Assembly: GCF_964355755.1 (NCBI RefSeq)
Contig: NC_092673.1
Location: forward strand, 32,733,648-32,797,647
Direction of reading: 5' to 3'
DNA length: 64,000 bases
Source of the DNA: Antedon mediterranea
Taxonomy: Eukaryota; Animalia; Echinodermata
This document shows positions 1 through 64,000 of the stretch, in pieces. A program made the position numbers and the translations under genes. Under the pieces are notes generated by a model. The model had not been told where the DNA came from. It ran no database searches and saw only the letters and a program-made list of their open reading frames with translations. Position 1 is the first letter of the stretch. Each line of letters begins with the position of its first letter.

Positions 1-153
1 AATGTGACATCAGAGTGTAGAACGCTATGGTTATGCAAATTATTACAAAAAGCCCTCGCAGTATTAACCAATTGCTGCAAAGTTAGAATTTCAATAAATT
101 GAATATTTGTCTCTTTCTTCATACCTCATCACATTTAATAGAGCGCATATCCA

Positions 154-722
154 AGTAGTGTACATGGAGGTATAGTCAGTCGTGATTATAACAATGGTTA
201 ACAATGGGGGTAGTATAAGACAATAGAGAATATCATTTCACTAGAATTGTTATATAGAATTGTTATATATTAATATACATTATAATATAAAATTAATAAA
301 TATTAAATAAAAATGATATGGTAATTTAGTTACTTGTGATGAGAACAAATGGTTTACAATGGTTGAAGTCAATAGGTGTTATGTTTCGGATTATAATACA
401 ATGGTTAACATAGGGTAAGGAAGTGAGACAATATAGTTTTTGTAAGATTTGAATTAGTCATAGTCAATAAAGATGCACCTGGTTAATTAAAACTAGTTAA
501 TTGAGGTTTTTGCTTGATGTATGCCGACATAATCCAAAGACATAAGTTATTTGATCCGGATATTATAACAATGACTAAAACAAAAAGATAAGAATGAATG
601 AAGTTAAATAATAAGTATGTCTTGATTGAACTATACCGACAGGTAATTAACCATCTTCCGGATTTGTTAACAAAGGAGAGAAATCGAAATCAGTGACACG
701 GCGTTTGACATACTAAAGTTTA
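154..722 (+). repeat. Left terminal inverted repeat of the Polinton (569 bp)
   Basis: Reverse complement of 13498-14066; line-by-line comparison shows 2 substitutions (near 308 and 332). Confidence 0.97.
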
Positions 723-947
723 CTGTAACTTATCTATACAATTTTAACTTTAATTTAAATCATAAAAGGAAAAAACAAAAGAAATAAAAACGACGCTTCT
801 GATGTCATGCATAAATTAATTTGTTATGTTTAAATATCGGGGGGGGGGGGTATAATTTGAAATTCTATGTCAGTGTTATCAATTACATCGAAGTCACTCA
901 AACTCTAGTACTAGTTCCAAAGTATTAACGCTACACGAGGTTAAAAG

Positions 948-3900
948 ATGAATTCTAACGTGCATACCGGTAATGAACAAGAATTTGAAGACAGCAGTCT
1001 TAGCGGTAACGAGGAATTTTTGTTAGAAATTCTTGATGACAACGATGAAATGGTAAGTTGAATCAATTTGTACTAAAAAATGTACGTATATTATTTTCCA
1101 AATGTTATTAAGAATGACTTCTTTGTTCTGTCTGTTACATGGGTTTTGTTATTTAATTTTCAGATTCGATGTATAGAAGAGTTAATTGATGATCAGAACG
1201 AATTATGTAATGAAATGGTAAGTTACTAGTCTATAAAGTTATTTTTAAAATGGTTATAATATATGATATTTAGTCTAATATACAAATTGTAACATTTTGT
1301 ATTACAGTACGGTATTTTGAATAGAAGCAGTAATAACGAAGAAGATATGATTGAATTTAATTATGAAGGAGTAGGAAAATACCGTAAAGTAATGGTAAGT
1401 TCTTTTTTTAAACATTGTTTTTTTTTTGTTTTTTTTTTATAAATAGTATAATTATGTAAGATATATTGTTCTTAGTCTGTCTGTTTTATTCATATTTTAG
1501 CACGGTAAGAGAAGAGGAGAGAAAAGATATTACGAGAATAATGAAGAAGATAATAATGAATTTGACGAGGAATTAGTGCAGCATGGCGCTGGAAATTTTC
1601 GTAAACAAATGGTAAGCTTGTACGGTTGTTTCTTCTTTACTTATAGATCTTTATTTATTTATTTTTTTCAATGATAAAATATAATATAAATGGAGTAAAT
1701 TGTTATTATTATTTTTTCTTGTATTTTAGCCTGTTAAGAGACCTCGCATTGATTCAGAGGAAGAGCAAGAGGATGAGCGTAACATAAGGGATGTAAATGT
1801 TGAAGATCTTTGTATTATAAGGAGACTTAGAGATAAGTTCAACAAACGTTTTAATTTATTTTCAAGTGATCATTTAGTTACTTTAGTAGGGTTAGACCAA
1901 TTTCGTGTTATTGATGTTTTACCTTTATTAGTTAAGATATTTGAACATGTGCTGAATATATTATGCCAAAATGTTCAGCCACATGATAGAGTTAGGCTTG
2001 TTATTAACGCTAACGGTTTAGATATACCAATTTCCTTACCTTTTTTATTGAGAGAACATCTAACGCCAGAATTCATTTTAGCTGAAATTACTAAAGTCCT
2101 TCAATCGCACATGGATATTTTAGTGGGGGATGGGTTAACCTTTAACATTCAACACATATCCATGCCGTTTGGAGGCGGTAGTAATAAATTCTTAAAAAAA
2201 GGTATTGATAAAACCAAAAAAGGTGCGCGATGTTTAATTAGAATTCAAAATGAAAACGACGAACAAATTTGCTGCGCGAGAGCTATTGTCACAGGTGTTT
2301 CATGGTTGGAAGATAAATTAAATAATAGAAAGCGATGGGATAGTATTAGACGGGGTTTTAATTTACAAAAAGAAGCGGCTGAAAGTCTTTTATCGAAGGC
2401 TGGGGTAGATAAGGGTCCTTGTGGGATAACTCAGCTTATACGTTTTCAGGAAGCGTTACCAAATTATCAAATTATCGTTATCTCCAAGGATAATTTACAT
2501 TCGATTATATTCAGTGGCAAACATAGAGAAAAACAAATTTATTTGTATCACCACGATAACCACTATGACTTAATAACTAAATTAACTGCATTTTTTTAAG
2601 TAAGATACTTTTGCAACTTGTGTTTCAAAGGTTACAACAATAAATTTGAACATAAATGTAAATTCAGTTGTGAGCTATGTTGCTCCAATGATTGCACTCC
2701 TTCATTGGAATCCGTAACTATCATTTCATGTAATGAATGTAATCGTTCTTTTAAAAATCAAAAATGTTTTAACAATCACAAATCTTCAAAAAATGGTACA
2801 AAAACGGTTTGTGATATTAAAAAAATCTGTAAGGAGTGCAATCGTTTCATTAAGAAGGATCATAAATGCAATGAATATACGTGTAAAGTATGTAATCTAA
2901 AAGTCCAAACAGGTCATCTTTGCTACATGAAAAAAGTAATTGATAAGAAAACTAACAAAACTAACGATGTAGATAAGAAGTCTGTGGAAAAATATTTCTT
3001 TTTCGATTTTGAATGTACCCAAGAAACGGGGGTTCACAATCCTAATTTATGCGTTTTACAAAAAACTTGTTTAAATTGTATAACAGAAGATAAGGACTCT
3101 GATCAATGCGAAATTTGGTACAATAAAAAACAAAACGAAATATTTAGCCTCAGACAAGAACTAACCGATTATTGTATCAGTGATGTTGATATTTTAAGAA
3201 AGTGTTGTCTAACTTTTAGACATATCTTTAAACAAGTAACGGTACTCAATGATACTGTCGATAAAGACGGGGTTGATCCATTTTCAAACGGGCTTATTAC
3301 AATAGCATCAGCATGTAGTTACGTTTTTGCCCGAAATTTTTTAAAACCTGATTCAATTGCCATATTCCCTCCATCAAATTTTGAAACTATTGATAACCAT
3401 TCTTTTATGAGTATGGAATGGTTATCCTACGAATCTAAACGTAGAGGAATCAATATTCACCATGCACGAAACGGTGGTGAAAAAGTATTTGGACCATATA
3501 AAATTGACGGGGCTTCTTTTGATCCTAATATTATATTTGAATTTATGGGGTGTATGTTCCACGGTTGTAAAAAATGCTATCGATCAGATACCAAAAATCC
3601 CTTTACCGGAGTTACTATGGCTGACTCGTATCTGACAACAATAAAAAAATCAGAATTTCTGAAACAAAATTTTCCCCAATTCGAGTATGTAGAAATATGG
3701 GAACATGAGTGGAAGGAGCTTAAACGCTCTTTACCTCCTCTTTATCGACAGGAGATACTTGATGTGCCTTACATTCACCCCACACTTAATCCAAGAGATG
3801 CTTTCTTTGGTGGAAGGACGAATGCTGCGCGATTATTCTACGAGGCTAACGAAGATGAAGAAATTCATTACGTTGATTTCACTAGCCTCTATCCGTATTG

Positions 3901-5149
3901 TAACAAATACGGAACATATCCCGTCGGTCACCCCGAAATTTTGGCATCTAAAAACATGTCGACGGATATTAATGACTATTTTGGTCTAATTAAATGCACG
4001 ATTGAACCACCCAAACATTTACTACATCCTGTATTACCATACAGGTTTAATGGTAAACTCATGTTTCCATTATGTCGCACGTGCGTAGAAAATCAATGCC
4101 AAGTGTCGTGTACACATTCTACTGACGAAAGGACTTTGGATGGTAGCTGGGTTACCACCGAAGTTCAGAAAGCAGTAGAAATGGGGTATAAAATTACCAA
4201 AGTACATGTAGCTTGGCACTTTCACCAAAGAAGCGAATATAATCATACTAACCCCTCATCGGGCTTGTTCACTAATTATATTAACACATTTTTGAAATTA
4301 AAGCAGGAATCCTCAGGTTGGCCTGATTGGTGTATTTCTGACGCTGCCAAATAGAAATACATCAATCAGTATGAAGAAAAAGAAGGGATAAAATTAAATC
4401 CCGATAAAATTGAATATAACCCAGGATTAAGATCCTTGGCCAAACTCATGTTAAATTCTTTTTGGGGAAAGTTTGGCCAGAAGGAAAACCAGTCTAAAAC
4501 GCTTTACACCAACAATCCTAATGATGTATACGATCTTCTCTCTGACCCAGAGGTAATTGTAAATGACCTTAATCTAATCAATGAAAATTTGGCCGAATTG
4601 AAATATCAAAATGAAGAGAAATCAATAACTGTTAACAAAAAAGTTAACGTGGTAATTGCAGCTTTTACCACGGCCACAGCTAGATTAAAGCTGTACGAAT
4701 TGTTAGAACATTTACAAGATCGTGTACTTTATTACGATACGGATTCTTGCGTTTTCGTTACTAATAAAACTAACCCTGATGATTGGCAACCATCGCTTGG
4801 TGATTATTTGGGTGAATTAACTAATGAAATAGATCTCAAAGACGGAAAATATATCTCGTGCTTCGTTTCGGGTGGTCCGAAAAACTATGTTTATAAACTG
4901 GATTCAGGCAAAACTGTCTGCAAAGTCAAAGGTTTGACTCTAAATTTTAAAAATGCTAAGAAAGTAAACTTTGAAACAGTAAGTAGTATGGTAAGAGGAA
5001 TCGGACCAGAAAAAATAACAACAAAAACCCGAGACCCAAAATCTTGTTCAATTATTAATACATCATCTAGCAAAGATTACCGGATTGTGTACGATAAAAG
5101 AATAATAATAGAGGATTACAAAACTGTCCCATACGGTTATGTTTGGTAA
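948..5149 (+). pseudogene. polB: Protein-primed B-family DNA polymerase (pPolB); exons 948-1052, 1164-1217, 1308-1394, 1501-1611, 1730-5149; disrupted
   Basis: Motifs FFDFECTQ (ExoI), YCISDVDIL (ExoIII), YVDFTSLYP, KLMLNSFWGKFGQ, YYDTDS, GPKNY; Cys-rich region; endonuclease-like insert IDG...EFMGCMFHGC...IWEHEW. ORFs 1949, 2618 and 4436 share one frame separated by in-frame stops at 2597-2599 and 4352-4354. The ExoII region appears deleted near 3110. Four upstream GT-AG introns, all phase 0. Confidence 0.92.
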
Positions 5150-5355
5150 CTTCTATACTCACACGTATATTTATTGTGTTTAGGACCCTAATTGTATTTA
5201 TTTTATTTTATTTTATTGTAATTATTTATCTACTTATTTTTTTCCTTTCACTTAAAATAAAATACAGAAGTGGTTATCGCGGTGATATAAATAAATTTAT
5301 TTTTCTCTGTTCATAATTAAACAAATTTGCAACTGTGCATGTTTAAAAAAAATGA

Positions 5356-5946
5356 ATTCTTTCGTTAGATGTTAATTTTTTTTTGTTACTTATTCTTAGG
5401 ATTTTAAATTCAAGTAAATAGTTCAGTAGTTAGTTATTAGTTTAAGTTATAATTTTTTTTTTATTTATATTTTTTTAAGTAAGATGATCACTTGAACGTT
5501 GAACTTATCTATTAGTACTCATTTTTAAGTAATTCGTTTATTCTTTGTTTTATATATATATATATTTTTAAAATTTAAATTCAAATAATTTTGTAAAATT
5601 TATGTAATCGGTTTGTGCAATAACTTTGTAAATATCTATTTTATATTAAATTTCTTTCGTTAGATGTTAATTTTTTTTTTGTTACTTATTCTTAGGATTT
5701 TAAAATCAAGTAAATAGTTCAGTAGTTAGTTATTAGTTTAAGTTATCATTATTTTTATTTATATTTTTTTAAGTAAGATGATCACTTGAACGTTGAACTT
5801 ATCTATTAGTACTCATTTTTAAGTAATTAGTTTATTCTTTGTTTTATATATATATATTTTTTTTTTAAATTTAAATTCAAATAATTTTGTAAATTCTATG
5901 TATTCGGTTTGTGCAATAACTTTCTAAATATCTATTTTATATTAAT
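5356..5946 (+). repeat. Tandem duplication of a ~295-bp AT-rich non-coding unit between polB and ATPase
   Basis: ttcgttagatgttaa...aaatatctattttatattaa occurs twice (~5356-5650 and ~5651-5946) with few differences. Confidence 0.9.
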
Positions 5947-6131
5947 TGTACAATAATTATTTCATTGATTAATTTACTGTACATAATGTAAAAAACAAAT
6001 ACGCATTAGTGTTAATGTGAATAAAGATTTAGATTTACGTTTTAAACATTGATTCAGTTTTATTGTTTAATTCGTGTCAAATAAGATGTTATAAAACGCA
6101 ATTATTTAACTAAATTACCGTCATAATTGTA

Positions 6132-6767
6132 ATGGCGAGTCCTTTGATAACACCTTTCACCGCAGTTATTAGCGGTCCGACATCTTCGGGTAAATCCGTC
6201 TTTGTAAGGAAATTGATTGAAAATAATTATTTCAATAAACCCTTTGACGATATTACATGGTGCTATGGTGAATATCAGAATTTATTTTCGGAATTAAGTA
6301 CAGCTGTATCAAATATAAGTTTTATGGAAGGTATACCTATCGAAACATTAGATGCGTTTGATTCGAGTAAAAATCATTTAGTAATTATAGATGATTTGAT
6401 GACAGAATGCAGTAGCGATAAAAGAGTCGTTAATTTGTTTACCAAAGGGTCTCATCATAGAAACATTTCAGTGATATTTATAATGCAAAATTTCTTCTAC
6501 GGTTCCAAAGAAATCCGTACCATTACTTTGAATGCTCATTATATCGTACTTTTTAAAAATCCACGGGATAAAACGCAAATATTGAATTTATCGAAACAAA
6601 TGTATCCTGGCAAAGGGCGGTTCTTACAAGAGGCATTTAATGACGCTACGCGTGAATCGTACGGATACCTATTCATTGATCTCAAACCATATACGTCGGA
6701 AGAAATGAGAATACGAACAAATATCTTTTCAGTAGATAAACATTATGCTTACGTACCAAAAGTATAA
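6132..6767 (+). CDS. A32/FtsK-like DNA packaging ATPase
   Basis: Walker A GPTSSGKS, Walker B LVIIDDLM, FTKGSHHRNISV and LFKNPRD motifs typical of Polinton ATPases; intact ORF. Confidence 0.95.
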   Translation: MASPLITPFTAVISGPTSSGKSVFVRKLIENNYFNKPFDDITWCYGEYQNLFSELSTAVSNISFMEGIPIETLDAFDSSKNHLVIIDDLMTECSSDKRVVNLFTKGSHHRNISVIFIMQNFFYGSKEIRTITLNAHYIVLFKNPRDKTQILNLSKQMYPGKGRFLQEAFNDATRESYGYLFIDLKPYTSEEMRIRTNIFSVDKHYAYVPKV

Positions 6768-6815
6768 CACATGTGATTTGAAATTATTCTATTCATTCCA
6801 ATACAAACTCACAAC

Positions 6816-7143
6816 ATGTCAAAACGTATCAAAAAGAACGCAGAGACTTTAAAGTTTTTAGCTAAAATGTACGCCTAAACAAAGAAAGGCCCTGCTTGAG
6901 AATGCCGACAGTCAATTAGTAACAGCAATCTGTGAGTGTGCAAAGAACATCTTAAAAGGTAGTGTACCGGTGTCTAGTGCTCATAAGAAGAAGTTGGCGA
7001 AGCATAGGAAACACTTGCGTGATATTTCCAATAAAGCTATACCTACGCTTCGACGTAAGCGTATACAACTTCAAAAGGGAGGATTTCTTGGTCTTATTTT
7101 GAAACCTATATTACAGACTCTGGGCGGATTACTTTTGGAATAA
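6816..7143 (+). pseudogene. Conserved small basic Polinton protein with C-terminal QKGGFLG amphipathic helix; +1 frameshift
   Basis: ATG at 6816 gives MSKRIKKNAETLKFLAK; removing one A in gctaaaatgt (~6864-6867) continues CTPKQRKALLENAD...ICECAKNILKGSVP...QKGGFLGLILKPILQTLGGLLLE to TAA 7141-7143. Absent from the ORF track. Confidence 0.8.
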
Positions 7144-7144
7144 A

Positions 7145-7906
7145 ATGGAGCACACAAAAAAATTGATTGTAGTTCCTCAAGAATTGGCAAATACATTGCT
7201 ACATAGCAAGCACTATGAACAAAAGCACAAAACAATAACTAACGGATTAGACGACTCTATGCAGACTATTCTTAATAGACAGGATATTAGCGATCACGAT
7301 AAAATCACAATGTACAATCAAGTACTTCAGCGTTTTTTAAATAAAGAGAAGCCTGTTAACAACCCTTCACCTATGAATATAAATATGCATGGACCTCTTA
7401 ATGACGAAGACAAGAATGATGAATCGACAGAAGCAATTAAGGATGATTCGATGACAAAAGAAGTATTGCAAAGCATGCCTATATCGTTAAAATCAAAAAC
7501 TAAGACATTTTTAGATCGAATAGACCGATACAGAAATATGGGTATTTTAGATTGGACAAAATACGGTGAAATGATCATCGAAGGAGAATTGCTAAAGGGT
7601 AGTAATTTATTTGATTTAACCAAAGATATGATACAAGAAAGGCGAGGATTTGAACCAGTGGGGTGGAAAGAATTTATATCGTTGTTGGCTAAGTTGAACA
7701 CGCCAGAAAGTTTGATTGGAAATGCTACACGACGCAACATGTTGCAACGTCTAAAATCTGGTGAAATAACCCCTCTTTCAAAAACCACATCTACAAAATC
7801 TAAACGACTTGAAAGATTTGATGACGACGATGACGATGAAGATAAAAAATATACTATTACTAAAAAGAAACGTACTAAAACTAAACCGAAATGGCTTGGA
7901 TTCTAA
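7145..7906 (+). CDS. Conserved Polinton protein of unknown function
   Basis: MEHTKKLIVVP start, KITMYNQVLQRFL, W...GE...GSN..DL, PVGWKEF..L.KLN.PESLIGN; typical position after the ATPase and small gene. Confidence 0.8.
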   Translation: MEHTKKLIVVPQELANTLLHSKHYEQKHKTITNGLDDSMQTILNRQDISDHDKITMYNQVLQRFLNKEKPVNNPSPMNINMHGPLNDEDKNDESTEAIKDDSMTKEVLQSMPISLKSKTKTFLDRIDRYRNMGILDWTKYGEMIIEGELLKGSNLFDLTKDMIQERRGFEPVGWKEFISLLAKLNTPESLIGNATRRNMLQRLKSGEITPLSKTTSTKSKRLERFDDDDDDEDKKYTITKKKRTKTKPKWLGF

Positions 7907-8087
7907 TCAATGTTATAAAATGTTTTTTTCAGTTATTAAATGTATTCATTATTCAAATTTATTTCGTTGTTTGTTGTTTTCTTTCTTTCATTATTTACTA
8001 ACCAACGCGTAATAAAGATACATACACATATTTTTTTTTTTTTCAACATTTAAATTTTAATACCAATATGAAAAAGACAACACTTAA

Positions 8088-8615
8088 TTAAAATATGTTA
8101 GTTAACATTTTGACAAATTGTATTTTTATATACTCCTTATCATACACCGGTAGGTTAACATCGTATCTACGTTCTACAAAATCATTAACATGTGCATCGT
8201 TAGTATTCTTATCTTTAGTGAACATATTAACTATATTTGAGGTGTCAATACCTCTACATTTATGAACAATATAAAAAATACAATATTGACCACAGACGGT
8301 CGACAATGGAGCCTGTAAACCCGTATCATTAAAAGTCCACGTGTTTACCGTACGATTTAGAAAATTTACAAAATGATTACTGTAATATTGAGGCGAATGT
8401 CCGAATGAATCAAAAAATTCACCCTCGTTAATATTGTTTAGAAAAAAAGCGACCCAATGCGAACCGTTTTGACTACTATCATCAACATTCGCTATGTAAG
8501 CACTAGGGTAACTTTTTATTCTTTTAGGTAACAAATCTGAAGGATATACACCTCGAAAGTATCTTTGAGTTAATGGATCAGATTTAACTAGTTTTAAAAG
8601 TTGCACAGTATCCAT
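8088..8615 (-). CDS. Adenain-like (C5 family) cysteine protease
   Basis: GSHWVAF (His), FFDSFG (Asp), Q...STVCGQYC (Gln/Cys); intact ORF. Confidence 0.95.
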   Translation of the reverse strand: MDTVQLLKLVKSDPLTQRYFRGVYPSDLLPKRIKSYPSAYIANVDDSSQNGSHWVAFFLNNINEGEFFDSFGHSPQYYSNHFVNFLNRTVNTWTFNDTGLQAPLSTVCGQYCIFYIVHKCRGIDTSNIVNMFTKDKNTNDAHVNDFVERRYDVNLPVYDKEYIKIQFVKMLTNIF

Positions 8616-8624
8616 GATTTTTTT

Positions 8625-9931
8625 TTAAAAGTCTAAAATTACGTTACGAGACTTATCGATTTCTATTAATGAATCAAATTCTGAATAAACTATTACGTTA
8701 ATTGTTTCGACTAAAGCTGTAGCAAATTGAATTTCAAGACGTATATTGCCGTGTTTAATTAAATTGAAATGTCCACTGCTTGATAAATCGGGTGTAAGGT
8801 CGAATGCAAACAACGTGTATCCTCTGGCGTAGTCTTCTCTGGATATTTGATTTCCCGTGTCGTCGAATAATGTATTTAATCCGGAGAATAAACTTTGATA
8901 GGCTAAAATATAACTTCCTTCACCGTTTGCTTCAAAATTAGGCTTTAATGGTTTCCAAGGTATTTGCTCACCGTCCAAATATAAGGATATAAAATTTGTG
9001 TTAAAGTGTTGAAAATTAAATGGATTTTTGCTATAATCACCGTTGAAAGCGTCGGTTCCTACTAATCCTACCACTAAGCGTTTCGGTAGATTCCCGTTGT
9101 ACAGCGACTCTCGGGTAAAGGAAAGGTTCCCCCGCGGTATCGACAGCGTTTTAACCGCGACCCGCCGAAGAGGGTATTTAGCTGACCCGCGCTCCAGCGC
9201 TTTTGCATGAGCCAACGCTATAGATGGATTTAGTTTCACTTTTCGTACGTAAATAGATGCAGCTTCTAACTGTAACTTATAACCAGCTTGTGCACCGGAT
9301 GACATCAAACAGAATGCGTTTTTACTTCGATGCAGTTTTAATTTAATGTCAACTCCATTAAGCATCATACGATCTTGAAAGAATATATCGCAATGAATAG
9401 GTCCTATCAAATCAACCAATCGACTTCCTCGTTTTTTAAGTCCTTGATTCGCAGCAGCATCGTCTAAAGTTGGATTTGCTACATCCATTCTACCCGCTGT
9501 ATCTTTATAAAACAATCCACCTGTAAGGTGAGTTTCCTTCGCGTCAGCACCGTACGTTAACAAGGTTTCAATCATCGCTCTGTACGAATAAGTGTTATTC
9601 GATGGAGTAATTAATCTCTCATTCAAAGAAACGTCAACTTCATTGAATAAGGACTGTAGTAGTAAATTAGTTGGTCCAACAGGATCGTCAGCATGCAAAT
9701 CTGTTCCATCGCCTCTTGTAATTTTAACGTTAACGCGTAGCATAGTCTGTGATAAATCTACGTATTCTTCGGTGGAACCTTGAATGTTAAATTGAACCGG
9801 TCCTGTATCGGTAATACTATTGAAAGGATGATACTGAACCCATTTGTTATACTTGTTTGAGTCGGTGGAACAGAAAACAAATCCAATTCTGACTTTAAAC
9901 ATTCGCAAGATTGTTTGTGTACGTACGCCAT
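8625..9931 (-). pseudogene. Double jelly-roll major capsid protein, frameshifted near its 5' end
   Basis: True start at 9931 MAYVHKQSCECLKSELDLFSVPPTQTSITNG (inside ORF 9758..10003), frameshift at ~9840 into WVQYHP...YVDLSQT...KNPFNFQHF...FDLTPD of ORF 8625..9908. Confidence 0.9.
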
Positions 9932-9944
9932 AGTAATTATATTA

Positions 9945-10325
9945 TTAATCAAATATATCGGAGGATCTTCTCGCTCTCTTAGTTCTTCTTCGACTGACTT
10001 CATTGCTTTTTCGCTTTCTCTTTTTATTCACTTTTCCGCTACCATTCTGAGAAACAATTCGTTTACCGGCTTGCGTAATTCTACGTTTTGCAGCTTGTTT
10101 GATATTTTGCCCACTTATAGCATCCTCCATTATTTCGGCTCCGGTTCGTAACGCTTGTTTTCCTAGAGTTTTGGCACCCTTTTTTAAAAGCGGTACAGCT
10201 TTTTTGAACAAACCAGACAACATTCCACCTAATCCGTACCCTCTCTGATTAGATGATCCATGAAATACAGGTAGGCTTAAACCGCCAGCTTGACCTACGT
10301 AGTAATCCTCATACGCGTTAGGCAT
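9945..10325 (-). CDS. Basic core/virion protein of Polintons with QxGxG motifs
   Basis: YEDYYVGQAGG, QRGYGLGGMLSGLFKKAVPLLK helix, Lys/Arg-rich tail ending DIFD; lies between mCP and MCP. Confidence 0.8.
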   Translation of the reverse strand: MPNAYEDYYVGQAGGLSLPVFHGSSNQRGYGLGGMLSGLFKKAVPLLKKGAKTLGKQALRTGAEIMEDAISGQNIKQAAKRRITQAGKRIVSQNGSGKVNKKRKRKSNEVSRRRTKRARRSSDIFD

Positions 10326-10327
10326 GA

Positions 10328-11104
10328 TTAAATGAGATGCGATGATCTACTCTGTCGAAAATGAAGCTTCACTAAAACATTCCCACGTTGAAATGATACT
10401 TTCTCACCAGTGTCACTCCTTATATCTATCGAAATGGTATCAATTTCTTTTTTGATTAAACGCTTGTAGTGAGGCATCATGTATTCGTGAGAAGTAACGT
10501 TTCTCATTTGACTCTCCTTGGTTTGTACAATTCTCAATAAAGGAACGCTTACATCTCCAACTCGTTGATGTTCGATCACGTCTGTATAAACGTATAAACC
10601 AGGTACACGATGATGAAGATTAATCGGATGATTGCCTGTAACATTTGAATTTAATAGAATCGAAGATATGTCGAATCCCAATAACGTTTGCATACCTCCT
10701 AACGACGTTATAGATGTCAGAATATCGGTTGAAATATTAACTTTTTCCGATACAGAATTGAATTTAAACCTTATGTTATCATCCAACTTCTTTTTTCTTA
10801 AAGCAGAGTTTATCGTATCAATCAGTTTCGAACCTGAACTATAATATCCGCTTGTAATTTCGATTTTGTATTCCATCGTTGCTGTTTCTATTTGAGAAAC
10901 GTTTAATCGTATCCAAATTTTATTGTTTGTATCGTCTACATTGTACCACGTATGTGGGTATTGTATTTCAGTTAAACCAACTTCCCACTCGCCTTTTAAT
11001 CGTATCGACTCGGCTAATTTTGTAGTGTAACTTGTAAGTGTATTTTCCGGAAAATAATTCAATGAACTATTGCTCGGTAGTGAGACGTGAAACTGAGATG
11101 ACAT
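10328..11104 (-). CDS. Minor capsid (penton) protein
   Basis: Likely start at 11104 MSSQFHVSLPSNSS; YFPENT, WEVGLTEIQYP, YVYTDVIEHQRVGDVSVPLLR, VKLHFR. Confidence 0.88.
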   Translation of the reverse strand: MSSQFHVSLPSNSSLNYFPENTLTSYTTKLAESIRLKGEWEVGLTEIQYPHTWYNVDDTNNKIWIRLNVSQIETATMEYKIEITSGYYSSGSKLIDTINSALRKKKLDDNIRFKFNSVSEKVNISTDILTSITSLGGMQTLLGFDISSILLNSNVTGNHPINLHHRVPGLYVYTDVIEHQRVGDVSVPLLRIVQTKESQMRNVTSHEYMMPHYKRLIKKEIDTISIDIRSDTGEKVSFQRGNVLVKLHFRQSRSSHLI

Positions 11105-11115
11105 GATGCTCGTGT

Positions 11116-12180
11116 TTATCTGACTAGATTCTGAACCCAACTGTTGAATTTAGCAGGGTACCCTAACCACTTAACGAAATATTCTGTCTTTCCATCACGC
11201 TTTCGCCTTTTAATTACTTTTTCGACGCGATATACATCTTTATCAGATTTTGAAACTTTTTGTAATTCTTTTTCGTAGAAATTTCCTTCGATTATATCAT
11301 TGTTCCAGTCCTTTACTTGATACGTTGGCATTGAGGTTCCTTTACGTTTAAATACAGTGAATATCTCTTCTGTCCAGTTTGCTAAATAACCTTTTTCAAA
11401 AATCATTTTATATCTACTGATACGCACTTGATCACCGACTTTAAACTTAAAACGTTTTACCGGATGCTTTCTTTCACCATACAATTTCTGCCACACTTCG
11501 TGCTCGTTGTCGCTTGTAACGAGAATCGGTGCAGTTCCTATAGATCTATGTTTTGAATTATTGTAACTGGAAACTAATTTAGGAAGTGCGTCGATATATT
11601 TTTTATTACCGTTTGCTGTAAATAATTTCCACATTCTCGTTTTTAAAGTTCTATTGAATCGCTCAACTATGCTTGCCTTCGTTTCGTTGTTTGTCGTAAA
11701 GAAATGTATATCTTTAGATTTCAGATACGATTGTACTTTTTTATTTATAAATTCTGTACCTTTATCTGTATGAATTTTAATCGGTTTTCTTATACCTGAT
11801 AACAGTTTTTTCATAGCTTTTAATATGGTATCTGAAGACTTGTTCTTTATCGGTATAACCCACGCATATTTAGATAAGACATCTATGCATGTTATAAGAA
11901 ATGTATTTTGCTTATTGTAACGTTTTAATGAAGTCAAGTCAACCAAATCCATTTCCCATTGTTCATCGATAGCGTTTACTTGTACACGGTTCCTCTTGAA
12001 TTTTCGTTGAATTGGTTTATGTAATGTATATGTATCTTGATTGCTCAGCCATTCCTGAACTTGTTTCTTGGTAATATTTAATTCGTCTTTTACATTTTGA
12101 TGAAGTCGGTCCACACCACCAAAACTACCGGGGTGTTTAGGATCGTAATATACTTTTCTTAAGTACTCATCCATACTCAT
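11116..12180 (-). CDS. Retroviral-like DDE integrase with C-terminal chromodomain
   Basis: YYDPKHPGSFGG; catalytic D (WEMDLVD), D (HTDKGTEF), E (IVERFNRTLK); chromodomain YFVKWLGYPAKFNSWV; intact ORF. Confidence 0.96.
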   Translation of the reverse strand: MSMDEYLRKVYYDPKHPGSFGGVDRLHQNVKDELNITKKQVQEWLSNQDTYTLHKPIQRKFKRNRVQVNAIDEQWEMDLVDLTSLKRYNKQNTFLITCIDVLSKYAWVIPIKNKSSDTILKAMKKLLSGIRKPIKIHTDKGTEFINKKVQSYLKSKDIHFFTTNNETKASIVERFNRTLKTRMWKLFTANGNKKYIDALPKLVSSYNNSKHRSIGTAPILVTSDNEHEVWQKLYGERKHPVKRFKFKVGDQVRISRYKMIFEKGYLANWTEEIFTVFKRKGTSMPTYQVKDWNNDIIEGNFYEKELQKVSKSDKDVYRVEKVIKRRKRDGKTEYFVKWLGYPAKFNSWVQNLVR

Positions 12181-12676
12181 TACCCTCAATCATCCAAATG
12201 AAAATTGTAAAAATAATTCAAATACTTAAATAACACGCAAAGATCAAATTTCATTTTCGTTGTTGTTGTTAAAAACGAAATTTATTTCAATACACATTCT
12301 ATTGCAATACACTTTACAAAACATAAAATCAAAATTACACAATAACAATTAAATAGAAAAAAAAAATACTTTTATATATACACTAACGTATTATTTAGTC
12401 AGAAAGAACAAAATACATTAATCTCAAAAACATTAAATTTATTTTAAAATAACTTTTAAATAGAAATGAAGAAATAACAAATGATAAATTAAATTTTTTT
12501 TTTTAAATTACTTTTACAAATACACTAGCCAGTTATTTAGTACTGAAAAAACCACACCAAAAATAACACACAGGTTAAAATGTTTAAATGCCCATTCAAA
12601 GTGGGTACTCGCATTTAAAAAATTGTTCAATTCAATATCACCAATCCGTTCCGTTTTCCAAAAGATTACATTGTAA

Positions 12677-13207
12677 TTACGGGAACTGTTTTAACCAATC
12701 GTAATTGTCATTCTTGTAGCTTTTTTTGGTCATTTGTGTTTCTGGCATTCCATTGTCATTCATGTCTACACCGGTTCCACAATCGTCAAATCCATCCAAT
12801 TCTAAAAACATTTCATCGACCATGTCCTTTTGTTCCATTAGATCTCTCCACTGCATCATTGTTAAATTAATACCTTTCTTCCCAGGTTTAAATTTACCAT
12901 CTGGTTCTGATTGATAGTATTCTCGGATACATACGTACATATCATCACCCCAACGTTGAGCAACGACGTGCCTCGTTTCATTAAGTTTAATACGTTTAGT
13001 AGCTCTAACTGTAATTCGACTATCATTCTTAAAAAAGTGATTCTTTACGACTGGTCGACAATCTTGTTGAAAAGAAGCGCTTGTATTTGGTTCATCTTCT
13101 ACTCTCTGTCTCTTGCTAGACCTCATAACTCGCTGCATAGTAGCCTTAGCCTTCTTATCAGCTAATTTAGAATCGGCGTAATCAGCTGTTGGTTTGTAGA
13201 AGTTCAT
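12677..13207 (-). CDS. PC4/Sub1-like ssDNA-binding (transcriptional coactivator p15) domain protein
   Basis: RHVVAQRWGDDMYVCIREYY...KPGKKGINLTMMQW matches the PC4 signature (VxIREYY...PGKKGIxL..QW). Confidence 0.85.
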   Translation of the reverse strand: MNFYKPTADYADSKLADKKAKATMQRVMRSSKRQRVEDEPNTSASFQQDCRPVVKNHFFKNDSRITVRATKRIKLNETRHVVAQRWGDDMYVCIREYYQSEPDGKFKPGKKGINLTMMQWRDLMEQKDMVDEMFLELDGFDDCGTGVDMNDNGMPETQMTKKSYKNDNYDWLKQFP

Positions 13208-13497
13208 ACTGATGAAAACTGTACTAAAATTCTCTTAATCAAGAATGTGGAAGTGAGTTTAGTGCGTTGTAAGCTGGTACTGATGAGTTCACTATAAATT
13301 TACCCATATATGTATACACACTAAAATAATTTATGCATGATGTCAGTAGCGTCCCTCTTTACCCACTTTTTGTTTTATTTTAAAAGGAAACAAAGAAATC
13401 TTTTCGTAAACGTAACCAATTTAAATGAAAATAAAACTAAACATTGGAAAACAAAAATCATCAAAAATAGTGAAACTAACATCATGACGTCACACAT

Positions 13498-14066
13498 TAA
13501 ACTTTAGTATGTCAAACGCCGTGTCACTGATTTCGATTTCTCTCCTTTGTTAACAAATCCGGAAGATGGTTAATTACCTGTCGGTATAGTTCAATCAAGA
13601 CATACTTATTATTTAACTTCATTCATTCTTATCTTTTTGTTTTAGTCATTGTTATAATATCCGGATCAAATAACTTATGTCTTTGGATTATGTCGGCATA
13701 CATCAAGCAAAAACCTCAATTAACTAGTTTTAATTAACCAGGTGCATCTTTATTGACTATGACTAATTCAAATCTTACAAAAACTATATTGTCTCACTTC
13801 CTTACCCTATGTTAACCATTGTATTATAATCCGAAACATAACACCTATTGACTTCAACCATTGTAAACCATTTGTTCTCATCACAAGCAACTAAATTACC
13901 ATATCATTTTTTTTTAATATTTATTAATTTTATATTATAATGTATATTAATATATAACAATTCTATATAACAATTCTAGTGAAATGATATTCTCTATTGT
14001 CTTATACTACCCCCATTGTTAACCATTGTTATAATCACGACTGACTATACCTCCATGTACACTACT
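13498..14066 (-). repeat. Right terminal inverted repeat of the Polinton
   Basis: Reverse complement of 154-722; ends CACTACT. Confidence 0.97.
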
Positions 14067-16071
14067 TCTCCACTTATTCGTATTCCATTTCCCCCAGATT
14101 TTAATATTGTCTAGGTCAATCACTCAATCCATTATTTTTCGCATGATTTACCATTTTTTAAATTTTGATGACGTCACCATTTTCAAAAGCGTGAATTATT
14201 TGGTCACTTATTTTCATCATTAGGCCTACAGTAAATTTTAATATGTTAGAAAAGTGATACTCATGATTAAAACGTTTTGTGGAAGCTGTTGAATTGTAGA
14301 TACGAATTATTCATGTGAACATTTTGCCAATCAGATGTTGTAACGGCATCATTATGTCCAGTTGAATTTAAAAAGTCGTATTTTCATCTTTTGCGTCATA
14401 GTTCATCACATATAAACAGGCGCGCATCTATAATTCTACGTATCCAAATTTCTTCAACACGTTAATATGTTGTTACTCAGATAATTCCCTTTCAAAATTG
14501 CTATCTGCGTGTTTCATTTAATGACGTCATCATGTTAAAAATTAGAATAAAAGGCGGGTCCCGTTATTTTCACCTATGCTGCACTGTAGTATGTATACAG
14601 TATGTGTATGCTGTATATATACTTTGACACAAAATAGAAAGCACACTAACAACATTTTATTTTCTTTAGGTCACAATGGCATAATCTTTTTTCTGTGCGT
14701 AATATTCTAACATTATGATGTGCTCATATATGCTATAGCATTTGCGCGGCGGATAACCTACCATATGACGTCATAGGTACGTCATATGGATATTTAAATA
14801 TGCGAATTAGAATGTTTAATATCACATTTATATCTAATCGTAATGCACTTAGGTGGTCTAAATCCAACCGTTAAGGAGATATGGGTATAGATATAACTGA
14901 GTAATGTTATTCAATGATTGTAATGTAGGAATAACAAAATCGTTTAATCTTACGGCTAGCCTCTATTATTTTTTTTTTGTATTTGTGAACAATGAGATTC
15001 GGTATTGGGAAAATTATTCTATAATACACTACCTACCTAAAAAGAAATTGGTGAACAAAATTAGATTTGTAAAAAAATGCGTTTTATAAAGGATATATTA
15101 ACCAAATCATATATATTTTCAATATTTGACCTCCAATTCCTCGTTCTCATATTTTCCCACTTTCTCACCAAATAACTCAGTAATGCCTTGTTCAAATTTA
15201 GTCAATTTTTTACAAAAGATAGTTCACACAATTGTATTTTGCATAGCATAGTCTCTTTTCCAAATAATAGTTAATTTTCCAAAACCAACAAAAAACCTAA
15301 AAATATGTTTCATATAGGCCTATATAGTAGTGATTTTTTTAAAAGAATGGCTAGAGGAGAAAATGGTCAGATCTTTTGCCTATTTTTTTTATTAAAATGA
15401 TTAGATGACTGTAGACCTCAAGTTAGACCAAACAATGTTGTTTTACTATGATTGATGTTAATGTTTTTTAGGTTTCAGTTGTTTTACTCAGGGGTAGAAG
15501 CTAGCCTTATTTTTTTAAAGTTTACTCTAGTAAAGTTTGCAAGTTTTACCTCAATGAAACAAAGCGACTTAATTCTCTCTCTGCATGTATTATAAGATAT
15601 GCACGTATACATAGCACATTGCAGTTTTGATATTTGATATGAATACTAATTAAGAAAATAATCGGCAAATACAATTCCTCTGCCAGTAATGATCTGATTG
15701 GCCAATAACGTATAGCCGAAGGTACTACACCAATTTCTGAATTTAGAGGAATTGCGGCAGATAACACTATGAAGATTTAAAAGCCTCTTTGCAAAAAGAC
15801 AATGTACTGCTATTGTTGAAGAAAGTTCATAGTCAAGAAACAAGAAACTGCTGGTTACCGGTATTTTAGTGTCGCTATACTATGAACTCATGAGTATGAG
15901 AATCAGTCCAATCGGGTTGACTTGTCTTAAGCACTTGGTAGAAGAGTATCGAGTAGGAACATAAGCATAATTATTATAACATATTTGCGAGATGGCAGAT
16001 AGGAGATTTCTCTCAATCGAGGGAAACATTATTTATTTACATGTATACGTTTGTTTTTCCTTTTATTGTAG

Positions 16072-18644
16072 ATCCGTTATTATTTTCGTAAATTTCCAAA
16101 GCGTTTCTACCATGATTCTGGAAGACCTTTCCGCAGTTTGGTATGCAATTATCTTGTAAGTATTGTAACTCCACACTGTGAAAAAATAATTTGTTTTATT
16201 GTCTTTTTGAGTTCCCCGCTTTTATTTGATCATCATTAACATTTTTTCATTCATTTTATGATTTTTACATTTATACATTATCTAATCTAATTCATCATAA
16301 TTACAGTATTGGTTTATTACATTCTACATACAAAGCATAACCAAACTATTTGTAGTATAGAAATGTAGAAACATCTATGTATAATACAACATATATATTT
16401 ACTAATTCATGATAACATTATTGTAATCTTTTCTTCATTGAAACTTATTCATCAAATTATCTAGATTTGTTTTTATTTTCAATTTATACATTTTAGAGAT
16501 GTCAAAGATATTAGTTTAAACTGTGATTAACGTATTTGTTTGCCATTCTACAGTTATTAACACATCTCATGATCCATATATATTTTTAAAAATGCATATA
16601 ATAATTATTAGCATGTGGATGCATATATATATATATATATATATATAAACATATCTTGAAAAAACATTGCATGCACAAATGCATCTAAAGTGAGTTGTGA
16701 TATCTCTCATCAAACCTGTACTGAATATTGAATTGAAGGCACATTAGGCATAAACCTTATACCAACAAGGACAACTTAATCCGTAAATAAAACAAAACAA
16801 ATGTTGTCCATGTGGCATGGTTACATTATTTTAATTGTCATGTTAATTGGACGTGTAATAGGTCTTGTCTGCAATTAGGAATCAGTAGGCAAAATTGTCC
16901 AACCAAGTCAGCCTATCTTACCACCTAATACTCAATTATCGGCATGTATAGCCATTTCTAAAAATGTTTTTTTGTTAGTTTATTTTCTTTTGTTAAAGAT
17001 GTATTGTCCCTTGAAACACAAAAAATGAAAAAAAAAATATTCTAAATTTAAATTGGCCATATCAAAGTAATATTAAAGTTATTCACTTTAAGTCGAAAAT
17101 TCGAGCCAAAAACAACAGTTTACGTAATTAACAGGTAAATTAATTAGATTACATTTCGTCTGAGAAATCGTCGCAAGCGAAAGTAAACAAAGATTTTAAA
17201 CCATGAGTATGCATTATGCATGATGCTAATTAGGATTGTTTACAACTCATCACGGTTGAGAAGGTGTTTTCACACAGATCGCGAAGAAGTTTATGATTAT
17301 GCATACAGAGTAGCCAAACAAGCGCATTGCATTATGGGATATGTTTTGATTGAAAACTTTGACTGGAAGTCAAAGTTATTTTTTGAAAAAAAAAAACATC
17401 TGTATTTCGGTTAAATTATTATTTTTTTGACTAATTTTTGGTGAAAGTTAATAACTATTATGATACTTCAAAATGACCCACTTTTTTTCGAAATTAAAAA
17501 AAAAATATTTTTTGGTAAAATTGAATAAATTGAAACATTTTCTTGTAGGCATTATCTACAGATGGGGTTGTGTGCTGCTATTCTAGCATCTTTTCTTTTC
17601 TTTGTCCTTAAGAGATTTATAGCACGTCCGATGGCTCTATTTGGTATCATTGGGCTTTATGCAGTCACTGTCTGGGGTATGTATAACCATTGTATAGCAC
17701 TTGTCTAACTGCTTTCATTTTCACATTAATAGACATTTCTTTTTATATAAATTAAAATTGAATGTACCGCGTTGATACTAATTTGTACATGTTGGATTTA
17801 TATTTAATTTAAATGTAAATCCAATATTTATAAATTAGAAATCAATCAATAATAATAATCAATTCGAAATGAGTTTCTTTAGATTTTCCACTTTTTTCCA
17901 GTTTGTTATTACTACTGGATGCGGTACATGGATATTGATAAAATGCAGACTGATGTAGATCAGTCATTTGTGGACCTGGATAGCTACCTAAATTTGAAGG
18001 AGTGGCTTGGTAAGACAGTGCCTTATGATTGATATAAGTTAAATAAAGCATTAAGGAAAAAGTCAGCTTGCGCATGTACACATAATGGTATGAATCCAGT
18101 ACCAAGAATATCGTTAATGTACAGTTATTACATCAGAATTGTTCACTGCTAGCCCGGTAGTGGTACTACGTAGTTAGCAACTTATTATACTTTTGCAATG
18201 CTAGGGAAATTTGAAAGTTATGCCTAATACAACAGTAGATGTACATCTTTCACACACAGAATAACTAGGCCGAAGGTTAGCTTGCTTTTCATAGACCTGA
18301 CTAGTTATTAATTTTTTAAATATTTTTTTAATCCACAAACACGTAAACAAATCAATTGACTATTCATAAAATAATATCAAAGTAACTTTAAATATGTTAG
18401 CATGTACTTAGTAGGACCATGAAGTAATTCAAAGTTGAGAATCTAAAGTAGTTCCTATAAAACACATGCCAAAATCATGTATCGTATAGTCCTTTATTAA
18501 ACAAACTTGTTTTAAAACATCAATGATGTGTTCTTTGTTCTTTTTTCTAGGTATCGCTGCTATTTTATCATTGTTTCTACTCATCATCGTTTGTCTATGC
18601 AAACAAATTATGATTGCTATTGGCGTTCAACAAGAGGGTAAAAA
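16072..18644 (+). pseudogene. Choline transporter-like (SLC44/CTL) exon remnants: 16072-16140, 17549-17676, 18551-18644
   Basis: AG/GT-flanked, phase-compatible exons translate SVIIFVNFQSVSTMILEDLSAVW|HYLQMGLCAAILASFLFFVLKRFIARPMALFGIIGLYAVTVW|GIAAILSLFLLIIVCLCKQIMIAIGVQQEGK. From memory these resemble CTL motifs IFED...W, LLRFLAG.M and LRKRI.IAI...KEAS. Confidence 0.55.
16997..17500 (+). mobile_element. Kolobok-like non-autonomous DNA transposon, copy 1 (partial)
   Basis: Begins TTAA|AGATGTATTGTCCC; ~500 bp is the inverted match of 44151-44685. Confidence 0.65.
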
Positions 18645-19185
18645 GTGAGAAATCGTTGGTTTACCTAATTTGCAAATAGAATAATTTATACTGACCTAAC
18701 TATTAAATAAACGAAATTGTGTCGCAAATACAGTAATATTCAACCGTTTTTTCTGACCTATTGCATTGTATTTATTATTTATTTATTATGTGTTTACTTT
18801 TCTTTGTTTTTTTGTACGCGTAATAAATAAAAACCAAAATTGTACGGTAATAAAGTATCAATGTCCCACTGCTTATGAGTGTCTACGACACCAAATACAA
18901 TGATATGATGATAACAATAGAAAGAAAAAATGGGCGTTTTAATAATTTCTGACGGTGAATTATATCCGCTTACGAGAGGTATCCGCAAAGGGATGTTCAA
19001 CTCAGTTGCTATGATGCACATTTAGCAAATATGGCAAAAGGATAAACGTTTTAAAGTTAGGTATGCGGTAGGCCTACACCATGTGATTCCAAAAAGGAAA
19101 TAAATGAACTTATATAATATTATTATTATTATTATAAGTTTACATATTGAAAGTTTACAGCGAATTAACACTAGTAAGTTAGGTT

Positions 19186-19508
19186 CCATTTACGGCCATC
19201 TAGAATAAGGTCACATGCAAAGTTCCAAACACATTTTCATGTTATACTGCATTATATTCAAACTATTTAATAAACCCCTTACACCCCGAGCTCCGTGGTC
19301 GGTGAATTCGGCAAGCCGGGAGGCAATAATGTATTATCATTTTAGGGCAGACATCATGAATAATGCACAAGCCTAATTATTTTCTATGGTATAGAATTAT
19401 AACATAGCTGACCTATTTCAGGGGGCAGGAGGTTCGGAAACTTAGTATTTTAGTTACAGGCTCCCATGATGGGGATGCGGCGAAGCGACACTAGATGGCC
19501 GTAAATGG
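19186..19508. mobile_element. Small MITE-like element with 18-bp inverted repeats
   Basis: ccatttacggccatctag (19186) and ctagatggccgtaaatgg (19491-19508); no clear TSD. Confidence 0.55.
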
Positions 19509-19790
19509 TACTCTCACACATCAAATTAATAATAAATCACACTTGTTGGCCGGAAATGACACTCCCACAATTTTGTATTGAGCGTTAGTTAATTTTTCCG
19601 TTTACATTAATTATTTCACATAACAAAATAAACTTTCCGCCACCAACCCACGTGTTTTAACATAGGATAATCCAAAAAGCACATTTTATATATTGTTGTT
19701 GTGCCCAAACTGGCTACCAGATCGCCGTTGGCAAAACTTCATTTCACGTTTAAGTACAGTTTAAAAACCGTCACTTCTGTTTACTTACAG

Positions 19791-22700
19791 TTCATTTAAG
19801 ATGGAAGATACATTTTACATACACCAAGTGGTTGAACGTCTAGGACTACAAAAATATTATCCTAGAAAACTAACACGTGAAGAAGTATTTATAGTTTCTA
19901 AAAATGATATTTCACCAGACGAACTCAATGATGATCCAAGCAAAATACCTTGGTACATGCTGCAAAATCTTATAATGTGTAACTATGAAGGAAGATCTTT
20001 TGAGTTAGAAGAAATTGAGCCTTTTGAAGGAAAGGAAATTGCACTCTCTTCTGCTACACAAAAAAGTGGAAAAGAATCAAATCACCGTAAAGTAAGTCCA
20101 ATAGACGCACTAGTAGCTATCTTCTTCTGTTGTGACAACTTTTTAAGACAAATTTTGATTGAAAAATTGTCAACATGTCAGTTAGCTATTCCATTGCTGA
20201 TGCGCGTTACCGACGTACAAAATAAACAATGGGAATTGATTGTGTGGGGAATGAGCACAATCACAAAGAAATGGCAAACGGGTTCCGGTTCATATTGTGA
20301 ACGACCAATGGTGGTAGAAAAGTTACCGATAGTGTCTGCTTTGCGAATAGGAAGACCTAAAATATCAAAATCTAAAATCATCAACTGTGTCATGAATGAG
20401 CAGAAACATGATATTTTCTTTAATTCTGGGTGCAAAGGTGGACATTTAGAACGGAAATTATCAGATGGCTTAATAGAAATATCATGGTACCTTCCAACAC
20501 AGAAATGCATGAATGCTTTTTCAGATGCATTGACTTTTATAAATTTGAGAGGGAACGCATCAGGTTTACATCATCAGACACAATTTTTATCTGAGACATC
20601 ACTGGTCACTATTGCATTCGTGGCATCTGCTGATTATAAAGAGAGTGACAGCAGATTACTTGAATCATTGTACAGACAAAATGGTCATGTAATTTTTGTC
20701 TTAGATGGAACTCCTGGAAAATATTTGAAAACAACCTTTCTTAGGATGGAAAAAAACATACAAAATGTGAATAAACAAGTAAACAGTTTTGTTTCATCAA
20801 TGAAGAAGGAGCTGCAAATAAGCAGATACATTTGGGAATTGCTTGGAATTCATTTTGAAGGAAGAAATCGGAATGCTGTTTGTGATAGGAGTATTGAGAT
20901 GTGCATTGAAGTAGCACAGAAAATGAATTATCATGTTGATGAAATGATACAGGATTGTTTACAGGCTAAACAGGGTTCTGAGGAATTGATCGAGCGTGTT
21001 AGATTAAAAGGAAAACAAAATGAGCTACCTTTGCAGATGGTAACACGAAGCATTGCAGAAATGAAGAGAGAACAGCATCAGCTACTAAAAAATATGCAAA
21101 CTGTAGAATACGTTGATAGACTAAAGAAAGAGATAGACCTACGTAGTAAACAGTTACACATACAGCAAGGTAGATCCGAGCGTTGCGTATATGAGATGTT
21201 TAGAGCCTCATTCACAAACTCTCTTTCAAATAGAAAATATTTCTTTGGTTTTATTAAGATAATGGCTGATCGATATAGCATCGACAGGTTACAACCAATA
21301 CGTGACAAATGGAATGAGTTGTGTGACAAAAGAAAACACGAACCAGAAACATCAAAAGCACAATTAGAATCAATGACAGATAGACTTGAACTTGAACGAC
21401 AACTTTCTAGTGAATCACTTGGATTAGAACACTTCAATCGAGAAGTTGGACAGAATTACGAGATGTCATTAAGTTTAAAATTACGTGACCCCATCGTAGC
21501 AGAAGTTGCTGCTGAAATGTTACTACATGGTTATCCCATTGAGCTGATGGATGGTGATGCAGCCCACGCGCCTCTCACTTGGATTGAAGCCGTTTTTAAT
21601 TCTCTTAAGGACCAGATTGGCAATAAGAAACTATTTGTGTTATCTGTACTAGGCATTCAAAGTAGCGGAAAATCAACCATGTTAAATTCAATGTTTGGCT
21701 TACAATTTGCCGTTAGCGCCTGCAGATGTACTAAGGGTATATTCGCCCAGTTAATCTCACTAGATGAAGATTTAAGAGAAGACACACAATGCCACTACAT
21801 TCTGGTGGTTGACACTGAGGGCTTGTGGTCTCCTGAGTTTGCAAGCATCCATCAGTCCTACTATCGTCATAATGAACTAGCCACGTTTGTCATTGGTTTA
21901 AGTGATCTTACCCTATTAAACATCAAGGGAGAAGATGCAACAGACATGCAAGACACACTTCAAATTGCTGTCCATGCTTTTATGAAAATGGAAAATGTTA
22001 ATATCAATCCAAACTGCTTATTTGTACACCAAAACGTCACTGATGTCTCAGCATCCGATCTGAATGCGACACAACAAAGTATGCGAGAAACTTTAAATAA
22101 AATGACAAAATTTGTAGCCGAAGCCGAAAATTGCAGTGGAAAATATAAATCATTTTCTGATGTCATTAAATTTCATGAAGACAAACACATAATGTACACT
22201 TCAAGTCTTTGGCAAGGAGATCCACCGATGGCGCCCCCAAATCCTGGATACAGCAAATACAGTCTTCGAGTAAAGAAACAAGTCTTGGAAATCATGAATT
22301 ATTCCAAACCTAAAAGTATAGGTGAGTTCACAACATTGCTGTCCGATCTTTGGAGGGCAATATGTCAAAATTCTCTTGATATTCAAGCTTTTTATGCTTT
22401 AAATAAAGAATATGAGAAGCATGCCCGCACATTCAGAAGAAATACACTGACATATAGCGCCAGACTTCAAACAAAATTTAAGAAACTTAGAGCTGAAAAG
22501 ATGAAAAAAGAGGGTGGCAAAATCCTTAACGAGTACATACTGAAGTTACAAAATGACATTGGAGCTTTTCAATTAAGCATGGCGTCATATTTTGAAGAAG
22601 AAGAAAAAGCATGTCAATGGAAATGCAAAATGGATTCACAACGTGACGGTCTTTGTAAAGAAATTGAAAATGAACTGAGGGATGTGTTTAAATCAATGAG

Positions 22701-22825
22701 AAATAAAGCAATTAGAAGAGTTGAAATTGATCCCGAAAATGAAATGAAATTCATTTTGGAACAAGAAAAAACATCTTATAAGGAGTCGAGCACATGTAAA
22801 GAAGAACAAGTTCAAACAGAAACAG
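19791..22825 (+). CDS. GVIN1: VLIG/GVIN1-like very large GTPase exon, copy 1; C-terminally truncated, ends at a splice donor
   Basis: G1 GIQSSGKSTMLN, G3 DTEG, NELATF, LWQGDPPMAPPNPGYS; acceptor ttacag|19791, donor ACAG|GTTAGT at 22825; lacks the ~550-aa C-terminal part present in copies 2 and 3. Confidence 0.85.
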
Positions 22826-22952
22826 GTTAGTTAGTGCAGTTAAATTGTTAGTATTACTATAAGCCAATATTCAAGATATATATTTTATTGCCTTTGATAC
22901 TATTCTGTTGGTATTCAAATACAAAACGTATTTGTATTGTTTTATTAAACAG

Positions 22953-25520
22953 AAAAAATTAGCCAGGCAAAAGCGTCTGACGAGTTTCCAACCACATGTA
23001 AAGAGAAACAAGAATCACCCGAACAGGTCATACCAAAAGAAGGTGAGTTACTGCGGCTATATGAAATATGGTTCTAAAATGACACATAAGGCTTGAGCTC
23101 ATATTATAAGAAAAATCAGATTCAACAATTATACATGAATGTGGACCCCGTAGTGACATAGGGTTGACGTAAATACAAACATATAAAATTGTTTTATTCT
23201 TTCATTAATTTAAAGCAGTAAAATTAGGTCCAGCAATTAAAACAGCTTCCGAGGAGTTAGCAGGTACATGTAAAGAACAAAAATCACCCGAACAGGTCAT
23301 AACAGAAGAAGGTGAGTTTACTGCGGCTCTGAAATCTCCTGAGTCAATATAGTGTATATTATGAGCAAAATCAGATTAAATAATTGTATATGAATATTCA
23401 GTGGACACGGTAGTTTATACATGGGGTTGGCGTAAATACAAACACCTAAATATTTTTTTCTAATTCTTTCATTAAAGCAGTAAAATTAGCCCCAGCCAAA
23501 AAGCCAGCTTCTGATGAGCTACCAGGCACTGGTGAAGATGAACAACAATCACCCGAACAGGTCATACCTGAAGAAGGTTAGTTACTGTTGCTATGTGAAA
23601 TATGGTTCTCAAACTATAGGTCTACATGTGGCTATTGAGTATATTATTATACAGTATATTATTATGAGCAAACGCATATTAAAACATTCTATATTTAACA
23701 TTTAGTGGACCCCGTAGCAACAATGGTTTACGTAAATATAAACATCTAAAATTGTTTTATTCTTTCATTAATTAAAATCAGCAAATAAAGGCCCAGCTAT
23801 TGAAACAGCTTCTGAGGAGTTATCAACCACAGCTAAAGATGAACAAGAATCACCAGAACAGGTTGTAGCTGAAAAGGGTAAGTTATCGGCTATGTGAAAT
23901 ATGATTCGCAAACGATACATGTTGCTATTGAGAAAATATATTATGAGCAAATAAAAATTCAATAATTCTATATGAATATTCAGTGGACCTCTTTGTTACA
24001 TACTGATACATCTACACCTTTTCTTTATTCTTTCATTATTAATAAAAGAAGTAAAATTAGGCCCAGTAATTGAAGCAGCTTCTGGTGAGTTACCAGGCAC
24101 ATTTAAAGAGGAAAAAGAATCATCCGAACATGTCATACCAGAAGGTGAGTGAAATATAGTTCTCAAACGATAGGTCTGAACTTTGTACATTTATTTGCCA
24201 AAGAGTTTCTAGAATACATGCTTTATTATCTTACAATCATTCTCCTTATAATACTAGGCATAGACACACCTTTGTTGAAACCCAATACCGAACGCCATTT
24301 TGTGCAGTCCTCTTCCATATTTGATTAGACCTAAATGAATAATTTGTAATTTTGCATTTTAATGCAGTTTTACTGTTTCTTATATATGTATTTTGATGTT
24401 CAATTTGTTTTTATGACCTATATAGCTGTAATTTTAACCAATAATTGTATACCTATTTTGTAAATTGAAACGCAATTCAGAATTGGTTTTTTTTATGAAT
24501 AAATATCAATGAATACGGTACTACATATGACTATTGAACCAATATGTATATTATTATGAGCAAATGTATATTAAATAAATCTATATTTCATATTCATAGA
24601 CCCCGTGATATAGGGCTGACGTAAATATGAACATCTAAAAAATGTTATTTATTTTTTTTATTAAAGCAGTAAAATTAGGCCCAGTAATTAAAACAGCTTC
24701 TGATGAGTTACCAGGCACATGTAAAGATGAAAAAGAATCACCCGAACAGGTCGTACCAGATGAAGGTGAGTTACTGTGGCTATGTGAAATATGGTTCTCA
24801 AACGATAGGTCTACATGTGGCTATTAAGATAATACAGTATATTATTATGAGCAAACGCATATTAAACAATTCTATATTTAACATTTAGTGGACCCCGTAG
24901 CGACAATGGGTTGACATAATGAACATCTAAATAATCTTAATTCTTTCATTAAAGAAGTAAAATTAAGCCCAGTAATTAAAACAGCTTCTGAGGAGTTACC
25001 AGGCTCAGGTGAAGATGAACAAAAGTCACCCACAGCAGAAAAAGGTGAGTTACTACGGCTAATACGGTTCTCAAACGACACAATAAGGTTGATATTGAGA
25101 CAATTATGAGCAAATTAATATTAAATTATTCTATATGAATGTTCAGTTGAACCCTTTGTTATATACGGATTGATGAACATCTGCACATTTTCTTTATTCT
25201 TGTATTATCCAAGCTTTAAATAAAGGCCCAGTAATTTAAACAGCTTCTGATGAGTTATCAAGTTATGTTATGTTATCAGCAATTTGAAATATGGTTCTTA
25301 AACGACATGTCTACACGTGGCTATTGAACCAATATAGTATATTATTATTAGCAAATGAATATTCAATAATTCTATATTTAATATTTAGTGGACAACCTTT
25401 TTTTTAATTCTTGTATTAAAGCAGTAAAATTATGCCCAGCCAATGAGCCAGCTTCTGATGAGTTACCAGGCACAGGTAAAGATGAAAAAGAATCACCGGA
25501 ACATGTCATACCAGAAGAAG
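22953..25520 (+). repeat. Eight duplicated phase-1 linker exons (22953-23042, 23219-23311, 23481-23576, 23782-23877, 24052-24144, 24670-24765, 24958-25044, 25425-25520) plus one decayed copy (~25215-25260)
   Basis: Each exon is 87-96 nt, AG/GT flanked and stop-free, encoding variants of VKLGPVIKTASDELPGTCKDEKESPEQVIPEE; the introns are also homologous (period ~260-300 bp). Confidence 0.85.
24176..24520 (+). mobile_element. ~345-bp insertion in one linker intron, possibly a LINE 3' end
   Basis: Interrupts gataggtct|acatgtggctatt, which is contiguous in sister introns; contains an HSPYNTRH-like remnant and AATAAA. Confidence 0.4.
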
Positions 25521-25587
25521 GTGAGTAAATGTTATAGATTTACTTGATTTGCTGATAATTTTGAGTACATTGAAATAATAGTCTTAA

Positions 25588-28500
25588 AATGGATATGAAA
25601 GGATTTTAAAATTTCACAAAAAGGACTTTGTATGAATCCTTTTAATGTTAATAAACAGCACACAAAAAATTAGATTCAAATACCTAGTAGAAATTGAGAA
25701 ATAAACAAATTAAATTTTGGTATAAAACGTCCGCAAAATGGCCGACCAACTGGCACGCCATCTTAATTTTTATGAACGTTCTATACGCACGTACGAGATC
25801 GTCAAATTTAGAGTTTGAAACACCCGGGGTTGTAGCCACGGCAGCAGTCGTTTTGTGATTGGTTAATGAATTTTAATACAGTCCAATCACCGCCTTGTCT
25901 CGTTCGCGGACTGTGTGGTGTAAACAAAATAAACAAACCCATGCTACACGAGACTCGCGTGTTGCAAGCTCCCTGTTGCTGCAGTCGTAGAAAATATCGA
26001 TATTTCCAGTCGAGCAGCAAAGTGCTCATTTAACCGTTAAAACGCTGTTTTTTAACTGCGCAGGTCACTGAGCATCGCCAAGTTATAGTGACTTCCGGTT
26101 CGCTTTTCACTTCGCGGCAAGCATTTTGCATGGGAATACCCTTACAAATCTGCTGCAATTTCCATCATCCGGGTTAAATTATATCTTTCTATATTTGGAA
26201 ATTGTTACTCCTAATATGGAAGATTATTCCCGCCACAAAATTTTGGTATAAATAGCCCAGGAAAGGACGACAGAGCTTATTGAAGAAAAAAGTGCAGATG
26301 GAGGTGTTCGTTGAGGTAGGCTACATGATTTATTTATTTGTTTGGTTTCGTAGGGAATCCGGCACTTTTCTCATCAGCACGGAACCTTTATAAAAACTTA
26401 GTGGTTGGTTATTAGGTTATTAATCTATCTTTTCTGAAAGTTTAAGCTTGGTTCAGCTTGTGGGACGGATTCAATATCCGTTCAAAGCTGTGGATATATT
26501 CTAAGCAGACTCCATCTTGGATTCGTATGTTTAGTACAGGCCGTGTGGTTGAGTAATTTCAATCCTTCAAAATCACTATGTGCAATCCGTTTTTAAACCA
26601 GTTAATATACCAAAATATGTTATTAGTAGCTTTATTATTTTGGATTTGGTGCTAGTTTGGTAAATATTGCAATATAATTGTAGATTATTTGGTTGTAAAA
26701 AAATGTACCCAACTTGTAGTATTATCTAGGCCTAGGCTAGGCCTAGCCCATTTGACGGAAACCCAGTGCTATTTGTAGGCGGATAGAGAGGGCCGCAGGC
26801 TAGTTTTTAGTGGCATATCGCCGACTTATTATAATCAATGTGAAGCCATATTATTATTATGTTTAAAATGTTGAATCTATATCCACTGGATTATGGATAT
26901 ATATCGTCGGATATTTAAAGAAAGGCCTAGGCCTAGACCTTTTTATTTATTTAATTTAGGACTATATTACGGGAAATTCTTTGCCAAAGAAAAGAAAATA
27001 CGTTGTGGCTGTTGGAGGTTTGTAAATATATGACAATAATGTAGCCTAGGCTAGGAAGGACTGTAGGTAGGATGAGGTAATTTGGATGGTCGTACATATG
27101 ATATTTATATATACAGTATTGTGTATAGTAGTGATCATGGCGACAAAATTTAGGATGACTAAAGTTGACATTAAAATTATTTAACTATGAATAGCTCATT
27201 ATTGGTGTTTTTTTTTTCTTTCAGGTTTCTAAGAATAAACTATCCGACTTGTGATTCATCTTGTGCTGCAAAAACAATCCTATTTTGATATTTGTAAATT
27301 GATGTACGTAACAGATGTCTTTAAAAATAAAAAAAAAATTAAAATTTTTATTATCGCGATGATTTAACTCAAATATTGACATATATAACTTGATATTTTA
27401 GCCTGAGCAAGATAGTTTGATAGGCATATTTTACTTCGATGTAAATAAGATATTACATGTTATACTGTATGTAAAATACTTTTTTGTAAATAAAATTATT
27501 TAGGCTAATGGTGGTTAATTTATTAACTTGTTAATTTGTTTGTTAGTTATGATGTTATACTATTAATTATTTAGTTCGTAACCAAAGTGGAGTGGATTCG
27601 TGGCAGTTGCAACTTGACTGTAATATGCATATATATAATAATATTTACTTCTTCTTGGATAAAGGTAAAGCAAAATAAGCAATAATAAAAATTAAATATT
27701 TATTTTGCCATAAAGAAAGCAAAAACTAAACATACAGTACTATATGTACAATAATACCATGGACCTATAGGTCCATAGTAATACATACTGTAGTATTGAG
27801 CACCAGTAGCAGAGACGTCTGGACAATCGAATAAATCGTTATCAGCTGTCTGGGTACCCAAGGCTAGTGCTAGAAAATGGCGAAAATTCGTGTATTCATT
27901 CGCCGTCAGCGAAATGAATCCGGCACTTTTCTCATCAGAAGCAAATCAACAAATCCTTTTATCAGTTTGTTTTGATATATAATCTGGATAATATATATTA
28001 AAATGGCCTTGGTTCAAGCATTTTTAAAAGGTAAAATCAGATTTTTTCCTACCTAGGCCCCTTAGCACTGCGGTACCCTACGCCGTGTGGGGGAACCGAT
28101 CTCGGCAGTATTTCTTAAGTAGCCTATCTTTCGTAAAATCCTTAGTTGAATTTTATTAATATAAATTTAATTGTATGAATATGCTATTTAAATGTTATTG
28201 ACATTTTTTTTTGCTGCATTTTGTAATTCCGCACTACTTGCTTTATCGCGATTCCAAGATGGCGGCAATTCAAATTTTGATTTGGTAATAATTCGCGAGG
28301 TCAACCACTTTGCTGCCCGACTGTTTCACAAATCAATAAAAAGTTATGTCTGCAAAGATTGTACGTGAAAAGAAGAAAGTGTGTATTTGTACTTCTCACA
28401 CTAAACCACTCACGCAGACTACAAATTAGGCTAGGTCTAGTAGACTATAGTTTCTTCTAAATTCGCTAGTACTGTAGTAGGCTAGGCCTACACATGGAGT

Positions 28501-30823
28501 TACTCCATGCATGGCCTACAGTACAAGAGAGTAGCAGTCGCCGGTCCACCGACGAACCTCCAGGAAGTGGACAAGGCGCGGGCGTAGACGTATGTAAAAG
28601 GCGACGTAAATAAAAAAGGTAAGCTTGTGTTGAACTTGTTTTTGGCTCTGACTTTTGTTATTGACTAATATAGTAATATAATAATACTAATAATTAAAGT
28701 AGAGCAGAGGAGGTGAGGCCGAGAGGATTATTATAGTTTAGTTAGTAACTGTAGTGTAATTAAATAATAACCTCTTTCTGTTTGTTACCAAGTCATAAAA
28801 TATAATACTATAGGGCCTAGAGGTAGGATAGAATAAAAATAATAGTACATTTCCATCCATTTATTGGTCTTATCTTTGCAGATTTATGGAATCAACAGTA
28901 CATGAGATGGCTTTGAAGAACTGTAATAGTACTAGTAATAAAATTGTAAACATCAAATTATATGGCAGAAATAGTGTGTGGAATGAATTTTATTGAACAA
29001 ATGTATCATAATGAGTTTGGAACAAGCAGGATTTTTCAAACAGGACATAAATTACTTTTGAGACCTGAGTGATACATTTTAATTCTATCAACACCAGCCA
29101 GCTCCATCATATTCAAGAGATGGATTCTTTCATAAATGTCCATTGTACATAGTATTTGGCTAAATAAATAAAAAAAGAAGTACAGTAGTGGTTTATTTGT
29201 TTATATACCCAGACCCATTTAGATGGTTAAAAACAAACACTATATGATGCACTGCTACTAGTGTACTGTCTGGTAGTACATTACCATAGTTACAGTATGA
29301 CTGTAACCCTAGCACTCGCGTCTAAAGAATTCTATTATGCATATTTTACTATTCTTCATAAATATTTAGTTCTGTAATTTTAATTGTCTGCGCTCATTCT
29401 ATACTTGGTGTCTTAGTATACTGCATAAATGTATCGTGCAAGCATGATCCAAGTAGCATCTATTATAAAGTACTCTGGGTATCTTTCTATTCACCTGAAA
29501 AAAGGAAAATGAATAAGCACATGTTTATCTGCCCTCAAAACAAAATAATAATTTAGTATAATGTATTATGTAGGTTTGATCAACAGTTTAAAATAGCAAT
29601 GCTCAGTATCTGTTACCTTAATATTATAATTTGACTCTAACATTTGCGCTTCCATTCCAATCAATAAATACATTTGCTTATCCCGTCCATCAATTATCAT
29701 AATTGCACTCCAATTATAGACCTGTAGGTAGGTAAAAATACAAATGAATTGTTTATTTACTGTATACTGTACTGTATATTGTACTGTATATGATACAAGC
29801 TGAAATACCCTAACTAGGCCTGGCCTGTTATAACCTTTATTACTACATTAGAGAAAATCCAACTCTATTCATTTGATTGGGAATCATAATATTTAGTATT
29901 CAGTGTTGCCTAGCCTACTAGCTAGTAGGGCGGCATGTAATAACAAAAAAATATTTAATAATACGTTAGTCAGGACACTACAGCACACAACAATATTAAT
30001 AAACGTACTTATAAATAATGTGTATATACATAATACAGTAACACAATTGTGCCTACCTATCACACACTCAACGATACATCAAGGAGCATACGCTCTCAGC
30101 TCACCTCTGGCCGGGCGACTAAACACCGTATCCAGCAGTCATCACTACTAAAAAGGCCTAGGCCTAGCTAGCTCCAGGCCATGGCATTGTCAAACACCAT
30201 TTACTCGTCCAACCGTTTCTTCAAAACGATATTAACATCCGTGTTAACAAGACGATGTGGACGAATTTCCATCAATTTCAGTTAATTACAACGAAATAAT
30301 AATAAAATGAATGTTTCAATAATACGTGTATAATAAATAGCGAAATAAACATCGCTCGCGAGGAGGGTCGAGAGAGAGGCCAAGGTGGTCGACTCTGTGA
30401 TTCTCACGCATGCGCAAAATAACTCCGTGTACCCAGCAAGATAGGCATTTGGCTATGAATTTCGTAAAAGATGGCCTTGAAAAACGAAATTAAAATCCGT
30501 TTAAAAAAAAACTTGGTTGATAATATGAATTAATTTTATTCGATTAGGCTAACATACTTATCCAAGAATAAAAATATCAAAGCAATAAGTAATTACTACC
30601 ATGCTTTTGCATCAATCAATGATTTACTGCTAAATTCCTATCTCTGTAATACAAAAATAACTTTTAGTGACGTCACAAAAAGTTTTTCACAGGTTTCTCA
30701 GGGGCGTTTTGAGGGCGTTGTCGTCCTCCAAAACATTAAGTATGACTATGGCAAGCTTAAAACTGATTGATCTACACGTTGAGCCAATAAAATGATATTG
30801 CTAGGAACCCTTTCATATCCATT
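25588..30823. mobile_element. 5.2-kb TTAA-inserting (Kolobok-like) DNA transposon with no visible transposase
   Basis: TTAA|AATGGATATGAAAGG ... CCTTTCATATCCATT|TTAA: perfect 15-bp TIR, TTAA TSD, RR..YY termini. Confidence 0.75.
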
Positions 30824-30879
30824 TTAACAGTTTTACCATCAAAGCCAGCTCTTTTAAATTTATAAATTAGAAAATTATG

Positions 30880-30992
30880 ATTACCGAATCAAATGCTTTT
30901 TTAAAGTCAATAAACGCCAAATAAACTCTCTCTTTCTTTTTACATAAATATTTTTTTATAATAGTGTTTAAAATAAAAATATTCTGAGTAAT
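30880..30992 (-). mobile_element. LINE reverse transcriptase fragment
   Basis: Translates TQNIFILNTIIKKYLCKKKERVYLAFIDFKKAFDSV, a non-LTR RT motif (DFxKAFDSV). Confidence 0.8.
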
Positions 30993-30993
30993 A

Positions 30994-31002
30994 CAACAGC
31001 AA

Positions 31003-31046
<44 letters not shown>

Positions 31047-31059
31047 GCAACAGCAACAA
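30994..31059 (+). repeat. (CAG/CAA)n microsatellite
   Basis: About 22 triplets; source of the spurious poly-Cys ORF. Confidence 0.95.
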
Positions 31060-31969
31060 TGCGCTGTTCCTGCTCTCACAGCATTTATTATTTTTGTACA
31101 CTATTTTAAAAGAACGAATAAATATATAAGAGCATAATACACACTATACAAAATTGCACAAAAACATTATACATAATAATAAAGATACATTATAAAAAAA
31201 TTACTTAAACAGAACCAAATTATCTATTTTCGTTTCGAAAACCAGGTTGTTCTTGACAAAAAAAAATGTTCTTCAGCCCACTTATACATTCTATTATTAA
31301 TGATATTCAAATATATTTTACACATACTAGGTATTAGGGGAATGCCTCTCTGTATTACTTTTTTTTTTCTTTTTTAAATCGGAATTATAGAATAGTTGTC
31401 TATCTACTTGGAAAATTACCTAAGTAAATTGTTTATTAAACACCTTTGCCTGTTGGTCAACCGAAAACTGGAAAATAATAAAAACTTAATTATTATTTTA
31501 AGATATAAGAAATTGACCAAAATAATCGACATTGAAAAAACAGTATTACTATTACATTAATTACTTTTAAAAGAAATTACGGGACAATATTAAATACGAA
31601 TTTCACTGGGAAATTTGTTCCAAATACAAGTTGAACATACCCCTGAAAATGAGGATTCTGTCTTTTTTTTTTTTTTTTTTTTTTTTTTATTTCATACTCA
31701 TCCAACAGCGAGTAACCCGCCAATTACAGGATGGATAAACTTGCAACGACCAGTATCAAAATGTTTACCAACAGGTGAATTACGAAAATACATTGCGGAT
31801 TTTGAAAATTGAAACGATTATCAGAAATATTGGTGGTTACTTTTTTATCATTAGAAACTGAAAGTACGTTCATGGTGGAAGTCTAAACTACTATATCTTA
31901 GAAGTGTTATGTAAAGCAAGTTAAAATGTGAAAATGTATTTATATTTGTAAATATGTAATTCTCTTTAG

Positions 31970-34900
31970 ATAAGACGGATGCTAAATTTGAAATGTACAA
32001 GCAGGTAGTTGTACAGCTACAACTACAGAAATATTATCCAAGGAAATTGACTCGTGAAAAAGTGTTTGAAGTGTCAGAAAATGTGGTTTCACCAGAAGAC
32101 CTCAATACTGATTCAAGCAAAATACCCTGGTACATGCTGCAAAATCTTATAATGTGTAACTACGAAGGGAGATCATTTGATTTAGAAGAAAGTCAATCTT
32201 TTCATGAAAATGGTTTATCATTTTCTTGTGTTCTACAAGAATCCGATAATAGTAATGAAAACTTCCAAGTAAGTCCTTCTGATGCACTAGTAGCTATTTT
32301 ATTGTGTTGTGACAATTTTTTAAGACAAATTATAATTGAAAAATTGTCAATATGTCAGTTAGCTATTCCGTTACTAATCCCAGTTACGGACGTACATAAC
32401 AAAGAATGGGAAATGATTGTGTGGGGAATGAGCACGATCACAAAGAAATGGCAAACGGGCTCCGGTTCATCTTGTGAACGATCAATGGCGATAGAAAAGT
32501 TACCAATTGTGTCTGCATTGCGATTAGGACGACCTAAGATATCAAAATCTAAAATCGTCAACTGTGTCATTAATGAGCAGAAACATGATATTTTCTTTAA
32601 TTCTGGGTGCAAAGGTGGTAATGTAGAACGGCAATTATCAGATGGCTTATTAGAAATGACATGGTACCTTCCCACACAGAAACGCACAGAGGCTTTTTCA
32701 GATGCACTAACTTTCATAAATTTGAGAGGAAATGCGTTATATTTTAGACGGCAGACGTCATTTCTATCCGAGATATCACTGGTCACCATTGCATTTGTTT
32801 CCTGTTCTGATTTTAAAGAGAATGACGCTGCGTTACTTGAATCATTGTACAATCAAAAAGGTCACGTAATAGTTATCTTAGATAATGTTCCAGGAGAATA
32901 TTTAAAAGAAAGGGTTGAGGAATTTGAGAAAAATTGGGATACACCTACAAAGAAACAAGTAAAATATGTTTTGTCACAAAAAAAGAACGAGCTAAAAATA
33001 AGCCGAGAAATTTGGAGATTTATTGAATCAAATTTTAAAGAAAGCAATCGAAATGTTATACGCAATTGGAGTATTGAGATGTGCATTGCTTTAGCAAAGA
33101 GAATGAATTACCACGTTGACGAAACCGAACGAGATTGTTTGGAAGCAAAACAGAGTGCAAAAACTTTGATTGACCGCGTAGTTTCGGAGGGGAAACAAAA
33201 CGAGCTGCCCTTGCAGGTGGTAACAGTGAACATTGGAGAGACGAAAAAAGAGCAACACCGACTATTAAGAAAAGGAAATATGCAAATAGAAGAATACGTT
33301 GACAAACAAAAGAAAGAGATAGCAGACTTGCGCCGTAAACAGTTAGACCTACACAATCAGAGACCTGAGCATTGCACATACAACGTGTTTAAATCCTCCT
33401 TCAAAGAGTCGCTTATAAAAAGAAAATATTTCTTAGGGTTTGTTAAGATAATGACCGATCGACATAGTATCGACACACTTCAGCCAATACGTAGAGAGTA
33501 CATCAAACAATGGAATGAGTTATGTGACGAAAGAAAAAACGAATCAGGAAAATCAGAATCATTTACGCATTCAACGAAAGAAATACTTGATGAACTTGAA
33601 CAAAAACTTTCTCAGAACTCTCTGGGATTAGAACATTTTAATAGAGAAATTGGACAGAGTTACGAAATGTCATCAGACTTAACATCACTAGCCTTCGAAT
33701 CAGATAATAACGACATAGCAACAGTTACTGCTGAGATGTTAGTACATGGTTATCCCATTGAGTTAATGAATGGTGATGCAACATACGTGCCTCTCACTTG
33801 GATTGAAGCCGTGTTCAGTTCCCTGAAACACCAAATTGGCAATAAAAAAATGTTTGTGTTATCTGTACTAGGCATTCAAAGTAGTGGAAAATCAACAATG
33901 CTGAATGCCATGTTTGGTTTACAGTTTTCCGTTAGTGCAGGCAGATGCACTAAAGGTATATTCGCCCAGCTGGTACCACTAGATACAAGTTTGAAAGAAG
34001 ACACGCAATGTGACTACATTCTGGTGGTTGATACCGAAGGTTTGCGGTCTCCTGAATTTGCTAGTATTCAACAGGACAACAATCGCGATAATGAATTAGC
34101 CACGCTTGTGATTGGTTTGGGTGATCTTACCATAATAAACATTATGGGAGAAAACCCAACAGATATGCAAGACATACTTCAAATCGCTGTTCATGCTTTT
34201 ATAAAGATGGAAAAAGTTAATATTAAACCGAGCTGTGTATTTGTACACCAAAATGTCACTGATGCTACAGCATCTGACTTAAATACGACACAAAAAAGAA
34301 GTATGCGAACAATGTTGGATAAAATCACAACAATTGCAGCTGAAGCAGAGAACTTCAGTGAAAAATACAAGTCGTTTTCTGACGTCATTAATTTTCAAGA
34401 AAACAAACACATAATGTACATTTCCAGCCTTTGGCAAGGAGATCCACCAATGGCGCCTCCTAATCCTGGTTATAGCAAAGGTATTCTTCAAGTAAAGAAA
34501 CAAGTCTTGACATTCATCAGGAATTCTGAACCTAAAAGTATCGATGAATTCAAAATATTTCTGTCCAGTCTTTGGAATGCAATATTATATCAACATTTTG
34601 TATTCAGTTTCAAAAATTCCCTAGAGATCAAAGCCTTTAATGATTTAAATGCAGAATATGTGAAACATGCCCGTACATTTAGAAGAAATACACTGACATA
34701 CAGCCACCAAATTCAAGTTGCATGTAAGAAACTAAAAGCGGATAACATTAGAGAAGAAGGGGAGAAAATTCATCGCCGTTACTTACTAAAATTAAAAACA
34801 GACATCGGTGAATTTCAATCAAGTATGAAGTCTTATTTTGAAAAAGAAAAGAAAGCATGCCAATGGAAGTCTAAAATGGAAACACAACTAGACGATCTTT

Positions 34901-36696
34901 GTAAGGAAATTAAAAAGGGTATAACGGATGCATTTACAGCAATTACAAATAACGTAATTGCAAGGACTAACATTGATGAAAACATTAAAATGCAGGAAGA
35001 AGAAATTGTTAGAAAAGCAAAGAAACTTGCCGACGATTATCAAAATCAAAAACTTTCTGACGAAAATCTTCAAATTGAGTTTGCTAGTAAGTGGAAGACG
35101 TGGGTTTCTGCAATACCAAGACTTATTGATTCTGAAGATGTAAACACGTCTTTTCAAAGAATCACTGGAGAATATTACACAGAAAACCATAGATCAGACG
35201 TTACTCAGGAATTTCGGTTTGGCTTTACCAAAACAGAGGTAGTGGAAGATGATTTGGATTTTGGAGTAATTCAGTCTATAAAATCTATGTTCAAACCCTT
35301 AAACAAGTCAGCACTTGTAAATGAGGCTAATTGCACTAAACAAAATATTCTAGAAAATCTTAAAAAACAAATCTCAGATCATGCTCAGAATGGTGAAAAC
35401 TATTCTCATCAATTTGGATTTGACATTTTTAACTCACTGTCAAATGAACTTAAAGAGATGAAAGTGGATACGAAGTTTGGACTTAAGAAGAAAAAAGTAA
35501 TGCCACTAGTCCTGTATAATTTCAATGTTGCCTTAATACCAAGCCTTAGAGAAATGCAGGAAAAGTACAAACGCGAAAATGATCCTAGATTATACATGGA
35601 GTCTCAGAAGGAAAAATTGTGGCAAATGTTTAAAGAAAAGTGTGAAGGTCTTCACATAACTGTTAGAGGGGCGTCAGCTATATCTTGGGAGCTTACATGT
35701 GCTATTAAAACATCACTTCCAGAGAAATGCAAACTTGGAATAATCGACCATCTAAGACATTCTCCAAATAAAGGGTTTTCTAGTAAGATGTCTCTTCATG
35801 CATGGATGCTGATAGAAATGGCAGAGAAAGGCGATTTTAAATCATTTGTACCGTATTTGTCTAATCCAGTCCAGTGCATCAAGACGTTCACATCTGAAGT
35901 AATAAAGAAAATGTGTTTACAAGAGAATGAAATCGGCACTTCTTTATTAGAAGAAATACACCATCGTAAAGTCCATGACACCATCATTGTATTAAGACAG
36001 GTTATTTCTACTTTAAGTGCGAAAACTACTGTCGTCACAGTAAAGACTTTGTGGTCATCCTTAGTCGAACACATTGACGATAAAGAGTTGTGTCTCAAAA
36101 CAGATATTTTAATTTTTGATGAGGACAGGGGTCTGATTTTGGATGAACTTTGTGATAGCTTGTTATTAAAACTAGAGTCTATCGAAGAAAGCAGAATTAA
36201 AGCTTATGATGATAGCATTTTCAGTCAAATAAGCACATCCTGTTTTGAATTCTTCACAGCTGATCTACTAGCTTGTCAGGAGATGTGTCCATTTTGTAAG
36301 GCACTATGTGATCTTAATGGCAAACATGATCACCATCGTACAAATTGTCACAGACCACAGGGGATTGCCGGATTTAAACATGAGGAATCTAAACGACTCG
36401 TCTCGGAATTATGCACAACTTCAGTAATGTCTAATAATAGCTACTTTTTTAATCAACATACGAACGGTAAATGGATAAAATACAGAAACTATAGGAGTGT
36501 GAATCCCTACTACGATTCATGGAAAATAGAACCAGAAGCAGGCGAATCAGAGATGTTTTGGAAATGGTTTATGGCAACATACAATACTCAACTTGCTGAA
36601 CACTACATTTGTAACGAGGCCGATATACCAGATGGATGGAAAAGTGTTACAAAGGAAGAAGCAACGGGAGATATGAAAAGGTTGTACGACATTTAA
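31970..36696 (+). CDS. GVIN1: VLIG/GVIN1-like very large GTPase terminal exon, copy 2, intact
   Basis: 1567-aa ORF; GIQSSGKSTMLN, SAGRCTKG, DTEGLRS, RDNELAT; C-terminal CPFCKALC...HHRTNCHRPQG and FWKWFMA; phase-1 acceptor tctctttag|31970. Confidence 0.92.
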
Positions 36697-37369
36697 GATC
36701 GACTGATAAATGTTCCTATAGAGAATAACTGGACTTACTTCCTTTATCATGTATTCGTGTACGGTGTCCTTGATATTTCGAACATGACACTTACGAACAA
36801 CAGTGATTTCTGTACAGTATCTATGTATACACAGTCAAGTTTCACATTTTTTTTATTTTTCGGGGTTCACGTAGGTTTTAGATTTTAATGTCAATTGAAA
36901 AATAAAAAATGCCAATCTTCACATTTTATTAATGTATTATAATGTCATTCATAAATAAAAGTTACGTCATGCTAACGTTTTAAAACAGTCGACCAGTTTC
37001 TCAAAATGAATATTGCATCTCGTATTACACTAGGCATATCATAATGTGGAATCCTTACATGATATAACTGTATTTGTATAATTCCGAATTTGAATAAAAC
37101 ATTAAATTGCTTCTTTAATTATTTAAAAAAAAAAAGAAGCATGTGTGTCATAATATTTTCAATAAGCCATTGGCCACTTCAATGATTTAGCCATCTTATA
37201 ACTTTCAATTCAGTGATGAATTCTAATTCAAATAATAGTTTAAAATGTGTATTCAGTAATGGTATAATTTAGTTTATAGTCTAATAAACTGTATAATGGA
37301 TAATTTGTTTAATCTAGGATATGCTTTAATATTAGTTAATAATAAATCGAGTTAGAATAGAATATTTTC

Positions 37370-37640
37370 GAAATTATTATATCCACTCGCACATTATATT
37401 CACATACACTCGAATATTATATTCACTCGCATCTCATTATATTCACTGCCATAATGTATTCACTTGCATACACTCGAATATTATATCCACTCGCATATTA
37501 TTATTGTATATCCACTCGAATACCATTATAGTATTCACTCGTATATTATATTAACTTGCATACACTCGAATATTATATCCACTAGATGAACTATTTATAT
37601 CAACCGGCATATTATTATATTCATATCCACGCCATTATAT
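37370..37640 (+). repeat. Degenerate tandem repeats of tattatatccactcg
   Basis: Repeated (t)attatat(c/t)cactcg units related to the 39-bp minisatellite. Confidence 0.7.
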
Positions 37641-38079
37641 CTCTTCCCTGATTATTGTATATAATTATTTGCTTTTTGTAATTAACTCGCAAATATACTT
37701 TATGAATTCGTATATATACATAAGTTTCCGTAGGAAATGAAATATAATTTGGATGCAAACACTATCGAATTTTATATTTTTGGTTTTTTTTTCCTCTTAT
37801 TTAACGATTATTCATTTAAAATGTTAATTAAACAAAGTAAATATTGTGCCTTTTTAAAATAATTTTTACACATATAGGACTGTATTTTAAATTTTAGAAA
37901 ACTACTAAAACCTATTTCTTTTATTAATTAGGTTTTAATTACAGCAAGTACAATTTAATATTGAAAGCCTATTATAATACATTTTAAGCCTATAATAGTT
38001 TCTTCTTTCCTTACATTCCAATCGTTAAATCAATCAATATTAATAAGCTTGTAGTACGTTTCCATTTGATGCTTAAATG

Positions 38080-38640
38080 CGTTTTAATTTGATCATTATC
38101 ATATCGCAATATCCTTTACATTAAAACAATAACCTATTTTGTAATTTTGGTGTCGTTAAATATATCTAATTCAGAATGAATGTTTTCAATAATATTACTG
38201 TGCAAATTGAAAGTTGTGTAGTTATATTAAGTAATGTTAGCATTATATATTACATTAAAACATCGTCTATAGTAAACCTTTTTCGCATATAAGAAGATAA
38301 ATAATCATTTTGCTGTTACTAGCCTACTACTACTGCTACTGAAATATAAATGTATGTATTATTATCTATAATTGTACTTGGGTCAGTGGCCAAGGCTACA
38401 TGTAATTTTAGAATTAGATTTCCTTTATTAGAAATAGTAACTCAGCTTGAGTTAGAAGGATGTTTTCAAATTTATTGTTTCGCATATAATTGTGTATAAT
38501 CATTTACTCCCATTATTAAATTTCTCGTATATTAGGCCTACCATTATCCATACGTGTATCCACTCGTATATTACTGTTATCCATCATACTCGTACGTTGT
38601 ATCCACTCGCAATTATATCCACTCACATTAATATTGTATC
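38080..38640 (+). repeat. Segment paralogous to ~60325-60800, containing an unexpanded minisatellite seed
   Basis: Shared blocks gttttaatttgatcatt, attactgtgcaaattg, catcgtctatagtaaacctttttcgcatataa, ctcagcttgag, then tactcgtacgttgtatccactcg once. Confidence 0.85.
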
Positions 38641-41600
38641 AATTCGTATATCATAAGTATTAGTTAACTTGCCTTAATTAACAAATAAATGTTCAATATT
38701 TCGTTGTTTTTTCTTACAATTTTCGTAATTAATATTTTTGTAATGGTATAATGGTAGTAATTATATTGTTTTAGGCTAATATAGTTGCATTTCATTATGA
38801 TATTGTATTATTATTGTTAATGTATACCATTATTATATAATAATTATTCTTTTCATTTAATGTGTTAATTTAGTATAATGTAATGTTTACAAGTTTGTAG
38901 TAGCCTAGACCTATACGTTTAATTCTCTGTTTAGAAAAATTAATTTTAATGACTTTGAAAAAAATAGTAACAATATGTTTAACTATTTTTGATAAATGTT
39001 TGCAATTAGTTAAGTTTTGCCAGTTTATTGAAGAATTTATGAACAATAATGATATTATTACATTGTATTACTGTTTACTCGTGAGATTGCTTATAATCGA
39101 ACTTCTCAGTTATTGTTTATTAATTTTTACGTAGCGCCATCAGCGAGAGTTTTTTTTTTAGTATAGTATAGTTATGGCACGCCATATATGCCAAAATGGT
39201 TTTCTTTTTTATTATTCTATTAAGCCTAAATTGCCGTACGTCTAGAACCTAGACTAGAGATCGATGTTTTACTTGTCCTCTGGTGTATCATCACAGCAGC
39301 CAGTAAATTACTATATTCAAATTTGCTTTAATGATAAATGTATAACTAAAATATTGTAGTTTAGGTGATATGTTAATGTTACTGCGTGTACTGCTCATAG
39401 GTTCATATTAGTGATAAGATATTTTAAAGTATATACTCAGATACAATAATCGTATAAACTAAGTAAAATTGTTTAGTGATTTGGTTTGAAAAATAAAGTG
39501 TGTTTTTAGAATTAGAATCACGTTCTGTGTGTGTGTTTTATTGTGTTAGTAGGCCTATGAAGCAGTAAGTACCGTAGTGAGTAGAAAAAAAAAAAAACCA
39601 CGGAGAAAATTAAATGAATAAATTACTATACATTTATATTTAGATTTGTATAAATATAAATTAACAGGTTTAAAGTTTTACGATGTTAACTTATGACGAC
39701 GCAAACAATGCAGACACAATTGACAGATAAACCTATAAAAAGATAAAAACACAATCCAACTTTAAAAATAACAACAAACGAAAACAACAACGTGAGGTGT
39801 CAACTAACATTAAAATAAATGATGGTCGGGATGGTTTTCGCTGTGTTATAAACAAGTCACTGAAACTAAATGTGAACATGACGATAAATAGAACGCTAAA
39901 AAAGAAAATATTGTTGAGGGAAAGGAAGCCTTTTCAAAAGCCTAATAGAAGTGGAAAGGAAGAGGGAAAAAACCCAAACAAAAAATCTCTGCCTATCATT
40001 TTTTAAATTTAGTTATGCTACGCCATGCCTAAAGTAAACCAAACAATTTTCATGAGAGTGTTGGAGAAAGTTATATTATGGATCTCCTGGCCATCATTAT
40101 TAAATAATCATACCGTAGAACGATGGGAAAGGATAGGTTATCAAACATGTTGTGGTATTGGTTGATGTATAGGGCTATGCATAAGTTTAAAGTGTACATT
40201 TTGTGTGAAATTGTATATTGTCTGTATTTTTGGGTTAAAACAGGGTGGCCACCGATGGAATCTAGGCAGCAGCACACATTTATGCCAGACGATGCTAGAC
40301 AAAATTATACCCGACTCACCAAAATCTTGTAATCTTGGTATATGGTTAATAATAACGTTATGCCCTGTGTAATGATCTTCTATATCATTATCAAGTAAAA
40401 CTTTTGTGGGATTTCTTTTAATGATAATATATGTCAATCTGAGTGTAATTGGCACCTACACCTAGGATTTTAAGCAAACACTATCAAAGAAGTTCAACGT
40501 TATCACATAAATCAAATTAAGCAACACACAACAAAGCATTGCCAAAAACGAATTATAGTATCAGTTTGTTGGTCAGGTTCTAATCAGTCAGAAAACATTT
40601 ATCACAGGTTATATCATTTCAGTAACGTTATACACACTTAACATCTTTACAGATTGTTCACTGAATGATTACTCGCCTGTTTGTTGCCCTGTTTCAAATC
40701 AACCTACATCATTACAAAGTATGTAGAAGATGTCAGTACATATCAGTCTTTATAGTTCTAATATCACGCACATTATTGAGATTGCCTTCGTTGTACCTTT
40801 AATCAATACTACTACAGTGCGCTCTTAAGATAAATCACCACGACGAAAAAGATAGGTGAATATTACGTGTCACAGTGTAATTTAGTGTTCAATAACATCA
40901 CCTGATTTTCGTAAGTTTTTTCGACTTTTGTGGTCTTTCTCTATTTCAAGTAATACTCTTTTTTTGGGAGTGAAAATGTGGAGCAGAGTCATATATATAT
41001 ATGGCTCTGATGCGGAGAATGTAGCGCCGTCATTGCCAAAAGAAAGAAACCTAATGCGCACGCATAATCAAATATTTTTCGTCTTAAGACATTGCCAAGA
41101 CGTTTTTATAAATAAGCTTACATTTTTTATTTTTTTAAATATTTAAACTTAAGCAAAAACATAAGCAAATATTGATAAATGCCAACCCAAGTCTACGAAA
41201 CAGTGATTAATAAAAAATAAAAAAATGAAAAAAAAAGATTGGCATCATATACATTTCTAACACAATATTTCTTTTAACACCACCTAGAGCTAAAATCCGC
41301 ATAATTAAGTCCCATAAGCTTTGGGCTTTTATTTAGCTTTCGTATCAGTACGAGTGACTTTCATGTTAAACCGTATTTACATATCCCTATCCGGACGCTT
41401 AAAAATTGTATTGTGTGGTATTAAAAATATAATAAAAAAAGAAAAATAATTTACAGAGGTCAAATGTACTACCTATAGACTGTATTGTCGAATGGAGGGG
41501 TTAATATAGGCAGGAGAAATGCAACCTATGGGAATAAAATCGGATAACAACTGTAAAACTGGTCCAGTAGGCCTACACGTCTGGCTCATGCGCACGTAAA

Positions 41601-44150
41601 GTACCCAGTGAAAGTGGAAGACAGAGGAGTGCCTAACTAATTTAGTGACATCATGTTTAATAGCCCCGTGGGAATTCTAGAGGCAATGTGAAAGATTTCG
41701 TTAATATTATAAATAACTCTTCATACCCAAGTATAGACTTGCCCCAAGTCTGTATTATCTTTTTTTTTTTTTATTTGTTTTTATTTCGACCGCGATTTTT
41801 GTCTGAAAATACAGACTTCTGAAACACGTATAGAAATCGATTTGCAGACCGCAAACATCCGATAAGAATGACGTAGTTTATCATACCGTATTTGGCTATA
41901 TGGGGCGGGCGGTATGTAAATACGGATTTCGAATCAACCAATGATCATTTTGTTTCAAAATTAAAAAGATCGAGTACGTACAGTGCTGAATGTACGATCG
42001 AGACTGTTGAAATATAAAATCGTAATGCCAAGTTGTTTTGTTTATTAATTGTTTAGTCCTTGGCCTAGGCCTCTTTCGTAGGTCCTAAATTCGCACGTAT
42101 GACCTGCCAAATAAAATGCCAATAAAGTAGGCCTACATACCACCACCGGCGGCACACAACAACAGGGCTACACCACCACACAGAACAGGACAGGGTCTGG
42201 GTGGGAATTAAATCAAAATTATCTCCGCGTAATAAATGATCCATTCAATGTTTGATTTGCGGAGAAGCTAGACTATCATATCAAGACGAGTTTTCATGTT
42301 CTTGAGAAAAATCCCATCAAATGTTTACCAGACTACTAGGCATATACATTTCTAGCCTTCAGAAACTTTCATAAATGTACCCACCAAGTACATACCATAG
42401 CGCATGCGCATCATCTTAGTTGTTGAGTCTTTGAAATTCTGAAATATGAATATTAAAACGGTGTACGAGTGAGTAGCCAATCGCATGCAGCTGAAACTAG
42501 TCAACCGGATAATCGTATGCACCAAGGGTTCTTGGTGTCAAACCACGTGACTTGTGCGTGTTTCCCCAGACGGAGTATCCAAAATCAAGTAGTATACGTA
42601 TGAAACGCCATATGTGCCAAAATATTTATCTTTTTACTAATATTAAGACAAAACTCCGTCTGGAACCCAGACTAACCCAAGTACTTTATGTTTCTATTAT
42701 CGTATATTTTAATGATGATATTGCTCCTTGTTATGTTATTCATTTTTATAGTTAAAAACAAAAATGAACCGGCAGTTTGTATACTGTAATCATGAACCAT
42801 GCCTCCATTAAATATCAATACAGTACACTTATTCATTAGTATTCAGTTATTATGCTTCAAGTATTTTGTACAAAGGTTCTTTGTGAAATTTAGTCTTAGC
42901 CCGCTGCTTTTGCGCAGAGACCTAGCTCGGTAATTGTTTATTAAAAACCAAGCCTATAAAATGAATATATATAGGTTAACATGGATGGTTGATTATGGTG
43001 TCGTTGTGTATCATTTTCACACACACGTAACAACATTACATTATTATAATTTAACTTGAAGGTGAGATTTTTTATGTATAGTATTTAGAAATAATGTTTA
43101 GTGAAATTCAGCTTAAAAGTGTTAAATCTTCAAGCTGCTTGAGTTGATTTCTTGTGTAGACCTACGTACGTTGGCCTTTTCTAATCGGTTTATGTTATAT
43201 TTTCTCTTCCTGGTCTACCGAGGATTATCAAACCAAGCTTTTGCTGTGAGTTGAATTGATATTACAGTTTAAAATTGTATTGTCCCGTAAGCAAAATTGA
43301 TATTGTGATAAAATGATATGGCATTTTTAACTGTTTCTTTAACAGTGAACATTGTTGTGTAAATGTACAGTAAGGGTATAATCGACAAACAAAGCTTACG
43401 TTTATTTTCGCTTACTAAACTTCGTTTATATAAAGGTTACAAGAAAAATATCTGGAAATAATAGGCATATCAAGCTGCCAGCCTAATTATAACTCCTAAG
43501 AAAGAAAATAAATGTTTATGTTGATTATTGATTGATTGATTGATTGATAGTTCTTGTCATTTGAAATTGTGTCGTTATGTAGAATGGGCCGGAAGCCACC
43601 CGACGATCTACGCGACCTCAATGGCGGCTTCCGCTTTCCATAGCTCTGTTGAATGACGTGTGTAATTGCTAAATTATATGATGAAGAGATTTTGCAGACA
43701 TTTCCATGGTGCTGTAACATTTATACTAACAATTAAATGTACTGTACTAAAATAAACTGATAAATGAAAAATAACTCTTAGATAAGACACAAACTTATAG
43801 GGCATACATTGTAATCAAATGACAAGACTACTTAGATGTTATATAAAACAAATAAGCCTAATGAATGTTATTGTGTGCAATGGTGCAGAAAACTTCATTT
43901 TTGGTGAAAGACAAAATTATTTGAATATTATTCAACTTTAAGAGCATTGACTCTTGCTGTGCTCTCCACAACGGTACGTTGTGAAAATTTGTGATCATTA
44001 ATTACCTTAAAGTTAATTTTAAAAATTTCAGTCACTTGCAAAATAGAACAAAAAAGAGTGATGAAAATGAGCCCGTTCATGTCTCCTTGTTTACCCGGGT
44101 AAAGAGCAGTTATCACCAAGTTCGACTCAACTTACCCAGGTAAATATTAA

Positions 44151-44685
44151 AGATGTATTGTCCCTTTGACTAATTAAAAAAAAAAAAAAAATAACAGATT
44201 TCGAAAAAAGGTGTGTCATTTTGAAGTATCATAATAGTTATTAACTATCACCAAAAATTTGTCGAAAAAAAAAATAATTTAACTGAAATACAGACGTTTT
44301 TTTGTTAAAAAAATAACATTGACTTCCAGTCAAAGTTTTCGATCAAAACATATCCCATAATGAAACGCGCTTGTTTGGCTACTCTGTATGCATAATCATA
44401 AAACTTCTTCACGATCTGTGTGAAAATACCTTCTCAACCGTGACGAGTTGTAAACAATCCTAATTAGCATATGCATAATGCGTACTCGTGGTTTGAAATC
44501 TTTGTTTACTTTCGCTCATGACGATTTTCCAGACGAAATGTAATCAAACTAATTTACCTGTTAATTACGTAAAGTTGTTGCTTTTGGCATGAATTTTCGA
44601 CTTAAAGTAAATAACTTTAATATTACTTTGATATGGCCAATTTAAATTTAGAATATTTTGACCTTCATTTTTTTGTGTTTCAAGG
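44151..44685 (-). mobile_element. Kolobok-like non-autonomous element, copy 2
   Basis: TTAA|AGATGTATTGTCCC at 44147; body is the reverse complement of ~17010-17495. Confidence 0.65.
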
Positions 44686-44817
44686 CGTAGTATAAAACAA
44701 CGACAAACGCGTTGGTTTGCAAAAAAAATGTACCTATGTTGTGGTAAAAGTAAATTGTACACTACAAAAATGTAATTTTTTTCCAAAACATTTGTTTTAC
44801 AGGTATAAAAAGCTGAT

Positions 44818-45349
44818 ATGGATGATACTGAACTTAAACAAAAGTTTTGGGAATTTAAAAATAATTTCAGTAAACACTATGATGGTCACAAATACCGTTG
44901 GTTAAAATTCTGCCTATTTAGTATAATAGATGTATCTGATCTTACCGATGAACAGTTTACAGCGATCGTATTATTAAACAGACTGGAGGATTTCGGTGAT
45001 ATCACCTTTACCAACATTAGTCTTCTGCTAGAAATAGCAAAACTATCACGTTTAAAGGGGGCAAAAGATCTTGTTATTCAGTATATGAGAGTTAACAAAA
45101 TTCAACAAACTTCAGATAAAGAAAAGTTGTCACCTTTCCGAAAACGACTTTTTAATACCATCCGTCAAGTTGGACAAGACGACATACAGAAGGTTATTGG
45201 GCACTATCAAATGCAAATCAGTTCAACGAATATGTGGGACGTGGTGTTTCGACTGGAACGAGACACAGAATTAGCAGATGAAGAAGATAAAATAAGGACG
45301 TTTGCTGGTCTCCTTAGTACATTTGCAAGGAATATACTACTTGATATTT
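44818..45349 (+). CDS. Exon encoding tandem death-effector-like (death-fold) domains; N-terminus of a predicted DED-linker-VLIG gene
   Basis: Acceptor ttttacag at 44802, ATG 44818, phase-1 donor T|GTATGT at 45349. WLKFCL...AIVLLNRLEDFGDITFTNISLLLEIA...DLVIQY follows the DED helix pattern; the second unit LSPFRKRLF...WDVVFRLER resembles the second DED of caspase-8/cFLIP. Confidence 0.7.
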
Positions 45350-45551
45350 GTATGTTTCGTATTTCAAATATATATATATTTTAAATCCTATAAAAGCCAA
45401 TTCTGTTTTTTAGCTGCTCTTTGTTTAAGTCAGTAAAATAATTCTCATGAACATTGTATTGATTGTTGAAATCGACCTATTCTATAAATTAGGTAAGCAA
45501 TATTTATTTGTCTATTCTTCCTTAATTGTTGTATGCTTTTTGTTGTTGCAG

Positions 45552-45659
45552 GTACTCAGATACCAATACAACTAAAAAGACGACATCCTGACTCTGAAGA
45601 TGAGCCATCTGCACAAGTAGCTTCTTGTGAAAGTCGACATTTGAAAGTTATTGACGATG
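45552..45659 (+). CDS. Internal phase-1 exon of the DED-VLIG gene
   Basis: ttgcag|...G|gtaaac; 108 nt, stop-free: TQIPIQLKRRHPDSEDEPSAQVASCESRHLKVIDD. Confidence 0.65.
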
Positions 45660-46728
45660 GTAAACTGATAATATCAATAGTTCTTGATAGAAAAAAATAA
45701 ATTGAAATTTGGCTTAAAGGAAAACGTTGTAAAAGTGTCAATATGATACTAAGGTCTGTATCACCACCCGAAAGGGGACAAATTGCCATCCAACTTCTCT
45801 AGACCAGAATTTTCCGTAAATTACGAATATGGAAGGTAATCGATCAGGATATGAAGCGTTTTCGATAAATAAGGGGTCAAAGTTCAAAATTTACCAATAT
45901 AAAAACATGCTATATCTCTGGAAATTCTGGACGTTGTGAGATAATTTTGGTGTCAAATGTACTCAACTAAAATTAGCACCCTGGAAATTACTTCCGAAAG
46001 AGAAACTTTTCACAAAATGAGACCAATTGTTTCTATATATAAATTTACGTAAGGCCAAAATACGGTAAATCGCGCGTTACTCGATGGTATATAAAGTTAG
46101 TTAGAATCTCGGTACTGATTTTAACGACCTGATGTAACCCTGTTTACTAATTAAATTGAGTTAGATAATTAGTTATTGACGATTAAAACGAATTTTGGGT
46201 TCAACGATCTGCCCTAAATAGGGGTGTTTTCCGATCGTGGTATACACTGTATTATGGATGTCCTCATGAAAAATACCTGCACACAATAATACGAGGATGC
46301 TTCGCATTTTCCTATCTCCTCCTACGATAATTGTTTTTAATAGCTGAAAACCGGTTGAACAGTTCGTGTACAGTATCATATTGTTGAAGACAGACCGATT
46401 TTCTTTATAAAATACTATTTTGATAGATTTAATATACGTTTATACAAATGTATTGATTTGCGATGAAAGGAACATTCCAATCTCTCAGACTCCCAGTTTG
46501 TAGGTACATTTGTGAGCCCTTGGTTTAAAGAAGTAGGTAAATTTATGGGCCCTTGGAGAATAAAACTTATATATAGTATTGCAATACTTTGACAATATTG
46601 TAAATACTGAACGTAGGCTATTAACCATTTTTGGTCGCCATTTGAATCGAAATTGTCTTACTGTGAATGCGGTTACTGTTAGATATATACACAAAATATA
46701 CAAAGAACATGTATTACTGCGGGTAGAT

Positions 46729-48210
46729 TACTGACAGTTGCTTCTCAACGTTTGTATTAATTAATAATTATAAAAAATATAAATGTCGTAGAGGTGTATC
46801 GTTACATGTACTTTACTATTTCAATCGACTATAACAGGGACAGTTTTAAAAAAGTATTATAAATCGTAAATGTTTTACTGGGTATATTATTTTTAGGCCT
46901 ATAAAACATTTAAAACAATATTTCGTTACTGAGTGGATAAAGAATATATTTAAAAATTGTTCTTCCCATCCTCTTCCTCATCCCTCAACTCTAATGTTAT
47001 ATACAAAACACAAATTGGGTTTGTTTAAATGAGTTCAAATAAAAAAATTAGACTCATTTTTTATACAAAGGCCTAATTCCCAGGGTGCTAATTTTACATA
47101 AATCATTGTGTCTATTTATTCGTTTCTGTAAACGACAATATAGTCCTGTGGTACGTACATTTTTTACGCTGAAATTACACTGTATTCGAGAGAACCATCT
47201 AGTGAGCAAAATTTAAACAAACTTAATTTGTGTTCTGTATGTAACATAAGTTTGAGCGATGGGGAAGAGGTTGGGTGCAAAGAGGAACAAATTTTAGTCG
47301 CGACTCAATATTTCACTATGTCGGTCGGTCTGTCGGTCTGTCGGTCTGTCTGTCGGTCCGGTATCACTATGCGTTTTATCGCTTTCTGACCTTATCTTGA
47401 TATCAGTTTAATCTAGCTAAGTCAATTTTTCACAGTATATTCCTTATGGCCAGAAATCGATGTGGTTATGTTTTCACGGTGCGCAATAAAAAATTACGCG
47501 GTCTACGCACGATTTAACGAAACAACGTTTGTAATCATATCTTCACAACCATGAATCACAATTAAATAAAATTTGGTACTCATAAATGTCAGGGCATATA
47601 TCATCATGGCAATACAATTACGTGCGTAGCGCGCATTCAAAATTTATTTTCGATAAAATAAGAGTACGTTTCAGGCAATTTTAGGCGTTTACAAAATTGC
47701 CATGAGTGCGCAGATTTTTGCGCGCGCACTGCGCGTTAAATGTTGTCTCGCACTCTTTTTGCCCGATTTCTGTTTTCTTGACTTACTTTTCAACTCGAAA
47801 TTACCTTATACGAGCACGTCAAAAGTGACAGGCTACGCACGTGTAAATTAAAAAAATATCAATGTTTTTAAACATTTCAACATTTTTAAACATGTTCAGT
47901 AATTTCGGTCAGTTGGTAGGTTGGTCGGTCGGTCGGTAAACACTAATGAGCGACTGCAGCCATCTATATGGCCTTGTTAAATATAGTCTTTATCCATTTA
48001 GTAACGAAATATTAATTGTTTTCATGTTTTACAAATAATATACCACTAAACACAGTAAAACATTGCGATGTAATACTTTGTTGAAACTGTCACCGTCATA
48101 GTCGATTGAAATAGTACAGTACATGTAACGATACATCACTACGACGTTTATATTTTTTTTTGTAATTACAGTATTAATCAATACAAACGTTGAGAAGCAA
48201 CTGTCAGTAA
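46729..48210. mobile_element. Foldback element with long diverged inverted arms
   Basis: 46729-46955 is the reverse complement of ~47976-48210; the arm continues at 46955-46990 versus 47250-47292, so the right arm is split by the HINE insertion. Confidence 0.75.
47292..47978 (+). mobile_element. Helentron-associated non-autonomous element (HINE/DINE-1-like)
   Basis: 5' ttttAGTCGC, GTCG/GTCT microsatellite, sub-terminal GCGACT, 3' stem-loop gccatctatatggc followed by cttgtt; inserted in a T-run. Confidence 0.75.
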
Positions 48211-48584
48211 TAAAGTTTATTTGTATATGTGTTTATATAATGCAAAACAATTTGTGAAAAACACACCTATTCGCTTTAAACGACAATAAATAATTATCTA
48301 GCTCAAGGGTCTGTACTTTTCCATCTTTCTTGTTCTTAATTTTCGCATACTCTTTAATCTCTTGGAATTGCCACATCAATTATTTAACACTCTTTCTACA
48401 TATTATATACTATATAATGTCCGTTCTTCGTGCTTTTATGTCTCTATCACGTTGGACATTGGATCACATGATCTTTATTTCTTCATTTTCCATTACAACT
48501 TCTAGATGATGTTCGTATCATTTCACATTAACTTCGAAGTTTAACTTCAGTTACCAGACACTGTCGTAACACCTTTTAAACTGA

Positions 48585-51330
48585 GTTACTGCAGTTATGT
48601 GAAATCGGGTCACAAACATGTGGCTACTGAGGAAATTATCATTATGGGTCAAGATTCAAGAAAATTCTCTATCTAATCAATATTAGGTGAATCCCTTAGC
48701 TACACAGATTTAACATAAATACAAACATATAATTATTGTTATTCTTTTACTAAACAGATAACTTAGACCATAGAAGTAAATCAGCTTCTAACGAGGTGAA
48801 TCAAGAGGAACAAAAATCGCCGGTGTTAACAGAAGAAGGTGAGTTGCTGCAGTTATGTGAAATAGGGTCACAAACATGTAGCTACTTAGGAAATTAACAT
48901 TATGAGTCAAGATTCAAGAAAATTCTCTATCTAATCAATATTAGGTGAATCCCTTAGCTACACAGATTTAACATAAATACAAACATAATTATTGTTATTC
49001 TTTTACTAAACAGATAACTTAGACCATAGAAGTAAATCAGCTTCTAACGAGGTGAATCAAGAGGAACAAAAATCGCCGGTGTTAACAGAAGAAGGTGAGT
49101 TGCTGCAGTTATGTGAAATAGGGTCACAAACATGTAGCTACTGAGGAAATTAACATTATGAGTCAAGATTCAAGAAAATTCTCTATCTAATCAATATTAG
49201 GTGAATCCCTTAGCTACACAGATTTAACATAAATACAAACATATAATTATTGTTATTCTTTTACTAAACAGATAACTTAGACCATAGAAGTAAATCAGCT
49301 TCTAACGAGGTGAATCAAGAGGAAAAAAAATCGCCGGTGTTAACAGAAGAAGGTGAGTTGCTGCAGTTATGTGAAATAGGGTCACAAACATGTGGCTACT
49401 GAGAGGAAATTATAATTATGGGTCAAGATTCAAGAAAATTCTCTATCTAATCAATATTAGGTGAATCCCTTAGCTACACAGATTTAACATAAATACAAAC
49501 ATATAATTATTGTTATTCTTTTACTAAACAGATAACTTAGACCATAGAAGTAAATCAGCTTCTAACGAGGTGAATCAAGAGGAAAAAAAATCGCCGGTGT
49601 TAACAGAAGAAGGTGAGTTGCTGCAGTTATGTGAAATAGGGTCACAAACATGTGGCTACTGAGGAAATTATAATTATGGGTCAAGATTCAAGAAAATTCT
49701 CTATCTAATCAATTTTAGGTGAATCCCTTAGCTACACAGATTTAACATAAATACAAAAATATAATTGTTGTTATTCTTTTACTAAACAGATAACTTAGAC
49801 CATAGAAGTAAATCAGCTTCTAACGAGGTGAATCAAGAGGAAACAAAATCGCCGGTGTTAACAGAAGAAGGTGAGTTGCTGCAGTTATGTGAAATAGGGT
49901 CACAAACATGTGGCTACTGAGGAAATTATAATTATGGGTCAAGATTCAAGAAAATTCTCTATCTAATCAATATTAGGTGAATCCCTTAGCTACACAGATT
50001 TAACATAAATACAAACATAATTATTGTTATTCTTTTACTAAACAGATAACTTAGACCAAGGAAGTAAATCAGCTTCTAACGAGGTGAATCAAGAGGAACA
50101 AAAATCGCCGGTGTTAACAGAAGAAGGTGAGTTGCTGCAGTTATGTGAAATAGGGTCACAAACATGTAGCTACTTAGGAAATTAACATTATGAGTCAAGA
50201 TTCAAGAAAATTCTCTATCTAATCAATATTAGGTGAATCCCTTAGCTACACAGATTTAACATAAATACAAACATATAATTATTGTTATTCTTTTACTAAA
50301 CAGATAACTTAGACCATAGAAGTAAATCAGCTTCTAACGAGGTGAATCAAGAGGAAACAAAATCGCCGGTGTTAACAGAAGAAGGTGAGTTGCTGCAGTT
50401 ATGTGAAATAGGGTCACAAACATGTGGCTACTGAGGAAATTATAATTATGGGTCAAGATTCAAGAAAATTCTCTATCTAATCAATATTAGGTGAATCCCT
50501 TAGCTACACAGATTTAACATAAATACAAACATATAATTATTGTTATTCTTTTACTAAACAGATAACTTAGACCAAGGAAGTAAATCAGCTTCTAACGAGG
50601 TGAATCAAGAGGAACAAAAATCGCCGGTGTTAACAGAAGAAGGTGAGTTGCTGCAGTTATGTGAAATAGGGTCACAAACATGTAGCTACTTAGGAAATTA
50701 ACATTATGAGTCAAGATTCAAGAAAATTCTCTATCTAATCAATATTAGGTGAATCCCTTAGCTACACAGATTTAACATAAATACAAACATATAATTATTG
50801 TTATTCTTTTACTAAACAGATAACTTAGACCAAGGAAGTAAATCAGCTTCTAACGAGGTGAATCAAGAGGAACAAAAATCGCCGGTGTTAACAGAAGAAG
50901 GTGAGTTGCTGCAGTTATGTGAAATAGGGTCACAAACATGTAGCTACTTAGGAAATTAACATTATGAGTCAAGATTCAAGAAAATTCTCTATCTAATCAA
51001 TATTAGGTGAATCCTTTAGCGACACAGATTTAACATAAATACAAACATAATTATTGTTATTCTTTTACTAAACAGATAACTTAGACCATAGAAGTAAATC
51101 AGCTTCTAACGAGGTGAATCAAGAGGAACAAAAATTGAAGGTGTTAACAGAAGAAGGTGAGTTGCTGCAGTTATGTTGAATAGGGTCACAAACATGTAGC
51201 TACTGAGGAAATTAACATTATGAGTCAAGATTCAAGAAAATTCTCTATCTAATCAATATTAGGTGAATCCCTTAGCTACACATGTTTAACATAAATACAA
51301 ACATATACTCATTTTATTGTTTTACTAAAC
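48585..51330 (+). repeat. Ten near-identical ~258-bp exon-intron units, each with an 81-nt phase-1 exon
   Basis: Exons start at 48758, 49014, 49272, 49532, 49790, 50046, 50304, 50562, 50820, 51076; aaacag|AT...GAAG|gtgagt; peptide DNLD(H/Q)(R/G)SKSASNEVNQEEQKSPVLTEE. Confidence 0.92.
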
Positions 51331-51862
51331 AAAAAATTTAGACAAAGCAACTAAAAAGCTTCTGATTATATAAACAAAGACGAACACAAACTACTGAGGA
51401 AATTTTCATTATGAGTTAAGATTCTAATAAATTCTCTATCAATATTAAGTTAATCTCTTAGCTATACAAGTTTTACATAATACGAACATATAGTTAGGTT
51501 TTTTTTGTACTAAAACAAAACAACTAAAACAGCTTCTAAGAGTTTTCAACCACATGTAGAGAGAATCAAGAACTTCCCGAACAGGATAACATTTTTATTT
51601 TTTGACTAAACAGACAATTTAGATCAAATGTACAGGTGCAGTTGACAATGTTAACAAAAACCCCTCTTTTTAGAATTACTACTTTCACTGATTATTGAAA
51701 TCGCTGTAGCTCGCAGGCTTGCTTATCCATCCTTAGACATCCAGTACATAAAGATAGATAAAATACACATTAACGATCCTAATATAAATAAATTCTAATT
51801 AAGTGAAAGTATAGCCTATTACTACAGTAGCAAATTATTCTTAATTTAGTCAAATTTCAGTA

Positions 51863-51983
51863 CCCAAGGAATTTAATATATATAATGTTCTTTCAATTTC
51901 ATAGCAAATATATTAGTATATTCAAGATACTAATATATTTGCTATGAAATTGAAAGAACATTATAAATATTAAATTCCTTGGG
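51863..51983. repeat. Near-perfect palindrome: 57-bp arms, 7-nt loop
   Basis: Arms 51863-51919 and 51927-51983 are reverse complements with 1 mismatch. Confidence 0.92.
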
Positions 51984-53610
51984 ATGTTATGTACCTGTAG
52001 CTACTCAGCAGCAGTGTCAGTGCAGCACGCCAACATATTATTTTTAGTAGATAGGCTAGGCCCTAGTATTAGTAATCTATATATAAATTATGGTTAATTC
52101 TGACATAGGCGAGCACAATGCAAAAACTTCGGTACAAATCTCCGCCTTGAATACCTACCTTATCTATCTGAGATGTACCGCGAAACGTAGATTTGATAAC
52201 ACTAGTGTTCACATCGACGCTATTGTTCCACATTTCTATCTTAGGAAGATATTATAAAGAATTTTTTAACAAAATTTATGATTTCAACATTAGATTTTCA
52301 TCTCAATTTCAATTCTTCCCGGTCAAAGTAATTTCCGGGTTTAAGATAAGTTCACCTTGCAACAACCTGGTTTCAAATGTTTTCTCTCTTTTATACACAA
52401 GGGAGAAGTTAAAATAATAGATTTGACCCTAAAGGTGACTGGAAACTGGCACTTTCCATCAATCAATACAGTGTCCCTTTGGAAGACGAAAAAAAAATCA
52501 GGTAGTAGGACTGGAGCTTAAGTTTGCCATTAGTCCGCATAGCCATTTCAGTTTTTTGTTTATTTTAAAACATACCGCGCGTGTGTGAAGGTACAGTATA
52601 TAAATAATAGGAATTATACTGCAAATTAATAAAGATCAAATTAAATATACGCCATAACGAATCAGAATATATTGTGGGGAATAGTATTATATAATTACAT
52701 AGGGACATTTGATGATAAGACATTTTTCGAGTGAAATCCTGATAGCTGAGTTTTATTGAGTAAGCTTGCAGGAATAACTGTAGGCTATCTTCCTGTGTCC
52801 CGTTAGGACCGAGATGTCTGCCCATGTTGCAAGCCGTAATGTATTCTTTCTTGGGCCCACTCTGTTACGGCAGTTAGTTTCAAAAGATGGTTAAATTAAA
52901 TAATGTATTAATAATTATTAGGATGGTATTCATTTGAATAAACGCCTCTCCAATAAAACATCACTTTGAATAATAACCCCCCCCCCCCAAACCCAACTAT
53001 CTAATAAACGTCCATCCACATATTTATAATAACACAATTATACTATTTGTAGTAGAATTCACCGCACTGTTATCTACAATTTACAAGCATTTGTTATTCT
53101 TCTTTAGCACTGTTCATATCTATTAGAGGATTTCATTTGATTATCAATGTTACCATATTATTAAAACTAAAATATTTAACATATATCCCTCGAATAAGCA
53201 CCTCCCTCAAATGACCTCCGCCTCCCAAAAGGGCCCTACCAAACAATAAAAACTATACTTTAACATTTTATTAATCACCTAAAACACTGTGAAACAAACT
53301 AGTTTAGTTTTACGAATGTCAAGCATTTTCAATATTAATGGTAACCGACAGAAAACGTATAAGGAGAACATTATCATTCCGAGAACCATCGTCTACACTT
53401 CCTAGAGGAGGAGCAAGCGAAGCGAGTTCACCCTCTAGTAATACTTAATTAATACTGTACTAATTGATTTGACCAAAATCTAATCAAACTAGCCTTGAGC
53501 CTAGGCTAGTAGGCCTATGTACTAAATTGTATGAATCAAAATATGAATGAATTATCTTGGCCTAACTAGTTATATGTATATATATTTATACAAGATGTTA
53601 TTTTTTAAAG

Positions 53611-53680
53611 GTTTTGAACAACTGAATTCAAAAACTGAAAGTACACCAACACCGCGGAAGACCGAATTATCGACTGTAAA
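53611..53680 (+). CDS. Penultimate exon (phase 1 in, phase 2 out) of the DED-VLIG gene
   Basis: ttttaaag|GT...AA|gtaagt; GFEQLNSKTESTPTPRKTELSTVK; phase matches acceptor ttccag|53781. Confidence 0.65.
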
Positions 53681-53780
53681 GTAAGTTAATATATGGAAAT
53701 TATTTACATTTTGTTACAGATTTTTTATGTTGGAGATTACCGGTATCATATTATATTTAACACTTTCGTTAAACTTCCAG

Positions 53781-56700
53781 AACTTTAGATAAAAAGGAAG
53801 ACAACATTGGCATACACCAGCAGATAGTTGAACACCTAGGACTAAATAAATATTATCCCAGAAAACTAACTCGTGAAGATGTATTTGTAGTCTCCAAAAA
53901 TGTGATTACACCTGAGGAACTAAATGATGATCCAAGTAAAATACCATGGTACATGTTGCAAAATCTTATAATGTGCAACTACGAAGGAAGATGTTTTGAT
54001 TTAGAAGAAAATGAATCATTTTCACTTTTTTCTCTTCTACAAGAAAAATCAAATTACAGTAAAAAAAACAGTAAAGTAAATCCAATTGACGCACTAGTGG
54101 CTGTTTTCATGTGTTGCGACAATTTTTTAAGACAAATTTTGATTGAAAAATTGTCGATGTGTCAGTTAGCTATTCCATTACTTATGCCAGTTACAGACGT
54201 ACCTAACAAAAAATGGGAACTGATAGTGTGGGGAATGAGCACAATCACAAAGAAATGGAAAACGAGATCAGGTATGTCTTGTGAACGATCAATGGTAGTA
54301 GAACGTTTACCAATTGTGTCTGCTTTGCGATTAGGAAGACCTAAGATATCCAAATCTAAAGTTATCAACTGTGTCATTAATGAGCAGAAACATGATACTT
54401 TTTTTAACTATGAATGCAAAGGTGGAAATTTCGAGCGAAAATTATCAAATGGTTTATTAGAAATGGCGTGGTACCTTCCTACGCAAAAGGGTCCTTTCTC
54501 GGAGGCACTATCTTTCATAAATTTGCGAGGAAATGCATCTGATTTCCAAATTCAGACACAATTTTTGTCTGAGATATCACTGGTCACTATTGCATTTGTT
54601 TCCTGTGCTGATTTTAATGTTAATAACGCCACGTTGTTTAAGTCACTGTACAGACAAATGGGTCACATAATTTTTATCTTAGATGGTATTCCTGGAGAAG
54701 GTTTAGGAAAGGTCTTGCGTGAAATTCAAGAAAATGTTAAAGATATGAACAAACAGGTACGATATATTAAGTCATTAAACAAAAATGAACTTAAAATAAG
54801 CGCAGAAATTTGGAAACTGCTTGTATCTAATTTTGAAGGAAGTAACCGTAAAATTGTTGGCCTACATGATAGGAGTGTCGAGGCATGCATTAAGGTAGTA
54901 GACAAACTAAATTTCCACGTTGACGAATTTGATTGTTCACATGAAGCAAAAAACAAAGTTGGCATGTTACTTAAGATTGTCAAAAAAGAGGGGAAACAAA
55001 AGGAACTACCCTTGCAAATGGTAACAGTAGAAATTGGAGAAAAAAAAAAGAGCAGCATCGGCTACTAGGAAAAGGAAGTATGCAAAATGAGGTGTATGTT
55101 GAAAAGGTAAAGAAAGAAATATACGACTTACGCTGTTGGCAATCAAGTCTACACAGGGAACGCAGCGAACGCAGTGAAAGCACGTATATGTTATTTAAAG
55201 AGTCATTCAAGTACAAGACTATTGAAAGAAAATACTTCTTTGGATTTGTTAAGATAATGGCCGATAGATATAGTATTCAAAAGCTACAGCCAATACGTGA
55301 AGAGTACATAAAGAAATGGAATGAATTGTGTGACCACAAAAAAGACAAACCAGAAACATCTAATCCACCATTGTACACAATGAAAGATAAACTTGATGAA
55401 CTTGAACAGAAACTATCTCGTGAATCTGTAGGATTAGAACATTTCACTAGAGAAATTGGACAGGATTACGAAATTTTTTCAGATTTGAAACTGCCAACAA
55501 ACGAATTTGACAGTGATCACTTACCAGAAGTTACTGCTGAGATGTTGCTACATGGATACCCCATTGAGCTGATGGATGGTGATGCAGTTCATGTGCCTAT
55601 TGCTTGGATTGAAGCCGTGTTCAACTCTCTTAAAGACACCATTGGCAAGAAAAAACTGTTTGTGTTATCTGTACTAGGCATTCAAAGTAGCGGAAAATCA
55701 ACCATGTTAAACGCCATGTTTGGTTTACAATTTTCCGTTAGCGCTGGCAGATGTACCAAGGGTATATTTGCTCAGCTGGTATCATTAGATAACAGTTTAA
55801 GAGAAGAAACACAATGTGACTACATTCTGGTGGTTAATACAAAGGGGTTGCGCTCTCCTGAATTTGCCAGTATTCAACAAGACACCAGTCGTGACAATGA
55901 ACTAGCCACACTTGTGATTGGTTTGGGTGATCTCACCATAATAAATATTATGGGAGAAAACCCAACATACATGCAAGACACACTTCAAATTGCTGTCCAT
56001 GCTTTTATGAAAATGGAAAATGTTAATATTAAACCGAGTTGCTTATTTGTACACCAAAACGTCACTGATGTTACAGCAACTGATAAAACTACGGAACAAA
56101 AAAGGAGTATGCGAGAAATGTTGGATAAAATTACAAAAATTGCTGCGGCCGAAGAGAATTGCAGTAAAAAATCATTTTCTGATGTCATCAACTTTCAAGA
56201 AAACAAACATATTATGTACATTTCCAGTCTTTGGCAAGGAGATCCACCGATGGCTCCACCTAATCCTGGTTACAGCAAATGCATTCTTCAAGTAAAGAAG
56301 CAAGTCTTGGAAATCATGAAGGATTGCAAACCTAAACGTATTGATGAGTTTCCAACATTGCTGCGCGATCTTTGGAAAGCAATATTATGTCAACATTTTG
56401 TAATCAGTTTTAAAAATTCTCTTGAGATTCAAACATTTAATGCTTTGAATGTTGAATATGTGAAGCATGCCCGTACATTGAGAAGAAGTGCACTGGAATA
56501 CAGCTACGGACTTCAAATTGAATGTGAGAAACTCACGGCAGACGAGATGAAAAAAGATGGACAACGAATCCTGGAAAGTTACGTACATAAATTAGAGAAA
56601 GATTTTCACGGATTTAAATCAAGCATGGCACATTATTTTAGAAAAGAACCAAAAGCATGTCAATGGAAATTTAAAATAGACATTCAAGTCAGTGGTCTAT

Positions 56701-58526
56701 GTGAGGAAATAAAAGCTGAACTAAATGACGCATTTACATCTTTTAAGAATAAAATTACTGGAAGAGCTAAATTCGATGTCGATATTAAAAGGTACAAAAC
56801 AGGTATCTATGAAAAAGCTAAGACGCTTGCCGACAAGTACCGAAATCAACAACTACCTGAGGTACAACTTAAAAAAGAATTCGCTACAAACTGGGAAACG
56901 TGGGTTTCAGACATACCAGGTGGTGATGAACACGTAGATGTACACAAGTCTTTTCCAGAGATTGCTGACAAATGTTTCTTAGAAAACGATAAATCGGAAG
57001 TTACAAGTATATTGCAGTCTAAGAACTTTGATACTGGCGTACTTGAAACGGATTTGTCTTTCGATACCAATCGCCCGGTTGAACAAAATAAAGCAATAAA
57101 AGTTGCTAAATCATTATTTAGTAAATTTGTGTTCGGTGGCAGTAAAGCACATGTGAATAACGCTAATAGTATTAAACAAAGCATTGTAGAGAAATTTAAA
57201 ACAAAAATCACAAAGCTTGAACAGAGCGGAAGAAGTTACACTGTACAACAAGGATGCGACCTTCTTAGCGACTTAGCAAATGAAATAGGAAAAATAGAAA
57301 TAGATGAGAAAGTTCACGTTACCGCGAAAGGAAAGATTCGAATAGCCTTGTGTAATTACAAGGTTAAACTCTTACCCATTTTGGCAAAGATGCAGGAACA
57401 CTACAAACGCGAAAATGACCCGAGAATATACATGGAGTGTCAAAAAGAAGGATTGTGGCAAATGTTCAAAGAAGAATGTGAAGATCTGCACATAATTGTT
57501 AAAGTGGCGTCGGCTACATCTCGATGGATTTCAAGTGCTATTAAAACAGCTCTTCCAGAGAAATGCAAACGTGGAGTAATTGACAAACTGAAAACCAACA
57601 AAGGTTTTTCTAGCAAGATGTCTCTCCATGCATGGATGCTGGTTGAAATAGCAGAAAAGGGCGATTTCCAATCATTTGAGAAGTACTTATCTGATCCAAT
57701 AAAATGCATCAAAACGTTCACATCTGAACAAATAGAGAAAATGTGTTTTCAGAAGAATGATAAAATCAGTAGTTCTGTAATACAAGATATATATCATAAT
57801 AAAGTTCAGGACATATTAAATGGATTAAAGGAAGCTATCCGTACATTAAGTGCGAAAGGTTCCATCACAATGAAATTATGGTGGCCAACCTTTCTTAGAC
57901 ACATTGATAAAGAGTTATGCGTCAAAACGGACATTATGTTTTTTGATGAGGACAGAGATCTGGATTTGAAAAGCCTTAGCGATACACTGTTATCGGAATT
58001 AAACAAAGTTGAAGATAAAATAATTAATGCATATGACGACAGAATAGTCAATGAAATAAGCAAATCTTGCTGTGAGTTCTTTACAGCTAATCTACTAGCT
58101 TGTCAGGAGGTGTGTCCATTTTGTAAAGCACTATGCGATCTTAATGGCCCACATGATCACCATCGGACAGATTGTCACAAACCGAAAGGGGTTGCCGGAT
58201 ATAGGTGGAAGAAGTCTGAAAAACTCAATTCAGATATATGCACAACTGCACTATTGTCTGATTATAGTTTTAGGAATCAACATACGAATGATGAATACAT
58301 TAACTACAGAAACTATAGGCCTAGAAGTGTAAATGACTACTACGCATCGTGGAAAATTGAACCACTGGGATGCGAGGCAGAGACGTTCTGGAAATGGTTC
58401 ATGGCAACATACAATACTGAACTTGCTGAACACCACAATGCTAAAGAGGCTGATATCCCAGCCGGATGGAATGATATTACAATGGAAGAAGCGAAGGATG
58501 ATATGAAAAAATGGTACGACATTTAA
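53781..58526 (+). pseudogene. GVIN1: VLIG/GVIN1-like terminal exon, copy 3, with a -1 frameshift and altered G3 motif
   Basis: ORFs 53902 and 55080 are colinear with copy 2; A10 run at 55040-55049 is one base short (may be a sequencing error); G3 reads NTKG instead of DTEG. Confidence 0.85.
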
Positions 58527-58573
58527 ATAACCAACATGTATTGATCGATTGGTAAATTCCGACTATTCCTCTA

Positions 58574-59680
58574 TAGTCCATGGGATTTAGCTAAAAAATG
58601 ACCCTTTTCTCACACAAATTGCAAGAAAAGGTTTTTTTGATGAAATGTGTTCTTTAGACCCTACTGAACACATTTATCAACGTTAGGACATTTTTCGACA
58701 ACGGGAAGTAGCCTAATTTGCATAATTAAAAATGGCCGCCATTTTTAATAACGTACTCTGTATCTTGGAAACCGCTAGTCACAGATACTTAATTATGGTG
58801 TCAAAATCGTTAGAATATATGTTTTCATATTCACTTTATTGAAAAAGTTTGTCCAAAAATGAATGGAAGTGTTATTTCTAACATTATTGACCTTTGACAT
58901 TGAATTCTCATATCTCAGCAACCACTAATCGGAGATATACAAATTAGGGCTTGAATTGTTCAGAAACTACACATTTATATCCAGTCTAATGGCATGTTTT
59001 TGCAAAAAATGGCGGATTCTAACATTATTGACCTTTGACCTTGATTTATCATATCTTAGCAACCACTAATCTGAGAAACACACAATATGGCTCAAACTGT
59101 TCAAAAACTACATATTTATATTTAGTCTAATGGCATGTTTTTGCAAAAAATTGCCGATTCTAACATTATTTACCTTTGAACTTTGCACTACATAAAATCG
59201 CATAACTTTGAAAATATTGTACATATGAAATTATTTTTAGTGTCAAATTGTTCAAAACATACATGTTTCTATAGAGTCCAATGACACATTATGTCAAATA
59301 ATGGCCTATTGTATGGTTATTAACATTTGAACTATATTTGAAAAGGATTTAAACCCGGAATCTTCTTCATGTGGACATCCATTAAAACATGTGATTTTGG
59401 CACTCTAAAATGTAAGAGTTGTAACGTTGACTTATTATGTTTAGTTTAAAGTAGGCCATGGTACATTAAATTTATAAGCATAAACTATTGCATTCATCCA
59501 AAAACTGCCTACAAGTTTACACGTTTGTTTATTTTTAATTATGCAAATTAGGCTACTTCCTGTTGTCGAAAAATGTCCTAACGTTGATAAATGTGTTCAG
59601 TAGGGTCTAAAGAACACATTTCATCAAAAAAACCTTTTCTTGCAATTTGTGTGAGTTAAAAGTCTAAATCCCATGGACTA
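58574..59680. mobile_element. Non-autonomous DNA transposon with ~160-bp TIRs and 3-bp TSD (Academ-like)
   Basis: cta|TAGTCCATGGGATTTAG ... CTAAATCCCATGGACTA|cta; internal ~141-bp repeats containing ttctaacattattgacctttga; superfamily tentative. Confidence 0.8.
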
Positions 59681-59859
59681 CTAGGCTCTATTGGACGTGC
59701 ACCTCTATGGTACCAACTTCATTATTGTGTATACATTTTTGTACGGTACAGTGACATGTAGGATATCCATGACATTTTGAATATTACTCTTTTTGTATAA
59801 TAACAGCAATTTTGGAAGATTGTCTAATAACATTACAAAATCATTCATGTCATTTATAC

Positions 59860-60156
59860 TGACGTTCCGCAAACTATGGGCCGTGGCCCAAATTTGGGAA
59901 GCGAAACACTTTTGAAGGGTCGCGGAGTGGCTTATGGAATTGTGAAAACAAACATGATTTGATGTTGCTGAAAATTCTTGATGTGCGCCTCGTTACCATA
60001 AAAAAAAATACAATGCAGTTTTTTGGGACCTAAAATGTTCTGAGGCTGAGGTGTCACGGACTTTCATTACCTTCATGTCGTTGATGCTGCTTGGGCCGCA
60101 GGTTGGTCCCGAGATGAGGATTTTAGCCCGCGAGATAAAAAGTTTGCGGAACGCTG
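59860..60156. mobile_element. hAT-like MITE
   Basis: TIR cgttccgcaaact / agtttgcggaacgctg; 8-bp flanks atttatac and atttttac (7/8 match). Confidence 0.7.
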
Positions 60157-61582
60157 ATTTTTACAGTATCATACATTGAATTTTACAATAAATCCAGAAT
60201 ACATAATCCTATTAATAAAGGTGTTATATCAATGTTTACTTATTATGAGAGTTTTTAATTTTAATTTAATAAGACAACGACACAGTAACAGAACAATTCA
60301 ATATATAATGTGACGGCATATCCATACGTTTTAATTTGATCATTGTCAATTATATTTTTCATTAAAACAATAATAAACCTACTTTGTAATAATTATTCAG
60401 TGATGAATGTTTTCAGTAATATTACTGTGCAAATTGTGTAATATTAAGTAATGTTAGCCTTATATATTACATTGCAACATCGTCTATAGTAAACCTTTTT
60501 CGCATATAAAAAGAGAAACAGTCATTTTGCTGTTACCACTACTCAAATTTAAATGTATATTTTAATTATTTTTTATTAATAAATGAATGAATGTATGAAT
60601 ATTTTGTTTAAATACAACATTGTAAATTTAGAATTAGATTTGCTTTATTAGGAAATAGTTACCTCAGCTTGAGATAGAAGAATATTTTCAAAATTATTGT
60701 TTCACATATAATTGTGTAACAATCATTCACCCACATTATTAAATCCCTCTTATATTACTATTATCCACACTCGTACGTTGTATCCCTCGTATATTACTAT
60801 TATACACACTCGTACGTTGTATCCCTCGTATATTACTATTATCCACACTCGTACGTTGTATCCCTCGTATATTACTATTATCCACACTCGTACGTTGTAT
60901 CCACTCGTATATTACTATTATCCACACTCGTACGTTGTATCCCTCGTATATTACTATTATCCACACTCGTACGTTGTATCCCTCGTATATTACTATTATC
61001 CACATTCGTACGTTGTATCCCTCTTATATTACTATTATCCACACTCGTACGTTGTATCCCTCGTATATTACTATTATCCACACTCGTACGTTGTATCCCT
61101 CGTATATTACTATTATCCACACTCGTACGTTGTATCCCTCGTATATTACTATTATCTATACTCGTACGTTGTATCCACTCGTATATTACTATTATACACA
61201 CTCGTCGTACGTTGTATCCCTCGTATATTACTATTATCCACACTCGTACGTTGTATCCCTCGTATATTACTATTATCCACACTCGTACGTTGTATCCCTC
61301 GTATATTACTATTATCCACACTCGTACGTTGTATCCCTCGTATATTACTATTATCTATACTCGTACGTTGTATCCCTCGTATATTACTATTATCCACACT
61401 CGTACGTTGTATCCCTCGTATATTACTATTATCCACACTCGTACGTTGTATCCCTCGTATATTACTATTATCTACACTCGTACGTTGTATCCCTCGTATA
61501 TTACTATTATCCATACTCGTACGTTGTATCCACTCGTATATTACTATTATCCACACTCGTACGTTGTATCCTTCGTATATAA

Positions 61583-61807
61583 AGCTTGGTTCCCACTAGA
61601 ACGTAACGCAAGGACGTAAACGCAATTTAAGCTTGGTTCCCACTAGCGACGCAACGCAAGGACGTAACGCAACGCAAGTGAATTGACCAATCACAAGCGA
61701 TGGCTTATTGGCTTGTGATTGCTAACTGGTATGACTTCGCTTGTCATTGGTTAAAACGCTTGCGTTGCATTTACGTCCTTGCGTTACGTTCTAGTGGGAA
61801 CCAAGCT
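61583..61807. mobile_element. PIF/Harbinger-like MITE in the minisatellite, copy 1
   Basis: TIR agcttggttcccactagaacgtaacgcaaggacgtaaa / tttacgtccttgcgttacgttctagtgggaaccaagct; an extra left TIR at 61630. Confidence 0.7.
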
Positions 61808-62201
61808 TACCTATTATCCACACTCGTACGTTGTATTCCTCGTATATTACTATTATCTATACTCGTACGTTGTATCCCTCGTATATTACTATTATCCACA
61901 CTCGTACGTTGTATCCCTCGTATATTACTATTATCCACACTCGTACGTTGTATCCCTCGTATATTACTATTATCTATACTCGTACGTTGTATCCCTCGTA
62001 TATTACTATTATCCACACTCGTACGTTGTATCCCTCGTATATTACTATTATCCACACTCGTACGTTGTATCCCTCGTATATTACTATTATCTACACTCGT
62101 ACGTTGTATCCCTCGTATATTACTATTATCCATACTCGTACGTTGTATCCACTCGTATATTACTATTATCCACACTCGTACGTTGTATCCTTCGTATATA
62201 A

Positions 62202-62426
62202 AGCTTGGTTCCCACTAGAACGTAACGCAAGGACGTAAACGCAATTTAAGCTTGGTTCCCACTAGCGACGCAACGCAAGGACGTAACGCAACGCAAGTGA
62301 ATTGACCAATCACAAGCGATGGCTTATTGGCTTGTGATTGCTAACTGGTATGACTTCGCTTGTCATTGGTTAAAACGCTTGCGTTGCATTTACGTCCTTG
62401 CGTTACGTTCTAGTGGGAACCAAGCT
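62202..62426. mobile_element. PIF/Harbinger-like MITE, copy 2
   Basis: Appears identical to 61583-61807 including junctions, offset 619 bp. Confidence 0.7.
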
Positions 62427-64000
62427 TACCTATTATCCACACTCGTACGTTGTATTCCTCGTATATTACTATTATCCACACTCGTACGTTGTATCCACTC
62501 GTATATTACTATTATCCACACTCGTACGTTGTATTCCTCGTATATTACTATTATCCACACTCGTACGTTGTATCCCTCGTATATTACTATTATCCACACT
62601 CGTACGTTGTATTCCTCGTATATTACTATTATCCACACTCGTACGTTGTATCCCTCGTATATTACTATTATCCACACTCGTACGTTGTATCCCTCGTATA
62701 TTACTATTATCCACACTCGTACGTTGTATTCCTCGTATATTACTATTATCCACACTCGTACGTTGTATTCCTCGTATATTACTATTATCCACACTCGTAC
62801 GTTGTATCCCTCGTATATTACTATTATCCACACTCGTACGTTGTATCCCTCGTATATTACTATTATCCACACTCGTACGTTGTATTCCTCGTATATTACT
62901 ATTATCCACACTCGTACGTTGTATCCCTCGTATATTACTATTATCCACACTCGTACGTTGTATTCCTCGTATATTACTATTATCCACACTCGTACGTTGT
63001 ATCCCTCGTATATTACTATTATCCACACTCGTACGTTGTATTCCTCGTATATTACTATTATCTATACTCGTACGTTGTATTCCTCGTATATTACTATTAT
63101 CCACACTCGTACGTTGTATCCCTCGTATATTACTATTATCTATACTCGTACGTTGTATTCCTCGTATATTACTATTATCTATACTCGTACGTTGTATTCC
63201 TCGTATATTACTATTATCCACACTCGTACGTTGTATCCCTCGTATATTACTATTATCTATACTCGTACGTTGTATCCCTCGTATATTACTATTATCTATA
63301 CTCGTACGTTGTATCCCTCGTATATTACTATTATCCACACTCGTACGTTGTATCCCTCGTATATTACTATTATCTATACTCGTACGTTGTATCCCTCGTA
63401 TATTACTATTATCTATACTCGTACGTTGTATCCCTCGTATATTACTATTATCCACACTCGTACGTTGTATCCCTCGTATATTACTATTATCTATACTCGT
63501 ACGTTGTATCCCTCGTATATTACTATTATCCACACTCGTACGTTGTATCCCTCGTATATTACTATTATCTATACTCGTACGTTGTATCCCTCGTATATTA
63601 CTATTATCCACACTCGTACGTTGTATCCCTCGTATATTACTATTATCCACACTCGTACGTTGTATCCCTCGTATATTACTATTATCTATACTCGTACGTT
63701 ATATCCCTCGTATATTACTATTATCCACACTCGTACGTTGTATCCCTCGTATATTACTATTATCCACACTCGTACGTTGTATCCCTCGTATATTACTATT
63801 ATCCACACTCGTACGTTGTATCCCTCGTATATTACTATTATCCACACTCGTACGTTGTATCCCTCGTATATTACTATTATCCACACTCGTACGTTGTATC
63901 CCTCGTATATTACTATTATCCACACTCGTACGTTGTATCCCTCGTATATTACTATTATCCACACTCGTACGTTGTATCCCTCGTATATTACTATTATCTA

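Follow-up and report, generated by a model that had tools for sequence, protein, structure and literature searches.

Evidence for a spliced acidic leader with a candidate protease site in front of the polymerase of a crinoid Polinton

The core genes of Polintons are called intronless (PMC8097293; 10.1101/2022.07.12.499685), and the accessible part of the second source places introns in cargo genes. PMC12166617 describes introners in eupolintoviruses of dinoflagellates, and PMC12220804 describes group I introns in PLVs. In adenoviruses, the E2B mRNAs are spliced (PMC11304566), and the first coding exon of the terminal protein (TP) precursor, pTP, is 9 nt long in HAdV-37 (PMC2397415). The consensus site of the adenovirus protease is (M/I/L)xGx/G, with Gln also accepted at P4, and pTP is among its substrates, QRGF/G being one of the sites cut (PMC4246237); nuclear targeting is one proposed purpose of this processing (PMC4246237, PMC7998265). 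The substrates of the Polinton protease are not named in the Polinton literature, as far as its accessible text goes.

The window analysed here is a 64,000-nt stretch of Antedon mediterranea DNA (GCF_964355755.1 NC_092673.1:32733648-32797647), in which a Polinton of 13.9 kb spans 154-14066. We consider it likely that the host spliceosome routinely assembles an acidic propeptide at the start of the polymerase (pPolB) of this element, and that the element's own C5 protease removes it in the particle by cutting at QxGx/G, so that a basic N-terminus is exposed.

Both ends of the element read AGTAGT, and the sequences flanking the TIRs (TATCCA and TCTCCA) match at five of six letters when ends 154 and 14066 are tested for a 6-bp target-site duplication. 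In a Pfam search of 16 ORFs, the PF03175 polymerase was matched in two pieces (E 2e-20 and 7e-8). Together with long TIRs, an rve integrase, a packaging ATPase and a C5 protease (Table 1), this is the content of a Polinton/Maverick of the OTU + PF03175 type; TP and vOTU lie N-terminal to the polymerase, judging from the model of the homolog P0056, and the best viral match is an adintovirus polymerase. The intronless core ORFs of the usual description, which is not a taxonomic criterion, are not all found here, owing to the spliced polB leader. Unlike that leader, the integrase, protease, ATPase and PC4 genes are each one ORF with its own Met. The term PC4 was not found in the accessible text of three Polinton papers (PMC8502044, PMC8097293, PMC11161782). 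The probable major capsid gene (about 8625-9941, minus strand) has no Pfam match, and a DUF5901 match at 10328-11149 is under the cut-off. Rfam gave no match across 150-14100. Scans for the locus returned no viral contig; metagenome contigs gave none in one scan and three unrelated loci in another, and in the two of these three that were inspected the match is a short nuclease-like stretch only.

Table 1. Features of the Polinton and of its polB leader, in window coordinates
Feature	Coordinates	Strand	Evidence
Left TIR, ~574 nt	154..726	.	opens AGTAGT; 99% complementary to 13494-14066
Likely promoter region: shared motif, G run, TATA-like box at 851	790..885	+	inverted match
Exon 1, coding part, 35 codons, acidic, start codon	948..1052	+	X10 joint; 33/35 identical to P0055/P0210 residues 1-35
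Intron 1, 111 nt, GTAAGT...CAG	1053..1163	+	absent exactly in X10 contig; kept in X1, X5 and X8 contigs
Exon 2, 18 codons	1164..1217	+	joint on either side in one X10 contig; 18/18 in P0055/P0210
Intron 2, 90 nt, GTAAGT...CAG	1218..1307	+	absent exactly in X10 contig
Exon 3, 29 codons	1308..1394	+	first part 9/13 in P0210; second part 16/16 in P0024/P0126
Degenerate xxGxG of exon 3, Tyr at P4	1362-1376	+	sequence
Intron 3, 106 nt, predicted	1395..1500	+	P0024/P0126 junction; one X10 contig covers it unspliced
Exon 4, 37 codons	1501..1611	+	37/37 in P0024/P0126; 14-15/37 to second unit of two Anneissia models
Candidate QxGxG protease site of exon 4 (QHGAG), then basic residues	1579-1593	+	motif enrichment
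Intron 4, 118 nt, predicted	1612..1729	+	P0024/P0126 junction; P0055 uses homologous acceptor; X10 contig spans 1632-2064 unspliced
Exon 5: KRPR basic patch, TP-like domain, vOTU, Cys-rich region, PF03175	1730..5149	+	Pfam, P0056 model, fold search
TP-like domain (exon 5)	~1800-2170	+	P0056 model and fold search
vOTU (exon 5), Cys/His kept	~2180-2590	+	P0056 model and fold search
Packaging ATPase, A32/IVa2-like, weak	6114..6767	+	Pfam Pox_A32, 5e-5
Adenain-like protease, Peptidase_C5, one ORF	8088..8624	-	Pfam, E 9e-6; translation
Small basic protein with two QxGxG sites, probably a virion core protein	9945..10346	-	translation
rve integrase and chromodomain, one ORF	11116..12189	-	Pfam, rve 8e-14
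PC4/Sub1-like single-stranded-DNA-binding gene	12677-13207	-	Pfam, E 8e-15
Right TIR	13494..14066	.	pairs with left TIR

This copy is decayed despite its young look. Two stops (2597-2599 and 4352-4354) break its polB frame, and in comparison with a contig of sequencing run X5 some 0.43 kb is absent at 3115-3117. The probable major capsid gene seems frameshifted near its 5' end, and so does a small basic core-protein-like gene at 6817-7143 (plus strand). In the polB 3' region (5161-5516), short antisense copies of polB coding sequence stand in nested order: 5161-5189 pairs with 2884-2856, 5269-5308 with 2564-2525 (92.5% over 40 nt) and 5349-5373 with 2079-2055, and these three pairs beat 300, 300 and 299 of 300 shuffles, respectively. 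Two further pairs (5476-5496 with 1880-1861, 5498-5516 with 1843-1825) are weaker. Long-range RNA pairing, a source of small RNA or a decayed inverted duplication could possibly account for these copies. A 296-bp tandem duplication lies behind polB (5357-5945), and the depth of run X5 is about ten times higher at 5311-5450, a hint that the organism labelled B has either a larger array or a separate repeat. Outside the element, a cluster of three long single-exon host genes resembling URGCP/very large GTPases was seen (19765-22830, 31960-36696 and 53773-58526, the third split in two frames), and the Polinton thus adjoins a probable immune-gene cluster. Tandem arrays occupy 48582-51343 (period 258 bp, 10.7 copies, 96%) and 60743-63998 (period 39/117 bp).

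The initial annotation described four phase-0 micro-exons in front of the polymerase ORF, and their coordinates, lengths and frames, with those of the introns, were reproduced. All four exons are free of stops, have lengths that are multiples of three (105, 54, 87 and 111 nt), and end in a Met codon followed by GTAAG; the stop-free state arises, depending on the exon, in 2.5-11% of mononucleotide shuffles. The introns (GTAAG...AG) have a GC content of 0.17-0.25, compared with 0.28-0.36 in the exons. ATGGTAAG is present four times within 948-1730 (783 nt); dinucleotide shuffles of this segment contain it 0.021 times on average, and none of 5000 reaches four. Elsewhere in the window it was found twice in 126,436 strand-bases. 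The leader is indeed acidic, Asp and Glu making up 31 of its 119 residues. Branch-point-like motifs were recognised in only two of the four introns, and no unusual pre-mRNA structure was detected (z -0.53, 20 shuffles). At the start of exon 4, CACG/GTAAGA (1501-1510) forms a strong donor-like site 4 nt past the acceptor, use of which would shift the frame.

The TAG of the intron 4 acceptor is itself the stop that opens the exon-5 frame, and the first Met of this frame is residue 128, inside the TP fold. As there is no earlier Met in exon 5, the TP domain can be produced only from an upstream exon. Retention of any leader intron leads to a stop within 2-20 codons, in agreement with the proposal that it would block polymerase production.

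Contigs of four sequencing runs (X1, X5, X8 and X10), out of ten matching the stretch, were compared with the predicted exons. One 335-nt contig of X10 runs from 792 to 1052 and continues with the 54 nt of exon 2 and with 29 nt of exon 3; its two joints skip 111 nt and 90 nt, both GT..AG, at the predicted ends. Exons 1 and 2, and exons 2 and 3, are therefore joined in this contig. X10 bears the label of organism B, which differs from that of the window; it comprises 70 million letters at a depth of about 3, the spliced contig having a depth of 3.4, and its depth in bins 1018-1176 and 1177-1335 (1.03 and 1.48) is that of the spliced contig alone. X10 is probably RNA. No exon joint was observed in the contigs of X1, X5 and X8, in which the introns are present; X8, which was guessed to be RNA, carries the introns and shows no GT-AG joint. 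Joints for introns 3 or 4 were not found among the contigs of the four runs, which cannot prove absence. Other X10 contigs, over 1337-1556 and 1632-2064 (depth 2.5-3.5), keep intron 3 and part of intron 4; they could stem from pre-mRNA, from transcripts that retain the introns, from DNA or from other copies. Thus, of the junctions listed in the initial annotation, 1052/1164 and 1217/1308 were seen in one X10 contig, whereas 1394/1501 and 1611/1730 are present in gene models only. The dependence of polymerase production on a spliced leader is borne out by the joining of exons 1, 2 and 3 in this contig, by the late Met of exon 5 and by the stops upon intron retention. As in adenovirus E2B, a short upstream exon gives the start codon, and ATG 948 lies within the spliced contig.

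The same contig begins upstream of the TATA-like box (Table 1), so that four upstream ATGs (802, 807, 826 and 867) would enter the message. Segments 763-842 and 13303-13382, just inside both TIRs, form an inverted match (70%) with a common core of about 27 nt; one copy of this core stands upstream of polB and the other, inward of the right TIR, upstream of the PC4 gene. From its position, this match is probably a promoter module common to polB and PC4.

RefSeq builds alternative isoforms from transcript alignments. RefSeq models together use all four leader donors, and in four of them (P0024, P0126, P0055 and P0210) the exon peptides follow one another with no residue gained or lost at the junctions. 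Over the second half of exon 3, exon 4 and the start of exon 5, P0024 (XP_071948939.1, Antedon mediterranea) shows no difference from the window. P0126 (XP_071948922.1) comes from another copy, on the 36-Mb contig that also carries P0024. Both models have exons 3, 4 and 5 joined exactly as predicted, but both start at an inner Met of exon 3 and may have been predicted ab initio; because P0024 begins within exon 3 and bypasses the stops, this caution extends to its junctions. P0055 (XP_071955298-300, 'isoform X1') and P0210 ('isoform X4') lie on another contig, of 30.6 Mb. P0055 has the exon order 1-2-5, and P0210 the order 1-2-3, diverging after about 11-13 residues of exon 3; the common contig and the identical first 53 residues led us to take them as one gene. 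In-frame exon skipping, which had been anticipated from the exon lengths, is thus represented by the 1-2-5 isoform. This gene is truncated, so its isoforms, the skip form included, may reflect decay. The joining of exon 3 to 4, of 4 to 5, and of 2 to 5 in the skip form is predicted by independent gene models. In addition, loose ends of X8 and X1 contigs at 1334-1340, where other copies continue with different sequence, coincide with the point where P0210 diverges. Exon 3 of the window therefore probably arose as a hybrid when a deletion near this point fused two units, and other copies probably contain further leader sequence.

Exon lengths were expected to stay multiples of three while introns gain indels, and the differences fit this expectation: among 12 indels listed out of 89, eight are in the leader, seven of them intronic (4, 1, 1, 1, 3, 1 and 1 nt, six of the seven frame-shifting) and one, of 15 nt, exonic. 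Among 40 substitutions listed out of 425, ten are in the leader, five of these are exonic, four of the five being at third codon positions, and none affects a GT, an AG or a terminal ATG. These data bear on the possibility that AT-rich DNA in front of a broken ORF mimics exons by chance, the joined contig being a processed DNA copy or an assembly error. The joints were indeed observed in a single contig, from a run that is only probably RNA, and the RefSeq model of the locus is partly fanciful. However, no shuffled sequence reaches four donors, two exact GT-AG joints lie within one contig, identical joints are present in RefSeq isoforms from another chromosome, and the indels follow the pattern above. 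We regard such an artefact as highly improbable.

Splicing might also act as a regulated switch, by which the host retains introns 3 and 4 in some tissues, makes no polymerase and controls replication or maturation; in another form of this model, exons 3 and 4 are skipped and the pPolB precursor lacks the protease site. X10, in which introns 1 and 2 are spliced, has contigs covering introns 3 and 4, but, as noted above, these have several possible origins. One sister gene is annotated in both the 1-2-5 and the 1-2-3 forms, and the first lacks QxGxG; this skip isoform stems, however, from a truncated copy. Retained introns do bring in early stops, yet any AT-rich intron would do so. Finally, all four donors are near-consensus GTAAG and no weak site was seen. 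A switch of either form is unlikely, and we retain routine splicing by the host as the preferred reading.

The initial annotation proposed that an exon-intron unit was tandemly duplicated inside the element. This holds for exons 3 and 4, whose resemblance was noted there and is reached by 3 of 2000 shuffles at the DNA level and by none of 5000 at the protein level, but neither for the other exon pairs nor for the introns. Between exons 1 and 2, any likeness is weak (protein, 146 of 5000 shuffles; DNA, 751 of 2000), and the remaining eight exon pairs, among which the start of exon 5 was counted as an exon, show none beyond chance. None of the six intron pairs is alike beyond chance, the best being equalled in 286 of 2000 shuffles. 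Fourfold duplication of one unit was rejected because only exons 3 and 4 are alike, and mobile introns of the introner type were rejected on the basis of the intron comparison. Two models from Anneissia japonica (P0001 and P0056), which are 63-64% identical in exon 5, have two acidic N-terminal units, each ending QxGxG-K-H-x-K; the duplicated unit is therefore old. A strict need for Met at every exon end was also rejected: provided that the boundary is homologous, Leu is the last residue of the second Anneissia unit, and what is conserved may be TG/GT; exon boundaries in Anneissia, as in P0055 and P0210, were deduced from the proteins.

The position of the leader relative to the folded domains was examined with an AlphaFold model of P0056, built on 63 sequences, and a fold search. 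Residues 1-70 of the model are in blocks of pLDDT 38-56, so the leader is predicted to be disordered in this homolog. Residues 104-215 gave an LF/PAD-like match to a Y-family little finger, of middling quality (4ir1, Z 6.3, rmsd 3.0, 91 aligned), and residues 220-356 matched an OTU protease (Z 8.9, rmsd 4.3, 132 aligned). The same TP-vOTU layout is described in PMC11161782. From this order of folds, the leader precedes TP. The idea that the leader is itself the terminal protein was rejected, since the TP fold is wholly within exon 5; TP is in frame with vOTU and is not encoded apart from the polymerase, as it is in adenovirus E2B. A sequence search of solved structures gave no real match.

Exon 4 contains the motif QHGAG, which fits the substrate type of adenain (C5), (M/I/L, also Q/N)xGx/G, and in exon 3 the corresponding xxGxG has Tyr at P4. 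A profile search for pPolB homologs, of which the best 150 of 2578 were listed, was used, and 174 proteins were examined; 78 of them were dropped because they had fewer than 25 residues before the TP core or no match reaching it. QxGxG was present in the leader of 46 of the 96 retained proteins, compared with a mean of 1.6 and a maximum of 6 in 1000 shuffles. In a held-out set of 76, from which the crinoid proteins and the 25 first seen were removed, 32 leaders had the motif (mean 1.28, maximum 6, 2000 shuffles). These proteins are top matches, related to each other and not a random sample. The held-out leaders contain 33 sites per 8,850 residues, versus 3 per 44,047 downstream. Lys or Arg often follows, with a basic pair in 15 of the 32 cases, and no held-out leader has two separate sites. 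Strict QxGxG is missing in 44 of the 76, some of which may be cut-off gene calls. In conclusion, QxGxG followed by K/R is conserved across pPolB leaders. The initial annotation had seen the GxG motif of exons 3 and 4, but had not recognised it as conserved and as a probable protease site.

By its resemblance to known C5 substrates, the exon-4 motif is likely to be a cut site of the element's own C5 protease; the Peptidase_C5 product is the candidate enzyme, and the vOTU domain is an alternative candidate. The leaders of homologs are highly variable, with zinc fingers, acidic stretches or Ser-rich stretches. In many distant homologs (P0005, P0006, P0062, P0064, P0070, P0144 and P0160), a C2H2-type zinc-finger leader replaces the acidic one, and most of these zinc-finger leaders precede a QxGxG motif.

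This variability, and that of the number of units among copies, could mean that the structure is near-neutral, introns having been gained in a low-complexity N-terminal tail which needs only an in-frame Met. The stacked ATG/GT ends would then have been left behind by duplication of a 'start codon plus donor' module, and GxG would serve as a flexible linker or within a nuclear signal rather than as a cut site. The predicted disorder of the leader and the frequency of basic pairs after the motif agree with this. On the other hand, a plain linker has no need of Gln at P4, yet 33 of the 72 xxGxG sites of held-out leaders have it, and QxGxG is also present twice in the small basic protein of the element. 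We find this explanation improbable. A more elaborate possibility is that alternative splicing of phase-0 cassette exons sets 0, 1 or 2 protease sites on the TP-polymerase precursor; the host spliceosome would decide whether the form made is cleavable and particle-bound or uncleavable and intracellular, and retention of introns 3 and 4 would shut the polymerase off. If true, this would be a splicing switch between the viral and the transposon lives of the element, and we think it quite unlikely.

We favour instead routine assembly of the propeptide followed by its cleavage. The first two introns are removed, as seen in the contig of a related copy, and the last two are predicted to be. Splicing would be a normal reaction of the host spliceosome, passed on within this crinoid lineage of elements. 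By analogy with adenovirus pTP, C5 cleavage in front of the TP domain may take place during particle maturation; the genome-bound TP would then begin with basic residues that possibly act as a nuclear signal. Because of their phase-0 symmetry, leader units could be duplicated, fused or skipped without loss of frame, and the site-bearing unit appears to have been duplicated once (exons 3 and 4; two units in Anneissia).

If polB starts in spliced small exons, the published pPolB sequences of such lineages miss the true N-terminus, and these elements depend on nuclear transcription and on the host spliceosome, like adenovirus E2B. QxGxG in front of the TP domain is a concrete candidate substrate for the Polinton protease, and suggests that maturation of the pTP style may be older than adenoviruses. 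Spliced polB was not found by term in the accessible text of PMC8502044, PMC11296320, PMC11244446, 10.1101/2023.08.22.554363, 10.64898/2026.10.13.758929 and 10.1101/2025.02.07.637071. The accessible literature holds no report of spliced animal polB leaders or of the QxGxG site; Repbase, Kapitonov and Jurka 2006, Pritham 2007, the 2024 MMBR review and supplements may hold such reports.

Compared with known systems, the element resembles Polintons/Mavericks (adintoviruses, Eupolintoviridae) in its TIRs and its PF03175 polymerase with TP and OTU (PMC11161782, PMC8502044, PMC8097293), as well as in its rve integrase, ATPase and C5 protease; a near-perfect 6-bp target duplication may be a further likeness. 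It differs from them, as described in the accessible text, in that the polymerase starts four introns upstream; the accessible Polinton literature proposes only vOTU cleavage downstream of TP, whereas the candidate C5 site is upstream of TP. As for adenovirus E2B, the start codon of a replication protein is in a short upstream exon, and the viral protease removes the N-terminal part of the adenovirus TP precursor, QRGF/G being a known site (PMC4246237). In adenoviruses, according to the accessible sources, TP has a gene of its own, and several mRNAs share the leader exons. Here, there are four coding micro-exons, one fused gene, an integrated element and a duplicated site-bearing exon. Splicing of the third intron of the Drosophila P-element is germline-specific, and the truncated product is a repressor. 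The likeness is that the key enzyme of a mobile element needs host splicing and that retention leads to a stop. Introners and group I introns also lie within Polinton-like elements; they are, as described, mobile or self-splicing insertions that are mostly post-integration, whereas the present leader introns are mutually unlike, clustered in one leader, common to copies and without Rfam match.

What the first reader, a model, noticed from the sequence alone, without database searches (positions are those of the whole stretch)
44818..58526. Predicted tandem-DED / copy-number-variable linker / very large GTPase immune protein
Seen: a phase-consistent exon chain 44818-45349, 45552-45659, ten 81-nt exons, 53611-53680 and 53781-58526, giving about 2,090 aa once the homopolymer frameshift is corrected. 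Established: DEDs nucleate caspase-8/FADD/cFLIP assemblies, and GVIN/VLIG proteins are interferon-inducible GTPases in vertebrates. Inference: a GTPase sensor or scaffold directly fused to a death-fold signalling module through a long disordered acidic tether. This would be an NLR-like design using VLIG as the oligomeriser in an invertebrate. I do not recall this architecture being functionally described, though death-fold/VLIG fusions may exist in databases.
Basis: partly seen in the sequence, partly recalled or inferred. Interest (0 to 1): 0.8.

Follow-up and report, generated by a model that had tools for sequence, protein, structure and literature searches.

The report
Feather-star giant GTPase with tandem DED
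In a feather star (crinoid), an exon predicted to fold as a caspase-8-like double death-effector domain lies in frame ahead of a repeated acidic spacer and a giant immune-type GTPase exon, and they likely form one pathogen-triggered cell-death scaffold, although no transcript joining the two ends was seen.

Summary
The exon chain is real, in phase and gives 2,088 aa. The first coding exon models confidently as a tandem DED (pLDDT 95; caspase-8 TM 0.75, Z 16.5). The last is a GVIN/VLIG core. The DNA is Antedon mediterranea (named NCBI proteins match it). Another individual's contig has one extra base across the A10 region, so the frameshift is an error or an allele. NCBI has only the 1,148 aa after the break. 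A second predicted tDED-GVIN (XP_071948946.1) lies on the same chromosome and is not the sister of this gene in either domain tree. Caveats: no listed contig joins DED to GTPase. An RNA-like contig (about 92% identical) splices exon 1 to exon 2 but runs past the donor into sequence that in the window gives a 226-aa DED-only protein. The tDED exon is a freely shuffled crinoid module, and death-fold fusions to the related GBPs are in print. Verdict: new variant of a known kind; fusion about 55% likely; interest 0.45.

The parts
44803..45349 (+). Tandem-DED exon (acceptor 44803, ATG 44818, 177 codons, phase-1 donor)
   Evidence: AF2 with 38-row alignment pLDDT 95.4; Foldseek caspase-8 tDED TM 0.72-0.75; VIA Z 16.5, rmsd 2.9, 159 aligned; X1 contig joins 45349 to 45552
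45552..45659 (+). 108-nt linker exon (phase 1-1); read past its donor it reaches a stop ending at 45700 with AATAAA at 45696, giving a 226-aa DED-only product
   Evidence: X1 contig runs 45552-45760 without using the donor
48758..51156 (+). Ten 81-nt phase 1-1 micro-exons (27 aa, Glu/Ser/Asn-rich) in a 258-bp tandem array (48582-51343)
   Evidence: exon and intron copies differ by 3.0% and 2.2%
51157..51630 (+). Three decayed array units, one 83% like the first exon of the other array
53611..53680 (+). 70-nt exon (phase 1 to 2)
   Evidence: X1 depth in this bin fits the exon being carried by the contig that enters 53781 (arithmetic; inference)
53781..58526 (+). GVIN/VLIG giant exon: URGCP domain about 54076-54948, URGCP_GTPase about 55047-56276, helical region, Cys/His-rich end (58113-58178)
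   Evidence: Pfam 241 and 406 bits; 65% identical to Antedon GVIN P0001; X1 contig alignment ends at 53781 with 261 further bases
55040..55049 (+). A10 run: one-base frameshift in the assembled sequence
   Evidence: X1 contig has 742 letters over 741 window bases with one gap
55677..55847 (+). G1 GIQSSGKS intact (55677-55700); G3 degenerate NTKG (55836-55847)
   Evidence: 17 of 20 homologues have DTEG
19801..22825 (+). Paralogue g1: truncated GVIN ending in a phase-1 donor that resembles the end of a micro-exon
   Evidence: identical to part of XP_071948942.1
22953..25520 (+). Older array of 8 homologous acidic micro-exons (87-96 nt, all multiples of 3, open in one frame)
31970..36696 (+). Paralogue g2: intact full GVIN exon with DTEG, phase-1 acceptor

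Best explanation
This is likely one spliced crinoid gene in which a shuffled exon predicted to fold as a tandem DED is joined, through a recently expanded acidic micro-exon spacer, to a GVIN/VLIG giant-GTPase core, and the protein would likely act as a pathogen-triggered platform that clusters its DEDs to recruit DED-bearing cell-death enzymes. Shown: exon anatomy, domain identities, splicing at three boundaries, and the frame-restoring base in another individual. Inferred: (1) a single DED-to-GTPase mRNA (about 55%); (2) the GVIN core oligomerises on a microbial or membrane target, by analogy to GBPs; (3) the 330-aa spacer (80 D/E against 39 K/R) is a flexible tether; (4) clustered tDEDs nucleate a DED assembly with Antedon proteins that carry the same module, such as the tDED-caspase XP_071950579 or the tDED-TIR XP_071950587; (5) because G3 is NTKG, this allele likely hydrolyses GTP poorly and may depend on co-assembly with intact paralogues such as g2.
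For: Phase-perfect chain of 2,088 aa. tDED fold with the family's conserved positions kept. The GVIN exon is spliced to upstream sequence in X1, and in the window its first Met lies 58 codons inside the exon. The micro-exon family belongs to GVIN N-termini: XP_071948937.1 carries about 8 such repeats before its GVIN, and the older array is open in one frame in 8 of 8 copies while 7 of 8 have stops in both other frames. A second predicted tDED-GVIN (P0017) lies on the same chromosome and is not sister to this gene in the GVIN tree or the DED tree, which fits repeated recruitment. The same tDED heads NACHT (8 of 66 hits scanned), Roc/COR (4), caspase (1) and TIR (1) proteins. Precedent: amphioxus DED-GBP and zebrafish CARD-GBP4, which binds ASC (PMC6400534).
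Against: The one long X1 contig on the DED exons ignores the exon-2 donor and runs through the position of the stop at 45700. It is 93% and 88% identical in its two pieces, against 98-99.8% for X1's long GVIN contigs, so it may be a paralogue. Many module relatives are short proteins with no other Pfam domain. NCBI's model starts at 55080, after the break. P0017 is a gene prediction that lacks stretches of the core, not transcript proof. G3 is degenerate, and X1 shares the Asn. The older array sits before g2 with no DED exon in the window. No functional data exist for any step of the mechanism.
Confidence: 0.45

Rival explanations
1. Two neighbouring genes: a 226-aa tDED-only protein (a cFLIP-short-like regulator) ending at 45700, and a GVIN with its own 5' exons, with or without the acidic repeats.
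For: X1 contig splices 45349 to 45552 and reads on to 45760; stop and AATAAA at 45696-45700; short tDED-only relatives are common; X1, X2 and X3 have a base change giving an ATG at 53824, near the start of the GVIN exon; several Antedon GVIN models begin at an in-exon Met.
Against: That contig is 7-12% diverged from the window; exon 2 keeps a phase-1 GT donor that matches the downstream exons; P0017 shows the same domain order at another locus; read-through of a donor is also what an alternative short isoform of a fused gene looks like.
Confidence: 0.3
2. A decaying copy in a birth-and-death gene cluster: the fusion existed but this haplotype is a pseudogene.
For: Frameshift, G3 D-to-N and E-to-K, a D-to-Y change at 55968, three decayed array units, and many truncated paralogues (P0009, P0015, P0016, P0017).
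Against: No stop in 2,088 codons apart from the one-base break; X1 carries a frame-restoring base and spliced contigs; X2 and X3 show Asp codons at 55836 and 55968 in all listed depth (these may include paralogues); the tDED keeps its conserved residues.
Confidence: 0.15
3. The fusion is real but acts as a brake or an NF-kB scaffold, like cFLIP or vFLIP: a hydrolysis-poor GVIN that caps DED assemblies or sequesters active paralogues.
For: cFLIP and vFLIP tandem DEDs match nearly as well as caspase-8 (Z 12-14 against 15-16.5); degenerate G3; the second DED has no obvious Phe-Leu pair in helix 2 (motif recalled).
Against: The same second-DED form is shared across the module family, including the NACHT proteins and the caspase, so it does not mark an inhibitor.
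Confidence: 0.1

Closest known systems
GVIN1/VLIG-1 and URGCP family (Pfam PF25496, PF25683)
   Same: URGCP plus URGCP_GTPase core, weak RHD3/atlastin-type GTPase similarity, helical and Cys/His-rich C-terminal region.
   Different: Lacks the roughly 880-aa N-terminal region of the 2,460-aa form (P0014); carries tDED plus spacer instead; G3 is NTKG; interferon induction cannot apply in the vertebrate sense (recalled: echinoderms lack interferons).
Amphioxus DED-GBP and zebrafish CARD-GBP3/4 fusions (PMC6400534, section 5 and passages read)
   Same: Death-fold module fused to a large immune GTPase; zebrafish GBP4 recruits ASC through its CARD.
   Different: The GTPase here is GVIN, not GBP; a tandem DED lies N-terminal behind a long repeat spacer; no function tested.
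Mammalian CARD6 (recalled; the primary papers were not held; only their titles were seen in a reference list)
   Same: As I recall, an N-terminal death fold (CARD), an acidic stretch and a URG4/VLIG-like region; the titles say interferon-inducible and NF-kB-modulating.
   Different: CARD rather than tandem DED, and as I recall no complete VLIG GTPase. Not tested here.
Antedon mediterranea XP_071948946.1 (P0017)
   Same: Same tDED module (43-44% identical) N-terminal to a GVIN core, same chromosome.
   Different: 1,217 aa, no spacer, core incomplete, DTEG intact, named only 'very large GTPase 1-like'; not the sister gene.
Caspase-8 / cFLIP tandem DED
   Same: Fold over the whole 177 aa (TM 0.72-0.75; Z 16.5).
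   Different: 16-21% identity; below Pfam DED detection on its own.

Membership tests
GVIN/VLIG/URGCP | URGCP domain followed by URGCP-type GTPase domain | tested here: met
   241 bits (cut-off 27) and 406 bits (cut-off 55)
GVIN/VLIG/URGCP | Full-length similarity to named GVIN proteins through the C-terminus | tested here: met
   65% over 1,585 columns to P0001; nests among the Antedon GVINs, 100/100
GVIN/VLIG/URGCP | Intact G1 motif | tested here: met
   GIQSSGKS at 55677
Catalytically canonical GVIN GTPase | G3 DxxG (DTEG) | tested here: not met
   NTKG at 55836; 17 of 20 homologues DTEG, one DSEG, one DTKG, one unmatched. X2 and X3 show an Asp codon, X1 does not. Filed as a GVIN-family member with doubtful catalysis in this allele.
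GVIN/VLIG/URGCP | GTP binding and hydrolysis; induction by interferon or infection | not testable with these tools
   Needs biochemistry and challenge RNA-seq
Tandem DED (caspase-8/cFLIP type) | Two death folds packed as a tandem DED | tested here: met
   pLDDT 95.4; top Foldseek and VIA hits are caspase-8/cFLIP tDEDs over residues 9-177
Tandem DED (caspase-8/cFLIP type) | Sequence-profile membership (PF01335) | tested here: inconclusive
   No hit for the window protein; 28 of 38 alignment members hit at E<=0.01, most below the curated cut-off; family profile hits the caspase-8 prodomain at E 0.0018
Tandem DED (caspase-8/cFLIP type) | Homotypic DED binding and filament formation | not testable with these tools
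   Needs binding or filament assays
NLR (STAND) receptors | NACHT/NB-ARC ATPase with LRR sensor | tested here: not met
   No NACHT, NB-ARC or LRR hit on the DED exon or the two GVIN frames; 'NLR-like' is an analogy only

The most novel reading that the evidence does not exclude
Crinoid GVINs are an NLR-like receptor family in which the giant GTPase is the sensor and oligomeriser and the N-terminal slot takes swappable effectors: tandem DED (recruited at least twice), a kinase, or even a second GVIN, joined by an expandable micro-exon tether. This copy is a hydrolysis-poor, DED-bearing helper. It would give the first direct output pathway for the little-studied VLIG family: DED-dependent caspase or TIR activation.
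Probability: 0.3. Interest if true: 0.72.

Novelty: new variant of a known kind. Interest (0 to 1): 0.45.

Why it matters
VLIG/GVIN is one of four families of interferon-induced GTPases (PMC8286824, passage read). No solved structure matched its GTPase-to-C-terminus part (0 hits at E<=1), and I found no mechanism in the papers searched. Domain fusions in amphioxus and zebrafish pointed to the GBP-inflammasome link (PMC6400534). A natural tDED-GVIN fusion, with candidate partners in the same genome, is the same sort of clue for GVINs and is cheap to test. If the DED and GVIN exons prove to be separate genes, what remains is an ordinary lineage-specific GVIN cluster.

Tried and rejected
Single-sequence fold: pLDDT 39, unusable. 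Pfam on the DED exon alone: no DED hit. Word-based homologue searches with the DED exon found 0 of 726 (311-2,000 aa) and 0 of 184 (97-310 aa) candidates; weak, since the exhaustive search found 68. Exact look-ups: 1 of 5 window ORFs is in the collection. Complex prediction of window tDED with the tDED of P0082: no verdict, score 0.00, alignments not used. No run is on record as RNA; X1 is only guessed to be RNA, though its contigs join or stop at splice sites. In X1 no contig lay on the first 81-nt exon, and the depth on exon 2 equals the read-through contig alone, so about 190 upstream bases of X1's GVIN contig are unplaced; the tables were cut and a hole proves nothing. No listed contig bridges DED and GVIN. 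My first read-through put the N in the wrong A-run (36 stops) and was redone. A crude search for further exons in 45700-53600 returned none, but it also missed the known micro-exons, so it is uninformative. Codon-position differences in the older array (0.26/0.12/0.22; 74 synonymous, 238 non-synonymous) show no strong amino-acid constraint, only frame keeping. A recalled MACPF-like motif in P0014's N-terminus got no Pfam or PDB support. No whole genome was held. The protein atlas gave no answer. Literature searches listed no paper on DED-GVIN fusions or crinoid GVINs; subscription papers and supplements (for example of Shenoy 2012) were not seen and could list such fusions. Earlier-scan look-ups were empty. 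PMC5086354 (passages) held nothing relevant.
Full report
Observation. The ten 81-nt exons lie in a 258-bp tandem array of 10.7 copies. As assembled the chain stops at residue 936. With an N in the A10 run at 55040-55049 it reads 2,088 aa to the stop at 58526. Residues 178-507 form a 330-aa low-complexity spacer with 80 D/E and 39 K/R.

Source. NCBI protein XP_071948942.1 of Antedon mediterranea matches the first GVIN paralogue of the window at 99.9%. The ORF 55080-58523 is itself an NCBI protein on a contig of the same length as the other Antedon GVINs. The window is therefore from this crinoid.

N-terminal exon. Pfam does not detect it, but an exhaustive search gave 68 relatives. Of the 20 whose names I looked up, 19 are Antedon and 1 is Anneissia. 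28 of 38 aligned members hit Pfam DED at E<=0.01, and their profile hits the caspase-8 prodomain across the DED1-DED2 junction (E 0.0018). AlphaFold2 with this alignment gives pLDDT 95.4. Foldseek's top hits are caspase-8 and cFLIP tandem DEDs (TM 0.72-0.75); VIA gives Z 16.5, rmsd 2.9 over 159 residues. The tandem DED is thus well supported as a prediction. The module is promiscuous. Among 66 of the 68 hits scanned it is fused to NACHT (8), Roc/COR (4), kinase (3), NHL/TRIM (2), caspase (1), TIR (1) and GVIN (1), among others.

GTPase exon. URGCP (241 bits) and URGCP_GTPase (406 bits) are both present. G1 is intact, but G3 reads NTKG where 17 of 20 homologues and both window paralogues have DTEG. 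From general knowledge of P-loop GTPases the G3 Asp helps hold Mg2+, so hydrolysis is likely impaired (inference). Run X1 shares the Asn. X2 and X3 show the Asp codon in all listed depth, which may mean a polymorphism or paralogues.

Frameshift. An X1 contig 98% identical to the window has 742 letters over 741 window bases (54570-55310) with one gap, and all four runs laid show C at 55041. The gap's exact place was cut from the table. The frame is thus open in at least one other individual. Whether the window's A10 is an assembly error or an allele needs the source reads.

One transcript or two? For one: X1 contigs join 45349 to 45552 and end their alignment at 53781 with 261 further bases, and the depth fits inclusion of the 70-nt exon (inference). 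The micro-exon family belongs to GVIN N-termini. XP_071948937.1 has such repeats before its GVIN, and a second, older array at 22953-25520 has 8 exons, all multiples of three and open in one frame. XP_071948946.1 (P0017) is the one protein found by both the GVIN and the DED search: a predicted tDED-GVIN. It is not sister to this gene in the GVIN tree (this gene pairs with P0016, 100/100) or in the DED tree (P0017 pairs with P0030, local support 98; FastTree only, no clade test). That fits two separate recruitments. Against: the only long contig on the DED exons continues through the exon-2 donor to 45760, which in the window gives a 226-aa DED-only protein. That contig has 40 differences in 549 bases and 25 in 209, more than X1's long GVIN contigs, so it may be a paralogue or an alternative short isoform. 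P0017 is a prediction with gaps in its core. I put the fused transcript at about 55%.

Mechanism. Best reading (0.45 overall): the GVIN core assembles on a microbial or membrane target, as GBPs do (analogy; PMC8286824 and PMC6400534, passages read). The tether lets several tDEDs meet and nucleate an assembly with Antedon proteins that carry the same module, namely a caspase (XP_071950579) and a TIR protein (XP_071950587). With a weak G3, this allele may ride on intact paralogues. All of these steps are inferred. A sea-cucumber Gvin1-like transcript changed after Vibrio challenge (listed as down, -2.67; PMC4519954, passages), and frog GVIN transcripts rose after chytrid exposure (PMC4481470, passages). 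These support an immune role for the family only.

Comparison and novelty. Death folds fused to large immune GTPases are known: amphioxus DED-GBP and zebrafish CARD-GBP, the latter binding ASC (PMC6400534, section 5 and passages). I recall that mammalian CARD6 joins a CARD, an acidic stretch and a URG4/VLIG-like region, but could not obtain the papers. Ten literature searches listed nothing on DED-GVIN. It is a GVIN-family member by domain content, not an NLR, and not a canonical GTPase in this allele. Other crinoid GVIN models start with a kinase (P0011) or acidic repeats (P0002), so the N-terminal slot looks exchangeable.

Verdict. Real anatomy, a confident tandem-DED prediction, an unproven fusion, and a new variant of a known design. 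Interest 0.45; 0.72 if the swappable-effector reading (probability 0.3) holds.

Noticed in passing
window 19801-36696: Truncated GVIN g1, the 8-exon older array and intact GVIN g2 can be spliced in frame into a protein of about 2,830 aa with two GTPase domains. NCBI ends its g1 model after the first micro-exon, and no protein matching g2 was found.
   Followed up: partly
window 154-14066: Maverick/Polinton element: 574-bp terminal inverted repeats 99.5% identical, probable 6-bp target duplication with one mismatch, pPolB interrupted by in-frame stops, packaging ATPase, adenoviral-type protease, capsid-like ORFs, integrase with chromodomain, PC4-like ORF.
   Followed up: partly
window 17550-18645: Three small exons that the NCBI model XP_071948942.1 joins to g1, encoding a hydrophobic stretch; possibly a fragment of an unrelated membrane-protein gene.
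   Followed up: no
P0011 (XP_071948948.1): Predicted protein kinase fused N-terminal to a GVIN core, in the clade nearest to this gene.
   Followed up: partly
P0020: A distant GVIN with N-terminal MACPF_SNTX (weak), stonustoxin-helical and FN3 Pfam hits: another N-terminal module type.
   Followed up: no
window 31855-31915: Remnant before g2 resembling the 70-nt exon, with a GC donor and an in-frame stop.
   Followed up: no
window 60743-63998: 39-bp satellite of about 83 copies with two 47-bp-unit insertions; a related sequence lies at 38077-38651 behind g2.
   Followed up: no
window 44198-44685, 45750-48390, 51940-53590, 58574-59680: High-copy repeats (very high contig depth), likely non-autonomous transposons in the introns and flanks; 44198-44685 recurs inverted at 17009-17494.
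   Followed up: no
window 30997-31055: CAG/CAA triplet run of about 20 units between the older array and g2.
   Followed up: no
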